From Amphiscolops sp. MND2022 (Eukaryota): 64,000 nt of DNA. The notes under the pieces were generated by a model. That model was not told where the DNA came from. It saw nothing but the letters and a program-made list of their open reading frames with translations, and ran no database searches. Of this stretch, positions 1-64,000 are shown in pieces. Made by a program: the position numbers and the translations under genes. The DNA is taken from NCBI GenBank assembly GCA_964187785.1, contig OZ076409.1, positions 44,394,001 to 44,458,000 of the forward strand, in the 5' to 3' direction. Numbering within the stretch: position 1 is the stretch's first letter; each line of letters opens with the position of its first letter.

Positions 1-2150
1 CAAGAAAGACCTTGTAAACCGTCCCGTTCAACTCTTTTACCACAGCGGCACGTATGCGCAACACAAATGTTGGCTCCGAGATGTAAACCAATTGAAATCC
101 GAAGTTGCTGATCATCAAGTTTCAGGCCTAGGTTCTTACAAGGAACGACGTTTAGCCATTGGGACCCGAATTTACCTTGATGAGCGTTGAAAACTTTCGA
201 ACGTTTGTCATCCATTCTAGAAATCAAACCTTGGGCGCTTTTGACGGAGACAGGTTGTGTCCAATTTTTCAGGGTTCCATCGAGAGGACTTTCCTGTTCA
301 TTCGTCAAACTCAACCATTTATCAAGCGCTTCAGTAAGTGAAACATGTTCGAATGTTTCCGAGAAAATCGCTGTGAGAAAGTCATCCGCACCAAAAGCTG
401 AGGCCAAAAAATCGGGAAGTGCTAATAATGATGCGAATTGCACCCCAAGACCACCCATTCCAGCGGGCAAAGCCAGCTGGGTACTCGGAATATCGTCGAA
501 GTTCACATTACACACTTCCGGAAGCCCGTCGCGTACGGTTTTGTCATACTTTTCCAAGAGAGCTGGATGATTAAAACATGTACTGGTTCTCAGGAAGTAC
601 AACAACTTTGGCAGACTGAAGCACTTTTCCAACATAAAAAAACCATAGTGCGCATCTAGTTTTTTCAACAATCCACTAACATTTTCCAGTTCATTGATTT
701 TTTTCCAATAAGTCAGCTTGTGATTCCGGGCCGAGCGGTGAACCAAGAATGATAAGTTCATCTTTTTTTGGTGTTTTGATCCCGGGGTAAAGTTTGTGGA
801 AAGATGCTAAAATTGTCGATCAGCGTTTTTCAGTTATGTCCCCAAGGAAAAAAATCGCATTTCGTGGGTTTAATTTTGAGTCCCAGCGTTTTTTCCGCTT
901 CAACTATTTTTTGAGATACAGCTTGTCTACTGTCGACTTCCGTATCTTGCCTGAGGTGATTCGAAGACATGGTATCCGGGACACTTTGCGGATAACCGGC
1001 GGAAGGTATTGCCTACAGCGATAGGACGAAGTCCTCCTTCAGTCTTTTTAGCGCAATTAGTTTCGCAGCAAAGAAGTATGGCCGAAGTTCGAAAGGTACT
1101 TTTCTTTCGAGAAGTACATTCACAAGATTTGTTAAGGCATTGAAAAAATTCAGTCCAGTTTGCCCGTTCGGCGGTCAAATCTTTCATAGTTTGTGGCGAA
1201 ATGCCATCCAACCCTGCACTAGAGCCATTGGGGAAGGAAATGAGAGCCTTGTGGAGGAAAAACTCCGAGGTTGAAGAACAATCGATAGCTGTGGGGTCCG
1301 GAACAGAGCAAGTTTCCTTTGCGGATGTATCAGCTTGAGGGCAGCGTAGTTGCCGACCGTGAAATCTGCATTCTTGTCGTCGCCTACTGCCATTCTGATT
1401 CAGGCCTTAACATTACCTTCGTCTAATTTAGTGCAAATGGAACGCAGTCGTCGATGTAACTCGCTTTTCTGCAGCAGTTTTCTGTCGCGTTTCGGTTTTT
1501 CTCAATGACACCATCTCGAATACGCTTGTTGATAATTGCACTGAGTGATGACCACTGACGTTTACCTCCTCGAGGTGGTTTCTCCAAAAAAACAACTTTG
1601 AGAGGAGAGCAATAAGCACCACAAGGCAATATTTGACGGGGTTTCACAAATAATAATTTTGGGTACCAAGTTTTCAGCTAGAGGGATCCGTGAATTTCTA
1701 GGAACTCGTTTCAAGTGAACAACGTCTGAATTAAAAAGGGTGTCTGGTCTAAAGTTATGATCGTGACACTGAGGGATTGTGTTCACTAAAGAGCATCTGC
1801 AACATTTACCTACAATTTACCCAGTCTATCAACCCTGAGGGCTTCAGACACTTCAGAGCGTTGCAGGTTTCGTTGTTTTTCATCACAACTCAACCTAGAA
1901 ACCTAACCAATTGCAGGAATACCACATTTGGGTGTGTGCCAATCTCCCAAAAAAACAATCACCACAGAAGTGAAGCAATCCGTGTATGGAAAAAAACGTT
2001 GAATTGATATAATGAAATCTTAATAGAATTATCTCACTGGGTTGTGATGGTTCCTTCAGCCCAAGTGCAGCGACAAACCAACAAAACAGCGTCAGAGATG
2101 TTGTCCAGTCTCAAATTCAAATCATTGCCGTCTCTGAAGCTATTCAACAA
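1..2150 (-). mobile_element. Degenerate non-LTR retrotransposon ORF (CRE/RLE-type), frameshifted, running off the window start
   Basis: Minus-strand peptides GLDGISPQTMKDL, GLRPIAVGNTFRRLSAKC and LPAGMGGLG...LALPDFLAS, plus the C-terminal knuckle HTCRCGKRVERDGLQGLS at 1-68, typical of RLE-type (CRE-like) LINEs. The 5' boundary is approximate. Confidence 0.65.
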
Positions 2151-2214
2151 GCCTATCACAACAATTAGGCTAACAGATTTTAGGCACAATAGATTTCTAT
2201 GAACATTTTCAAAA

Positions 2215-3066
2215 GTTGGTAACTTCTCACTGATACTTGGCCTAGTGGTTAACGTGATTTCATTTCATGGTCGCGAGGTCTGAAAAGCAGAGTACGTGGG
2301 TTCAAGTCTCGCATCAAACCAAAAATTTTGGTGTTTGCAAAAGTAGGGGACACCAAAGATTCCCCCTGTAGTATTTGTTTTCGGCATTATGAGACTTTTT
2401 TGACAGAAGTTCCCTCTTTGATTTTTAAACAAGAACAAAGCATTTTGCAAGAACAAGAGGGCCACTTTAGGTTTTTTTTGGCATAGTGAGAATTATCGAA
2501 GAATTTTTATGGCATATTGTGGGAAAATGTTTTCCAAAGTTTTCCCAACTTTTGGTTTTCGAAGCTTTCTGATAGGAAAATACTTTTCGCACTAAAAAGG
2601 AAGACACTAAAAAAGAAGACCTCATTGACTGTTTTTTGGTCAAGTGGAACAGATGAGCGTTTTCTCAATTATTGTTTTCTCAATAATTTTCTCAATTTTC
2701 TCAATTTTCTCAGTGTTTTTTTGGCACGCGACTAATTTTTGATTTTTTTGCTTGGTCAAAGAGTACCCCTTCACTTTCATAAATGTTTTCGGCTTGACGA
2801 AAGATCGAAAAAGTGAAAAAAACTTAATTTTGACCTAAATTGACAAAAACTTAACTTTCAGAAGTGAAAAATGTAAATTCGAAAATTATTTTTTTCGGTG
2901 TTTATCCAGTTGAAGAAAAATTGGTTCTCGATGTTTATGCGTAGCCTTCGGGTATTCGTCTGCACTGAGAAATTGATAAAATTTTAACAATAGTGTCTTA
3001 TTTAGGCATATTTTAGAAACTTGTTTCTTAAGAAACTTAAAAAACTTGGGCCGTTCGCGGTCTGTT
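2215..3066 (+). mobile_element. DINE/HINE-like non-autonomous repeat, degenerate copy
   Basis: 3' end ACTTGGGCCGTTCGCGGTCTGTT matches the family 3' hairpin. Contains A-box-like TGGCCTAGTGG (~2238) and B-box-like GGTTCAAGTCT (~2299). The 5' end is unclear. Confidence 0.5.
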
Positions 3067-6000
3067 ACTGTCCAATCTCGAGTCGCAGCTCCCTAGCAAT
3101 GAAAGTGAGATGTTTTACTGGACTTGAAAACATTGCGTTAATAGTGTTTTCAATGAGAAAAATCGAAAGAACAATTTGCTCAAATTTGTAGAGCAAATTG
3201 TTTCTAACGTTGAACAAATTGGGGTGTTGGATTTGAGCAAATTGTCTCTTATAAAGTTGTCCCCAATTCTATATCCTGTTTTGCTTTCCAATTATTAACG
3301 AACAACAATTTCTGGCAGTTACCTCCTGTAACTAGTTGTCATTTTCCATACATTATGACCTCTGGGGACCTCTGGCGACCGATACCAAAAAGTTAGTTGA
3401 AGAAACAACTTCATTTCCTTTGCGCAGTTTGTCCCCATCGTTGGGAAATTTCGTCCGACATAATTCTAATGAACGTGTTCGGTTAATACAAAAAGGGAAA
3501 CGAGGAAAGATTTTGAAACTTAGTCTTGTCGCAGCTTATTTATTGTCAACAACTGTTGTTCATAGCATTCATGCCTTGAGTCCAGTTTTAAATTGACCAT
3601 ACCGTTTTTCAAAAAAAAATGTTCTAATTTCTCGATTTCGAACTGTTTAGTTTATGAGACTTAGTATCGAACTGTAGTTTATGAGTTAGAATTTAACCCA
3701 TTTTTAAACAAATTACGGACAATACAATAAAAATTTAAGAAGTTATAGACTAAAACGACAATTGTCACTGTCACAGGCTGCCGCCTGTGACGGGATCAAG
3801 TATACGACTTCCGCGCACGAGCACGAAATTGCCCCAGGAACTCTCCCAATATATTGAAACTAAAACGTTCACTTCATTAGAACTATCTAGTTTGATTTAA
3901 TATGATCTGAAGTTATTTCTGGTAATGATATTGAATTTGGATTTAGTATTAGACTGTTAGATATTACGATTTCAAATATTCAGATCAACAACCGTTAATG
4001 AAATTGCAATGATAGCTGTAAAGTTATGATGCTTGGCAAAAGCGTAATGCTGCATAAAAGTACGGAAACGAGTTCAAATGAGCTCCGGTACTTTTACGGC
4101 AGCGATACTTACCGGCCCCTAATCTATAAATCACAGCTCGCCGCTCTCACAGTGCAATACAATTATTTGCCGGTTACGGCCGTTTGACTAAATACTTGCC
4201 GTGCAATAATAGTTAAGTAGTTGAGACGCTATGAATACTTTTATGATAATTTGTTGAACGCTTTTGTATTGTTTACAAGCTTAGAAGTTCTGGTAATAAG
4301 GATTATTAGTATTATTCAAATTGTTTGTTGCTAGATGTAATAATAGCCATTTGTACCAGCTATTCCTAACCCGGCAAACAAACCATTTTAGCCTACCAAT
4401 CTGATAGCCTTGTTAGGCTATTTCGCCATTGATGTATTAACATGTAACTACATTACATGATGCTTTCCGTGACCTTTTACGGCACATGCTCAGGGACGTG
4501 CCCTAATGCATAAGTGCATATTTTAAGTATTTTTGTTGCTGATTTGAAACTAGTTTTGTTTATGGTCTTATGACCTAAATTCCGAAGTTGTTGCTTTGAA
4601 GTGATTCTTTCAAAACCTTGATATGGATTATGTTAGCGCTATATCGAAGAGTTGTTGATGCTTACCACGTAGAACACCTGGAGGGGATGTTAGAAATGTT
4701 GTTCATGTTGACTGATGAAATATGTAAAAAACGCGAGTGTCATGCCGATGTTAGTATAAATAGTCTCTTTATTTCAGAGAGCTATAAGTGAAGCTTTAAA
4801 TGAGCGAGCAGGTCTTACCTCAGATTGAAACTACTCTTAGATTCGGGCAAGGACAAGTACCTAGTAGAGGATGGGAGGTCTCTTGCGGAAGACCGGAACA
4901 CAGATCTGAAGAAGCCCTAAACCGCAAGTTTGGAAGTAGTTCGAGTGATGAGATTAATAGAAACTTCAATAGAAATGAAGACCTAGAGAATACTCATTGC
5001 AGTCACAAACCCAACAACTTTCGCAAAGATCGGAAATTCTAGGTTTTATTCCAGGCTTCTAAAAGGCGTCCATATATCTACCAGGAATGTCATCAGGAAG
5101 AATAAAAGTTAGAGTTGTCGTATCCTGGCTCGCCTTGGTTGTCACAAAGAATTGCCATCGAAGACTTCACAATTTCAAACTAGAACAGAGTGTCCTAGCT
5201 TCAATTTAAAAATATGGAAATTGTAACTATCTATTTAATTTAATTGTTATGAGTCGACTATCGTAACAACTAGCTGCTGAATTAACACTGGCACGGTAGT
5301 CTACTAACTTCCACATTTTAGCCAATTTAAAATGTTGTTGAAACAATAGGCTCAATAGCACTGTGATATTTTTTGTAAAATCTGCTAACACGCTTTTAGA
5401 AATAAAATCAGTCACATTCCAACTTCAATTGTTTGTCAAAAGGAATCACGGATATTTTCAAAATAGAACAATCTCTACTGATTTGAAAACTAGTTCACGC
5501 TATTTTTCATATAAGTTCCGAAAAGCCGATTTTAAAAAATTCTCGTTGCCTCCGATTTCGCAACATCCAATATCAGTCGGGATTAACGCTCTTAATTTGC
5601 ATCTCATGCATTTATAAAGTGATATATTTCAACAGAAAACGGTTATATTGATGTTCAAGTTTAAAGAAAAAAGTTCAACACTGATCACAGTTGAACCCCA
5701 CACTCATCGTGGCAAAACGTATGATCATACGAATATGAAGCTGGAAATTCGGAATTACTTGGTTTCTTTTATCGTTTTTTACGTTATGGAAACAGTAACT
5801 TTAATATTGTCAAATTAATCAATTTGAAGCGACAGAAATTTCGATATCAGTTAGTTTCGATCCCCAAACTTTTTCTGGCAATACTCAGAACTTTTCGGAT
5901 TCAAATTCGTAAAAAAATATGGATATGACGCCATCAATTTGTTTATGGCAAGCGTTTTCATCAAAAGGTGATATATCAAAAAGAGGAACTATTTGAATCA

Positions 6001-6324
6001 ATTTGGAAAGGTAAAGAACTGTACAAAACACTGAATTGATACAAACTCCCGCCTTGGGAGGATTTTTTGGCCAAAACAATTTTAAAGAAGGAGTACAATA
6101 GTAAGAGCATTCTTATTGAAATCGAAATTTGACTCTGTAAATCACATCCTACTTGACAACGGAATTCTCACAGTTTTCACATTTATTTAACTGGCTTGTT
6201 AAAAGAACTGTTTAGTCAATCACGCAATGAAGCCCCTGAAGTATGTCTGTCTGGAACCAAAAAAGACAAAAATAATTATTTTATGGAAAACTTATGACTC
6301 ACGGCGATGACGATGATTTATGGC

Positions 6325-7529
6325 CAGGGCTGTTAGTTAACTATTGTATTGCAATATAATATTTCTTCGGAAATAAATTATTGTTGGAGAAAAAGCGGTC
6401 CTCCACAATAATTGCAATAATTGCAAGATATTGCTAATGAATTGTGAAACAAATTTGTTAAACTATAAACTTTCTAAATACGCAAAAGTTATCAACTTAA
6501 ACAATTTTGTTAACCAAATTTACATCCCAATACTTCTTATTTGCCATGAGAAAAAGCTGAGACTCAAGATGCATAGACAAAATTGACTTCTGATATGAGT
6601 TGAGATATCTACTAGTATTTCGCCTGACTGAAAAAAACGCTCGGCAACATTTGAGGTCGTTGGAATCCATGTAACGTCAGGCAAGGGACGTTGCAGACGT
6701 TTTTGAAAATTTCGATCAAAAATTCGAAATGTGCGGTATCAAACAAGCACATTCAAGATGGCCGACCCGGCAGGTACGAAAACCGTAGAGGAAGCAAAAT
6801 AAAGGCAAAAACAGACCCCGACCCAGGAAGGTGAAAGTCAGAGATGTCATCACCCAGAAGGCGAGAAAATCAGGAATTGAGCCATCTGACAGCAAAAAGA
6901 CAGGATTTCGGCAGAAAAGTGCCAAATGAGACCATTGTGCCCCGAAGATGAGGAATGATGCCAGAGGCCAAACTGACGATCAACCCTGAACTGTAATGTT
7001 TTTGGGGCTTATCCCCGTGCTTTATTACCGTTTACGGAGTATTTGGATGATGTTTGATCTACTAGATCTGTATTTTAGAACTTATTCCCCAAATACAATG
7101 TATTTCAGTTAGACACCTTTTTGGACCTCGGATGTATGCAGGAGTCGCAGGAATACGCTAGAAACCTTAGGATTCGTTTTTACAGGCTTGTGGGGCGTGT
7201 CCGGACTTTGAGAGTGCCGGCGCGTCGCCTCGGAGCTCTAACTAGAGGAGCCTCCTGTGACGAAAGAATAGTCCCCCTTGGAGACCATTTTGGGAACAAA
7301 AACTAGTATCTAGGGATGTAGTAAGACAACGGTCTCCTGTTTAAGCATCCTAGGCATTATCCTTCTTCCTATATGTGCGTCGCTAGCCGGTCGTTACACC
7401 AGGACAAGTCCGCACAATAATTGACAGAATTTACAATAATATTTTTCGCTGATTTCATGCCTTCCACAATAATTGGTACCAATACTATTGGAATTATTGT
7501 TTCCCACAATTATTTTTTTAACAACCCTA
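6325..7529. mobile_element. Non-autonomous hAT-type element
   Basis: TIRs CAGGGCTGTTA / TAACAACCCTA. 8 bp flanks TTTATGGC (6317-6324) and CTTATGGC (7530-7537), 7/8 match. Confidence 0.7.
6670..7398. mobile_element. Candidate solo LTR nested in the hAT element
   Basis: GC-richer block bounded by inverted termini TGTAACG...CGTTACA. No convincing 4-6 bp TSD. Confidence 0.4.
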
Positions 7530-7627
7530 CTTATGGCTCATCGAACTGAACTTAAAGCCATGGCATCTGATATAAATTAAAACATGATTTAATCTCAAGT
7601 TGAACACTACGATCTGAAACCAACTTT

Positions 7628-8158
7628 TTAGTCGGCGCTTTTCGAAGAAAAACGCAGACTATAGTAGTGACTTCTTTTTTTAAGACCAACGAACTGACAG
7701 ATTTTATAAATTTTATAAGTTGGCACTAAACCGGCACTAACACTAAACTGTGTCACACTACTTCACTGCCACTTGGCCACTACGGCTTTTCCGAGGTCTG
7801 ACAAGCAGAATGACATGGGTTCGAGTCCCGCCATGACCAAAATTTTTTTGTGCAAATTTTTTTCGGCTTTGTGGGACTTTTTTCGCAAATATCTCCAAAG
7901 GGTCCACCCTTCATTTTTTGTCTATTTTGCAAAAGAATGGATGTTAAAAAACTTCCAAAGGGCCCCATTTTACATGTTTCGGCACTATGCGACTTACGGG
8001 AGACCAAAAAAATTTTTAAAAATTTCAAAAAAAATCGGATTTTTTTTTCAATTTTTCCTCAAACGGGTACTGTAGAAGAGAATACTTGACACTTTGAAGT
8101 CCTTTTGTTATTTTTGAGCCTTAGATATGGCGCCGACTTGGGCCGTTCCCGGCTTATT
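7628..8158 (+). mobile_element. DINE/HINE-like (Helentron-associated) element, complete
   Basis: 5' TTAGTCGGCGC...GACTA subTIR with partial inverted repeat. 3' GGCGCCGACT followed by hairpin GCCGTTCCCGGC and a T-run. Internal GGTTCGAGTCCC B-box. Confidence 0.7.
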
Positions 8159-8199
8159 TTAATATGTTCTGGACAACGGTCGTCTTTTTTGCAATGTTT

Positions 8200-9290
8200 T
8201 GGTGAATTGTCAACAATAGGTGTAAATGTCACTGTTTTGAATTCAATGAAATACGAATAAATGAATTGTGCCGCACTTGGTAACCTGTCAACGTAAAGCG
8301 CATGTCGCTGAATACGCTTTCGACAGATTTCCACGTTGGAGGAATCCAAGAACAAGTTGAGAACTCGTTTCGGGACCGTTTCGCAAAACTACTAGTACTG
8401 ACAGCAGCTACTCCTGTTTTAATAGTAAAATCATTGAGCAAGGATTTTTTTCTACTGTGTAGAGCTGAATCAGCTGACATTGTATCTCCATTTGTGCGGT
8501 ATCCTAGATAGTAGGAAAGCGATAGAAATTCCAAATGGAATGGTCGTTTACTTTTTGATTGTCCCTTCTTGTAGGCTCAAGAAAATTCTTCACAGGGAAG
8601 TTCTGTTTTTAGCTTTTGCATCCAATAAAATCAATCCCAAGATCTCGTGCAAATCTCTTTGGATTTGTTGGTTTGTAGTCACCTGCAATAAACAACAAGC
8701 AATTCACATTCCTGTCGAATACCGAAGCAATGAAATTTGTTTGCGAGTTTGCACTAAAATCCTCTTCGTTCGTAAGGGGCGATAATGTAACAGTAATGGA
8801 GAAATGGTCGCTTGAGCCATTTGCAAATATTGCATATGTAGCAAAATAGTGAATAGAGGTACACAACTGACCAGCGATCTATCAGAATTCCAAATATTTC
8901 AGGGAGAACTTCAGCGGTTTTTTCCACTTCACTGTCACATTCTGAGGTACTTTCATGAATGAAGGTACAGATATCTTCCTTCAGATAAACTAGATGCATA
9001 CTTCCTATTGAGTTCAATTTCAACGAATGAAAATGGCGCGTCATTCATTATTACCCACTCCAACCAGCCATAGGAAGTTTCAGCGTTACGAGAAACGAGT
9101 GTTATAGTTTTTTGACATTTCAGTCCAATAATCGGGGTGAGCAGAAAGAATATGACTCAAAAAAATGATGTAACCTCTCTTTAAATCGTGATCCAGGTAT
9201 CGTCTACATTTGCATACATATGAAATGCCACTTTTAAGTGCAAAATAGGCTTCATAGACTTCTCTATTAGACAGTTTCAAATCTGATATG
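8200..9290 (-). pseudogene. hAT transposase remnant
   Basis: BED-like finger YVCKCRRYLDHDLKRGYIIFLSHILSAHP (9086-9280) and dimerisation-domain motif WIPPTWKSVESVFS (~8330). Many stops and frameshifts. Confidence 0.75.
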
Positions 9291-9449
9291 TGTGTAAATG
9301 AATTGTGAGATTACTGTGAGCAATCAAAAATCGAAAGGAATTGAGTTACTGGAATTTATTGGCTGATTTTCTTTTTGATTCAATTCAAAAGAAAGAAACT
9401 TTCGTCATTTGAATATGACGCGCAGTATTTTTTGAAGCTGCACCCTCTC

Positions 9450-10585
9450 TGTCAGAACGGGTCACGTTCGTATTTGTAATGGTATTTAGTCCGTTACACC
9501 CATTACTAGACGATGATATCTTCTAGGTAAGGGCTAGCACAATGCTTCTCAGGTCACTGATTTGCCTGTTCGTTTCCATAAAGCGTTGATCAACTGAATT
9601 CAGGCTGGGATTATGCCTGCTATTGAGTATATCTCCATAGTCAAATTCATTCATCTGATTTCGGGACAACGTATCGGGAAAACTATACTCGCTCTCGTTG
9701 TCACTATTCTGTTCTGTTCTACTGGAACCTGCTGCGTAGTTTTCTACGTTTTGTGATCTTGTAATGACCATACTGAGACTTTGAAAAGACTTTTAGTTTG
9801 AAGTTTCATTGATTTAGCTATTGAAATATGAGTATTGAAACTTTATGCGAGTTGATGAGGTGGGCAACACTACGTTAGCTAATGGCAAGTTGTACTGATC
9901 GTATTTCAAGTTTTGTTATTATTTCGCTGATGCTGATCACGTGACAACGTCACGTGACTATATTGACCAATAGTATTGCACTGCTGGTTAGGTGGTAATT
10001 AATACGTCCTGCTGGTAGTAGCGCAAATGAGGTTTGGTACAAAATATGATGCCGGTGTGTTACCATGGTTACATGAATCATCTAACAATTAGTACTGCGT
10101 TGGTTGAGACTAAATGAAGCTATGATGACAGTGTCATACCATCGTTACGTGTAATACTTTTAGATCATCGATAAAGCTAAATATGTTAAAAAGCACTCAC
10201 ACACAGTGTATATTGAATAAAAGGTGCTAAGTTTACAAATCGGTTTCATTTTGCATCAAATATTGATAACAACTGAACCTTTTGGTTGTTATTGTAGATT
10301 TTTTCCCAATGTATAAATCGACGAACTACATATTGATGATTATTGCATCTCGTTTATAGGCAATAAATGAAAAATGGTTGTCACAAACACTCATCGATGC
10401 TCTGTTTAACATGTAACGTCTGTTGAACTGCATGTGTATTGTTATGTATAATGACGACTGGATAGGCCGGTCGTTGTTTCAGGTAATATAAATCATATAC
10501 TGTTAGTTTGTGTTGGACTAGGATTAAGCTCCTTGACGTCTGAGACTCTTCGTCGTCTATTTTCATCATGCCATCCGCCATGACA
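9450..10585 (-). repeat. 3' LTR of element B (1136 bp)
   Basis: Begins TGTCAGAAC and ends CATGACA like the A LTRs. Contains the MVITRSQ... ORF (9523-9771) homologous to the Gag N-terminus of A. Confidence 0.85.
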
Positions 10586-11635
10586 CTCCGCCTCTTTGAA
10601 AAAATGAGCCAGGGAGTGGGAAAACAGCAGGCATTGGTGTGGGTTACCGGTGGTAATTCGTTACTCGGGTAGTTGAGTAGCGGCTAAATTCTTGGTTTTG
10701 GGGTGTTCATTCATTTCGGTAATTTGTCCATGTGTGCGGCGTGTAACGGGTGTCCGTTGCTAGATTGTCAGTAGCGTACGCCGTTGGTTTCATGTTCATG
10801 TGGGGATTGCTAATTGATTTAAATAACGGTCATCGTTTGTTTCTGGCATTTGATTATTGAGGAGTAATCGGAATTGAGCAAACATCGGGCTAGTTATTGA
10901 CGACTTATCCTCTGTGCCGTCACCGCGCTGTGAACAATGCAATCAGAAATGGAAAGTGAGAGAAAGTCAAGTGGCGGAAATAGCCACGTCATCCGTTCGT
11001 GCGCATTGTAAGAGAGTAAAGTAAATATTGTATTGGTTGATTAACAGTCTCGCGGCAGACGAGTTGCTGTCAATAACGTTGTAGTTAATTATTCAGTATT
11101 TGCGTGGTAAAACGCCGGAAGTATTTCGTCGTCATTATCAACTGCGTGTTGTTGTCAACTCTTCGAAACCGTCGAGCATGAGATACCTGTATTTTTTGGG
11201 TGTGTAGAAAATAGGCTCGTTTTTTGTTTTCTTTTCTTCTCCGGGTATTAATAGTAGCTTTCAACGGCGAGCGGGGTTCGCGACGAACAATCGTCGTGTC
11301 AAAGGAAAATTCTTTTTTGAAGAATTTGGTTGGTTTGAACTTTGGTCAGCTGAGGGGCCAAAAAATAAAGGTTGCCTCCTTTTTTGAGAATTAGAAAACC
11401 CCTTATCGAGAGATAAAAGTGGTTGATCAGTCCACATCACCGTGTCGTAAAGGCATGAATCTGGTATGTTGATTGTTGTCGGTTATCGCTTCATTGTTGG
11501 ATTACCATTAATTATCGTGTTTTTCAGATTGCCATTCGTTTTATGTCAGTTCGTTCCTCTCTGTATCCAAAATCTATTGCAGTATCTTCCACATTATCCG
11601 ATTTGGTCGAGTCAGCGGAGAGTTGTTCGATTGAG

Positions 11636-14600
11636 ATGTCGCAGTTGTCAGACACAATTGGCGAAGAATTGGAAGGAGCAGTTGCTGACGTACTTGGTGA
11701 GAACGTTCCCCCGGTGTGTTGTCGCTTGGCTAACCGGATTCCCACTGCTGGTGCAGAAACTGTGAACGCTATCCTCGAGTTGGCGTTTTCTGAGGAGTTT
11801 CGTAAGTGTGATAGACTTTTGTTTCTTCTGTTTGCTGTTCATTCCTCTCGTATATGTGTGTACGGAACTATTGTATCCGCTGTCGGAAGGTGACTGGCTA
11901 TTGCTAGACATCTTCATATCATCTAAGCTGTTTTGGTGCGCGCATCCCTTGTGTATCACTTGTAACTGCAATATTTCATTCTTTCCGGATTGTCTCAGGT
12001 ATCGTTGGTGACTATTCCAGGAGTTGTGGATCTTATGGACCTGCTGGCGCATTTGCGGTCCTACCACGAGGAGGGTGAAAAGCTTCCTTCGAGTGGTGAC
12101 ACCGAAGAGTCTTCGGTGTTGCGTCGGTTAGACGCTTTTCTCAGCAGCCAATTGGGTTAGTTGGAGTAGATTTGTTATTGCCTTTCGTATTCTTGTGTAG
12201 GATAGGTATCTCGATGTTCATGTAGTTCTGCTTGCCGTGGTGTTCGTTCTAAATTGCAGTTCTGTTTTTTTTTCGTTTGATAGATTCCAGCGTGCGTTCG
12301 TCGTCGTATCCATCTCTCGAAGCAATGATGGAGAGATTGGACCGCCAAGTCGCTGGTTTTGTGAAAGCAGCTGTGGAGTCGACCTTGGAGTCGGTCTTGG
12401 GACTGTCGGGGCACTCGCTGTGGAAGACTTTATGCAGCCTCTCCAAAGTGCAATCCGTCTCAACGGATTTGTCGCCTGGTTTGGGGGTGGATTCTGGACC
12501 TCGTCTGGAGGTGTGTGACAGTCCGGCTGTGGCTCCTGGTAGTTCGGCTGCGTCAGTCTGATCAAGTTCTCTTGGACCCTCGCTTTGGCCTATGGGGTTG
12601 ATGTGTCGGCGACAGCTGGTACTCCATCGACATCGGTTGTAAAGAAACCTGGTAAGAATCTCATAAGATCATGGGAGGGGTTTTAGAGGTGGGGTTTTGG
12701 GACTTTACTCTTATTTTCAATCCTATTTTTTTCTGATTCGAGGTAATCTAAAGGCAGTCTAGATACATTGGTAGTAACGTGTGAAAGTTTTAAAACATTT
12801 TTTTACTCACTTTGTCTTATGTGCTTCAGCTAGGAAACGCGCTCTGAAGACTTTGAAGCCTTCGCTCTTCGTATCAGGAGTGATCGGCAGTTTTGTCGGG
12901 TTCCTTAGGGAGAAACGCGTGACTGATGGCTTCGCTCGTTGTTTACTCTGTCGCGTGGATTTGTGCATTGCTGTACGAGGGATTTCTAACCTGTGGGAGC
13001 ACTGGAAGGGTCTTGAGCACACCCGGTTAGAGCAGAAATTTGGTAAAATAACACAGAAGCCGCTCTTAGATAAGTCGTGCCGCCCGTTATCAGCAGACGA
13101 GGATCAAAAGATTCGACTGGAGTGGATATCAGAACCTCCAGTGTACCTAGAGTCGCCTCTGTGCTTGACCTTGGATGAGCGCATTGCTATAGGGGAGTCT
13201 GAAGCGAAGGCTGGAGCTAAACCGGAACTGAGTAAAAGTAGTTGTGACTGCCTGTGGTTGTGTACCTTCGTGAACAGCTTTCTCAATGTCACTTCGTTTG
13301 GACAGGTGCAGCATCAAGTGGATGGGTGGATGGACTGTATGCGTACAGAATTGAAACTTCCAATTCGGCTCACTAGCCATGTAAAGTGTCCGGTGAGTAT
13401 GCATTTTTCTTTTTGCTTTCGGTGTAACATGTTACGGTTGGTTAGGGTAATTATCTAATTAACCACTTGCGGTCATGGGGCTTTGTTTCGTGGTTATTTG
13501 TTTTTTTACTAATAAGACGTGTTTTGTGTGGTGTGTTTGCACAGGCTAGTGTTGTACGGTCTCTATCCTTACGTAGTTGACCAACTGTCTGAACGCCTGA
13601 AAGACACAGTCTTAGTGGGTGTCACTATACGTTTGGCTTCCACTGTTTGGCGGGTGGAGCTTCATCATGTGGATGTGAACGGGTTACGCTCTGTGGTAAT
13701 CGGTGTTCTGGCTGCTGGCGTTGATTACGAGCGACGTCTAAGTGAGTGTTGTAACATCAGTTGCCATTGATGGTCCTCTGAATGTCGCTGAAGCTCAGGC
13801 TACTGTTGCACACCCGAAGACGCCCGTTGTCACCAGGGTGGTTTGACTTCCGTGGGTGCTACAGACTATTAAAGTATGCTTTTTGGTCTCTTTTGCGGGG
13901 ATGGAGCCCTGCAGCATATTGGAGTACCTGCGTTACCGATTGGGTGCTGTCTGCGCAGACTCAAGTTTTAACCAGATGCCAGCGATACGCAGTGTTAGTC
14001 AGAGTGTTTTTTGTTGCTTTTGTTTTGGTCATTGTTTTTTTGACTTCTGTGCAGTAGTGTGTAATTTCGCAACGACAGGTGGACGTTATCTTCGGCTAAT
14101 CACTCGGAATGTAAATTTTGTTATTTTCAGTTTGTTCGACGTAGCGAGATGGGCGTTGTTGAATTGCTATCTCTGGTGACTGAGGTCGTGGATTGTTGGG
14201 ACGATCTGGCTCTCTACTTCGGGACTCACCGAGCTATTGTGACGTCTGAGACGCAGTTCCTGACTACTACTGAAAGTCAGGTGTTTGATGACCCGATGGT
14301 GCGGCCACGCTTTGCTATACTGAAGGTGTTACTATCCTTTCGTGAGTACTGGTTTTGTTATACCTTTTTTGTTTGTACTAGGCTCTATTAGTACCGTATG
14401 GTTTTTGGCTGGGTCGTTGAGTTGTTTGCGTGTGGGTTTTGTGTGAAAAGGTACTTGGATTTCTATGGTGTCTGGTAGAGGGCACACAATGTTTTAGTTA
14501 TTCTGGTAATGATGTCGGTGGTTGGATTGTTTTAGTCGAAACTAATTGCCCCAGGATGTGTGGTTCAGGACGGGACCTTGGCGTCGTTGTTGAGCGGGAG

Positions 14601-15100
14601 CTGGGATCAACTTTTAAACTGTGGCATCAGCGAAGTCATGTCTCAATGTATGGCGGTGTTAGCAGCGCGAGAGGCATCGGTAGTTGTTCCTGCTGTGGAC
14701 GACTATCGGTCGGAATTAGCGGAGCAGTTAAACATGTTGGAGTTTGCTGTGCGCAGTCCTGTGCGTGGTGGGAGTCGCCGAGGAGTCGGCCCGAGGTCTC
14801 TTCGAGTAGGGACGGCTAGCAGTGGTAATCGTGCGCGTACCCAATCGGCAGTTGCCTTAGCTGAAAGCGTCCCGGACAGGGGTGTGGCTTATACAAGCGG
14901 GACACCGATTCGGGGTCGTGGTGCCTCATTGAGGAGTGCGAGCAAAGGTTCGACAGGACGTGGGCCACAGACGGCGCAAGCACGAAGGACTGGAGGGAAA
15001 CTTCGTGGATGCAAAACGCTTGTGCTTGCCAATCCATGTGATGATGAACGCGATTCTATTGTCACGAGCGAGAGTACCTTTCGAGGGTCTCGGCGGAACA
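11636..15100 (+). pseudogene. Decayed copy of the antisense multi-exon cargo gene in element B
   Basis: Exons homologous to the A cargo, with matching donors (GT at 11802, 12156, 12652, 13393). Shared peptides include RRLDAFLSSQLG, GTVGALAVEDF, FARCLLCRVDL...WEHWKGLEHTRLEQ, WDDLALYFG and CPRMCGSGRD. Frameshifts and a ~0.77 kb deletion near 14600. Confidence 0.85.
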
Positions 15101-15213
15101 AAAAACGGGCTGCTAGACTCTTCGTGGTCTATCTTCATCATGCCATCCGGCATGACACTCTCTGATGACTCGAATTACATGAACATGTTTCGCACCATGT
15201 TTCTTAACGCCGT

Positions 15214-18200
15214 TGTCATATTCAGTTCATTCCAGTTTCTGACCGACCTCCGCCGAGTTTCGGTTCAAAGACTATCTAGAAAACCAGGACTTGTTTACCA
15301 ACAAACTCGAAATAGACATTTAGTTAGCAGATAATTTATATACTTTGTAGTATCTGGGGTACAGTCGTTCGAACAAGTAAGTGATATCATTTTAATCTTT
15401 TTCTTTTTTGTTAGTTATTAATTTGGTATAAAAGAACATGGCGCACTCAGCTAACTTTCACACAAATTGTAACCTTCCTTAAAACCCAGAACTATGACCC
15501 AGGAAAATACAAATCCGAATATTGAAGTAAAGGCCTCGGATGGAAATTCGGTATTTACACCGAGCAATGGCTGGAAAGACTCAGACAATTTACAAAACGG
15601 TAACAAAGTTGATATCACAATTTTTTTGAAGAAGAAGACATTACAGAAACCGGATGGACCAGTTCACTCTTACGATGTAGTGTTTGTTCATCTCTTCAAT
15701 GGTTTGTTTTTTATGATTGTACTTTCATCTGATTCTTTGTTGATTCGGCCGCTTGCTGTATTTCTTCTTCGTTTATTGTTTTCACTGTTCGCTTGTTCTA
15801 GATTTTCTGTCTACCGGGATAACGAAAGAAATCATTATTAAACACCGGATCACCAATAACGAAAATGCCACAAGACGAAAGAAAATTGAAATCTACCGCA
15901 AAACAGAAGATACTAAGTAGATATCAAGACGTGAACAAAAAGGAAGTAAAGTTTCGGGGAAAATGCCCGTAAAGGTGGAATATGAAAACAACAAAGAGAA
16001 AACGGAAGTACTAATCACCGAAAAAACAGATATAACAACAATACTCGGTATGCATTGGATGAAAATATTCTAGCTGACAATCGAAACAGTGAGAAATACA
16101 TAAAAAAATTTCTGGATCTATATTGAAATAACGAAACAAAAAAGAAACAGCAATGAACATACAATTCAAACCCGGACAATTCCAGGGAAAATAAAAAATC
16201 CCGGCCAGTCCCACTACACATGCCAGAAGATGTGGGTAGGAAACAAGAGAAACTAATTAACTCCGGACATCTAGAGAAAATGAAAGATGTTGACAAAAAT
16301 TGTTTTTGTCACCAGTAGTTAGTACCGTAGAGAGCGATAAATTAATGAAAACAGCAAGTGACTCCAGAGAACTAAATGAGTTGCTTCAAAAGAAGACCAA
16401 ACATGCCAAATAAGGAAAAACAATTGAATCAAATTTCGGTAGAAATAACCGAACAACGCAATTATTCATCTAAACGTTGAGCAAGACTACGCATAGGGAA
16501 AAATGAGATTAACGGAAGAAACGCGTCGACAATGCGTATTTGCACAAACCGGAGAAAAACATAGCGGTTACTATAAATTAAAAAAAGTGTTTTACGGGCT
16601 TCCCAATATACCATCTATATTTCAAGAAAAAAATGACCGAACACTCGGATACTGTACACCAGCGTGGTTAGACGACTTAATTGTCGTATCCTGCGGAAAT
16701 AAACAAGAACACGAGAAGTGATTGTTCTAAAAAAAGAACGAAAAGCCGGACACCGGTCTAGCAAAACGAGTCATAGTTTTCCATGCACCAAACAAGATGG
16801 CTGGGACTCGAAATTGACGAAAACGGAAAAAACAGAATGCAGATACAGCAGAAGCTATTTTGAAATTTTATAAAACCGGAAAATACAACATAAATGAAAT
16901 AATTTCTCGAGGCATTACAAATAATGGAAATATTTCTACAGAAATTTTTGGAAAAAACGGACCGACGCCGGAAGTTACTAAAAAATGAATCATGGAACTG
17001 GTGAAAGGAGCGCGCGATCGATTCCGGAAAGATAAAACAAAATATGACCGAAAACCCATGCCTAGCACACCATGCAAAGGACAAAGATAAAATAGTGACG
17101 ACTGTTGCAAGTACAACAGGACGCTATGACAAAAACAAGATGACGGAAATACTGGAAAAACCGATAGCATACGGTAGTAAATGAGACCACAAAGAAACAT
17201 TCAATCGGTGAATTAGAATTTTTGGCGGTACTGTGGGCATTAGAGGAATTTCGATTCTACCTTTACGGAAAAAAGTTCACCTCCATACAGACCACCAAGC
17301 ATTTGAACAACTGATAAAAAGTACCTGGAGCAATAAACAAAACAGCGCGAGACTAACAAGATGATTAGACAGCATAACTCCCTTTGATCGATCAACACAG
17401 CATATTGCAGGCAGCACATTAAAACTCACCGACTATATTAGCAAAAACGAGGTAGGGGAGCCATGCCGGAATAAAATTACGATGCAGAAAACGTAATTAA
17501 TAAACTTACCGAAAAAGCGAAAGCGGATTTGAATCTAAAAGAGCATAGAAAATTAGGAGAACGAAAACAACGTGAACGCAATCCAAAAAAAAAACAATAG
17601 AAGAATATCCGGGCAGTCCGATATTAGCACTCCGAAATTAAATCAACGGTCAAGAAAATTATTACACTTAAATTGACTGAGAAAATGTTTACCATTGGGG
17701 AGCCTTCCGTAAACTAATGGACATAATCGGAAGGCGGAACAGCAGTCCAGAGCGAGACGACTCGTGGAACAGAGGATTGCGCTATCGCGGCCTGGATCAT
17801 CACTGCGACGCCGGTACGATCCTCAGACACAGCGCACGCTATTTGGACCATCACGTCACAAAAAAGAGGTGGGGAAGAGATTGCCGGGACTGATGCGGGA
17901 GCTGATGATGATAGCCAATAGACTGGGAGGCAGCTACCAGCCTATCATACATGAAGTAGAACCCGATGAACTACCAGAGGAAGGAGAAGTTGAGTAGAAG
18001 GCAGCCGAGACCAAAGAAAACAGTGTGATAATGCGGGGCGACAAATTACCAGTCGTGGACTTCAGCAAATACAACGTGGATGGCAAAGAAGCGCATTACA
18101 ACCAGATATATCACATTAACTGAACACTTAACGCAAACAAAACGATGACCGAGGACCTCACCAAGTACGCTGAGTTCATATTCAAGATGGACATGAAAGC

Positions 18201-20628
18201 TTTATTTTCAAAAACAGCCATCGACCCGTAACTAACTCGAGTTAGAAACAGTATGCGCCGCGAAACCGAGAAAAATTTCGGATAGCTACCGAATAGTCTT
18301 CGACAAGCTATCAATAAGAAGGGGTCGCGTGTTTGTCGATGATTAGATCGGCATTCCTTTCGAACTTAGACAACGACTACTGCATATACTTCATTTCGGT
18401 CACCCCAGCATAACAAAGATGACATCTGAAGCGAAATCTTCTTGTGGCCAGAATAGAAACAGGACATAGAAAATAAAGTGAAAGACTGCAGGACACAATT
18501 TGCAACCGGTAAAACCCTAATTACCAATTTCCAAAAAAACACCAACTTCCGAAAAATCAAGTTAAACAAATCGTTATCACCGGAAAATTACATTACAAAA
18601 ACATACACTGTGAAGTACAAAAACTTTTCATGGCAAACAAAATTAGCAAATGGCTGTGCGTAAAAATTTGCAAAACATCAAAACCAAAGAAATAAAAAAT
18701 TTCCTATCTAGCATATTTCAATTGTACGGAATACCTGAGAAAATTTAATTCGAGAAAAGGGGAGCATTGATCTCAAGAGAACACCGGGAACGTTGTAAAA
18801 GAGGGAACATTGAAATAGAATAGTGCATACCCCAAATGCATACAAGAATTGGAATAATAGGGAGACGGTAATAACATGGAAGACGGAATAAGCTTGACTC
18901 AAACCGTGAACCGAGTGCTGCTGGTTATGCAATTTAACATACACACGGAGACTAACATAACACCTTTTGACTTCGAACATCACGAAAGAAAACCGAGAAC
19001 CGATTCAACGAACATCTTTTAAAACGGAAAAACATACCTATTTAACTGATCAGAATCATATGATCCAGCACGGAACAGACCCAAAAAACCCATGTATGTG
19101 GGTTGTGATACCAAGGGGGACATCGCCAACCACATCATAACGGCGAGAACAAAGTCTCAGGAAAAACACTTCGCCGAAGGTCCAAAGTCTCCTATGAAGA
19201 AAAGTTCGGTTAGATTTCCGTTTCCCGTGTTGAGAAAAAATATTTAAAAATCTTTAGAAAGAAACTTCCGAAACAAAATACCATCAGCAGTAAGCGGAAC
19301 CTAAAGTACCGTTAAAACAGACACCAGGAAAATATTATACCGAAAATTTGTTTCGGGACTATCATTTCAGACCGAAAGAAAACCAGGAGAGAACCGACTA
19401 TCAACACAAGCGATGAAATAAACCTGAAGAACAGGCATTGCTTGCAGGGCCTAGACGGGAAATTTGAGCGGTGGGACGCAATCTTCCGGGACATTTCAAA
19501 CAAGAGGCTGAAAATAGTCCAAAACCGAAAAGGGAGAGAGGGTGACACCAAAGACGAAGACGATGATGACGAAGATGAAGGTGGTGATGAAGACGATGTA
19601 GAGAAATGCACGAAGGATAGAAAAGCGTGGAGTAAGACATTTCATAGTAGAATGGGCCATATTGAAAGATGGGAGAAACAAAGAGCAAATAAACCCCAAG
19701 ACTACGAGACAGTTGAAACCAGAAATTTCCCCAAAATTGAGCAGTCCCTCACATGCTCACAAGGCGGGAAAACGTGCCGAACCGCCGCCGGATTGGGTAT
19801 CCACACGAAAAGATTTCATAACAAGAAAGAACCTGTCCTCTTTCCCTGCCCAAACTGCACCAGAATTTTCAGGACTAAAAATACACGGACAAACAACCAA
19901 AAGTCATGTTACGGGGAATATTCCTCGGAGAAACACAGAACACAGTACATCATGCAACAAGTCATTGTAACGGAAAAATTTCGCAAGACACAGAAAAAGA
20001 TGCCAACCATTAGAATCCCCTACAAATTTGCCCCAAGCAAGGAAAAACAAAGCCAAATACACGGAATATCCCGATTGCACCATACCCATCTCCGCCACGA
20101 ACCTGGCTCGACCTAAAAACACTTGCCGAGTCCAACCGAGAGGAGAGCGTACCCCCAGCGTGGGTAGTGAAAGCTAAACGAAAAAAAGACGATGTAGAGA
20201 TGCCGCAAGAAACGGTAGCATACCTTACGCTGGCAACTTCTGGAGATGCAAAATCAACTGTTCGATGGATATTGTATATAATACAGGTAAGTTGTGGACC
20301 AGACACAAAGGAATACCCCAGCCGGATGTAATACAGAAACTGTCGGAACTCCTATCAGGAGATGCCCCCGGAGGTCATCCAGTAGAATCTGAGAGAAAAA
20401 AAGGGAAAACTGTCATTATCGGTTTTTTCTTGCTCCTGACCTCTACTGAAATTCGGTTTATAAACTGTCTAGAAAACTAGGAGTTGTTTACCAACAAAAT
20501 CAAAATAGACATCTAATTTGAAGATACGATATAAACTTTGTAGTATCTGAAGTACAATCGGTTCGATAAAGAGATATCGTTTTAATATTATTCTCTTTTG
20601 TTAGTTATTCGTTCGGTAGAAAAGAACA
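15214..20628 (+). mobile_element. Old, degenerate Ty3/Gypsy element C with ~220 bp LTRs
   Basis: Diverged direct repeats 15214-15438 and 20411-20628 (TGTCAT...AAAGAACA). PBS TGGCGCA at 15439 and a purine tract before 20411. RT remnant FYGLPNIPSIFQ...AWLDDLIV (16503-16721) and RNase H remnant ELEFLAVLWALEEFRFYLYG (~17210). Confidence 0.85.
19605..20185 (+). mobile_element. 5'-truncated LINE fragment (C-terminal zinc-finger region) inserted in element C
   Basis: Exact 15 bp TSD AAGACGATGTAGAGA (19590-19604, 20186-20200) and an A-rich 3' end. Encodes GKTCRTAAGLGIHTKRFH and FPCPNCTRIF. Confidence 0.75.
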
Positions 20629-22039
20629 ATCATCACTCCTAGCTGTTGGAGAATTAAAAAATAAGGTTTAAGGTTCAAATACCATTACGACGTTATCGTA
20701 TTCCGTGAAAATTTGGTCGACATAGACAATCGATGTCGACATTATCCTTTTTTACATTATTTCAAGGTAAAAAGTTGTAAATTCATGTTGTTGCGGAGAA
20801 ACTGTGCGTTATGCGAGGGACCTTATTACAACTTTGGCTTTTTCCAAACGTGAATTTTTGCCATTTTAGACACTTAAATGAAGCAATCGGGGTATTTTAG
20901 CTGGAAGTGTAAAAAATCTGAAAATTCTATTATTCGCGCACAGTTTTTTCCCCGAACAAATGTTTTCTTCCCGTTTGGGCGATACGTACGAATCCCATTA
21001 TTTTAAAAAGTCATTTATGATGCAATGACTCAAATTTTAGCAGAGACTTGAGCAATCTCTTGTGGAGAATGCTTGAACTTTTTACATGCTGCATTGAAAC
21101 ATGCAGTGTTACGAACTATGATCGAGTCTCTATTTTGGGTGGTTTGCCAAATCTCTTGCTGGACTACTTTGTTCCGACTTCACGTTGTCATCTTGATGAA
21201 AAACAAATACTCGAGTCTGTTGATTTTGAATTAAGGTTGGTAAAGTTTTTTCTAACAAAACAAAGTTGTGCTGGATACATAATCGCAGATCGAAACACAA
21301 AGTGAATGTATAATTTTACAAGTACATGCAAAAGTTACCATCCTAGCATCATATAATTTAACTCGCGTACTTTAATTTCAATCAAGATACCAGTCACTTC
21401 CTGTAATTTTGGGGCAATATTTTTATCTACGTTAGCACTTCGTCAATTTTTGCAATATCTCCGTAGTTAGATTGATATTAGTTATCACCCAGTGTCAATT
21501 TATTTCAAATAGGCGTCCTTTTCTTTCCTCTCAAGCCGAAAATAGAATTCACTTCAGTCTGTCAAACCGGAGATATTTCCCTGTTTTACTGGTTTGGCTC
21601 GCGGGAAAATTGACGCGGATTTACCGCTGGCGTAAACAGTTAATACCTGATTTTGAATTTCAACTTGAGAAATAAAGACTAATTATTTTGATTCGACTCT
21701 TTTGGTGATGCTAAGAGAAAGACTTTGTACTGATTTACATGAGGCTAAACAATTGAATATTTCAACAATTAACAAGGATTTATTTAATTCAAGTTAGGAG
21801 CAACACTTTTGAGCAATATGAAAGGACGACTTGACATCGGCAAGCAGCTTATGAACTTATGAAATTAGGTTATCAAAACATACGATTAAAAATTCCGCTT
21901 AAACTTCACATTGAAAACAGATAATGAATTAAAATTGTGACTCTCCTATTTAAATTGTGTTGAAACTCTGTTATTTTATGTAAGTCTGAAACATCTTGAC
22001 CTCAATACCATATTTCATTCAAATACAATCTTAGTCGAC

Positions 22040-22570
22040 GCAATAATGACGTAGGATTGTGTTTTGTTAGTTGACATAGCGTTGACGTAGATTCAAAACC
22101 TGGCTCAGTTAGTTACTTTGCGACGTGACTAAGTGTTGACGTAAATTCAAATTCAATCCTAGCTAGCAGTTTCTGCTGACGTAGCGCTGATGTAAATTTA
22201 AAATCTGGTTTAGTTAGTTTTTTTTGCGACGTAGTGGTGACGTTGATTCGTATTCTAGCTTCGATTAGTGTTTCCGTAGTGAACGAATGCTTCTTTTAAA
22301 TTTATTACTGACTAAAACGCATAACTTAATAAATTTGCGACGTAGTGTTGACCAAGATTTTGGAATAAAATCTCGCTAGTTGCTGTAGCTGTAACGTAGT
22401 GTTGACCAAAAAATGGAATGAAATTTAGCTAGCTGCCTTGGTGGTACCGTGACGTAGCGACGGTGCAAATTCTTTCTTACCGCCAAGGCAGTGACGCAGC
22501 CTTGGCGTAAACTATACTTTTAGCGCTGATTTGATTGGCTGACGGTACGATGACGTAGATTAAAGTCTTT
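22040..22570. repeat. Degenerate tandem repeat, unit ~50-58 bp
   Basis: Recurring core GACGTAGTGTTGAC(G/C) followed by related TAGCTAG/TAGTTAG tails, about 8 copies. Confidence 0.6.
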
Positions 22571-23797
22571 TTGAGCACCATTCTCAAACTTGTGACATCA
22601 CAACGTCAATAATTATCACAGCTGACTTCTAGAGAATTTACTTTAGTTTGTTATCAATTCAACCCAGTCCAGACGCGGACTGTGACATGCAGGCTATTTT
22701 TTTTACAAACTGTAGAAAATTCAGGGATCATGTCTGGAAAATTTTTGTAGGATTACAATGCAGCTTCCACTATATCAAATGAGTCTGAAAAAACTTCCAC
22801 TACTTCAATGTCGCGATCACTTTGTTTTCACGCGTAAATTTTTCAAGTAAGCGTCTTATGTAATCACCCTCAGCCCAACTTCACGCTAAATTTGACGCTA
22901 CCTTGAAATCGATAAAGTGACCGAAGTATTTTGCATGAAATCGGCGGTTAAATTGATGAGGTCTCAGATGCATTCAAAGTTAGAATTGCTTCTTAATGAA
23001 ACCTGCAAAACATTGCGCCACGGAATTGCTGCCAAATCTAGGATGAATCCTATAATAAAATCAAAAACTTAAATTAACTTGAATCAGTGAAGTTTTAAAG
23101 CATGGAAGACTCCTTGAGAATTTTATAAAACCATGAAAAAATAGTTTGGTGACCTACAAAACATAAAAAGTGCCCATGAAAAGGCTGGGAAACCAGCTTT
23201 TCTGTTCGAAGTGTTGATCAAAAACTGAGTCATATCTTTTGCACCACCTACGAAATCCTTGTTATTTTCAAAAATAGCAAACAGTATTTTGACAGTTGCA
23301 ACTAAAACTATTCGGATTTTGATATTTTTTTGAAGAAAATGCAGAAATTCACCCCCGGAGTAAGCTAAAATTGTATAGGAAAGCCTCTATTCTAACACCA
23401 CTTCTCCACACCAAAAATAGGAAAATGAATCAGGGTTGCAACTCAGGGTTCTAATGTTTTGTAGCAAGTGACGAAACAACATCTATTCCCCCCCCAACTG
23501 CGGGGAAACAAGACAAAAGGTTCAAATATCATTGTCGACATCGTTTGCGTTGAAATTTTGGTCCAATAAAACAATTGATGCCGACATAATTCTATCCCTT
23601 ACATTGTCAGTCACTAGTTGCTCGTTAGATTTTATAGCGGACAAAATTTGCGTTGAAATAGGGGCCTTTTCATACAGTTTTAGCTTGTTCCAAAAGTAAA
23701 TTTCTGCTAGTTTGGACAATAATATCAAAAACTATGGTGATTGTTTTTGCCTGAAGTGTCCAAACAGTTGTAGAAACAACCCTCTAAGTGTTTACAT

Positions 23798-25024
23798 CAA
23801 GGCTGTGCAAATAATAAATGCGGTTTCACTTATTGACAATAACATAATAACATAGCCGGAATGAATGAATGTTAACAGAGTGGTTAAAACATTAATTGAA
23901 TGAAACGAGTTCGGCTGTTGAACAATTATTGTCCAATAGGATTTCTCGTTTTCTAAAACATCTCAAACTCAGTTTTAACATATGTTTTTGAATGGAACAT
24001 TTTATGAAAATAACGTAGTGCATTGGCTGAAAATTCATTTGCAGCATGTAATCTGGTTTCAGCATCGCGCATCCTGATTGGCTAAAACTCAGGGCATTGC
24101 ACGGAATTTCACAGGGTAAAATAATTCTAGCACTGTTACATACGTGTTATTACCGCAAATTATATTAGGTTGTCTAATAAATCCATTGCCATGAGCTTTT
24201 TCACTGACATTGGCAATGAAACATGGCAATGTCGCTGTGACAGAAAGCGATAACGAAGCTTAAAAAGAGGCTATGGCAACTTGATGGAGCATATTAGATC
24301 TGACCATCCGAACTATATTGACAAAATAAAAAAACGCGCAAATCCTATTGTTTCGAAACTTGCCAAAAATCGTTATGGATGGCTGGAGTGGATTGTTGTG
24401 AATGGTTTTCCGTTCAGCTTTGTAGAAAATGAAGTGAGCAGAAGATATACAAACTTAGAGCCAATATCACGTCGAACCTTGTTAAAAGACATGCAGAATC
24501 TGAATGTGCGAGTTGAAAAAGATATAGCCAAAAAACTCCCAAAAAATTAGGTTTAGTTATTGACTGTTGGTCCGATATGGATACACCGACCAACTATATG
24601 GCAAGTTATGCGGTCTATCAAAACGGTTTTCCACTTCTGGCATTCTCTCCTCTAGTAATTTGAAGATTCGAATTCGAATTTTGCCGAAACCGTTTTGGCT
24701 AAAAAGATCCAGACCAGTATTGATTTGGAGTGGATACCTCCGACTTTCAATCGCGCGGAACGACTTTTTAGCAGAGTAAGATATGTTCTCACTGACTATA
24801 GAAAAAGTGTTTCTCCAGTCAAGCTCGAAGCTCAAATATTTTTACATGCAAACAAGGAGTATTGGACAGTTTTTACAAAAGAGATTTCGAACTCATATCC
24901 TGATGATAAACAATAATTGTTTTCATTAACTATAATGGCAATAATTGATTTTTATGATGAATCATATTGTAATAATTGATTGTTGTAATCAATAGTGTTG
25001 TCAATAGCATAATACAGAGCCTTG
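23798..25024 (+). mobile_element. Internally deleted hAT transposon
   Basis: TIRs CAAGGCTGTG / CAGAGCCTTG. 8 bp flanks GTTTACAT / ATATACAT. Encodes a BED-finger end (EHIRSDHP), WIVVNGFPFSFVEN and WIPPTFNRAERLFSRVRYVL. Confidence 0.85.
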
Positions 25025-25090
25025 ATATACATTCAAATAAAATTCTCTTATTAGTGAATTATTTGGACCATGTCATTTTTCCCCGACCCC

Positions 25091-25717
25091 CAGGGGTTGG
25101 CAATAAATAATAATTTTTTAATTTATTGACAATAAATACAATAAAATAATTTATTTTTGACAAACAAAATAAAAACTATTTATTGTCAAAGTTACAATTA
25201 TTGGAAAAAATTATTGCTTCAGATTGACATGTAAATAATCGACAAGCAAGCTACAATGAATAGGAAATTACTGAAAAGCCGTTCCGCGCGATAGGAAGTT
25301 CCACGCTGTGAAATCAATAGACGAACTCGTTTCATTCAACTATTGTATCAACCACACTTTGATGCGTGATGGCTAGCTTCACGAATAAAGAAATTGTTGC
25401 GCATTATTTCAAACAGAAATCAAACCAGGAATTTAAGTGCCTGTGTGGTACTTTTCGAAAACAATCGAAAGGCGCTGGTTATCAAAATTTATTGTCTCAT
25501 ATACAAACTAAACACCCAAAATTACTACTTGAGTTTAGAACCTAATTCAATCAGCATGAACCCTAAATTTGAAAGGACGGAATTTAAAGTTTAACAAATA
25601 TTTTTTTATTTGAGAGCAATTAAAAAATAATTTAAATAATTTAATTTGATCAGACAACAAAAAAAATAATTTATTGTTTGCAACAATATTATTGCAATAA
25701 TATTGTGCCCACCCCTG
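25091..25717 (+). mobile_element. Non-autonomous hAT element with BED-finger remnant
   Basis: TIRs CAGGGGTTGGCA / TGCCCACCCCTG. Flanks CCGACCCC / CCGAACCC. Peptide FKCLCGTFRKQSKGAGYQNLLSHIQTKHP at ~25430-25520. Confidence 0.8.
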
Positions 25718-26067
25718 CCGAACCCCCCCCCACGAAAGAACATTTTGTTCTTGAATATAAATATTTCATAAGACATATGAGAATAATATGAATATTATCA
25801 AAGAATAAAGAATACTATATATTACTAGAATACTATATAATCATACTATATAATACAATATAATAATACTATATAATGTTACTAGAGAATACTATATAAT
25901 AATATAGTTTGGACATTTCAGGCAAAAAATTACCATAATTTTTTGATATTATTGTCCAAAATAGCAGAAATTCAAGTTTGGAACAAGCTAAAATCGTATA
26001 AAAAGTGCCATATTTCAACGCAAATTTTGTCCGCTATAAACTCTAATGGGCAACTTTTAACTGACAG

Positions 26068-27150
26068 TGTCGGAACCACTGTCAGTACTTGTAGTTGCTG
26101 GATTCAGCCTGTTCCCTTCCCCATTAACGGAGGCAAACTGATTGGTCAGTGTAAGGACGATATTGGTAAGGTCACCGATTTGTCTATTTATCTCATTAAA
26201 TCGTTGGTCAATGTTATAACTGTTACCATTTTGACGTCTAGTTAAAACGTTGTCGGAGTCAAGGTCTACCATTTGGTCTCTGGATAAAAGTTCAGGGAAA
26301 CTGGCTTCACTTTCGTTATCGCTTGATCTATCCATATTTTCAGTATCTACTTGTCTATTTTGACTACTTTGAGATCTGGTAATTACCATGAAAGGTCTGG
26401 AAGTTTTAGGTTGAATTGAAATGTTTTAATGTTAAAATAAGGATTGATAACTCGTAAGCAAGGTAGTAGGCAACTGGTTATATCAATGGTTACAACTCGT
26501 GAAAGAGTTCGGTTTTACCCGATTGTGTAACTATAAAGGTGTGTTAGCACCTTTCCTTTTAGTCAATGACATTCGATTTACTAATTGCTGTTTAATTGCA
26601 CTTGACGACTGGTGGCTACAGTCGTGACGGGTGATAATCGGCGTTTAATTATTCATGTTTGATCCAGTATGACCGCAAGCACCAGTCATTTTAGCACGCA
26701 ATTGTCTCAATTGCCTCTTAAACTGAGGCTTTACTACGGCGTGTTCTTATCATCATGGTGACTGATTCAATTATCGTTTGGAGGATAATTACTAAAAGGC
26801 ATTGTACAAATTGCTAATATGAATGAACGAAATGTAGTTGTTATGAATGATTGAATATTCTGGTAATACTTTACATGTAATATAAAAAATGGATGATGAA
26901 TGATTAAATCACAAACTATCACGATAGCTGATGACTGATTGTTTCAGTCTTGGTTTCTAAACGATGCACAATAATATGAATGAATTTAGTATTGATGACT
27001 GTTAGTTCCAGTCGTTATACTCTCAACTGTATTGTTCGGGGAATAAATTACTGCAATGTATTTTCATGATGATCTGTATTTTAGGGAGTTTGATGTATAA
27101 ATTAATGTTTTAGAGTTCGTTTAATTCCTTCATGCTTGGCGGGCATGACA
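26068..27150 (-). repeat. 3' LTR of element A
   Basis: Direct repeat of 39895-40977 with roughly a dozen substitutions by eye. Includes a copy of the Gag N-terminal ORF (26057-26389). Confidence 0.97.
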
Positions 27151-27165
27151 TTCCCCCCCCTTTTT
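27151..27165 (-). promoter_or_regulatory. Polypurine tract of element A
   Basis: Minus strand AAAAAGGGGGGGGAA directly abutting the 3' LTR. Confidence 0.92.
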
Positions 27166-27968
27166 GAGAGAGAGCAGGCTGTAGGGGTAATGGGTAAGGT
27201 GAACGGTCGAGTTGAGAGGTAGCAGATATCTGAGTGGAGTATTGAACAGCGGCTGAAGTGGCATGCAAGGTATAGAGAAACGCGTGGGTGGCAATGTAGC
27301 TTCTGGAAACATTCGGAAGCGTGAATGGACAAGGTGAGGCAGGCAAATAGTAGGTAGTCGGAAGTTGAAGTCTATTTATAGAAACGGTTTGACAGCCACG
27401 TCATCCGTGTAGTGCGCATTGAGTGTGATGTTTGTTTAAGCAACTTTTCATCGATCATCGGCAGTTGATTGATTTGTTGTGTTGCCATAGTGAAAGTCAG
27501 TCGAGTCAATTACTGTTTGAATTGAAATTTGATCCCGCTTTAATTTGAGAGTATTCACCTCCGTTTGTCAACCTTTTGCTCATTCTTCCACAATGATGAA
27601 AATATGTCCATGTTTTGTTTTTTTGCACTGTTAGTCCTGTGTTTTTCGGGTATCGCTTGTACTGATAAGATTGTTCGGGGAGTTAGTCTTTTTTGGCTGG
27701 GAAATACGACTGCTTTCTTTCTGCTTCTTGTAATTAGCATTTGATGTCTGGTGGAAGTAGGTCCAAAAATATGGTTCCTTGAATGTCCAGTATTACTAGA
27801 GTAAAACTCTTTGATGAGGAGATCAGGTATCCATTGTATATTGGAATAGGTGATCAGTCTATAACAACAATAAATGGAAGAATGAGCTTTTGCAGTCGTG
27901 TCTTCGTCGCCGATTATTATTTCCCCGGAGAGTTTCAGTTATTTCCTTTTCTCCCAGCGTTATCCAAT

Positions 27969-30900
27969 ATGCCTGATGATGAGGCAGGTCAGTCCTTTGG
28001 TCCCGGATTAGCTGAGTTAGTCGCTGAAGTGGAGAATCAGATGGCCGGAGAGGGGGCTCAGCTAGGTGGAAGTGCAGGCGATCTGGAGTTATCAGGATTA
28101 TTGCTGGAGACTAGTTACTGCTGTCAGTTTGCGGCTCGGGTATCTTCTGCTAATATCGCTGGTTTAAGCGATTTATTGGATGTCGTTCTCTCCCAGGAAT
28201 TTGGTAAGTGCTCACTTCGTATATTGTACTACTATCAGTGGTATGTCTAAAGCGTAAGGGAGAGTTAAGTCTTTCCTTCAAGTTTGTATACTTTCAAGTT
28301 TGAGTCCCGTAATGTTAGGGAGTGTCAGGCGTAGCATTTTAAATAGAGTGTTCTCGTGTTTGTAGCTGATGTCAACATGTCCGACGTGGTCAGTTATTTA
28401 CGTCGCTTTCGTGCTACGATAGCCACTGGAACTGCTGAGGGTTCTGAGACGGAGGCGGCGCCCATCCTTCGTCGACTGGATGCCTTTCTGACATCGCAAC
28501 TTGGTAGGTGAATTCACGGTTACTGTGAAGTTAAGTTATCTGCTGGGGGGGTCTTTTGGTTCTTTTGTTGTTCAATACCAATGCATGCAGTATACGGTTG
28601 CTGTTCTCTAACCAGGCGGTGATAGATGCCTTCAGTCGTTGAGTCCAAAGTAGGTGCTATGAACTAAGGGTTACTTTGCAGATGCCAACGTTCGAGCTGA
28701 TGTCATTGTGGGGCAGTTCACTGAATTGTTTCAACGTGTAGAACGGGAATTTCAGCAGTGGGTGAAGGCTGCAATCGAGTCTAGTTTGGGTCGGCTAGGG
28801 ACAGTGGGTGCTCTCGCTGTCGAGGAATTCCTGGACAAAATGAAGGAAGCGTTGCGAGAACTGGGTCAAACTCCTGTCGTTCCCCGTGGTGGTGAGACTT
28901 CTTCTCTACCACGCTCTGTAGCTGGGAGCATCTCTGGTGTGGACGATCGTCGTACGGCAGTGGAATCTGATGTGCCGTCTGAGTTTGGAGAAAAAAGCGT
29001 CGTTCCTTCTGGGGGGACTTCGTCCGCTGTTGTCTCCACATCAAAGCCTGGTAAGAACTCTCAAAAGATCATGTGAGGGGTTTTAGTTTCAAGTGGTAAA
29101 AAAATAAGGGATGTATATAACGTACTACTACTGCTTAAGGACAAACACGTTTTTTTTTCGAAAGGTTTTGGCTGGACAGTGGTGCTATGTGATTTATGTT
29201 GTGTGTTAGCAGGACGGAAGCGTGCTATCAAAACGTTGAAACCATCATTTTTCGTTTCTGGGGTCGTGGGGACCTTCGGTGGTTTCCCCCGAAACAAACG
29301 TGTGGTGGACGGATTCGCAAGGTGTCGTCTGTGCCGCGTTGATTTAAGTATTGCCGGACGCGGGCTACATAACTTGTGGGATTATTGGAAGGGGCGAGAG
29401 CACACTCGTCTTGAGCAGCGCTTCCGCATCATGTCTAATAGGCCTCTATTGGACAAGTCCTGTAGGCCCGTGTCATTGGACGAGGATCGGAGAATTCGGA
29501 CAGCCAGAGTGTCAGAGCCACCTGTCATTCTGGAGTCAGAGGTGAAGCTGACTGTAGAAGAGCGGATTGCGGTCGAATTAGAAGAGGAGGCAGCTGGTTC
29601 GAAACCCGAGTTGTCGGAGTCCAGTGCTTCATACCTCTGGCTATGCTGCTTCATCAATAACTTTGTTGAACTGAGGGACTTTTCAAGCGTTGTGCGGTCC
29701 ATGGAAGTGTGGTCCAGTAGCATGCGGGGCGAGCTGGTTTTCAGTGAGAGGGTGCTATCATACCCGAAATGTCAGGTAATACATGTTTTGTTCGTCTCTT
29801 TTTTTTGTGTTGTGTTCGTGAAAGTTGGTTCTTGTCTGCTAGTTCGTGTTTGCAGTTGCTGACTGTTTTCATTGGCAGTACTTGCTGAGAAGTGTCACCG
29901 TTGTATATTTGTTGTAGAGTCTTGTGTTATACGGCCTGTATCCATTTGTCATGGAGAAGCTGAGCGATCCACTTTCTGCTGGGGCGCGGTTTGGTCTGCA
30001 CGTCCGTACTGATGGGTCGTTGAAGCGAGTGGATTGCCACATTTTTGACGCTCTGACAGTCAAGATGGTTGTGTTAGCTGCTATTCCTGGTGGTGGTGAG
30101 TGGAAACGCTCACTACTCAAGATCATTGTCTCTGTTCTGGCCTGTGTGGAGTCTCATGCGGGTCTGTGCGCTGTGAGTGTGGGAGAGAATCTGCGTCTCG
30201 GGCGTGCGTTAGCTAGCATCGCGCACCCAACCATGACTTTGGTTACTCGTCGTCTCGATGTGGACTGGCTGAAGGATTTGCTGCGGCGCACGTTTCTACG
30301 AGAGTTGAGTGGACTGGAGCCTTTCTGCGTGTTGGAGTATTTCCGGTTCCGCTTAGCCGCCGTCATCGGTGGTTCGTCGTTTGACAATATGCCAAGGCTT
30401 CGAGAGGTAATTGATTTTAAGTTTGTTAGCGCGTTTGTTGTTCTCTTTTCGGGGACTGGTGTGAGTATGTGTGGTAATGTGTGGTCGTGGTCTGCTTTGT
30501 TCTAACTCGGTGCTAAGTGGTGCTGCGCGCTTCCAGGAGTTGTCGGCACTGTGCACCGAACTTGTGGAGCGATGGGACGACCTCGGTGCCTACTTCGGTG
30601 TTCACCGGTCAAATACTGTGTCCGAATCGCGGAGTATAGCCAGTATGGAAACTCAAGTCTTCAACGATGCTTTGTCGAGGCCGCGATTTGCAGTTTTGAA
30701 ATTTCTGGCAGAGACAGGTCAGTATAAGAGTTTTGAGTGTTACTTGTGTACGGGTGTGTCGGTACTATTTTTGTTGTAATTGTTGATTTGGGTGTTATCG
30801 ACGACTGAGTTGTTAGGGTGTGTAGTTTCTCGACATTTTGTTTGTGATTCGCCTGTGTGTTTCAGTTGTTGCAAAGTGTCCTCGCTTGTGTTCTGCTGGG

Positions 30901-32145
30901 CGAGATCGGAACTTGTGGTTTGAGCGGGAGCTGGCTGCTTTCCTTCGAGAGTTATTGTGTCTGGTCGTCGAACACTCATCGTTACCACCTGATTTTGAAG
31001 TCCTCGCCGTGTTGAAGTTGCGACTGGGCGAGAGTAAGCCTGTTGACAAGGCCCGATTTGAAGTGCTGTTCGGCCAGTACTTCCGCTTCGACGTGGTCAG
31101 CCAGAAGCCTTTCTTTTATAAAGAAGTGCAAAATTTCCTCAGGACTGTGTGCGAGTCGTGCATTGGCGATTATGACCAAGGGTGGGTTAAGCAGCTCAGC
31201 TTGTTGTCGCTGGATCCTTATGCTATACAGTCGGTGTCAATGGATCGGCTGACAGACATCCTTGTGGGTACACTTTCTGTCCTCAGCTTTGGGGATCTAT
31301 GCAGAGGAGATCAAGGTGCCATCATCTTGCAGCAGTATCGCGAGGTAGTCAACTACTTCAAGCATCGATGGGAGTCCAATGCTTCGGTGGTGCCAGTTAT
31401 TGACGATGCCATGTCTTTGTGGCTGTCATATCCTTCGTGAGACCGGTGCCAAGAATTCCGGGGCATTGTGGAGATTCTTTTTGTGGGAATGCTCCATGAT
31501 TCGTATGCTGCTGATTTTCAGGATGTAGGAGACACAGCCCTCGATGACGGTATCATGCTGTCAAGTTTGAACATTATTCGAAGCTGGATGTCGAGTGGTT
31601 TCGGCGGGCATTCTCGACTCTCGATGACTGGATTTGTTAGACACTGCAGCACTACAGACATGCAGGTTTCGCGGTTAACCGATGAAGGCAGAGCTATCCC
31701 CTGGGACCAATTGGTTAAGAGGGGGGTTGATGAATCGCTTGGGCGCTGTGTCACAGTACTGGAGACGACTGGTGGACTACCTACTCGCACTGTCATTGAC
31801 CATTATGTGTCTGCTGTTTGTAATCAGTTGCGGACAATGGAGTCGAGTCCAACTGCTCCCCGTCGGAGTCCTGTCAAATCAAGGCGTTCAGCAGCTCAAG
31901 CGCCGAAATTGCAATCCGAGGTCGTAGTGTCGTCAGCAGGTCCGAGTGAGTCAGCTCCGAAGCGCAAAGCAGTCAGTAGGACGTCAGGGGGCAATCACGG
32001 ACAGAGGACCGGTGGGAAGCCGGACAAGAAAGGGAAGCGCACTCTGGCTACCTTTGAGACTGAAATTGTACAAGCCAGCAGGCGGGCTTTTTCACTCGAA
32101 GAAAGCAGTAACGAGGGCGGCTCCAGCCGTTCTACAGAGTATTAG
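27969..32145 (+). CDS. Antisense cargo gene of element A: ~1084-codon zinc-finger, hAT-transposase-like protein. Predicted exons 27969-28203, 28366-28503, 28682-29050, 29213-29775, 29918-30406, 30537-30717, 30866-32145. One in-frame TGA at 31438-31440.
   Basis: All six GT-AG junctions are phase-compatible and join open frames (3255 nt total). Homologous exons and intron positions in element B. CxxC finger FARCRLCRVDLSIAGRGLHNLWDYWKGREH. The start codon and the exon 4 and exon 6 acceptors are less certain. Confidence 0.8.
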
Positions 32146-33890
32146 TTGGCAGAAGGACTTGTATTAGTAATCAGACTTTCCATATTTCTTTGTGTATTCA
32201 GCTTTTTGTGTATTTATTGAGTTCTGATATTGTGATTTGCTTTATATGCTGTAATTTTTTTTTGTTTTGGCCTTAGTAGGTCTTGCACTTTCTAGTGATT
32301 TAAATAGATGGTTGCAACCGTCATAGTACTCTTCTTTGTTTTTCCTTAGGACTGGACAGTTCGGACGTCACAAGAGGTTTTTCACTTGTTTTGCTTGTAT
32401 GTACGTTTATGCATGATGCTGGACTGGCTTTGTCTTTCTTAAGTGTGTGTATGGGGTAACCCATACTTCGCTATGGTTTCGAGTGGACTTACGCTCTAAT
32501 TGTTACGGCGTGTTCAGGGAATTTATTGAGGAAGTTCATGTTGGTTATGGTTGTCACTGTGGTAACCATTAGCATAAACATTTTTTTTACGCGTCAAACT
32601 GTGCTGTGCATGGTACTCGAGAGCCAGGTTTTCATGTAAGTTGTTAGTGAAGGCTCGAGAATGGTAACGAGACATTCAGACCAATGGCCTTCCAGTCCTT
32701 AGCGCCGCACTGTAAGGTACGTGACTGAGCAGCTTGTTCATTACGATGACGGAAGGCTCAAGGAGTGTATCCTTGGTTTGATGCATGACTTATTTTGTGT
32801 GTATGTAATATTCATGTTATAATTTTTAGGGACTTTTTTACATGTATTTTAGTGTGTTTCAATATATTACATGTAGCGGTCTGTGTACGCGACGTCATCA
32901 TCGTTGATGTGTGTCCTGGGACGTCATCATACGTGATGTGTGTCGTCAAGATCGCGAGTTCTTACATTATGTTAACTTCGGTGGTAGGAAGTTGTTAGAC
33001 TGAGAACTATGGGTGTGTGTAGATTTTAATACTAAGCAGAGGTTGGGGCCGCGCACTCCTGAATTTTTTCCCAAGCGAGGCGAAGCCTTCGCATATCTGG
33101 TTACTTTTAAGGGGTCGGGTATTCATTGTTTTCTGAATTTGGCAAGCTCTTGTTCTTTACCGGCGTTGTGTTATCGTCTATGGTTGGTTTGTTATTTTTG
33201 GTGTTCAGTTCATTGGAAAAGGTGAATTCCCGTCGGAACCACCTATGCAAAACTAACACTGAATCCAGTTGCTAAAGAGCAACCTTCATCTGTATGGTGA
33301 CGACCAACCACACAAGCGCGCTTTTCGACGACGCACCCACACAGCCAGCACTATGGGTTTACGTCGAAATGGGTGGAGTATTGGTTGTGTTGTCTTAACG
33401 TTTTCCAGGCAGCAGGTCGTCACTGTTAGTTTGTTGCGCTTGTAGAGAACGTTGTTTTCGTTCACGTTTCGTTAGTTGTGTTTCGACGGTTTTCTAAGCG
33501 AAGTGTTTCGTTTCGTTTGTTGACGTGGTAGTTTTGGTGCGAATTGACTAAATTATCGTTCACATTTTTGCGTGCTACGTGTGCTTCTGGGCCGCAAGTG
33601 TTGGGATGATTGGCGTTTGCAGTCGTTGCGTTACCGTTTGTTTGCTTCTTACGTAGTAGTTGACGCTAAGTAATTAGACAGCTCAAACAGTGACGACGGA
33701 AGTGGATGGTCATTTAATCGTATTAATTGGATTGTGTGCTAGGTTGTCCGTAATTTTCAATATTGCTTGTTGAGTACTGGTAAACAGGGTCGTAATTGTA
33801 AAACAATTACTTTTACGGTCAAGGAGCGAGACTGTTTATGACTGCTGTTAGCAGTCGTTGGTTTGAGAAATGCAATGAGGGATGGGTGTT

Positions 33891-36800
33891 TTACAGGTTT
33901 CTGTTTTTCAGAAGTAACTGTTGCAGTGAAGGCGTACCATGTAATTCGTGCATTAAGAAATCAGGGTACGTGGTAGGTTTTGGGTTGTGTCTGAGCCCGT
34001 ATCGAGACATGGTGTGTCGTGATGGCGCTGGAGGGCGATCATTTGTTTGGTGTTCAGAATTGTTCATGCTAGCATTATCCGGTTGTGGTTCTTGTGTTTC
34101 AGCCTGGCTTTCAGGTATGGAGATGTTTTGATCAGGTTCTATGTTTTGCCGTTCGTAGTAGATCATTCCATGGTCTGCGTGTAACTCTTCGAAGTTTGAT
34201 TGTTCAGGTATTACTTGTTGTGGCTGTTCATGGACATGATCAGGTAGGTTATTGTCAAATAACTCCTGCTCGTTGAGGGCGTCAGGATCTTCGAAATATC
34301 GTGATGCATTGTCTTGAATGTCTTCGATTGGTGCGTTTGGCGTGAATGGGCGAAGCCTCCTTCTGTGAACGCATTGGGTGCGAAGAGTGCCAATCTTACG
34401 TATGATGTAATTTGAATTTGACAAGACTTTGACCACTTTGTATGGGCCTTCCCACTTGAATTCCTTGAATGGAATTTTTTCAGATTGCTGAGACAGTCTT
34501 TTGTTTAGCAGAAAGGTGAAATCATTTACTTTCAGAGGTGAAGCTTGCGCTTTTCGGTCGTAGTAATTCTTGTATTTGTGAAAGGCTTCGATTATGTTGT
34601 CATGTGTTTGTTGGAATTTTTTGTTCATGTTATATAGTATTCCAGTGACGTCAGTGGTGTTACGTTGTTCGGTTAATGGATGGCTAAATTTGACGTCAAG
34701 GGCATTGAACGGAACACGTCCGTGGAAAACTTCAGTGGGTGTGCATCGGATAGCCTGGTGGTAGGTCGTGTTATGGGCCATTACGGCCATGTTGACGTAT
34801 TTGTGCCATTGCGGTGAATCAGCTGAGATGTTGATTTTGAGAATTTGTTTCAGTTTTTGATGGGAACGTTCAACCATCCCAATCGTTTGTGCGTGTTTTA
34901 CAGAGGCATGTTCGATTTTTATACCGGCAGACTCCATCAGGGAGTTGAGCAGTTGAGATGTGAATGTCGTTCCCTTATCAGTTAAGATTGTCTTGGGTAC
35001 ATACGAGTGTTGCGTAAAGATTTGCATGAGTGCTTCCACGACCGACTTTGTGTCTGGTTTACGGATTGGTATTGCGAAGAGGTACCTAGAAAAGTAGTCG
35101 CATGCAGTGAGAATGTGTGTGAATCCGTTGGAAGGTGGGAGTTCACCGACTAAATCAATTTCTAGTATGTCTTCTGGTCCGTTGCAGGGGTCGTATATTT
35201 GTTGAAGTGGTGGTGTGATTTCAGCTTTTCGGATTGGTTTTGAGCGGATGCAGTCCTGGCAGTTCGAGACGTATTGCAGTACCAGTTCAGAGAAGTTTGG
35301 TGAGTAGTACCTTTTACGCAGTTCATGGAGCATTTTGTTACAACCAGGGTGACCTTGCAGAGGGTCATTGTGCAGGGATTGAATGATTTTCCGAATGGTT
35401 TCAGGGGGAGTGACAACTTGTTTACACTTGATTTTACCTGTACCATCAAAAAAATTCCTGTACAAAACGTTGTTCACTACTTCAAGTCTTTTCTTGTTTT
35501 TAACTAGTTTTTGGAAAAACTGACTTTCAAAGTTCACATGATTAGGAAGGGTTTCCTTTTGGTTCAAAATTCTAATCATGCGTTGGATGTCAAGGTTTAC
35601 GACTTGATCCTGGATGATTTGAAACTCCCCATTGGGGCATACCTGGTTTACCACGTTGTCATGAAGCTTTCGTCTGAATCTGGTGAACGTCATCTCGTCA
35701 TGTTGCCCTGTGATGATGGGTGTGATTTGATGACGGATGGTTTCTATCCTCTCGAGAAACTGTCCACTCGATTCGCTGCTGCACATGGGGACCTGGTTCA
35801 GGATGGCTTTGATGGCTTCATTTTGTTTGGTGGTGGTAGTGTGTTGGTCATCAGGTATGTATTCTTCTTCTTCGTCGTCCTGCTTGGGTGTTCTCGATGC
35901 CAGGTCGATCTCGACGTGGAAGACTGGTATCTCGTCGTTGAGTTTGAGGTGTATTCTTTCCTCTGGTCGTATGTCAAGACGAGACAGGTAGTCTGCAGCA
36001 GGGTTCTCAGTTCCAGGAACGTGGGCAAGTACGAATTCGAATTGGAGCGTCTGATCGCAGTAATTCCATAGCTTCGGGGAATCCGTTTAGACTGAAAAAA
36101 TCGGGTCAGTGCTTTATTGTCCGTCATTACTATTGTTGGTTTCTTGACACCCCAGAGTATGTGTGCGAATTCATCGAATGCGAAATGCATCGCCAGGAAT
36201 TCCTTTGCGTACATTGTTAGGGACATTTGGCCCTCCGTGAATCGTTGGGATCCAAATGATACTGGGGCGTACGTTTTCAGTGGTCCATCGTTTGTTTCGG
36301 TATAGTCTTCTATCAGGAGGACATATCCTGCCGCATGCTCGCTGGCGTCGCACATTATAACAAGCTGTTTATCGGGTAACGGCAGACGCAGCGAAAGTTT
36401 CGCAGCTTTGGCAAGATTTTCATTAATCTCGAAGATGATGTCCTTGTGCTGCTGGGTCAACTGGAATTTGACGTCTTTTTGAAGTAGTTTGTACAGTGGG
36501 GTGAGTTTTTCTGCTAGGCGTGGTATGTACTGCCTGTAGAACTGGACAAACCCGATGTACCTTTGGAGGGATTTGATTGATGTGGGCAATTTTATCTTCT
36601 TGAGGAAGTCGTCGATCTTGTCTTCGAGTGGGGCGACACCCTTTGATGTGATGCTTCTCCCGAGGAAGTCGATCTGTGGGTGGCCAAACGCACATTTTGA
36701 CATCGACAATTTCAGTCCTGCTTTTTGGATTTGTTGGAACACAGCTTCAATGTTTGACAGTAGCTCATCTACAGTGTGGGCAGCAATCCCAATGTCGTCG

Positions 36801-38695
36801 ACATATTGGGCACATTTATCCGCTTTCACCAGTGCATCAACGTATTCTCGCACCGTGCTGTTGAATGCTGATAGGGATCGGTTGAGTCCTTGTGCCAGTC
36901 GTAGATAAGCAAAGGTTCGACTTCCAAAATTAAATGCCAAGAGTTGTATGGATTGTTCATCCGCCATCTGCAAACAGTGGTACGCCTGCGAGCAGTCCAG
37001 CTTGCAGAAGTACTTCTTCCCTGCCATGTGCTGGGCGGCGTCGGCGATGGTGGTGACTAGATGATTATGTTGGTTGTAATCATTTTTCAAGAGGTGGTTG
37101 ATTCTGCGCAGGTCTACATGAATGCGAAGTTTCCCATTGGGTTTGCGCTGGGCAAATATTGGTGAGGAATACTTGCTGTACGGCAACGTCGTGATGATCC
37201 CGTACTCTTGCATCAGCGCTAGTTCGACGAGCAGGTCATATTTGAGGTTGGTGGGTGTAGGTAAGCTCTGCGCGTAGACTGGTTCATCATGCTTCGGAGT
37301 GAGTTTGATTTTGAAGTCAGTATTGATGCCTATGTCGAGGCGGTGTCTGGCGAATACATTGTTGTACTTCACAAGGAGGTTCTCAATTTGTTGTTGTTCG
37401 TGTTCATTCGGGATTGAGTTCTCCCATTTGAAGTTAGCAAGGAACTCCTTGCGTTGTTGGTCGTCTGCTGTTGGGTCCAGTTTCTCTTCTTCACGGAGTT
37501 GAGTGATTTCGTCATATATCCGCCTTTCAATGCGGTTCAGCTTGGACGGGTCGTCACATGTCTCCGGGGTTGGGTACCATCTGCGGTTGGTTTCAGTGCC
37601 GGGTTCCTGGAACAGTTGGTTCAGTACGTTGTTGGCTTCGTCCGGGTATTTGGTTATTAGTGTCAATTGTTCGTTTGACATTAGTTGTAGGTTTTTTGCT
37701 TGATTGGGAGTCATTATTTTGAAGGTGGCCACTGTCGTGTTCGGGTTGAGGGTAATTGCATGGCAAGTGAGGTTGGTGATCTGGACATGGCTTTTCTTCT
37801 CAGTGATTTGCGTTAGGGCGGGGGACACCAGTAATTGTGTCTTCCTTTCAAAGGCAGGAAAGGTTTCCACTGTGCCCTGGATTGTCCCGAGTTCCCTTTC
37901 TGCTAGGACGGGGACAATGATTTGGTGGTCCGGTTGTATGACTGTTTTCTGTGTCGTTCGTAATTCGATCATCTGGATTTTGTATCGTCCTCGTTCTGGT
38001 TTCAGTTGCAGGGTAATATCCGGGAACTTGACTACGTTGTTGGCAAGGTCAAGTGTCACTGAGTACTTTTTGAAAAATGACATTCCGATCAAGATGTTAC
38101 CCATGGTTGGAAGAATCATGAAGGTTTCCTCGAATACTTTACCTCCGATGAAGAAGCGAAGTAGTACCTGTTTCCGGACCGGGACGATGCTTCCGTTTGC
38201 GATTTGGACTTTGAAGTCCGGTGCTGGGTACTCTTCGAGAAGTGCGGCTGGGTGTGCAGACAGGATTCGTCTGAGTTCGTCTTCTGACATTGCACTTCTT
38301 ATTGCTCCTGTGTCGAGGAGTCCGTGGTTCTCGTATTCTCGGAATTGCAATGGGACGTACAACATCTTGTCCTTTTTGTTTAATTGGAGTGTTGCTGTTA
38401 ACACCTGGATCGCCACGTCTTTCTTTCGGTTCATTGTTTTCCTTGTACAGTCAGTCGTTGTAGTCGAGTTAGAGTGCTGTTTGTCTTCTGTCGTTTGTAA
38501 GTTCACGTCCGTTGGTTCGGAGGGAGGGTTCACTTTGTCATTGGTTGTTTCGTGGGTAGTTGTAGTCTTAGGTTTCTGATCCTGCCGAAGATCAGTTGCC
38601 CGGTTTTTGTAGTTCTTTGTGTAGTAGTAGTTGTTCATGTTGCGCACTTTGTTATTGTAATAGTCAGTCGGATGACGTGGCTTCAGAAGTTTTTT
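33891..38695 (-). CDS. pol: Pol polyprotein (protease, RT, RNase H, integrase), split by a 1-bp deletion near 36076
   Basis: LLDTGA, YVDD, MCDAS, HHCC (HNDPLQGH...CQDC), DDE (EIDLVG/TDKG/ERSH) and WEGPY motifs. Restoring one C in CCCC gives KRIPPKLWNYCD...ADYLSR in frame with ORF 33891-35786. Confidence 0.95.
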
Positions 38696-40216
38696 GGCTG
38701 GCTGGATGATCCTTCGGTGAATTCCTGTTGGTAGTAGTCATCACTGGTTTGCTGTTGTTGGTCCCCTGGTGCAAGTTCGTTCATTTCATTTGCTGGGTAA
38801 GGAGTTGTGTGCTCTTCGGAAGTCGCGTCGGAAGTCCCTGTTTTCATTTGTGGTTTGCCTATTGTATGGCACGCTTCCGTAGGCGGAGGTTTGGGGTATT
38901 CTGTAACGGCAGTCTTTTGCGGAGTGACCTGTATATCCGCAAATTTGGCAGACCAGTTTGGCATTGTATTTTGGTTGTGTTTCTGCGTTGTTATTTTGCT
39001 GTTCGGGCTTTTTCTGAGGTTGTGAGTTGTTGTTGCCTGCTGCTTCGTCACGCAGTCGTTTTCGGCACTCAGCCCATTTGTGTCCGTAAATTGCGCAGTA
39101 TCTGCAGTTGCCATCGAATTTCTTTTTGATTGTTGGTCGTTCGTTTTCGTTCCTCTTCTGAACAACTGGCTTCTCTGGGACTTCTTGTGTCTGGATAGCT
39201 TGGTTGAACGGTTGGAGGAGTTGTTGGTTTGGTAGTAACTGGGCATATTGACATCTTCTCTGGACGAATGTTTTGATGTCTTCAATGCTGGCATTGTGTT
39301 TTCCTGCAATTGCCAGTTCGTTTTGGAGCTGGATCGGTAATTTGGCAAATAGGAAGGTCTGGACAATTTCCTGTGCCTTTTCGCCGTAGGCTTGTTTGGC
39401 AATCTTTTTGTAATTGGCGAGGAAGGTACTGAATGACTCAGTGGCCGGATCGTATCGTAGCTGGTCGAATTTGAACTTCGAGACTTCTGAGAGTTCTTCC
39501 TTTGCGTATTCTTTTTTGAATGCCGTCAGTATATCTCTCAGTGTCGTTTCTGTCATGATTGTTAGGGTTTGCCAAAACTCAATTGCGTCATCTCTGAGAA
39601 GACTCTGAAAGTAGTTGAGTTTTTGTTCTTCGGTTAGTTTGTGGGCATGTGGTCGTAAGTGGTTGAGCAATAAACGCTCGAATTCATTGTATTTGTCTCG
39701 ATTTCCCTTGAATAGAGGTATTTGGGTCTGCAGGATTTGTGGATGGGTCAAGGTTTCCCCCATTGTACTGCGGAGATGGTGGATTTCCGTCATCCCATCT
39801 GCTATCTGCGGAATACTTTCGTCACTCCTTGGTGTCCCGTTGGGTGGTGTTGTTCGAGATCCTGATGGTCGTGGGTTCGAGACTCCTGTCACCATGTCGG
39901 AACGACTGTCAGTACTTGTAGTTGCTGGATTCAGCCTGTTCCCTTCCCCATTAACGGAGGCAAACTGATTGGTCAGTGTAAGGACGATATTGGTAAGGTC
40001 ACCGATTTGTCTATTTATCTCATTAAATCGTTGGTCAATGTTATAACTGTTACCATTTTGACGTCTAGTTAAAACGTCGTCGGAGTCAAGGTCTACCATT
40101 TGGTCTCTGGATAAAAGTTCAGGGAAACTGGCTTCACTTTCGTTATCGCTTGATCTATCCATATTTTCAGTTTCTACTTGTCTATTTTGACTACTTTGAG
40201 ATCTGGTAATTACCAT
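38683..40216 (-). CDS. gag: Gag, starting inside the 5' LTR. Probable 1-bp insertion near 38800 truncates the annotated ORF at 38786.
   Basis: Retrotransposon gag core (IPLFKG...LRDDAIEFW) and two CCHC knuckles, CRYCAIYGHKWAEC and CQICGYTGHSAKDC. Removing one base joins it to ...YPANEMNEL...QPKNF*, which ends at the slippery site. Confidence 0.92.
38689..38695 (-). promoter_or_regulatory. -1 ribosomal frameshift slippery heptamer A AAA AAC (gag/pol)
   Basis: CAG CCA AAA AAC TTC TGA ends gag. The -1 frame reads KLLKPRHPTDYYNNKVRNM straight into the pol ORF. Confidence 0.8.
39871..39894 (-). promoter_or_regulatory. Primer binding site (tRNA-Leu-like)
   Basis: Minus strand TGGTGACAGGAGT directly after the LTR, followed by TCGAACCCAC complementary to a tRNA T-arm. 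Confidence 0.8.
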
Positions 40217-40977
40217 GAAAAGTCTGGAAGTTTTAAGTTGAATTGAAATGTTTTAATGTTAAAATAAGGATTGATAACTCGTAAGCAAGGTAGTAGGCAA
40301 CTGGTTATATCAATGGTTACAACTCGAGAGTGAGTTCGGTTTTACCCGATTGTGTAACTATAAAGGTGTGTTAGCACCTTTCCTTTTAGCCAATGACATT
40401 CGATTTACTAATTGCTGTTTAATTGCACTTGACGACTAGTGGCTACAGTCGTGACGGGTGATAATCGGCGTTTAATTATTCATGTTTGATCCAGTATGAC
40501 CGCAAGCACCAGTCATTTTAGCACGCAATTGTCTCAATTGCCTCTTAAACTGAGGCTTTACTACCGCGTGTTCTTATCATCATGGTGACTGATTCAATTA
40601 TCGTTTGGAGGATAATTACTAAAAGGCATTGTACAAATTGCTAATATGAATGAACGAAATGTAGTTGTTATGAATGATTGAATATTCTGGTAATACTTTA
40701 CATGTAATATAAAAAATGGATGAAGAATGATTAAATCACAAACTATCACGATAGCTGATGACTGATTGTTTCAGTCTTGGTTTCTAAACGATGCACAATA
40801 ATATGAATGAATTTAGTATTGATGACTGTTAGTTCCAGTCGTTATACTCTCAACTGTATTGTTCGGGGAATAAATTACTGCAATGTATTTTCATGATGAT
40901 CTGTATTTTAGGGAGTTTGATGTATAAATTAATGTTTTAGAGTTCGTTTAATTCCTTCATGCTTGGCGGGCATGACA
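39895..40977 (-). repeat. 5' LTR of element A
   Basis: Direct repeat of 26068-27150, followed on the minus strand by the PBS. Confidence 0.97.
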
Positions 40978-41194
40978 GACAGTCAATGTAAAATAGGATT
41001 ATGTCGACATCAATTATTTTATTGGACTAAAATTTCAACGCAAACTATGTCGACATAATGGTATTTGAACCTTCTGTCTTATTCCCCCCCCGCTGTAGTT
41101 TGGGCGGAAATAGATGACATGGTGCAAATATTTTTATTCAAGAACAAAATGTGCTTTCGTGTTGGGGGATATTTTGCTGACAATATTTTGCTGT

Positions 41195-41357
41195 TTCGCT
41201 GACAGTTTCGGGTTCAGTTTACAAGATGTTAAAATGTTTGACCGTCTAGGAGACTTTTCCCACATTTTGTTTGACCTGGCCAATCTAGATTGCTATACAA
41301 TATCCTTGATTGCGACATCCTTGATGACCCCAAAACCAGAACTCAATTCTCTAATGT
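41195..41357 (+). pseudogene. Short duplicated fragment of PPP1R3 exon 1
   Basis: Nearly identical to ~42911-43078 (FADSFGFSLQDVKMFDRL...) with a small deletion and a few substitutions. Confidence 0.85.
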
Positions 41358-41370
41358 AATGCAAATATTT

Positions 41371-41683
41371 GGATCTCTTTCACTATGTCCCCCCCCCCCT
41401 ATATCACTCGTTACACTATGTCCCCCCTAGAGAGAAAGAATGTTTGTGGCCTATTTATATTCATCTCCTATTGGCTAATCTCAAATGCTCTGTCAATCAA
41501 TTGATCTCGTCATAACTAACGACCCTTTTTATTGGTTCTTATTATGAATCCCCACTCAGCCAATCAGAAGCGTTGTTAGATAAGAGCAGATCTGCGCTAT
41601 TAGAATGTGCAATACATGTATTTAATAGCGTTTCACTATGTCCCCCCTTTTTGCTGTAGGGGGGGATATAGTGAAAGAGATCC
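41371..41683. mobile_element. MITE with 8 bp TSD (Merlin-like); second, left-truncated copy at ~46089-46385
   Basis: TIRs GGATCTCTTTCACTATGTCCCCCCC / GGGGGGGATATAGTGAAAGAGATCC and TSD AAATATTT. The empty site is visible at ~41124-41172. Confidence 0.8.
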
Positions 41684-42824
41684 AAATATTTTTATTCAAG
41701 AACACAATGTGCTTTCGTGTTGGGGGATATTCCAACAAGGTGTACCTGGAGGGGGGAGGGGCGGGTGTAGGTAAGAGATGACATGGTCCCAATTATTTTA
41801 ATGAATTGAATTTTCATCGCAAACGATGTCGACATAATGCACCATGGAGTTCGAACCTTTCTTATCAAGAAATATTGAACGAATTCACACTGGTTTGAGT
41901 GGAAACTCGTATAAGGCTTGATGAAACACGATCGATCGCTTTTTGCAGCATTCACAGACGCACTAGAATGTACGTATCTTTTAGTCTTTCTGCAGAGGTC
42001 GTTCACTTTGATTGATTCTCCGACTGTTTGACATCAAAATATTATTGTTTGGCTGTGTGTGTCACTTGAATTACAGCACGCGTTGAACAAATGGAGTTCG
42101 ACTGGTTGTGATGTTTAAACACATGAACAGACCGAGATTTTTGACTCATATCGCGTGAACAAACTATTATCGTTAATTTAACTTCTAATATTGATGTCAG
42201 TAACGAACTTCATTAGTATACGAGTTCCAGTGGGTATAATAACGCCCCATACTTGACTTTGACATTAAATTGAAGCATAAAACTTGGCATTTTGATATAA
42301 ATGGTCTGATTTCCATTACATGTATACAAGGCTATATCCATCTTATTCCAGTTTCCACCCCTCGGTGTTATTGAAATCGTGATAATCGGCTGCATCGGTA
42401 CTCTTTTGACTTTCGGTAGTCGGTCATCAAAGCAGAATCTTGAGTAACCAACTAGATCTGCTATTCAACCTAATGTTTCGACTTCTCGTTTCGTTTCCAA
42501 TTGAACATTCAATCGGCGAATTAGCGAGCCAATGAAATTATCGAACGCTGTGACGTCACCATGTCTTTGATTCTGCTCCGATAACTTTAGACACGAGCAA
42601 AACATTCTCTTACCATTTATCAAACCAATTTTATATCGCTTCACTTGCCGCTCGCTGCACAGAACTAAAATTAAACTGACTGGTACGATTATATGACGTG
42701 TAAATCTAGTTCACGCACAAAATTTCACGACCTCTGCTAAAAATTTTTATGACCTCCAATAAACTGCGGCAACATTACATACCTTTTAATTTATAGAAAC
42801 ACATCTTTGAATTGAATTTAAAAT

Positions 42825-43946
42825 ATGATCAGAACACACAAACATTTTTTATCCAACAGACCCAAGACATCAATCCTGCAGCGAAAACCTGAAATCAAGA
42901 AAAGCGTATCGTTCGCTGACAGTTTCGGGTTCAGTTTACAAGATGTTAAAATGTTTGACCGTCTAGAAGACTTTTCCCACATTTTGTTTGACCTGGCCAA
43001 TCTAGATTGCTGGAAGTACAATATCCTTGATTGCAACATCCGTGATGACCCCAAAACCAGAACTCAATTCTCTAATGTGAGTTCTAGAGATGTTGACACC
43101 CTCACAGAACTGCTAAATGCGAAAACTTACAGTTGCACACCTCTCATCTCTCCCAAATTCTCCCAAATTTCTCCTACCAGCAAAGTCAATAATTACACAC
43201 AAACCCTTCAAAGAAATACTTCAGCTAAAGGTGTGCAAAAATCCATTATTGAATTGACAAAAATATTATTTCAAGGCAAAAAACGTTCGTAAAAGAAAAC
43301 ATTTTATTGTATCTTTACTGTTTGCAAACTCTTGCGAAAAATCAAACAAACTCTTGCAATTTTTGGCAATCGAATGATTCATGAAAACTTTTTTTGACAA
43401 TCTCCAATTTTCCCAGATCTGAAAAATCATGCATTATATTCAGTGTTTACAATTTTCTATTGCACTATTCCGATTTTTCTACACATTAGTTTCCTTTCAG
43501 AAGTGAAGAAAGAAACTCCACAACCCTTGGAAGTTTATTATATTCCTTCTTTTAAAGTTTCCTCCACATGCGAGCCAGAAATCTGTCAGTACTTGGAAGT
43601 AAAATTGGAGAGTCTTCGCCACACGTCCACTTTCAGTCTCACCGGAACTGTGGTTGTCAGGAATATCTGTTTTTCCAAAAGCGTCCAAATTCGCATTACT
43701 GGCAATTCATGGAAAACTTTCGATTGCATCACTGCCACTTATAAAAATGCCAAATGCCAGCATCTGGATAGATTTTGCTTCGACGTGGACTTATTGAACT
43801 TCTCAGGAGAACAGCGAGAACCCTCAACCCTCAAATTACCGGTCACACTAGAGCTGTGTGTCAACTACATAGCCGGAGAAAACAATTTGACTTTTTGGGA
43901 TAATAATTGCGGATCAAACTATAAACTGTACAAAGTTGCCATCTAA
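42825..43946 (+). CDS. PPP1R3: Protein phosphatase 1 glycogen-targeting regulatory subunit (CBM21), copy 1; join(42825..43230,43501..43946), 283 aa
   Basis: KKSVSFAD PP1-docking motif. CBM21 motifs GTVVVRNICFSKSVQIR...W, DRFCF and FWDNNCGSNY. Phase-1 GT-AG intron. Confidence 0.9.
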
Positions 43947-44293
43947 TTTTTAACTTCCATTTTGCTGGTGATATCAATTACTTGATCATTTGTGTTCATC
44001 TAGTACCTTGTCAATTTTTATTGCTCTTCGTGTATTTGTTTGATATGACCCTTGCAAACTCTTAACTATTCATCTTAGGATGACGGAACTTTCTGAGTAA
44101 ATTTCTATTACTTGTTTTTGTGCTGATCTGAAATTCTACCAAAAATGACTTTTAAAAGACGTAGCTTTCTTTACTTAGAAAAAGCCCATGGAAAAGAAAA
44201 AGCACACGAAAACTAACATCGGCGAGTTTTCAGTGGAAATTCATTTGGAAAAAAAACATTGATATCCTAGGTTGAAATCCTACAATTAAATTC

Positions 44294-45162
44294 AACAAGT
44301 CATGAACGACCCAAGTCGGCGCTCGGCTCAAGGTTCAAAAAAGAGGCAAGTTTTTTTATATATGCAAAAGAACACAATTATGAAAATTTTATCAAATTTA
44401 CAACGGCAAAAATACTCGAAGTGATACCCACAAAACTCCTTTTTCCCCAACTCGAAACATCCAAAAACCCAAAGTTTCCATTTTTTTTTCGGAAGTGTGT
44501 GTCGAAAAAGGAGCTTTCAACTCGCACAACTACTTTTTTCCAAGCAGAAATCAGTTACGAAAGAAAGGGGTACCCTTTAACCAAATGAAAGTTTTTTTCG
44601 GAAAAAAGTCGCAGAGTTGAAAAACCGTTGAGAAAACTCTAGTTCCACAGGATCAAAAACTACCAAACAGGCCACCTTCAAGACTCTGGGAAACTATTTT
44701 CTATTTTCCTTTACAGAAATTCTCAAAAATGTGAAACTTTTCGAAGTTTTTTCAATTTTATTAATACTTCGGTAAACTGCACAGTGCCGAAAAGCCAGAA
44801 GTGGCCATCTATATTAGCAAAACGCTTTGTTTCTGCTGAAAATCAAGGGAGGGGGTTCAGGTTTGACAAAAACAAACGTCGCATAGTGCCGAAAAATCTC
44901 AAATGAGGCCCTTTGGTCTCCCCTCTACTTTTGCAAGCATTAAAAAGTCATTCAGTTCAGTTCGAGACTCGAACCCACGAACTTCTGCTTCCCAGACATT
45001 AAAAAATCCGCGTAAACTTTAGGCCAAGCGGCACTTAGTTGTAAATACGTTACAGCTCAGTGGTGGTAGCTCATATTGCATATAGAAATATGTCAGTTCG
45101 CTGGCCTTTAAAAAAGCCACTGCTATAGTCAGGTCTTCTCTTCGAGAAGCGCCGACTAAAAA
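44294..45162 (-). mobile_element. DINE/HINE-like element (duplicate at ~48996-49865)
   Basis: subTIRs AGTCGGCGC (44314) and GCGCCGACT (45149). B-box-like GGTTCGAGTCT on the minus strand at ~44966-44976. Confidence 0.65.
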
Positions 45163-45237
45163 GACGCTGTACAACAAAGTACAGAAGTACGCTAAGTACA
45201 GTAGTTTTTAAAAATTTTAATCTGTAATTGCTTTAAC

Positions 45238-46057
45238 TTTTTGTCGGTGCTTTTCAGAAAAGAGCGACTATAGTCATGGCTTTTCGTCAGTTTTTTTCGA
45301 TATCCCTGAACTGTCCAATAGTTCTACCAAAAGATCTCCAATTTTACAAAGTCAGTCAGTCAGTTGGCCTAGTAGTCAGCGCGGATTTCCCGCGGTCTAA
45401 GAAGCAGGGCGCACTGGACCAAGAAACTTGTTTGCAAAAGTAGGGGGAAAACCAAAGGATCTCCCCTTCAGAATTTTTTCCTGCACTATGCGACTTTCCT
45501 TCGGACCTCTTTCGCTTTTCAGCAGCAACAACGTTTTGCGGGCGTAGATGGAGACTTTCAGTTTTTTCGGCACCATACAATTTACAGCGTTAAAACAATT
45601 GGAAAATGATTTTCCTGAAATATTTTTCCACAATTTCTGTTTTCTCCAAAAGAAATATGTTTCCCGACTCTTGAGGTGTTTCCTGACCTCTGTTACTTTT
45701 TGATGAGTTTTTTAACGATTGTGGAAAATAACCAGCTTTTTCGTCTCAGCGTGTTTCCGGAACTTTCATTTGTCGAAGGGTACCCCTCGCTTTCATAGCT
45801 GACTTCGGCTTGAAAAACAAGTTTTTTGAGCTGAAACCTTTTTCGGCAGTATGAGACTTTTCTGAAAAAACGCCCAAAAATTTCAAATGTTTTTTTTTGT
45901 ATGTTTCTAGTTAGGGCAAATGTGGTTTCGGAGACTTATGCAAATCCCTTGGGGTATTTTCTGGCACTGAGAAACTGCAAAAAGCTGAAAGTTGTGTCTT
46001 TTGCATATAGAAAAAAGTTTGAGCGGGGCGCCGAATACGACCGGTCCTGGCTTGTTT
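45238..46057 (+). mobile_element. DINE/HINE-like element, head-to-head with the previous one (duplicate at ~49941-50760)
   Basis: 5' TTGTCGGTGC...GCGACTA and 3' GGCGCCGAAT...CCGGTCCTGGCTTGTT. Confidence 0.65.
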
Positions 46058-47526
46058 CCGTATTCAAATCGATCAATTTTCCTTAACTCCCCCCCCCCCC
46101 CTATATCACTCGTTACACTATGTCCCCCCTAGAGAGAAAGAATGTTTGTGGCCTATTTATATTCATCTCCTATTGGCTAATCTCAAATGCTCTGTCAATC
46201 AATTGATCTCGTCATAACTAACGACCCTTTTTATTGGTTCTTATTATGAATCCCCACTCAGCCAATCAGAAGCGTTGTTAGATAAGAGCAGATCTGCGCT
46301 ATTAGAATGTGCAATACATGTATTTAATAGCGTTTCACTATGTCCCCCCTTTTTGCTGTAGGGGGGGATATAGTGAAAGAGATCCAAATATTTTTATTCA
46401 AGAACACAATGTGCTTTCGTGTTGGGGGATATTCCAACAAGGTGTACCTGGAGGGGGGAGGGGCGGGTGTAGGTAAGAGATGACATGGTCCCAATTATTT
46501 TAATGAATTGAATTTTCATCGCAAACGATGTCGACATAATGCACCATGGAGTTCGAACCTTTCTTATCAAGAAATATTGAACGAATTCACACTGGTTTGA
46601 GTGGAAACTCGTATAAGGCTTGATGAAACACGATCGATCGCTTTTTGCAGCATTCACAGACGCACTAGAATGTACGTATCTTTTAGTCTTTCTGCAGAGG
46701 TCGTTCACTTTGATTGATTCTCCGACTGTTTGACATCAAAATATTATTGTTTGGCTGTGTGTGTCACTTGAATTACAGCACGCGTTGAACAAATGGAGTT
46801 CGACTGGTTGTGATGTTTAAACACATGAACAGACCGAGATTTTTGACTCATATCGCGTGAACAAACTATTATCGTTAATTTAACTTCTAATATTGATGTC
46901 AGTAACGAACTTCATTAGTATACGAGTTCCAGTGGGTATAATAACGCCCCATACTTGACTTTGACATTAAATTGAAGCATAAAACTTGGCATTTTGATAT
47001 AAATGGTCTGATTTCCATTACATGTATACAAGGCTATATCCATCTTATTCCAGTTTCCACCCCTCGGTGTTATTGAAATCGTGATAATCGGCTGCATCGG
47101 TACTCTTTTGACTTTCGGTAGTCGGTCATCAAAGCAGAATCTTGAGTAACCAACTAGATCTGCTATTCAACCTAATGTTTCGACTTCTCGTTTCGTTTCC
47201 AATTGAACATTCAATCGGCGAATTAGCGAGCCAATGAAATTATCGAACGCTGTGACGTCACCATGTCTTTGATTCTGCTCCGATAACTTTAGACACGAGC
47301 AAAACATTCTCTTACCATTTATCAAACCAATTTTATATCGCTTCACTTGCCGCTCGCTGCACAGAACTAAAATTAAACTGACTGGTACGATTATATGACG
47401 TGTAAATCTAGTTCACGCACAAAATTTCACGACCTCTGCTAAAAATTTTTATGACCTCCAATAAACTGCGGCAACATTACATACCTTTTAATTTATAGAA
47501 ACACATCTTTGAATTGAATTTAAAAT

Positions 47527-48648
47527 ATGATCAGAACACACAAACATTTTTTATCCAACAGACCCAAGACATCAATCCTGCAGCGAAAACCTGAAATCAA
47601 GAAAAGCGTATCGTTCGCTGACAGTTTCGGGTTCAGTTTACAAGATGTTAAAATGTTTGACCGTCTAGAAGACTTTTCCCACATTTTGTTTGACCTGGCC
47701 AATCTAGATTGCTGGAAGTACAATATCCTTGATTGCAACATCCGTGATGACCCCAAAACCAGAACTCAATTCTCTAATGTGAGTTCTAGAGATGTTGACA
47801 CCCTCACAGAACTGCTAAATGCGAAAACTTACAGTTGCACACCTCTCATCTCTCCCAAATTCTCCCAAATTTCTCCTACCAGCAAAGTCAATAATTACAC
47901 ACAAACCCTTCAAAGAAATACTTCAGCTAAAGGTGTGCAAAAATCCATTATTGAATTGACAAAAATATTATTTCAAGGCAAAAAACGTTCGTAAAAGAAA
48001 ACATTTTATTGTATCTTTACTGTTTGCAAACTCTTGCGAAAAATCAAACAAACTCTTGCAATTTTTGGCAATCGAATGATTCATGAAAACTTTTTTTGAC
48101 AATCTCCAATTTTCCCAGATCTGAAAAATCATGCATTATATTCAGTGTTTACAATTTTCTATTGCACTATTCCGATTTTTCTACACATTAGTTTCCTTTC
48201 AGAAGTGAAGAAAGAAACTCCACAACCCTTGGAAGTTTATTATATTCCTTCTTTTAAAGTTTCCTCCACATGCGAGCCAGAAATCTGTCAGTACTTGGAA
48301 GTAAAATTGGAGAGTCTTCGCCACACGTCCACTTTCAGTCTCACCGGAACTGTGGTTGTCAGGAATATCTGTTTTTCCAAAAGCGTCCAAATTCGCATTA
48401 CTGGCAATTCATGGAAAACTTTCGATTGCATCACTGCCACTTATAAAAATGCCAAATGCCAGCATCTGGATAGATTTTGCTTCGACGTGGACTTATTGAA
48501 CTTCTCAGGAGAACAGCGAGAACCCTCAACCCTCAAATTACCGGTCACACTAGAGCTGTGTGTCAACTACATAGCCGGAGAAAACAATTTGACTTTTTGG
48601 GATAATAATTGCGGATCAAACTATAAACTGTACAAAGTTGCCATCTAA
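47527..48648 (+). CDS. PPP1R3: PP1 glycogen-targeting regulatory subunit, copy 2; join(47527..47932,48203..48648)
   Basis: Translation identical to copy 1. Confidence 0.88.
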
Positions 48649-50858
48649 TTTTTAACTTCCATTTTGCTGGTGATATCAATTACTTGATCATTTGTGTTCA
48701 TCTAGTACCTTGTCAATTTTTATTGCTCTTCGTGTATTTGTTTGATATGACCCTTGCAAACTCTTAACTATTCATCTTAGGATGACGGAACTTTCTGAGT
48801 AAATTTCTATTACTTGTTTTTGTGCTGATCTGAAATTCTACCAAAAATGACTTTTAAAAGACGTAGCTTTCTTTACTTAGAAAAAGCCCATGGAAAAGAA
48901 AAAGCACACGAAAACTAACATCGGCGAGTTTTCAGTGGAAATTCATTTGGAAAAAAAACATTGATATCCTAGGTTGAAATCCTACAATTAAATTCAACAA
49001 GTCATGAACGACCCAAGTCGGCGCTCGGCTCAAGGTTCAAAAAAGAGGCAAGTTTTTTTATATATGCAAAAGAACACAATTATGAAAATTTTATCAAATT
49101 TACAACGGCAAAAATACTCGAAGTGATACCCACAAAACTCCTTTTTCCCCAACTCGAAACATCCAAAAACCCAAAGTTTCCATTTTTTTTTCGGAAGTGT
49201 GTGTCGAAAAAGGAGCTTTCAACTCGCACAACTACTTTTTTCCAAGCAGAAATCAGTTACGAAAGAAAGGGGTACCCTTTAACCAAATGAAAGTTTTTTT
49301 CGGAAAAAAGTCGCAGAGTTGAAAAACCGTTGAGAAAACTCTAGTTCCACAGGATCAAAAACTACCAAACAGGCCACCTTCAAGACTCTGGAAAACTATT
49401 TTCTATTTTCCTTTACAGAAATTCTCAAAAATGTGAAACTTTTCGAAGTTTTTTCAATTTTATTAATACTTCGGTAAACTGCACAGTGCCGAAAAGCCAG
49501 AAGTGGCCATCTATATTAGCAAAACGCTTTGTTTCTGCTGAAAATCAAGGGAGGGGGTTCAGGTTTGACAAAAACAAACGTCGCATAGTGCCGAAAAATC
49601 TCAAATGAGGCCCTTTGGTCTCCCCTCTACTTTTGCAAGCATTAAAAAGTCATTCAGTTCAGTTCGAGACTCGAACCCACGAACTTCTGCTTCCCAGACA
49701 TTAAAAAATCCGCGTAAACTTTAGGCCAAGCGGCACTTAGTTGTAAATACGTTACAGCTCAGTGGTGGTAGCTCATATTGCATATAGAAATATGTCAGTT
49801 CGCTGGCCTTTAAAAAAGCCACTGCTATAGTCAGGTCTTCTCTTCGAGAAGCGCCGACTAAAAAGACGCTGTACAACAAAGTACAGAAGTACGCTAAGTA
49901 CAGTAGTTTTTAAAAATTTTAATCTGTAATTGCTTTAACTTTTTGTCGGTGCTTTTCAGAAAAGAGCGACTATAGTCATGGCTTTTCGTCAGTTTTTTTC
50001 GATATCCCTGAACTGTCCAATAGTTCTACCAAAAGATCTCCAATTTTACAAAGTCAGTCAGTCAGTTGGCCTAGTAGTCAGCGCGGATTTCCCGCGGTCT
50101 AAGAAGCAGGGCGCACTGGACCAAGAAACTTGTTTGCAAAAGTAGGGGGAAAACCAAAGGATCTCCCCTTCAGAATTTTTTCCTGCACTATGCGACTTTC
50201 CTTCGGACCTCTTTCGCTTTTCAGCAGCAACAACGTTTTGCGGGCGTAGATGGAGACTTTCAGTTTTTTCGGCACTATACAATTTACAGCGTTAAAACAA
50301 TTGGAAAATGATTTTCCTGAAATATTTTTCCACAATTTCTGTTTTCTCCAAAAGAAATATGTTTCCCGACTCTTGAGGTGTTTCCTGACCTCTGTTACTT
50401 TTTGATGAGTTTTTTAACGATTGTGGAAAATAACCAGCTTTTTCGTCTCAGCGTGTTTCCGGAACTTTCATTTGTCGAAGGGTACCCCTCGCTTTCATAG
50501 CTGACTTCGGCTTGAAAAACAAGTTTTTTGAGCTGAAACCTTTTTCGGCAGTATGAGACTTTTCTGAAAAAACGCCCAAAAATTTCAAATGTTTTTTTTT
50601 TGTATGTTTCTAGTTAGGGCAAATGTGGTTTCGGAGACTTATGCAAATCCCTTGGGGTATTTTCTGGCACTGAGAAACTGCAAAAAGCTGAAAGTTGTGT
50701 CTTTTGCATATAGAAAAAAGTTTGAGCGGGGCGCCGAATACGACCGGTCCTGGCTTGTTTCCGTATTCAAATCGATCAATTTTCCTTAACTGGCTAACCC
50801 GTCTCTTTACAACGGAGTCATCGAAATATCTGTTTGAGCCATATTAATACACCAATTG

Positions 50859-51280
50859 TTAGTCGGCGCTTCATGATGTGAAACGCGACTATTATAGTGT
50901 CTTTTTTTCTTTTTTTTTTTCAATCCACACGAACTGACTAAAATAGTTCCTAAAAGTTCTACCAAATACTATGGTGTCAAATTGCTCCATTTGGCCAAGC
51001 AAACTGAACCAAAACGTTTTTTTCCTGTTTTCCCGCGAAACATATCATACCGGGCGAGACCAAAGATTCCCCCTTTCAATTTTTTTCGGCACTGCTAGAC
51101 TTTTTCCGGAAAGTTTTTTTCCCCAAAGGGTCCCCCTTTTCAGTTTTTTGGCATTGTGAGACTTTTCGGAAATTTGTTTTTTCTCCAAAGGGTCCCCCTT
51201 CAACTGCGACAAAAGTGTTGACAATTTCGGAAGTGTCCCCCCTTTTATATGGCGCCGACTTGGGCCGGTCCCGGCTTGTT
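50859..51280 (+). mobile_element. DINE/HINE-like element, complete short copy
   Basis: 5' TTAGTCGGCGC...GCGACTA and 3' GGCGCCGACT TGG GCCGGTCCCGGC TTGTT. Internal AAAGGGTCCCC repeats. Confidence 0.72.
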
Positions 51281-51538
51281 CTTTAAATGAAGAGCATTTC
51301 AAATTGGTTGATTACCGAAGCGGCGTTGACAGCCAGTTAGAAAGCAATTCAGTATCAAATTAAGTGAGGCAAGTTAGATTTCACGTGAAACTAAAGAAGA
51401 GTCAACAACCTATCAGAAACCAATCAAAATTTTAGTCAACTCAATCTCAGTTTGAAATGAATAGAGAATCAGTGAGAGAAGAGTTTCTAATGCGGTTTCA
51501 ATAGCACGTTACTTCGATTGCTCGTTGGAACGATCGGT

Positions 51539-54500
51539 GATTCCGCATTATCACAGCGGTAAATTGAAACATTGTCAACTGCTGAACCGTTGCATTCGTA
51601 TTTCTAAGTAATCGTTCGACGGCGGAGTTCGCAATGAGAGTTCACTTGAAATGATATTATTCCACACAATGCTGAATTTTGAAGCGGTGTAAAGAGAAAC
51701 GGCGAAAACAAGTGCAGAACAGCATAAGGTACTTTTTTGTCATCGAAATATCAACATGAGTGTTCTCTCTCAGCCTATAGTCTAACTCTTAGCAACTATG
51801 GACACTTTTAGTAGCAGAGCTCCTAGTGATACGAAGAACACATTCACTCACATCTTCGCCTCCGTTTCAATATGATTGCTTAAAATTGCTGGCTTTCCAA
51901 GCGAAAAGCACAGGGTGCAAGATTTAAACACTTTTGCGATAAAAACCACTTTAGAACGTTCGAAAAACTATGTAAGATTTTTGGTTTTCAGTAGCGTTAA
52001 CTATTAGTTGCGAATAGCTCCACTACAACTCAATTAAACCCGTAGGTACCATGCACGAGACAAGAACTGGCTTAATACCTACATAACTTTTTTTATCAAC
52101 TTCGAAGGCAAAGAAGAATCAATACAATCTAAGACGGTGGGGTTAAGTGTGACAAGGAAATCGTCTCACTACTCTTAAGCTGTTTTGGGATGTCCTTTGA
52201 AGATTGAAAGCAGCGGTTTTGGACATCAATTAATACACAAAATAGTATGAGACGATTATTAGACACAAACAAAATTTCACAACCACAAAAAATAGAATGT
52301 ACTATGAGATAACATCGATAAAGACGTTGAATATTACGGCTAATATTAGAAGGCATTTAACACAAACTATGAATAAACAAGAGTTGCAGTCATGTGTTGA
52401 TGTTGGCTATCCGTGAGGACAGGGTGTTATATCTGCAAGATATCAAATAAAGCAACTCACCGCACTCCTCTATCGGTCTTGGAGTGAAAGCGATCAGTGA
52501 ATTCGAGGGCACTGAACCCGTATTATTTCACGAGACGATAGGCCAACAGACCACCCTGCTGCCGGGTCAAAATTCGTTCTAAGGGATGGAGGTTCAGCAA
52601 AATGATAGGCAACTTCTACAAGAAGGCACGGATGTCACGGTAAATCGAAGCAATTCTGCAGTCTTGGTAATCCGGTGCCTGATGCGGAACGTAAAAACTC
52701 CGTGAAAACTGCAAACCGGCTTCTAGAGATTGACTCACTTTGTGCGCTTTCGTCATGGTGTTTCCTTCTGCCAAAGTTACCTTTTCGGCAGTTTAGTCAT
52801 TTTAGTAATCGTATTTCGTCATCATTCGTTTTTTGGTGCCTGACTAAGTGTTGAGTAATACAGTTTTTCCTACTTCGGAACTGAAAGTTCATCTGACGTA
52901 CATTTTCTCATGTTTATTCAAGCCTGATTCTATCTTCTTGTCACTCATGGCTAGTAGTTTTACTTCGTTTTATATCAGATTTAAGGGGAGGGATCACTGT
53001 CTCAATTTTTCCCACTTTTGCAAACACGACTTTAACTTCGGCTTTATGATTGACATTTGCACTTTTTGTCAGGTCTCTTTTTCTCAAAGAACTCCTGACA
53101 ACTCTCTCCAGCAAAATATGGCTGAAGGAAATAATTCCCAATAGTTTACAATCACCTAGAATCCAATTTTATTTACCATCCCAAAAAGTCGAACTTCAAG
53201 TTACATACGGTAAAGGAACAAACTATAGGCCTTCGGTGAAACTATAGGTTCTTTTTCGAAATTCGGTGACCTCACCTTCAACTTTATTGGTCAATATCTC
53301 AAAACCAGGTCAGATTTCGGAAAAACGCTCCCTCTAAACGCTGTGCACTATACTTTTGTGCGACTACACTGAAAGATTCAGCTCGATATCGCCCAAAACG
53401 TGCGGAGGAGGGGTTAGCATTTTTGTAGGTCGATCTGCTTTTCAGCAAAATGAAATCACAGCTTTCAATTCTTGGGTGTTTCTGGCTTCATTCACTCAGC
53501 CACTTCAATTCAAGTGCGTTGCAAAGAGGGCAACTATCGTGCGCTTGTACGTTGAGTACTAGTCAATACCATGCAAAAACAGCTATTTTGATCTTTTTCA
53601 GGCCTTTCTCTAACGTTTGCTGGCTCAGATTTCAAAAACTACTGAATAGTTTTTTTCAAAATAACTTGGATAATTCATTCAATTTAGACTATTGGAACTT
53701 TCTCCGACAATTGTAGCGATCACACGAAATTTTTAAAGGAAAGTCTTTTTTGGAAATTTGTCAAAATTTTACGAGCATTTACTTTCAAAGCCTCCCGGCA
53801 ATAATCTTGTTGTTGCACGAGGCTCATATTTTCAACTTAAAATCTACTTTGGCTATCAAATGCTTAAAACGCGTTTTGATTTTTACTTTGCAATGAGAGA
53901 GGGGATAATTCCAGAGTGTGCGGCGGCCGTTTTCTTATTACCACGCTTTGGTGAGTTACATTCGATGCTTCTTTCGCGCACTGTGAAGCTTTCACTCTCA
54001 AACACATGTAATATTATCGTAATTTGACTTAAAATCTGCTCATAGTTAAAAATGACCTCTAGTTCAATTTCAGTGGGAAATCGTTTCTCAAAAGTCCTAT
54101 AAAGTTTACTCAACACGTAGTTGGGCCAATTAGAAAAATTTATTCTGTTTAATGTTTCATATATTCGCATTAGTTGCCAAGAAATTCGTTCCCTTTTGCT
54201 TAAAATTTTCATACATAGTTTTAGGTGGTGGCGGCGGTCGCATAGCATTAATACGTTGCGCGGTCAATTCATAGCAGCTAAGAATGCTTATTTTGGTTGT
54301 CAACGGGACTAAAAACGATATTATTGACATTAAACAATAAGGCGAGGTTTTTGAAGTACTTACTGTTATCTTTACTTTCACAGATATCACATGCGAATAA
54401 TCTACCTTGCTGAAGGTACAAATTTCAAACACACATCATAACATGATCAAAAAGTCAAAAGTCCAACAAACAAAAAACGTTTCTGAGAGTTATTTTTTCG

Positions 54501-55496
54501 CTAATGGGAATAACAAAAACTTTAAAAGTTCTTTGTAAAATAATTGCAGTCGCTGAATATGACGGGCCAAAAACAGATCTATATAACACTTTTGCACCAG
54601 TGATTGGTTTCGAAGATAGCTTCCAAAAATGATTGATATCCAGAAAATCTAGTGTTTCCGCACCCGCTTTTTCTCTGATGTGAGTCAGTTTTAGGAGGGG
54701 TACACCTTGTCTCTACACTACGCTCGTTGTACGCTGCATTTCGTCCACTGACGTTGCCGCTGACACTTATATGCTTGTAAAGACCTATGGGTTGCTATTC
54801 GGCAGTCAGTTTGGATGTTTCCGGTTTTTGAATATAAATGCTTCGGTTCTTTCACTTCAGATTTGCTAAATTCTCCGAAATCATCTGATTGTCCGCTTCT
54901 TCTATTGTTCAATTGTAAAAAATAATCCACGGTTGTAGCTATACCGGATGAATGAGGTTTGGTTCATTGAATTGGCTTCAGCCATACTTTGTATGTTGGC
55001 CAATTCAATGAATCGAACCTCATTCATCCGGTAGCTTTAAACGTTTGGGGAATTTGATTGTGCGTTCGTTCAAAGTTGGAACAATTTTCACTGTGATTAA
55101 AATAATTGTCAATTTGTTTTCCTGTGATTTTGGGAAATCGTGCACGGGCGCCTCCACTGTCAATAGCAGTTGGAGTGATCCATGATTTGGGAATGTTGTG
55201 CTGCTTGCTGCGCTCAAAGGTTCCTTCCATCAGCTGGACTAACTGTTTGGTCGCTGAACTTTTGTTCTGTCTGTGCAATTTTTGTATTCATGCACCTGTT
55301 CAAGGTCGCTTTCCGAAGTGGGCTCGAATACGTACTATGTACAAGGTTGGAAATCATTGCCAACAATTTCGACGCAAGTGTTTCGCACTGTTTGCACTAA
55401 CGTATTTCGCTTTAAGATTTCGATTAATTAGTAATACGAACGCAACGGTTCAGCGGGTGTGAATGTTTCACTTTACCGCTGTGATAATGCGGAGTC
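51539..55496. mobile_element. Unclassified ~4 kb element with ~75 bp terminal inverted repeats
   Basis: GATTCCGCATTATCACAGCGGTAAATTGAAACATT...CCGTTGCATTCGTATT at 51539 is mirrored at 55421-55496. No recognisable transposase. Confidence 0.6.
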
Positions 55497-55691
55497 GTCC
55501 ATTTTCTCACCGGGTTAAACCCATTCCATTAGTTTCAATCAATAGGAGCGCTCTTCAAAGTTAGAATTTGCAACTTGGATTTTAGGCTGATTTCGAAAGT
55601 TGTCGGCTCATCAACGACAGTTAAGTTCGCTGTTTGGGAGGATTGACCAAAATTGACCATATAGGATTCGGTCTTTTCTGATTTGCTCATT

Positions 55692-56190
55692 TTTAGTCGG
55701 CGCTTCATGAAGTGAAACGCGACTATTATAGTGACTCTTTTTTTTTCTATCCACACGAACTGACCAAAATAGTTCCTAAAAGTTCTACAAAATATTATGG
55801 TGTCAAATAGCACCATTTGGCCTAGCGAACTGGACCAAAATGGTTTTACCTGTTTTTCCGCGTAACATATCATACCGGGCGAGACCAAAGAGTCCCCCCT
55901 TTCAATTTTTTTCGGCACTGCGAGACATTTTTTTTCGGATTTTTTTTTCGAAATTTTTTTCCCTCAAAGGGTCCCCCCTGCATTTTTTTGATGTTTTGCG
56001 ACAGAATGGATGTTGGAAAATCCCAAAGGGTTCCTCCTTTCAGTTTTTTTCGGCATTGTGAGATTTTATCCCGAAAATAAAAAAAATTTTTTTCTTCAAT
56101 TTTTTCATGTTTTGCGACAGAATGGATGTTGAAAAACCTCAAAGGGTCCCCCCTTTCAGTTTTTCGGCATTGTGAGACGTTGGCGCGCCA
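55692..56190 (+). mobile_element. DINE/HINE-like element, 3'-truncated, with internal tandem units
   Basis: 5' end nearly identical to 50859-51090. Repeated CAAAGGGTCCCC / TTTTCGGCATTG / GCGACAGAATGGATGTTG units. Confidence 0.65.
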
Positions 56191-56841
56191 GGGGAAAGTT
56201 TCACAAATAGTAGATTGCCAAAAATACTCAAAAGGAGCTTCTTGTGCTGCTTTTCGGAAACGTTTTTCTCTCACTAAAATATCAAAAAAGCAGAATTAGA
56301 TATTGTATTGAAAATTCTTTTTCGAAAACAGTCACAGAGCGCTGAAGTGGAACACTTTACGCCCTTGAATCAAATTGCTTGAAAAAGTAGAAAAATCGAA
56401 GAAATATTGCATAGTGCCGATAGTGATCCTGAGGAGGGACCCTTCGGTTTCATATAGGTTCAAACATACGGTAAAATTATGGGAACTCAAAAGCAGAACG
56501 CTAAAGAAACTTCCGGTAATTTTTAGAAATCAGTAGTAAAGTATGCAAATTATTCAGTGTGAGCTCTGTGGCATCGAGGAAGGTCGGTCGCCAGAATTTG
56601 CCCCTTTGGCCACAACAGTTGACCAGGTTGATATTGCCTTGAGTTTAGTGTCGTCTTAGTTTCATTTCATATTTCACCCCTAAGCTGTCGCGGCTTGCGT
56701 CAATCGTATCCATACTTTGACACGTCTTATTCCTAACAATAAGGAATAACATCGAAGGATTTATGTCGAATTAGGTCGAATGACTACGGTCGACTTAGTA
56801 TCAAACAAATCGAACTAGTGTCGAATTAAATAGAATAAAAA

Positions 56842-59800
56842 TGTCCCAAATTTGGGGGCATATGCAGTGTATGCACGCTCGCACTCGCTATGACAACGAC
56901 CCGCTCTACTAGGATCACTTCGCAATTTCCGTTCCCACCAGGTCTTTGCTACTGCTCGACCCCGCTAAGCAAGACACCAAGATGAAATGGTCCAAGGCCC
57001 GTTGGTAGTTTATAAGACGCTAGTTTAACCCTCCAACTTGGACGGCAGGACTTCGACCTTATTATGGCACCCTGTTTCTATCAAATCATTTTCGTCATTA
57101 GGTAAAAATGGTTTTGTAGTTTTGTAAAAATGGTTAGAATTATTGCTCTGCTGCAAAAGTTAACCCTTTGTAGTGGACGAGGCATGTTATATTTCACAAG
57201 GGCAAGCATAAAATCAAGCGCAAACATGTTCATCAATCACGTATTTATTCACGTTAATTTGAATCGAAGAACCCGCTAAATCCTTGGACAAAAATCGAAG
57301 CAATGACAATGGCGGTCGGATTTGAGAAATTTGAAACACAACTGAAACTTTTATATACTATCCAAACTATGACGTTATATCTGAAGTAAATTGCGTTTTA
57401 CTAAGGAGGAGGCAGATGTTGGGATGTTGATGTAGCCCAGTACGCTATACCCGAACTTCTGAACGGTTTTCATTAAATTTAGCATTGTTCTACCTTAAGT
57501 AGCGGAAACAATTAAAATGAGTCTTGTAGCCTAATTATCCTTGTTTGGAGCTTGGAATCCCTGCGTCCCAGCTTTTAGCTGTGTGGTTTGCCATATTCGT
57601 GCCTGTTCGGAAGTATTTCACTGGTTTTAGCTAGCTTGAGCGTTAGTTTTGGCAGTTTTAGACCTTAATACCCATTTTAGAACTTATAACCCAAGTCACT
57701 CTGGAATTGGAAATTGACCTTATTCTTGGCGTTGTTTCTACGTGCTAGTTGGACGGTGGTCTTTGAAGAGTCAGGAAGATGCCCGTTACTACTAGCAATC
57801 AAAGACTAGGACCGGTTGAAAAGTATTCGTCGAAGCACCCACGGCCTCGGGACGTATTTCACTCCTGGAGACAAAATGGATCTGTGGCGATGGGCGCGCG
57901 TCCCAACCGATTTATCCATTTCTGCCCTCTAGTACCACAAATTCACTCCTCTTGTAAATATTTTCTCAACTTTCTCATCAGATATCTCTTTGTTCGACAC
58001 ACCATCTCTCCTCAACTTGGCATCATCTACAGTTATTAACTCAACGTTGCAACCAATTTTCCTTCAAAATTGACTAGTGTTGGTATGGTTCTGACTGCGT
58101 CAACAAACGTAATTCCTGTCAGTTAATTTTACCCGTTCCAACCACCACAGTGTGATTCGCGTTGAGTAATAACTTTCTCCGTTCCAACCATCTCCGGTGA
58201 TACGTGTTGGTAAATCCTTTTCCGTTCCAACCACAACCTCATTGATTCGTGTTGGCCTTCTTCTTCTCATTCCAACCGCAGACGAGTGATACGTTATGGT
58301 TTCTCTACTGTGCTATCCAGTGATTCCTGCGAGTTAAAAGACTTTGGTTCTAGCCACTTGGATGAAGTTCAAAGTTGGCAAACCTATAATACAAAACAAA
58401 ATTTTTTCTAACCGTTTAATTTTATAATACAATCTTCCCCCTTTACAAACACATTCAAGCACTTTTTTAACACTCTCACGGATATCCGAATGTTAAGATA
58501 CAAAATTCTACCCAAATATTATAAATCATTCCAAATATAATACAAAAATATGACATCCAAACTACACATAAAAATATCACCTCTCAAACTACATATAAGT
58601 GTACACTATAACTATTGACACAGAATAAATGCCTTTCGCTGATGATAGGGTAAATTTTATTAGATGTCTCTGGTTCGCTTTTGCACTTTTGCTGGTCTTG
58701 CTCTTTTCTTTGACAGATTTTAAGAACCTTCCATACCCAAATTTTTGAATTATATTGTACTTTCTTTAATATAAAGCCCTTGAAATTGTTATGCTTACAA
58801 ATCTAATACTGCCTCTTTTTGGATTACTTGGTATATATTACACCTTTTGTACATGTCTTTCATACATATCTAGTAAGTTCTTATTAATTCTTTGTACAAA
58901 ATTTATAATTTTCTTTCAAATCACCTTTGTGGATCGAAAACTCCCATATAACACTAAATCGAGTACTAACTATTTTATCTTCCAATACATATACCTTTTA
59001 CAGCAATACTACTTCTCTGAAAAACATCACAACTCATAGAACAAATCACTATGAAATAAAATAAGGCTTGGTACACCATTTCGGTTATCATCTGACCAAC
59101 GTCAAAAACGTTCTCTTACTCAAGATGTAATCCCATTTTTAAATAACATCATCTTCCAGTACACAAATCCTCTTTCCTTTGTAACAGAAGCCCATATTAT
59201 ACATACTATTCCTTTGATTCGAGAGCATTGTGACTCTTACCTATATTACATTCGAGATAAACACTAGAAATAACACAGTCGCAAACTCCTTTCCAAATCT
59301 TTTTTAATCCAGTCCATGGTATAAATACAGGAAAATTTTATAGAACAATACACCCACAAAACATAACATTATCTATTCAAGATGTTTTTATTACTTATCT
59401 CGACAAATTGATTGAATACAATGAAAATTAAGATTTACCACTATATCGCCCTTCTCACTTAAGAAGTCTCAAAGAAAAACATGATTACTCTGAAGTACCA
59501 AATCTTGAAGCAAAGATACAACGACATAACCATACTCATCATTGTTTACAACAAGATATCTCACTAATTAAACACTTCCAATACCAATCCTTTCAGAACA
59601 TTTTTCTAAATGAAGATACAAAACCACGAATCAAAATCTTTTCCTACTTCGTGTTAAAATTTTTTCGATTCAATTATCAACTACTTTGGTAACATCAAGA
59701 TTAAAACGCTTATGTCAACTTCCCCAAGTTTTAACAAAAGTTGAACTTTTACCGTTCAAAGTGAATAATAGAAATAAACATCTCCTTTCTGGAGATCTTA

Positions 59801-62800
59801 CTTCATTCAATACACAATATTGTGAACTAGTCCAATTCGACAATATTTTTATAGTAGAACATTCTGAAACATCAGATAACAGACCATACACTACTTCTAA
59901 CAACTTCTCTGAAACTTCGTTTAACGAAAATGATCGAAATATTTTACAGTCTGACCCAAATCAAAGTATTTTACAGTTCAATCCTGATGACAACACAGAC
60001 CTTTTTCAAAATCCACAACCACAACAACAAGAGAACATCACACATGATCAACAACAAAACACAACATTACGAAACCAGTCAGATTCTTCTGAGACTGATA
60101 CAATACGAAATGTATCCGAAAAATCTGATATAAATAACAAAAATTCACAAAATTTTACTACAAGTAATGATTCAAATGTATTACAAGTTCCTGTACGACA
60201 GGAAACTCAAAACACAAACGATAATTTAACTCAAGATAATACATTCACATTATCTACATCCCACATTACAGTAACTCAACCACTTCACACACAAAACAAC
60301 ATCACCTCGCAATCACGATCCACTTCCTCTTCACAATGTTCTCCTTATACTACTCCACATAATTCTCCTCAACAAGGTTCTTCTAACCCAACTGGTACGA
60401 CCAGACGACCAACCCAACCTGAAGTACAATTTCAAACAATCACTTTAACGAGACAATCAATGTTACAAACTTTATCGTATACTCCTGCTCAAAACACACA
60501 AACACAAAATGTCCAATTTAGTTTAACTATTAACACTCGTCATTCCAATACAGTACCAAATTCTATAACTTCTAGAAATCTTTCTAGACCTCCATTACAA
60601 ATCATTCCCAATAACCCACTATCGTATAGTCTTATAAATACAATCCCCAATGACACACAACACCCTTCAATCACTAATAATCAACAAAATAATAATCCTT
60701 GTTCGACATCTCATTCATCCAACATACTACCAAACCCACGATCTCAACCATCTAACCTTTCATATACAACTATAAGATCAAATCCTCAAATAATTACGTC
60801 ATTCACTCAACCTTCACAAATCCACAAAACATAGTTCCTAATCCTTCACATACACCTACTTACAATACAGTACCTCCATCTACAATACCTCAATCCACAA
60901 TTTCGACTCCAACATATATTAACTTATCTACATCCATTTCTGAACCTATCAAACTCTTTGATGGTTTCGACCAAAATTATACACCGGAAGAAAATTTACA
61001 ACATATTGAGGCACGTGTTACAATCTCACTAGGCTCACAACCTACATCTGACCATGAATATAAGTTCTGGCACGGTCGAAGAATGACTTTTATACAATGT
61101 TCTTCAAGTGGTACAGCTCTCAGTTGGTACATTCGTTTAAATGGCACCTATAAACAAGATTGGCACGCTTTTGTACAAGCATTTAAAAAACAATTCTCCT
61201 CACAGAAAAACGCTTACTATGCTCAAGTAGAACCTTTTGGTCTACTTAAAAAAGACAATGAAACAGTTCGTCATTTTGCCCCTGGAGTTCAACAATTAGT
61301 TGAGAAAAGCTGTTGCAACGAATATGCTTCACAATAAACCTAAAATGCAACGAAATCTCTACAAAAGGTCTTCCAAAAACTCTCGAGGATTTTGCTAATA
61401 AACGACAAGTGAATCACACCTCTACTGTTTTAGAACCATCTATTCCTTTTCATACACTAGTAAAATTTGTATATGCAGAAGATATAGCAAATGATAAAAT
61501 TAGAACACATGATCTTACCCTTGAAGTAAACATTATAACAAAACAACTACAGACACAAACTCTTGATATATCACAACAAGAACAACTTACGTTTACACAA
61601 CCTCGAAATTCAATTAACGAAAAAAATTCTGCATAAAAATAACTATTGCTCTTTTTGTCACAGAACAAATCATTCAATCTCCGCTTGTTTCAAAAAGCAA
61701 CGAGATGACGAAGACAAAAGAGAAGCTTATGCTAGATCAAAATGCCCTCAAAAATCATTTATACAATACTTTCGTTCTCCCTCTAATGATAAAACAAAAC
61801 GATAGGATACATGAAAAGGAAGTAGAAGTACATCACAAAAATATAATGATAAAAATTACAATTCACAAAACAGATACCGTTCTACCTCTAGAGATTATTT
61901 TAGTTATGACAAAAGCACTACTCTTCCACAATACACTCGTTCACGCTATGACAATTACAAAAGAAACTCGCGATCTGATCGCTCTCCTCAAAGATCTTCA
62001 TCCAAATCACTTTATCGACGTGACTCCCCTCACAGATATAGATCACGCTCATACTCTAGAGATAATAGTTTTACAAGATAGACATCCTCTTTTAGACCAC
62101 CTTCCAGACCAAGAGATTCTAGGTATTCTAGGTCTTGCTTAAACTCAAATACAAGAAATTAACTTAATACAATCCAATCACAAACTCAAAATGATCCATT
62201 TAATTTCGAAGTACAAATGTATCACCCAACTGAAATGGCAAAAGTTGTAACACCTACAAGCTGGTTTTACTCTTTATACAGACATACCCCATTAAATTAA
62301 ACTCAACGCAATTTTCGATCAAGATTAGAAGATTCATTGCTTTTGGATAGCAGTTCTACCATTTCTGTATTAAACTACCCCACCTATGTTACTATTGCAA
62401 AATTTTTTATAATAAACAAACTAATACACTCAACTCTTCGAAAACTTTAACTGTTGCAAATTAGACAGAAGTTCCTATTTTACACTATGTTACCATAACC
62501 TTAAATACAACAATAGAAGACGATTCTCGTCAATTTATCATACCTTTTGCAGTTGCTGACATAAAATGTATAACATTCTTGATACACCTTTCTTTGAAGA
62601 ATTTATTCAAAAAATAAACATCCAACAGTTTACTTTACAATTCAAACACCAATCTCCTGTACGCGCAACCTTTACAAAATTTACATCACTCTTATCCAAA
62701 GACTACCCATATTTCTCATATATATACAGAATGAGTTCTAAAACACAAAAACGTCTGAAACCTAACTCTTCCAAGATTGCGCGTTTTCCTATAAAACATT

Positions 62801-64000
62801 ACAATAACCTCCATTTTACGACTACACCACAAAATCAATTCTTTCCAACAGTTCCACACACTTTTTTCTTCACTAAATTTCGTACAACACTCAACTTTTT
62901 CGAAGTTTTCAGAGATGATAAACCAGACACTTGTGCGACAATCATACAAAACTCTAGAAATCATGTTGCAACACTCTTTACAGGACATATTGGATACAAA
63001 GAAGTTCCAATCACAAACGAAAAACCCAAATGTTATCAAGTAAATGGTAATAACACCCTGATACATAACGTTACTCATACATACCATCCTGATATTACAG
63101 AACTCATTCCACAACAAACTACTCATTGCATGATAATCATGAGTCTGTTTCTTCTCATCACTTTTCGCTACACCAAGTCCATATGACAAGGTCTGATAGA
63201 CCACATGTAACCTCATCCCTCTATAATGTACAACCCACTTCCAATACTTCCGAACCTCGTGTTTTCCCTTCATTACCATACACTACCGAAAATCTCAAAT
63301 TCATAAAAAAATTCGATTTCCAATTCTCCGACCTGACACTGAAAATATTACTCTATGTAGTCTTTTACTCAAATATAAAACTTGATATGCTACACATGAA
63401 AATGATGTTGGAGAAATAACAACCCCATTTCGTATTAGACTGAATACTAACGCTCAACTTATTACACAACGTCCTTTTAAAGTCCCAACTGATTATCGCG
63501 ACAAGTTATATACCCTTCTTAAAGAACTTGAAAAGTATAACATTATGAAACAAATTGGTTCCTCTCCACAAGACAAACCAGTTAATGGCACAATATATGT
63601 GAATTCTCTCATTATAATGCAAAAAGGAGATTCCATCAAATGCGTGTTAGACGCTCGACACCTTCACTCCAATACAGAACAATTTAATGAATCTTGGCCT
63701 ATTGATTCTTTTGCTCCCTAATTGGCACGCGCAAACAAAAAATACAATAGTGCAAAAGATCTCATGTATGCTTATGCACACACTCATCTGGACGACAGAA
63801 CCATAAAACTAACCAGTTTTTTGCTCTGGTGATAAAATCTTTGCTTTTATATCAAGCTTTTATTGCCTTAAAGGACTTCCAAATTTCTTTACAAAACAAA
63901 TATGAAACTTCTTTGAAACTCTTATAGAAAAAAGTTTTGCTCTTGTTTATATAGATGACAATTTACCCCTATCAAAATCCGAGGAAATATGTTTCAAATT
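56842..64000 (+). mobile_element. Degenerate Ty3/Gypsy element D (putative LTR/leader, gag, protease, start of RT), running off the window end
   Basis: Gag remnants GTALSWY...DWHAFVQAFKKQFS (61083-61337), knuckle CSFCHRTNHSISAC (~61645), protease LLDSSSTISVL (~62340) and RT-like CVLDARHL (~63640). The LTR start (TGTCCC at 56842) and PBS (TGGCATC at 58018) are tentative. Confidence 0.8.

Follow-up and report, generated by a model that had tools for sequence, protein, structure and literature searches.

Candidate gag-pol frameshift signal assembled from two RNA ends 9-12 kb apart in Ty3/gypsy retrotransposons

The heptamer A AAA AAC is described as one of the shiftiest sites for -1 ribosomal frameshifting (PMC5009743), and the stimulator of such a site usually follows after a spacer of 5-9 nt, a role that base-paired oligonucleotides are also able to fill (PMC7618472). 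Retroviral and Ty3/gypsy gag-pol signals, PEG10 among them, combine the same heptamer with pol in the -1 frame and a helix 5-9 nt downstream; the stimulator described for them is local, either a hairpin or an H-type pseudoknot (PMC5009743, PMC7618472). Long-distance signals are described in plant RNA viruses: BYDV, red clover necrotic mosaic virus and pea enation mosaic virus 2 likewise employ a -1 heptamer shift for the polymerase (PMC5893793, PMC5009743, PMC7618472), and, as predicted for the element analyzed here, the shift region pairs with 3'-proximal sequence, so that translation depends on the condition of the distant 3' end. In these viruses, the shift site is followed after 6 nt by a local stem-loop, the internal loop of which pairs with an apical loop ~4 kb away. 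This BYDV interaction is the closest known case; our literature search, which covered few subscription journals, found no long-distance frameshift signal in a retroelement.

The window, that is, the whole 64,000-nt stretch of DNA analyzed, contains a Ty3/gypsy LTR retrotransposon at 26068-40977 on the minus strand. The element has two LTRs with TG...CA ends, flanked externally by a 5-bp target-site duplication, both a primer-binding site and a polypurine tract, and, after gag, the domain order protease, RT, RNase H, integrase. Its parts, the strands of the predicted pairing and the corresponding blocks of element B, a related copy, are the following.

10982-11005, minus strand: distal blocks of element B, which lacks pol and the junction in the window
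26068-27150, minus strand: 3' LTR, 1083 nt, 98.9% identical to the 5' LTR
27151-27175, minus strand: polypurine tract adjoining the 3' LTR, read from the sequence
27394-27407, minus strand: distal strand of predicted helix 1, 11,262 nt downstream on the element RNA and 244 nt before the 3' LTR
27411-27418, minus strand: distal strand of predicted helix 2, complementary to the proximal strand
27783-32145, plus strand: antisense cargo frames located between pol and the distal block, with homologous frames in element B
33891-38737, minus strand: pol (protease, RT, RNase H, integrase), with one frameshift between RNase H and integrase in the window copy
38641-38648, minus strand: proximal strand of predicted helix 2, 8 nt, preceded by a 20-nt A/C-rich loop
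38669-38682, minus strand: proximal strand of predicted helix 1, 14 nt, complementary to the distal block
38683-38688, minus strand: 6-nt spacer holding the gag-frame stop codon, read from the sequence
38689-38695, minus strand: slippery heptamer A AAA AAC at the gag/pol overlap, with pol in the -1 frame
38683-40252, minus strand: gag, the second half of which carries a frameshift in the window copy
39883-39894, minus strand: primer-binding site, complementary to the 3' end of this genome's tRNA-Leu(CAG), the gene of which was found in 2 of 6 loci scanned
39895-40977, minus strand: 5' LTR, within which the start of gag falls

With gag and pol each broken by a frameshift, the window copy is not a working example; in 12 of the 30 closest copies, the gag frame runs uninterrupted to the slippery site over at least 513 codons. 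The heptamer is of the X XXY YYZ form in the gag frame, with pol open in the -1 frame, and A AAA AAC is present at all 37 junctions analyzed, 14 of which had been picked by that pattern. The gag stop codon immediately follows the heptamer in 33 of these junctions and lies one codon further on in the other 4.

The first-pass annotation had reported two blocks behind the heptamer with exact complements near the polypurine tract, and our analysis bears this out: the 14-bp and 8-bp blocks are nested in the order required for pairing, after a 6-nt spacer. In the whole window, AGCCACGTCATCCG is found only at +10982, at +27394 and on the minus strand from 38682, and AGTGCGCA at +27411, at -38648 and once more at +647. 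At -39.8 kcal/mol, this duplex is the most favorable one across everything downstream within the element; the runner-up reaches -33.2 kcal/mol. The chance expectation for a complement of this given 14-mer is 1e-5. Inverted repeats of 14 nt or longer somewhere in the 12.7-kb interior are, however, not rare, being reached by 11 of 60 block shuffles, so that the case rests on position and conservation rather than on length. The same annotation held that element B keeps the blocks, which is true of the distal side (GTGCGCA at +10999); the only coding match of this copy in the window is the gag N-terminus (9451-9777), and its relatives elsewhere in the genome carry both the junction and the distal blocks. 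The proximal strand of helix 2 is retained across clade 1, the clade of the window element, and the preceding loop varies in length.

Genome-wide, the clade 1 junction pattern yielded 384 matches (control, 0) and the distal pattern 507 (control, 23). An opposite-strand partner was found downstream of 55 of the 71 junctions listed for two chromosomes, at a median distance of 11.5 kb. The pol of clade 2 is ~45-50% identical to that of clade 1. Clade 2 junctions number 2722 (control, 0) and their partners, which are spelled differently, 2138 (control, 1), with 62 of 100 listed junctions paired at a median distance of 10.0 kb. Pairing orientation across the clades was found in 0 of 24 and 0 of 100 listed junctions. 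Overall, 7 of 9 deeply diverged lineages have their own, differently spelled partner 9-12 kb away. In elements with mapped LTRs, for which 7-10 kb were scanned, the partner lies within the element in 16 of 18 cases and 128-440 nt before the 3' LTR in 14; thus, the junction pairs, by prediction, with sequence kilobases downstream, near the 3' end. The element counts overstate the number of independent events because the lineages, nine in all, are related; these come from a quick, unfinished tree search that left out 11 rows without a long open frame, and one further element, L171, was dropped because no junction passed the filter. Two elements counted as misses, L123 and L169, have only 689 and 493 nt of the 3' region in common with their sister copies.

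In 21 of the 23 elements with a partner, the best partner site came from the lineage of the block itself. The energies of cognate pairs are biased given that partner sites had been chosen as best hits; in a ranking of 37 elements with an approximate nearest-neighbour scorer, the cognate region fell outside the top 5 in 12, and the family site was not the top match in 4 of 15 clade 2 copies. An exact-match scan missed the clade 2 partner owing to a bulge, and duplex scanning recovered it. The partner of L167 surfaced only with a longer query, and the top distal match of L130 was rejected, falling outside the element; best-energy hits alone can therefore mislead.

The position of the pairing relative to the heptamer is sharply constrained. 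In an offset control on 27 elements with 18-nt windows, those starting at +3, +5 and +7 beat shuffles by 4.4, 5.3 and 4.3 kcal/mol, respectively (at +5, by more than 3 kcal/mol in 22 of the 27), and the margin at offset 0 was 2.5 kcal/mol; the remaining 12 offsets were within -1.0 to +0.6 kcal/mol of shuffles. The signal is thus restricted to windows starting 0-7 nt past the heptamer, and the first predicted pair follows a spacer of 5-7 nt in all 23 elements with a distal partner, within the 5-9 nt typical of frameshift signals. Furthermore, a comparison of family members, the check suggested along with the initial proposal, showed that, in 7 of 9 lineages, the partners match their own junctions and carry compensatory changes. 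At helix position 7, U-A gives way to A-U between clades 1 and 2; C-G is replaced by U-A in L080/L081, A-U by G-C between L159 and L161, and A-U by U-A between L175 and L181, and the position of the bulge shifts among subfamilies. In clade 1, 11 of 100 listed junctions carry a C-to-U change that still permits a U-G pair, and all 8 of their partners within the listed range are unchanged. The GCC at the start of the block hardly varies, beyond what pairing alone requires, and the residues encoded at the block vary.

A sufficient local hairpin, the outcome named in advance as contradicting the proposal, was not detected behind the slippery site. The fold of the window copy past the heptamer is not significant (z = 0.1), and z falls below -2 in only 2 of the 37 junctions, both with hairpins starting well past the block; a local hairpin was accordingly rejected as the stimulator. 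Weak hairpins are predicted at the distal site of clade 1, and none is significant (z of -1.8 or weaker in 32 of 32 sites scored). A prediction of the distal partner, fixed for four named families before their sequences were fetched, held in two and failed in two (L116/L119 and L130/L133). In the two failing lineages, a partner found post hoc lies at +214 or +276 nt instead, in 6 of 6 copies each, and was reached by at most 1 of 100 shuffles; a mid-range partner of this kind was found in 2 of 33 other elements. The constant feature is therefore a helix behind the slippery site, wherever the second strand lies.

The long-range form is known from one genome. The 21 metagenomic loci with relatives are all shorter than 6 kb, too short for distal comparison, and no relatives were found in viral contigs or prokaryote genomes, one self-complementary chance match in viral contigs (L069) having been discarded for lack of pol similarity. 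Relatives from another record, with G GGA AAC, have the mid-range form (reached by 0 of 100 shuffles in L108 and 5 of 100 in L100); in L091 and L103, no significant partner was found. The G GGA AAC junction pattern gave 4 matches in the present genome and 3 in the control.

Given the lineage-specific partners, the compensatory changes, the 0-7 nt register and the lack of a local hairpin, the pairing between the junction and the far partner is very likely real, and it probably stimulates -1 frameshifting at A AAA AAC. The element RNA would produce Gag-Pol through a programmed shift at this heptamer, with the roadblock 5-9 nt downstream formed by a remote helix rather than by a local hairpin or pseudoknot. 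This helix, of ~11-20 bp and often in two segments with a bulge, would take its second strand from the 3' untranslated region, 9-12 kb away and just upstream of the 3' LTR; it would form in the cell, stall the ribosome on the heptamer and re-form after each shifted ribosome melts it. If the pairing occurs in cis, RNAs without the 3' end would make Gag but little Pol. The claim that only full-length RNA makes Pol, which presupposes cis pairing, fails as a universal rule because two lineages use a partner 0.2-0.3 kb away. We assign a probability of roughly 0.65 to the complete reading: throughout a radiation of Ty3/gypsy and env-bearing retroelements, the stimulator would be assembled from two RNA ends 9-12 kb apart, with no local structure; Pol would come only from RNA with an intact 3' end; the gag stop may also be shielded from decay by this helix; and, in evolution, the second strand would have moved between 0.2-0.3-kb and 10-kb positions.

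That shielding could be a second role beside frameshift stimulation; that it is the main one, with the poly(A)-proximal end folded onto the gag stop against nonsense-mediated decay and the shift driven by the heptamer alone or otherwise, appears improbable. In most translation events, the gag stop is followed by 10-12 kb, the helix begins directly behind it, within a few bases, which fits a shield equally well, and in 14 of the 18 mapped elements 0.13-0.44 kb separates the partner from the 3' LTR; a poly(A) tail folded near a stop codon is reported to suppress decay in human cells (PMC2689704). However, two lineages as well as L100/L108 have a partner only 0.2-0.35 kb away, which would leave the 3' region unshortened, the first pair stays 5-7 nt from the heptamer with the stop at either codon 0 or codon 1, and our search turned up no stimulator other than the long-range helix. 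We consider it about equally improbable that the pairing primarily serves cyclization, dimer formation or packaging, possibly between two RNAs, its position at the slippery site only making translation and packaging mutually exclusive. The partner does adjoin the polypurine tract and the 3' LTR, Ty1 cyclizes through 5'-3' long-range pairing of CYC5 with CYC3 (PMC7969010), and sequence data do not distinguish cis from trans; but the proximal strand is locked to the heptamer, not to the LTR, and lineages with a partner 0.2-0.3 kb away could not circularize in this manner.

The first-pass annotation also raised an alternative or additional role as a bZIP (CRE/UPRE-like) site upstream of the cargo gene. 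In the corresponding DNA-level explanation, the shared word would drive the antisense cargo gene, and its match at the junction would be incidental. Although CCACGTCA is invariant at the clade 1 distal site, upstream of the cargo, it is found at the partner site only in this clade: in the six other lineages that have a distal partner, the word is missing there and the spelling follows their own junctions, and most of the six have a sense env-like gene in place of the cargo. Nor would a DNA site call for a mirrored counterpart at a constant spacing from the heptamer. This explanation is highly unlikely and, as a general one, untenable. Coincidence, or a side effect of protein conservation and of the G-poor composition of the strand, is the least probable of all and is refuted, notwithstanding the shuffled inverted repeats and the non-cognate regions that sometimes score as high as cognate ones, by near-zero pattern controls, clade-specific co-occurrence, the sharp offset peak, changes on both sides with varying encoded residues, and the position of the partner in non-coding sequence beside the 3' LTR.

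If frameshift stimulation by the remote helix is confirmed, the reach of long-range frameshift signals, ~4 kb in the cases that we found described, would more than double, and the principle would extend beyond plant RNA viruses to LTR retroelements. These elements would also offer a naturally occurring stimulator that owes its first helix entirely to a remote strand. Such a signal would escape standard reporters and prediction tools confined to 100-200 nt around the slippery site. Other retroelement junctions at which the flanking sequence does not suffice, such as that described for Tca2 (PMC2194720), could be re-examined in the same way, and the nine lineages are ready-made natural variants.

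Similar by description are the Tor elements of Oikopleura and other env-bearing invertebrate Ty3/gypsy elements, with gag, pol and, often, an env-like gene encoding a furin site and a membrane anchor (PMC4402516). Such a gene is present in most sister lineages, whereas antisense cargo replaces it in the window's clade. Ty1, likewise an LTR retrotransposon, pairs the 5' and 3' parts of its RNA over a long range, the 3' partner being close to the polypurine tract (PMC7969010); however, CYC5 is located at the primer-binding region, whereas here the 5' strand is 1.2 kb from the primer-binding site and fixed to the heptamer. Ty1 is also described as shifting frame without the need for an RNA structure. 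Compared with the plant viruses, where the interaction is proven by experiment, the retroelement pairing is predicted from sequence. The signal would work like a BYDV-type element, but we do not classify it as a member because there is no significant local fold in the place of the bulged stem-loop at the shift site: in this LTR retroelement, the distant strand, 9-12 kb away, would itself build the first helix.

The element studied here resides in a eukaryotic genome of 1.07 Gb:

26068-40977, minus strand: Ty3/gypsy LTR retrotransposon

Its LTRs (1083 nt each) are 98.9% identical to each other, with a 5-bp target-site duplication, and the primer-binding site matches tRNA-Leu(CAG). The order is gag, protease-RT-RNase H-integrase and ~6.7 kb with antisense reading frames (cargo). 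One frameshift breaks gag and another breaks pol in this copy; among the 30 closest copies, gag closes shortly past A AAA AAC and pol goes on in the -1 frame, and 12 of the 30 keep 513 or more gag codons open. The gag start is within the LTR (window 39895-40252 and 26057-26425), so that each 3' LTR carries a ~120-codon gag N-terminus. A near-perfect 4.7-kb tandem duplication lies beside the 5' LTR (window 41389-50791). In the genome at large, tRNA-Leu-like 3' ends (981 matches, 967 on one strand) include a long tandem array with 180-530 nt spacing (G000:C8:35587000-35635000).

The first-pass annotation proposed that two blocks behind the heptamer pair with the far 3' end of the element RNA, and all its coordinates for heptamer, blocks and complements proved correct. 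A 6-nt spacer separates the heptamer from the 14-nt block. On the RNA, the complement of that block comes 11,262 nt further downstream and 244 nt ahead of the 3' LTR; with the 8-nt block included, the duplex is stronger than any other in the downstream part of the element (-39.8 vs -33.2 kcal/mol). A 14-nt inverted repeat anywhere in 12.7 kb is not unusual (reached in 11 of 60 shuffles), but the complement of this given block at its place is expected by chance at 1e-5. The sequence behind the heptamer folds no better than its own shuffles (z 0.1). The distal blocks reported for the related element B (window 9400-15160) are present, but the junction is absent from that copy, which appears to be a deletion derivative, with ~46 nt of the LTR start (15115-15160) fused to cargo and 3' LTR. 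Both sites persist in diverged relatives of element B, in which the loop separating the proximal blocks varies in length and sequence.

Genome-wide, the clade of the window element (clade 1) yielded 384 junction matches (control 0) and 507 distal matches (control 23). For 55 of the 71 clade-1 junctions that were listed, from two chromosomes, a distal match follows downstream on the opposite strand, at a median of 11.5 kb; one junction has a match in any other arrangement. In 11 of 100 listed junctions a C is replaced by U, which turns the pair into U-G, and the partner is unchanged in all 8 cases inside the listed range. In most clade-1 subfamilies (L031-L059; window 27370-27440), the distal GUGGC can be folded onto a GCCAC that follows 4-8 nt later; such a hairpin, a potential competitor, is not significant against shuffles. 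From conservation alone, the clade-1 block could be a protein-binding word rather than one strand of a helix, and lineages with a differently spelled block were therefore sought.

Clade 2, with pol ~45-50% identical to that of clade 1, has GCCACGACUCC behind the heptamer (2722 junction matches in the genome). A duplex scan placed its partner ~10 kb downstream, with one bulged base; partner matches number 2138 (control 1), 62 of the 100 junctions listed have one, and the family site is the best match in 11 of the 15 copies scanned. Cross-clade partners in pairing orientation were found for 0 of 24 clade-1 and 0 of 100 clade-2 listed junctions. The covariation that the annotation had named as a check is observed: lineages spell the partner differently and pairs change on both sides, as at helix position 7 (U-A to A-U between the clades) and in L080/L081 (C-G to U-A), and the place and base of the bulge differ among subfamilies. 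In clade 2 (L060-L065), a small local hairpin also occupies the stretch ~30-60 nt past the heptamer, in the place of the second long-range helix of clade 1, with arms co-varying at synonymous sites (GUCCGA/UCGGAC vs GUCAGA/UCUGAC).

A distant protease used as query gave 150 places and new junction spellings. The prediction for four named families was fixed before their 3' regions were fetched, and 16 further elements were fetched unseen; the prediction held in two families and failed in two. For 16 of the 24 elements, the best match in 9.9 kb is a partner 9.1-12.0 kb away, placed within the element by mapped LTRs or by a site common to a mapped sister; a seventeenth partner emerged only with a longer query, two elements are truncated or rearranged, and one gave no junction. 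The remaining four, two copies each of two named families, have no distal partner, and one of their matches was a false positive outside the element. Where LTRs were mapped (18 elements), the partner lies 128-440 nt ahead of the 3' LTR in 14 and 1.3-1.4 kb ahead in two more.

In the two partnerless lineages, the block behind the heptamer would instead pair within pol, with a partner at +214 or +276 that 6 of 6 copies of each lineage show and at most 1 of 100 shuffles does as well; among the other elements, 2 of 33 have such a partner. These partners were found post hoc, after the distal prediction had failed. Relatives from a metagenome record carry G GGA AAC as the heptamer and a block of another sequence, with a partner at +331 in L108 and a weaker one at +346 in L100; no mid-range partner was found in L103 and L091. 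Because distal and mid-range lineages both pair, the common feature, as read from sequence, is a helix from 5-7 nt behind the heptamer with a remote second strand. In the lineage of L175 and L183, the distal partner is joined by a possible local partner at +192, within the codons for the protease active site (1 of 100 shuffles).

Controls bear on the specificity of the pairing. Of 37 blocks, 25 placed their cognate 3' region among the five best of the 37 regions, against 5 expected, two of these hits being for a wrong site; at the site level, the lineage of the block itself supplied the best partner in 21 of 23 cases. When 16 window offsets were compared in 27 elements, shuffles were beaten only at starts 0-7 nt behind the heptamer, and the first base pair follows a 5-7 nt spacer in 23 of 23. 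Nine lineages of this genome stand apart on long branches in a quick tree, and seven of them have the distal partner. That a local hairpin might suffice, the annotation's own counter-case, finds little room: folds with z < -2 occur in just 2 of 37 junctions, both further downstream.

We infer, with a probability of roughly three in four, that the long-range helix is the frameshift stimulator. A AAA AAC ranks with the most slippery heptamers (PMC5009743); stimulators usually lie 5-9 nt past the heptamer, a role that a base-paired oligonucleotide can also take (PMC7618472). The majority of ribosomes would terminate at the gag codon just before the helix; some would shift back by one base, unwind it and translate pol, after which the distal strand, in untranslated sequence, could re-pair. 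RNAs lacking the 3' end would yield little Pol, provided that the two strands pair in cis. Alternatively, a helix that follows the gag stop directly, and whose far strand is close to the poly(A) end, might shield the RNA from nonsense-mediated decay, which fold-back constructs of such arrangement suppress (PMC2689704); the mid-range lineages weaken this explanation, as they do a role in Ty1-like cyclisation (PMC7969010). A bZIP site, the annotation's other suggestion, is improbable as a general explanation, the word being confined to clade 1.

The region behind pol differs among lineages:

L147:311-2620, L151:3557-5935, L166:1732-4002, L182:1356-3770 and sister loci: sense third frame
Window 27783-32145 and 11594-14349, plus strand: antisense cargo, clade 1
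L081:1384-3315, minus strand: antisense cargo, clade 2

Most sister lineages have the sense frame, of 750-800 aa, with a furin site followed by a hydrophobic stretch and a C-terminal membrane segment; it has no sequence match in Pfam or PDB, and scores 0.95 in Atlas against class I fusion proteins. This env-like frame is closely followed by the distal block, so a separate env RNA could supply the block in trans. In clades 1 and 2, antisense cargo, unrelated between the two, takes the place of env, with weak zinc-finger leads only (BED-like, Atlas < 0.9; C2H2-like, below cut-off). An antisense frame in a mid-range lineage (L149:1096-1995, minus strand) has a weak JmjC match below the Pfam cut-off.

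The feature is real, and a literature search of partial coverage found no long-distance frameshift signal in a retroelement. The closest systems are the signals of BYDV, RCNMV and PEMV2 (PMC5893793, PMC9426525, PMC5009743, PMC7618472), which span up to ~4 kb and reinforce a local stem-loop. The window element probably works in the same manner but without the local stem-loop, and for that reason we do not class it with these viral signals.

Follow-up and report, generated by a model that had tools for sequence, protein, structure and literature searches.

A probably spliced antisense gene of probable hAT origin carried by a Gypsy retrotransposon family of Amphiscolops sp.

The window analysed here, a 64,000-nt stretch of contig OZ076409.1 from Amphiscolops sp. 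MND2022, contains a 14.9 kb Gypsy element (element A) bounded by LTRs and by the TSD GACAG (26063..26067 and 40978..40982), as a previous sequence-only reading had recognized. The two LTRs (3′ LTR, 26068..27150; 5′ LTR, 39895..40977; both minus strand) are 1083 nt long, have TG..CA ends and differ from each other at 12 positions. Together with the short TSD, a primer-binding site starting with TGG (39877..39894, minus strand), and a polypurine tract (PPT; 27151..27165, minus strand; identical junction in 6/8 long loci), they provide the structural features of a Ty3/Gypsy element, and the minus strand carries the corresponding domain order of gag, PR, RT, RH, and IN. The gag gene (38786..40216, minus strand) starts within the 5′ LTR and reads through the primer-binding site, and the 3′ LTR contains a copy of the gag start. 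In element A, pol is broken across two frames, the protease-RT-RNase H part (35798..38737, minus strand) differing in frame from the integrase part (33891..36086, minus strand); the integrase showed no chromodomain match in Pfam. Two conserved non-coding blocks were noted, one with two GACGTCATC-type repeats (32891..32944) and one starting at a plus-strand TTCAG (33204..33346), which retains about 80% identity between the two main groups and could form hairpins; Rfam gave no match anywhere in the element, this block included. Element A is itself inserted within a TIR-bearing repeat.

Between the integrase and the PPT, the plus strand holds seven phase-compatible exons comprising 1084 codons, in agreement with the antisense cargo gene of at least seven exons and ~1080 codons proposed earlier. 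Exon 1 (27969..28203) begins with an ATG at 27969, possibly preceded by a non-coding exon, and is followed by exon 2 (28366..28503) and exon 3 (28682..29050), the latter encoding a helical part and then a low-complexity linker. Exon 4 (29213..29775), the most conserved, encodes a BED-like C2H2 zinc finger, and exon 5 (29918..30406) aligns with the initial portion of the hAT RNase-H-like core, where the catalytic motifs are not preserved. Exon 6 is readable in element A at 30537..30717, and exon 7 (30866..32145) encodes a helical region followed by a basic, disordered tail in which an RTGGK motif is conserved. All six introns are GT-AG, with phases 1,1,1,0,0,1. While this seven-exon layout stands, the coding integrity of the copy does not: a premature in-frame stop occurs in exon 7 (31438-31440), one zinc-ligand position is changed, and a 21-nt deletion near 30517 has removed the intron-5 acceptor, located upstream and kept by 29/29 close copies, so that the exon-6 start at 30537 is a cryptic site. 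A CCACGTCATCC-type motif (27395..27420, plus strand) is a candidate internal promoter of the antisense gene; it is present in elements A and B, in 8/8 long loci, and in 22/31 further copies, with none on the opposite strand.

Element B (9450..15165, plus strand) is a remnant with a minus-strand LTR carrying a gag start, a PPT, cargo exons 1-6 in a decayed state, and fragments of exon 7; its cargo is frameshifted and ends early in exon 7. As no pol was found for element B within the window, the claim that it has the same gene in the same position holds relative to the PPT and not relative to pol.

The family is large: across the genome, the cargo was followed through 150 listed exon-4 matches. 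For 114 of these, an integrase is listed on the opposite strand, 3.3-12.6 kb downstream, and no same-strand pair was seen; conversely, 121/140 listed integrase matches are accompanied by a listed cargo exon 4. When 31 copies without a linked integrase were probed for the LTR-end/PPT and the upstream motif, one or the other was found in 24, and four more matched LTR or upstream sequence (one weakly). The last three had no element sequence at the expected distance: one of these three, followed upstream, has LTR/gag sequence there, and two of the three have, in place of a downstream integrase, a second cargo in inverted orientation with an internal deletion. The gene thus lies between integrase and PPT in most listed copies, with most others beside LTR/PPT sequence. 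Around the cargo of element A, we found no TIR/TSD pair, an 8-bp TSD included, as the earlier reading had noted.

Splice dinucleotides are retained at 343/348 positions in 29 close copies, which speaks against an exon layout that arose by chance. In eight long copies, hand-picked for diversity and with boundaries taken from a spliced-alignment script, six introns occupy equivalent positions at protein identities down to about 37%, and GT/AG is retained at 93/96 splice sites (intron-5 acceptors and two L037 donors being placed by hand). Between subfamilies, intron cores score near shuffled sequence in most pairs and exons score above it, bearing out the earlier observation of mostly unalignable introns, with the exception of introns 1-3 of L035/L037 (0.65-0.77). 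The dN/dS values between subfamilies (0.075, 0.036, and 0.064 over 754-956 codons) are far from 1, with constraint strongest in the zinc-finger exon. Two young pairs gave 0.41 and 0.82, which do not represent purifying selection and fit post-insertion decay. No stop is present in 82/99 exon-7 matches, and 16 exon-4 matches share an identical score, reflecting recent amplification of carrier subfamilies. Given the linkage, intron positions, dN/dS, and lack of a TIR/TSD pair, we find support for the proposal that this is an accessory gene, old and under selection, and not a nested insertion that landed by chance, and we regard the cargo as very probably a selected, spliced gene, its splicing being predicted from the conserved signals. 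Sequence searches returned relatives, none carrying a family name; metagenome and viral contigs gave no relatives. Distant relatives outside this genome, such as P0243 (28% identity), suggest that the system may be old and present in other species.

The cargo protein likely derives from a hAT transposase, judging by its BED-like finger and a collinear profile match, and a nested hAT DNA transposon, since stripped of its ends and catalytic residues, was probably the starting point of the gene. The N-terminal BED-type finger of hAT transposases is represented with all four ligands conserved (C in 102/103, C in 101/104, H in 100/106, and H in 105/107), and zf-BED was the most frequent weak Pfam match (8/56 rows, below cut-off). 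A finger match to the hAT templates is circular because these were selected by the finger motif. The finger-free alignment to a hAT-clade profile (290 rows) is collinear across exon junctions, and its score was reached by 0/200 block shuffles (Gumbel P 6e-5 and 1.2e-4); none of the decoys (pol, integrase, gag) was significant. With other reference columns, P ranged from 3e-4 to 6e-2, and no exon was significant by itself, exon 7 being the weakest. The strand bearing the first catalytic residue follows the finger at hAT-like spacing.

HHalign without the finger gave no confirmation (E 0.02-0.08, off-register matches), and Pfam gave no match above cut-off for the cargo, alignment A5, which placed exon 5 over exon 4, being used solely for member-wise Pfam scanning. 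Dimer_Tnp_hAT (PF05699) matched 0/62 exon-7 rows; the best HHalign segment against an Ac-type set lands weakly on this domain (E 0.88). The two AlphaFold models, which covered single exons or an ORF with an intron, had low confidence (pLDDT 52 and 38), and a fold search placed Hermes (8edg) at rank 22 (Z 4.7, rmsd 18.0, 160 aligned). No family was named by the Pfam, PDB sequence, Atlas, or fold searches. The DDE triad with CxxH and RW motifs is not retained: the aligned first-D column reads R/F/H/Y in 34/34 rows, the CxxH and RW columns are not preserved, and an ERxF-like word occurs in 8/262 exon-7 rows versus ERxFS in 9/10 hAT templates. Beyond the hAT scaffold, the protein carries about 250 N-terminal residues and the basic tail, whose RTGGK motif we take to resemble part of the histone H3 tail; a profile of the cargo tail matched nothing in the PDB. 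As for a source within the same genome, Ac- and Tip-type hATs gave no significant match, finger-clade hATs (44 matches) are only remotely similar and were rejected as close donors, and neither DUF4371 nor a DNA pattern for the finger gave anything above control.

Phylogenies of cargo and pol, the latter represented by integrase because some loci stop short of RT, conflict with one another. Loci L033 and L034 have a cargo dS of 2.1 versus an integrase dS of 0.016, and L037 pairs with L035 in the cargo tree (support 100/99) and with L036/L038 in the integrase tree (support 100/98). Directly past the cargo, identity jumps from about 60% to 93-98%. Co-divergence of cargo and pol is rejected; from the tree conflict it follows that the cargo has been exchanged as a cassette between backbones.

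We propose that the gene of a hAT DNA transposon entered a Gypsy ancestor in the interval from integrase to PPT, oriented in reverse. The captured gene would have dropped its TIRs and catalytic residues, retained the zinc finger and transposase scaffold, and gained or retained the N-terminal residues (about 250) and basic tail. Conserved signals point to transcription opposite to gag-pol, starting at an internal promoter close to the inner edge of the PPT, and to splicing by the host; since the genomic RNA corresponds to the opposite strand, reverse transcription leaves the introns in place. Selection is seen to maintain the protein in active lineages. The cargo and the PPT/LTR side are swapped between pol backbones by recombination near the cargo 3′ end, an exchange seen as tree conflict and identity step and presumably effected by template switching. 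By analogy, the most likely role for the protein would be that of a nuclear, sequence-specific DNA-binding helper that binds the element's own cis-sequences and promotes transcription of the element or shields it from silencing. We judge such an activator or anti-silencing role an even call, and our estimate for the whole explanation (captured hAT gene, spliced antisense, exchanged, DNA-binding helper) is equally balanced; catalytically dead transposases acting as regulators offer a precedent, as far as the available text goes (bioRxiv 10.64898/2026.08.24.746577). Only tentatively would we add that this is a retrotransposon-domesticated dead hAT, spliced antisense, which binds its own element's DNA and counters silencing, with RTGGK possibly a chromatin decoy and diverged alleles reshuffled among young pol backbones. 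If true, such deep alleles on young backbones would be expected of an arms race with small-RNA defence.

The same hAT-derived gene could instead serve integration, its product binding host DNA or chromatin and tethering the pre-integration complex to chosen sites. The strong constraint on the zinc-finger exon, the insertion of element A in a TIR-bearing repeat, and an integrase without a Pfam chromodomain match would suit this role; however, near-identical integrases occur with freely reassorted cargo alleles, a pattern at odds with a tight cargo-integrase interface, and we consider it unlikely. Alternatively, the protein could be a repressor or decoy that keeps the copy number of the element down or interferes with related hAT transposases as a poison, sparing the host. 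Transposases that are dead but retain DNA-binding and scaffold domains can be dominant negative. Copies of related-clade hATs are present in the genome (44 matches), but they are only remotely similar even at their nearest, making mixed complexes unlikely, and carrier subfamilies have recently amplified (the 16 equal-score matches). Although antisense transcription can also silence, according to the accessible part of PMC7264820, we place little weight on this reading.

Similarly improbable is a real and selected gene that is not hAT-derived, whether taken from the host or encoding a new kind of protein with a BED-like finger. Standard tools did find no significant known family, and six introns are more host-like, given that the 10 long hAT templates are single open frames; against this stand the collinear finger-free profile match (0/200 shuffles) and the finger followed by the first-catalytic-residue strand at hAT-like spacing. 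A DNA transposon that is still active, or nested only recently, and merely rides along would share the hAT-like ancestry and might account for the three copies without element sequence at the expected distance, including the two without a downstream integrase. This is disfavoured and highly improbable, as there is no TIR/TSD around the cargo of element A, the catalytic motifs are not preserved, position and orientation are fixed at saturated dS, and the sole exception traced upstream still adjoins LTR/gag sequence.

As the earlier reading stated, antisense extra ORFs are known in some Gypsy lineages; plants and fungi provide examples. The aORF-3R genes of plant Tat/Retand elements (Grande gene23, RIRE2, and Retand TRP28, PF04195) and of fungal Boty resemble the cargo, in the portions available of PMC7264820 and PMC11963269, in being antisense, located between pol and the 3′ LTR, and present in most copies. 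Their own internal promoter (shown for Grande) may have a counterpart in our candidate motif, their product is probably nuclear and DNA-binding, and the conservation expected of them is seen in the cargo (dN/dS 0.036-0.075 between subfamilies). They are, however, described as plain ORFs of unknown origin, the accessible text of PMC11963269 does not mention the word intron, and what is available of PMC7264820 reports no similarity of aORFs to other TEs and recommends seeking spliced antisense transcripts. The cargo differs in having six introns that are conserved, a length of about 1090 codons, a probable origin from hAT, and exchange as a cassette, and Pfam found neither Transposase_28 (TRP28) nor plant mobile domain (PMD) in it. 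With hAT transposases (HGG-type BED finger clade; Hermes solved) it shares the finger and, by the profile alignment, the collinear order of core elements, but it lacks the first catalytic D, CxxH, RW, ERxFS, and TIRs, has extra N- and C-terminal regions, and resides inside an LTR element.

Other transposon-encoded regulators, namely Spm TnpA, VANDAL VANC, Gypsy PMD, and ATLANTYS ASY2-like, are, in the excerpts available, also accessory genes derived from a transposase or chromatin protein (10.64898/2026.08.24.746577, PMC13547354, PMC5418596, PMC4408406). TnpA and VANC serve DNA transposons, whereas the cargo would be a class II protein serving a class I element; the accessible text of the TnpA preprint (10.64898/2026.08.24.746577) mentions neither LTR nor retrotransposon. 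Animal Gypsy elements with captured extra genes include bdelloid rotifer LTR elements with a non-env ORF3 and planarian Burro (PMC5408684, PMC6431247); their genes are shared between retroelement types and, in the parts of these sources available, are spliced-message ORF3s or polyprotein domains (esterase, exonuclease, apoptosis-related), with no antisense multi-intron gene described. The literature searched yielded no six-intron, hAT-derived antisense extra gene, consistent with the earlier reading, although Steinbauerova 2011 and Gomez-Orte 2013 may report intron-bearing extra ORFs from plants. What is new here is the probable hAT origin of the cargo and its exchange as a cassette.

Extra genes in antisense orientation have long been puzzling features of LTR retrotransposons, with origin and function given as unknown in the available text of reviews (PMC7264820). 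The present family offers a probable origin that can be traced, namely the capture of a class II transposase by an element of class I, together with a multi-intron structure that escapes ORF-based annotation, many recent copies, and natural recombinants with different cargo alleles on near-identical pol, so that the role of the cargo is testable by comparison and knock-down. It suggests that one kind of transposon has turned the enzyme of another kind into a helper protein.

Element A, a 14.9-kb Gypsy element on the minus strand of a region in a 1.07-Gb host assembly, is bounded by LTRs of 1083 nt each (26068-27150 and 39895-40977, 12 differences between them) and the TSD GACAG, with a PPT at 27151-27165 and a PBS that begins with TGG. 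Pfam matches follow the Gypsy order (gag, protease, RT, RNase H, integrase), with pol split across two frames. Gag starts within the LTR and its frame continues through the PBS (39895-40216, 26068-26389; also 9451-9771), so that each 3′ LTR holds ~107 gag codons. The insertion site is a TIR-bearing repeat (23502-26070 and 40978-41088), and a decayed hAT-like element lies at ~23600-26070. Elsewhere in the window, we noted a 4.7-kb tandem repeat (41389-50791, 99.9% identical, with two ORFs of 156 and 182 aa), which is either a real duplication or an assembly artefact, and two more decayed, strongly strand-skewed retroelement-like stretches (15900-19300 and 59600-63200).

Between the integrase and PPT of A lies an antisense gene, here called the cargo, whose seven exons run on the plus strand from 27969 to 32145. 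They are separated by GT-AG introns, 130-178 nt long and with phases 1,1,1,0,0,1, and the joined exons amount to 1084 codons, bearing out the at least seven phase-compatible exons and ~1080 codons proposed by a sequence-only reading. The copy in A is broken: it has a stop codon (31438-31440) and one altered zinc ligand, and the acceptor of intron 5, retained in 29/29 close copies, has gone with 21 nt deleted near 30517. Introns were also placed by a spliced-alignment script in eight 10-kb loci chosen by hand for diversity, the acceptors of intron 5 and two donors in L037 then being set manually. With few exceptions, the introns as placed by the script share codon position and phase; after manual setting, GT/AG occurs at 93/96 splice dinucleotides, with lengths of 111 to 266 nt and near-random cores, in agreement with the earlier claim, made for A and B, that donor positions are kept while intron sequence diverges. 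Exons 5 and 7 share just 34–40% identity between the main groups. The plus strand is rich in G/T, which makes chance GT-AG pairs commoner without explaining shared positions amid variable lengths and near-random cores. The cargo is predicted to be spliced. The motif TTTATT, which reads as a poly(A) signal on the strand of the genomic RNA, was counted nine times in the 48 introns of the comparison loci L031-L038 against 17.3 expected (7/500 shuffles as low), a weak shortage given that the introns are related.

The gene's link to Gypsy elements extends across the family. An exon-4 search gave 3832 candidates, 150 of them listed with scores, and the counts that follow are matches listed rather than copy numbers. 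As the sequence-only reading had anticipated, in 114/150 the opposite strand carries an integrase 3.3-12.6 kb downstream, with one match in another geometry, 35 without a listed integrase, and no same-strand pair among the matches listed; conversely, 121/140 integrase matches listed have a listed exon 4. Among the 35, three show an LTR at the expected place and one has an integrase in locus L035. Upstream probing of the remaining 31 found an LTR-end/PPT or conserved motif in 24 (control strand, 0) and a match to LTR or upstream sequence in four more, one weakly, while three had no element sequence at the probed distance. Two of these three, traced downstream, lack an integrase and carry a second cargo, inverted and deleted; one of the three, traced upstream, reaches LTR/gag sequence past a 4-kb insertion. 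No cargo copy was shown outside element sequence; two or three are possible exceptions. At least 16 exon-4 matches share one identical score among the matches listed, which points to recent amplification of the carriers.

Rearranged copies were also seen. L214-L217 represent a derivative at two loci (G000:C6 and C12) with a piece of LTR and a second cargo that is inverted and internally deleted; they lack a downstream integrase, and one has ~4 kb inserted in intron 1. Exon 7 is tandem in four copies at G000:C13:45783329-45791787, exon 4 in two at G000:C7:3343742-3345908, and L032 has lost ~1.9 kb between the cargo and the integrase core, including the integrase C-terminus.

The cargo is a real, selected gene. 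By the Nei-Gojobori method (exons 3-7, 15 pairs, 10 saturated), dN/dS was 0.075 (A/L032), 0.036 (L033/L034) and 0.064 (L035/L037), with two young pairs at 0.41 and 0.82, the values to be expected if copies decay once inserted; no stop occurs in 82/99 listed exon-7 matches. Cargo dS far exceeds integrase dS in L033/L034 (2.1 vs. 0.016) and A/L032 (1.5 vs. 0.20). A comparison of cargo and pol phylogenies, run with the integrase on nine rows, agreed on two main groups but conflicted within them: L037 joins L035 in the cargo tree (100/99) and L036/L038 in the integrase tree (100/98), and L037/L038 identity jumps from ~60% to 93–98% directly past the cargo. This conflict points to cassette exchange, and cargo alleles are much older than the pol lineages bearing them. 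That the cargo is a passive nested transposon, a chance passenger, is highly improbable: its linkage to integrase and LTRs, shared introns and low dN/dS, with no flanking TIR/TSD pair found in A, uphold the old, selected accessory gene originally proposed. The remnant B (9450..15165) retains an LTR, a PPT and a decayed cargo; the claim that it has the same gene stands, but that of the same position holds on the PPT side only, as B lacks pol.

Standard sequence, domain and fold searches named no family for the cargo protein. Exon 4 encodes a C-x2-C...H-x5-H finger with each of the four ligands at 94–99%, and zf-BED was the commonest sub-threshold Pfam match (8/56 rows). Templates were picked by the finger's DNA pattern from a hAT clade with a similar finger; 4/5 tested match the hAT dimerisation domain, two above cut-off. 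Since a finger match is circular, the rest of the protein was tested alone. This finger-free profile (post-finger exon 4 to exon 7) is collinear with the hAT profile across splice junctions, at a score reached by 0/200 block shuffles at two settings (P 6e-5 and 1.2e-4). In earlier runs, which used other reference columns, P was 3e-4 to 6e-2, and 5 to 34 of 60 shuffles reached the scores of the decoys, for which pol, integrase, gag and both Ac- and Tip-type hATs were used. A non-hAT origin would sit with the lack of significance in HHalign of the finger-free cargo and in any single exon against the hAT profile, and with the poor structure models; given the shuffles, we consider it unlikely and hAT ancestry probable. 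The fold search placed Hermes at rank 22 (Z 4.7, rmsd 18.0, 160 aligned), which speaks neither for nor against a hAT fold. An active hAT transposase is ruled out by lost catalytic motifs: the column aligned to the first D is R, F, H or Y in 34/34 rows, CxxH and RW are not preserved, and ERxFS is absent; a second acidic position is E in 22/35 rows. The tail is variable apart from RTGGK/R (32005-32025; 22/37 tails vs. 0.3 expected) and QS(E/D/A)V (22/37 vs. 1.0), in related rows.

An internal promoter of the cargo is likely marked by a conserved CCACGTCATCC-type motif (27395-27420), which A, B and 8/8 long loci share at 250-400 nt inward of the PPT. The motif presumably resembles a bZIP site (XBP1/ATF6/CREB3-type), which hints at stress-driven expression. 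Transcription from this motif would yield a spliced product that combines the most-constrained DNA-binding finger with the scaffold of a dead transposase and a basic tail in which two short motifs are conserved, and that may act as a sequence-specific helper promoting or protecting transcription of its own element. We are evenly divided on this helper reading, which draws on analogy to TnpA, VANC and Grande gene23; TnpA is described as transposase-derived (10.64898/2026.08.24.746577) and gene23 as probably nuclear (PMC7264820). The cargo protein could instead be an integration tether, or a repressor or decoy, each of which we regard as unlikely. Two non-coding blocks (33204-33346 and 32891-32944) share 78–85% identity between main groups, above the cargo exons, and one can fold into hairpins, in which six related sequences show 3-4 two-sided changes; the blocks may serve as a signal for packaging, export or regulation, or be one more antisense exon.

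Like the cargo, genes of plant Tat/Retand elements and of fungal Boty lie antisense between pol and the 3′ LTR, according to PMC7264820, PMC11963269 and PMC4408406. Other extra ORFs are borne by animal Gypsy elements (PMC5408684, PMC6431247), and PMC8220671 and PMC12786077 restate the plant cases. No multi-intron or hAT-derived antisense gene came up in the literature searched. Relatives of the P0243 type, distant from the cargo protein at ~28% identity and without a close match in the host genome, may point to a wider range of the gene. What appears new relative to known antisense genes is the multi-intron and probably hAT-derived form of the gene carried by this family.

Follow-up and report, generated by a model that had tools for sequence, protein, structure and literature searches.

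The question raised by this locus is why an LTR retrotransposon should carry, in reverse orientation, a gene whose product resembles a disarmed transposase of another class, and whether that gene serves its carrier. The window studied here is a 64,000-nucleotide stretch of Amphiscolops sp. MND2022 (contig OZ076409.1, positions 44,394,001 to 44,458,000 of the forward strand). It contains a young retrotransposon, element A, which is Ty3/Gypsy by all criteria: LTR pair, target duplication, polypurine tract, gag, and protease, reverse transcriptase, RNase H and integrase in Gypsy order. Element A lies on the minus strand, with its 5′ LTR at 39895..40977, gag at 38786..40216 (beginning within the 5′ LTR), pol at 33891..38737 (in two frames in this copy) and a 1,083-nucleotide 3′ LTR at 26068..27150, gag and pol being assigned from open reading frames and Pfam matches. 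The two LTRs are 98.9% identical, the element is flanked by the 5-bp target duplication GACAG, and the polypurine tract adjoins the 3′ LTR. The gene in question, hereafter the cargo, occupies 27969-32145 on the plus strand, antisense to element A, between pol and the 3′ LTR.

Conserved non-coding sequences lie on both sides of the cargo. Upstream, at 27395..27417 (plus strand), the box GCCACGTCATCC-N4/5-GTGCGC is found in 34 of 43 loci, and its N4 form has 312 exact matches in the genome versus 0 for a reversed control; it may be a promoter element of the cargo or a binding site. The spacer between cargo and pol holds a tandem GACGTCATCAT repeat (32891..32944), with matches in many distant subfamilies, and a block at 33190..33346, neither assigned to a strand. 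The block keeps about 80% identity in subfamilies whose cargo DNA is past alignment, and has no match in Rfam. A decayed relative, copy B, is also present in the window (9448..15165, plus strand). It has the upstream box at 10983, exons 1-6 and, at 9448-10253, part of an LTR; most of exon 7 is absent and there is no pol.

An in-frame GT-AG model gives the cargo gene seven exons, six predicted introns and a product of about 1,090 amino acids, all on the plus strand. Exon 1 with the predicted start ATG (27969..28203), exon 2 (28366..28503), both having homologues in other copies, and exon 3 (28682..29050) encode a 248-residue N-terminal extension that matches no known family. Exon 4 (29213..29775) encodes a BED-type finger (CCHH) together with a helical domain, as indicated by conservation across copies and by a zf-BED match of copy B below the cut-off (E 0.054). 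Exon 5 (29918..30406) encodes a predicted RNase H-like core, based on AlphaFold, fold searches and site counts, exon 6 (30507..30717, 30507 being the family start) a W-x-x-L-x-x-Y-F helix, and exon 7 (30866..32145) a helical region, a hAT-like C-terminal segment and a basic low-complexity tail (19 K/R in 99 residues of the window cargo). The interval 29213..31620 proposed in the earlier note covers real parts of this gene, but the gene is longer, with three exons from 27969 and its end at 32145. In 35 of 40 loci the exon 6 acceptor is placed 22 codons ahead of the Trp. This family acceptor is absent in the window copy, whose sole AG lies downstream, at 30537; a library protein (P0068) reads through without the exon 6 intron and keeps the same 22 residues.

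It is evident that the window copy is damaged, having an in-frame stop, no first finger His and no exon 6 acceptor. Its finger has CRLC at 29323 and His sites at 29383 (Tyr here, His in copy B) and 29401; ELVERWDDLGAYF lies around 30573, and LWLSYPS-stop-DRCQEF at 31438. These motifs were all found in the places and order that the earlier note gave, and the genome copies conserve them. The finger keeps its two C in 42/43 and 43/43 copies and its two H in 40/43 and 41/43, together with the signature G-x-x-N/S-L-x-x-H, and the exon 6 helix retains W in 41/41, L in 39/41, Y in 38/42 and F in 42/42; the stop position at 31438 is Trp in 37 of 39 copies. The finger, helix and Trp motifs exceed chance. 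Within the finger, 38 of 43 copies have D/E where, in the inferred register, Hermes has its base-reading Arg70.

The carrier family is large and young: among 21 loci with LTR pairs, 18 have pairs at least 98% identical. The cargo is antisense with the integrase behind it, in the same arrangement, at 34 of the 44 loci examined. Splice signals at five boundaries are kept at 42/43, 40/41, 41/42, 40/40, 36/36 and 35/36 sites, exon 4 having its acceptor AG in 42/43 and its donor GT in 40/41. If the cargo were a neutral passenger, that is, a nested transposon decaying within the element, stops would be no surprise, and they occur in the window copy and in 15 of 35 well-covered copies; likewise, dN/dS among very close copies is 0.4-0.9, the pattern expected after insertion. 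Between subfamilies, however, dN/dS falls to 0.03-0.11 (0.03-0.07 for exons 4-7 in four unsaturated pairs), and frames stay intact while synonymous sites are saturated and splice sites are kept. The selection data refute the passenger reading, to which we attach next to no probability. Conservation is highest in the finger exon (dN 0.068 versus 0.100), and pairwise dN/dS values show no sign of positive selection. Carriage by a class I element and retention, as the earlier note had proposed in calling the protein co-opted, are thus borne out, and we are highly confident that the element retains the cargo for the function of its protein.

What kind of protein was the ancestor? The AlphaFold model of the exon 5 core has pLDDT >90 over most of the core and a five-strand RNase H topology. 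In a Foldseek search with this model, Hermes took ranks 2, 3, 5 and 6 with probability 0.96-0.98 and the top query TM-score, and E-values were 4e-3; rank 1 went to ISCth4 (IS256/Mutator-type), with probability 0.63 and a lower TM-score. VIA aligned 155 residues (model 216-382) to Hermes 150-349, compared with 76-122 for unrelated folds in the list. The alignment covers helices on either side of the core, the first helices after strand 5, where hAT transposases have a helical insertion domain, matching up to Hermes residue 349. The neighbours in a language-model atlas were ZNF862/FAM200/ZBED5/DUF4371 clusters, 10/10 in one clan, at a score of 0.90 with 140 shared features, where the tool's mark is 170. 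Furthermore, profile alignment to hATs of the same genome is collinear from the finger to strand 4, the cargo finger aligning with their BED and the finger-to-core spacing and order agreeing with hAT, and exons 4 and 5 beat 40 of 40 shuffles. The hAT-like order read in the earlier note, a BED-type finger followed by an RNase H-like fold, is thus supported by prediction, with no single search formally significant.

Other searches gave less. In scans of 12 and 80 sequences Pfam zf-BED stayed below threshold (E 0.044-0.054), and PF05699, the dimerisation domain of hAT transposases, had no match in the cargo. Profile searches of the PDB with four alignments returned no matches; an HMM search of 66 frames from 40 hAT loci found no match beyond the finger (E 0.006); HMM and profile comparisons with hATs of the Ac and Tip types gave weak signals or none above shuffles, 117 Tip-group hATs being at shuffle level. 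In the C-terminal profile comparison, 38/40 and 19/40 shuffles reached the same score; the unrestricted alignment falls on the expected stretch (E 0.046), and the restricted version lies within the shuffle range. Comparison with Hermes by AlphaFold and Foldseek succeeded for the core but not for exon 7, whose model (pLDDT 47) is too poor for use; its fold search gave no meaningful match, and an atlas search with the exon 7 piece returned unnamed or unrelated clusters. In a search of the genome for a donor hAT, DUF4371 was not found with the query used. The pattern EQWxxLxxYF, which we take to be a Blackjack-type motif, had nine matches over the genome, three of them the cargo exon 6 helix and none a free hAT, and a JGI metagenome scan with P0091 yielded no confirmed locus.

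The ancestor could instead have been another DDE transposase (Mutator/IS256, P or Kolobok), or a cellular protein of RNase H fold whose finger arose by convergence. ISCth4 is first by Foldseek E-value, non-transposase folds score higher in VIA (Z 7.5-7.8 for Pelota and actin-like folds versus 6.1 for Hermes), and the C-terminal test is not significant. This origin is nevertheless unlikely in our estimation, given the hAT-like spacing and order of finger and core, the Hermes alignment across the flanking helices, and the hAT family membership of the atlas neighbours. Descent from a DDE transposase is very likely; descent from a hAT transposase specifically is likely but less secure, because no search is formally significant and the C-terminal part is unconfirmed.

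The earlier note also held that the acidic catalytic residues are missing. Indeed, none of 37 copies has the full DDE triad at the predicted sites, but the acids are displaced rather than wholly gone: in the window copy they sit 1-2 residues away from those sites, and 26 of 42 copies have D/E at the second-Asp site. In the window, the first-Asp site (30005) is Arg, the second-Asp site (30182) Gly and the Glu site (31507) Ala. One might suppose that a displaced acidic triad persists in some lineages, with residual metal binding or nicking, since relaxed registers place acids at, or no more than 2 residues from, all three sites in 5 of 37 copies, and 39 of 40 copies have an Asp two residues past a conserved Phe. 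We consider this very improbable: the first-Asp site is acidic in none of 42 genome copies and among none of the listed residues of 63 library matches, and the CxxH after strand 5, which the consulted portion of PMC4763223 describes as required for hairpinning by Kat1, is absent, eight columns of that region being free of Cys in 40-41 copies. The cargo protein very probably has no nuclease activity.

The cargo is swapped between elements while LTR and pol stay. Over 153 pairs, LTR distance tracks pol more closely (rho 0.64) than it does the cargo (0.16, with cargo sites saturated), leaving co-evolution of cargo and LTR unsupported, and the cargo and integrase trees have 9 of 25 well-supported splits in common. 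Because the cargo is traded like a cassette, this exchange argues against a strict lock-and-key of cargo with its own LTR. A hAT transposon would show terminal inverted repeats and an 8-bp duplication on either side of the gene; no inverted repeats of at least 40 nucleotides were found around the cargo, and cargo copies sit inside LTR pairs. A pol-less subfamily (L043-L045/L176) was considered as a DNA transposon and ruled out; its relative L173 sits in a complete LTR element.

How might such a gene have arisen? We tentatively propose an old domestication of a hAT by a retrotransposon lineage. A hAT element would have inserted in reverse orientation between pol and the 3′ LTR. Its introns, being antisense, would survive in the element's genomic RNA, so that the whole intron-bearing gene would be copied each round, and its transcription would probably start at a promoter of its own close to the 3′ LTR. 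Cutting activity may have been lost because it was harmful to the carrier, with finger and fold retained. The protein, binding DNA or chromatin in the nucleus, would help to keep the element expressed, and the disarmed gene with its six introns would now be a cassette exchanged within the family, protecting or activating the element.

As to present function, for which the earlier note suggested DNA binding, targeting or anti-silencing, action as a DNA- or chromatin-binding regulator is plausible, at somewhat below even probability; the BED fingers of Hermes bind repeated DNA motifs, as reported in the part of PMC10368747 drawn on here. The same dead transposase could act through protein or RNA contacts, as a silencing decoy or antagonist or as a Rev/CERV-like export factor for genomic RNA. 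Cassette exchange and protein divergence that is fast relative to pol would be consistent with an arms race; the acid at the Arg70-equivalent site, the 248-residue addition and the spacer block as a possible RNA element could be read the same way, and CERV offers a precedent (PMC10309623, in part). That the finger exon is the most conserved, and that dN/dS is low with no pairwise sign of positive selection, makes this role unlikely, though less so than a role in integration targeting or insertion immunity, in which the protein would bind chromosomal DNA and tether or exclude the integration complex. The latter would suit the retained DNA-binding finger and transposase body and the constant inheritance of the cargo along with an integrase in complete elements, but the limited agreement of the cargo and integrase trees indicates no tight pairing. 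Our description as a whole, in which the cargo is an antisense Gypsy accessory gene broken up by introns, likely hAT-derived, without the triad at its predicted sites, maintained by purifying selection and probably encoding a nuclear protein that binds DNA or chromatin and helps to sustain expression of the element, is one that we hold with evenly balanced confidence.

Domestication of transposases is familiar from hosts, where in ZBED, ZNF862, FAM200 and DAYSLEEPER/SLEEPER the transposase body has become a probable DNA-binding protein. The cargo resembles these in keeping the body of a transposase as a probable DNA binder, but its owner is a multi-copy retrotransposon family and not a single host locus; if this is true, one class of mobile element has recast the enzyme of another as its own regulatory factor. 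Hermes, in the parts of PMC10368747 and PMC4763223 consulted, shares with the cargo the succession of BED-type finger, helical domain, RNase H core and helices. Unlike Hermes, the cargo has no DDE at the predicted sites, no CxxH and no RW motif; it has a shorter first hairpin, the N-terminal addition and the basic tail, and it moves within LTRs with a 5-bp duplication. VANC of VANDAL serves as a working model of an accessory gene possibly acting on motifs of its own element; as described in sections of PMC6719617 and PMC13547354, it is an anti-silencing factor of DNA transposons derived from MAIN-like proteins, and the likeness implies no homology. The ORF3s captured by LTR elements of rotifers, and CERV of C. 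elegans, are, like the cargo, accessory genes of animal LTR elements, but their products, in the portions of PMC5408684 and PMC10309623 used, are esterases, a DEDDy nuclease and env-like or export proteins, not transposase-derived, the enzymes being catalytically intact.

The closest parallels in position, orientation and family-wide conservation are the extra ORFs that plant Gypsy elements carry in antisense between pol and the 3′ LTR, namely Grande gene23, RIRE2 and Retand TRP28/PF04195 (parts of PMC7264820 and PMC11963269). Grande gene23 has its own upstream promoter and a nuclear protein, for which a regulatory role has been proposed (same sources). PF04195 had no match in the 12 and 80 sequences scanned. 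The consulted part of the review (PMC7264820) describes the origin of the plant ORFs as untraced, similarity to other transposable elements as lacking, and the origin and function of antisense Gypsy genes as an open puzzle. By comparison, the cargo has six introns, where the word "intron" is absent from the available Retand text (PMC11963269), and a traceable DDE fold. It illustrates the survival of an intron-rich gene within a retroelement, and suggests that LTR elements may hide a 1,000-residue gene invisible to Pfam. With an ancestor that can be traced, domains that are defined and many divergent subfamilies, the cargo makes the origin and function of such a gene testable.

Element A, a complete Gypsy LTR retrotransposon on the minus strand (26068-40977), has 1,083-nt LTRs of 98.9% identity, a flanking 5-bp target duplication (GACAG), and gag and pol in Gypsy order, with pol broken across two frames. 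In the 6.7-kb interval between pol and the 3′ LTR lies the cargo, an antisense gene of seven GT-AG exons (27969-32145, plus strand), which join in frame into 1,084 codons interrupted by a single stop at 31438; the stretch described in the earlier note corresponds to exons 4-7. All the motifs quoted in the earlier note were found in the window sequence, in the order stated. Among fetched copies the finger ligands are well kept (C 42/43, C 43/43, H 40/43, H 41/43), as are W (41/41) and F (42/42) of the exon 6 helix, and the 248-aa N-terminal extension (exons 1-3, 27969-29050) matches no family. The window copy is damaged at three places: the stop, at a position occupied by Trp in 37 of 39 copies; Tyr at the first finger His; and a missing exon 6 acceptor AG, found 22 codons upstream of Trp in 35 of 40 copies. 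The library protein P0068 is intronless across the exon 6 junction and contains the identical 22 residues, providing an independent check on the splice model. Element A is followed directly by a 4.7-kb tandem duplication (41389-50791, 99.9% identical). The first ~107 gag codons lie inside each LTR (39895-40216 and 26068-26389), and the LTR fragment of copy B, a decayed second copy (9448-15165), likewise includes the gag start.

The cargo is a real, conserved accessory gene under purifying selection. A search of the 1.07-Gb eukaryote assembly, presumably from an animal, with exon 4 alone gave 3,833 first-look candidates, a figure that should not be read as a copy number. Scoring covered 150 of these; 44 loci, picked for diversity and not at random, were examined. 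Integrase lies downstream on the opposite strand in 34 of the 44. The other ten are truncated, rearranged or have too short a flank, and four of them fall in the same subfamily as L173, a copy that sits in a complete element. An LTR pair is present at 21 loci, at least 98% identical in 18 of these. Splice signals occur at homologous positions (AG 42/43, GT 40/41, AG 41/42, GT 40/40, GT 36/36, AG 35/36) despite exons 5 and 7 dropping to 30-40% amino-acid identity. Counting stops and leaving frameshifts aside, exons 4-7 are open in 20 of 35 well-covered loci. Among 17 pairs compared, dN/dS is 0.03-0.07 for exons 4-7 in four between-subfamily pairs and 0.2-0.9 in three very close pairs; the remaining ten are saturated at synonymous sites, with single exons giving 0.04-0.21. 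Upstream of exon 1, 34 of 43 loci retain a 22-nt box amid DNA that can no longer be aligned. Loci L044, L045 and L176 (about 1700-10600 each) share a 98% identical unit within larger duplicated blocks. The unit contains a pol-less cargo whose frame is intact and, facing it from the other strand, an internally deleted cargo from a different subfamily. Beyond another pol-less copy (L043), the extended sequence has ORFs of 642 aa (11431-13356, minus) and 362 aa (14892-15977, plus).

At E up to 0.001 the exon 4-5 profile matched 224 proteins of the library; the 150 of them listed are all short fragments from this family, with identity down to 21%. Some library relatives lack a close counterpart in this genome. 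Five distant relatives from other assemblies (P0068, P0122, P0126, P0127 and P0142; 21-28% identity) keep the same exon borders. Since the best matches of P0122 and P0126 in this genome reach only 27-36%, and P0127 has none at E 1e-12, other species probably carry the gene as well.

Pair by pair, synonymous divergence is far higher in the cargo than in pol: 1.54 against 0.19 between the window copy and locus L033; fourfold-site differences are 0.60 in the cargo, 0.13 in pol and 0.10 in gag. Across 32 loci, cargo and integrase trees are in broad agreement (rank correlation 0.65) but have only 9 of 25 well-supported splits in common, the integrase tree being poorly resolved. The cargo is exchanged between family members as a cassette, most simply read as a swap of the cargo module by recombination between co-packaged RNAs. 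LTR distance tracks pol more than the cargo, which argues against strict cargo-LTR pairing. Two non-coding spacer blocks in the cargo-pol interval (33190-33346 and 32891-32944) retain ~80-87% identity among distant subfamilies and could be RNA or DNA signals; neither has a match in Rfam.

For the claim that the cargo is a catalytically dead hAT transposase, sequence methods offer little. Pfam zf-BED matched only at E 0.044-0.054, profile searches of PDB gave no match, and 117 Tip-group hATs scored no better against the cargo than shuffles. A profile built from 14 hAT frames in the same genome matched weakly (E 0.02) but collinearly, pairing finger with finger, the helix with that preceding strand 1, and strands 1-4 in order; block shuffles were beaten by exons 4+5 (40/40), exon 5 (40/40) and exon 4 (39/40). 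In the best full-length match, the residues preceding LWLSYPS align with the beginning of the hAT C-terminal domain; tested alone, however, this region did not beat shuffles. AlphaFold, given a natural sequence from locus L048 that reads from exon 4 through the intron into exon 5, with an 80-row alignment, confidently predicted a core of three strands, helix, strand, helix and strand; exon 7 gave no usable fold. The Foldseek hits of this model were DDE enzymes. ISCth4 ranked first (E 4.1e-3, probability 0.63), ahead of chains of Hermes, a solved hAT transposase (E 4-7e-3, probability 0.96-0.98, 238-282 columns); integrase cores followed. In VIA, generic RNase H-like folds (Z up to 7.8, over 76-122 residues) score above Hermes 2bw3 (Z 6.1, rmsd 6.9, 155 residues, model 216-382 against chain 150-349). 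The top atlas clusters were ZNF862, FAM200, ZBED5 and DUF4371, whose score of 0.90 counts as a lead by the tool's marks. The finger-to-core order, RNase H-like model and Hermes matches favour hAT descent; the restricted C-terminal comparison stays at shuffle level. Four weak lines of evidence converge, and we regard descent from hAT as likely. Intron-free hAT frames with DDE motifs, some of the Ac type and some of others, also occur in the genome (L071-L076, 597-697 aa); none is close to the cargo.

The cargo is probably a disarmed transposase. In the hAT transposase Kat1, DDE loss abolishes cleavage and CxxH loss blocks hairpinning (PMC4763223). No CxxH motif was found among the copies, and a complete DDE triad is present in 0 of 37 copies in the strict register and 5 of 37 in relaxed registers, the window copy being incomplete in both. 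Two alignments place the first Asp differently: at the Arg of HVRTD, acidic in 0 of 42 copies, a register that strand pairing would support, or two residues further, at the end of strand 1 in the model, where D occurs in 22 of 42. At the Glu site, placed visually three residues ahead of a conserved Phe, 5 of 40 copies have E. The earlier note's missing acidic residues are borne out for the strict triad, but not, across the copies, for the second Asp: that column, placed by profile alignment at the Gly of SVGEN, is acidic in 26 of 42 copies (E 21, D 5, G 8, S 7, A 1) and in 59 of 76 library matches, and the acid there is likely a relic.

By analogy with Hermes, whose BED finger binds subterminal repeats (PMC10368747), the cargo finger would bind DNA. 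The basic tail would act as a nuclear signal. Conservation is highest in exon 4; the two positions taken to match Hermes Ser66 and Asn67 differ among subfamilies (H/S/Q and N/S), and the one taken to match Arg70 is mostly acidic. We tentatively propose, at slightly less than even confidence, that the protein works in the nucleus as a helper, binding the element or its chromatin so that the element stays expressed. We rank this above a protein or RNA decoy and above a targeting factor. The antisense orientation would leave the introns in genomic RNA, and the upstream box would belong to the cargo's own promoter, as gene23 of Grande has its own upstream promoter (PMC7264820).

Searches of mostly open-access literature listed no LTR element described as carrying an accessory gene of hAT or DDE origin. 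The Retand protein TRP28 is named transposase 28, its role being described as unknown (PMC11963269). Antisense extra ORFs of unknown origin are found at the same position in plant and fungal elements, and are described in one review as having no similarity to other TEs (PMC7264820). The cargo shares their position but, unlike them, can probably be traced to hAT.
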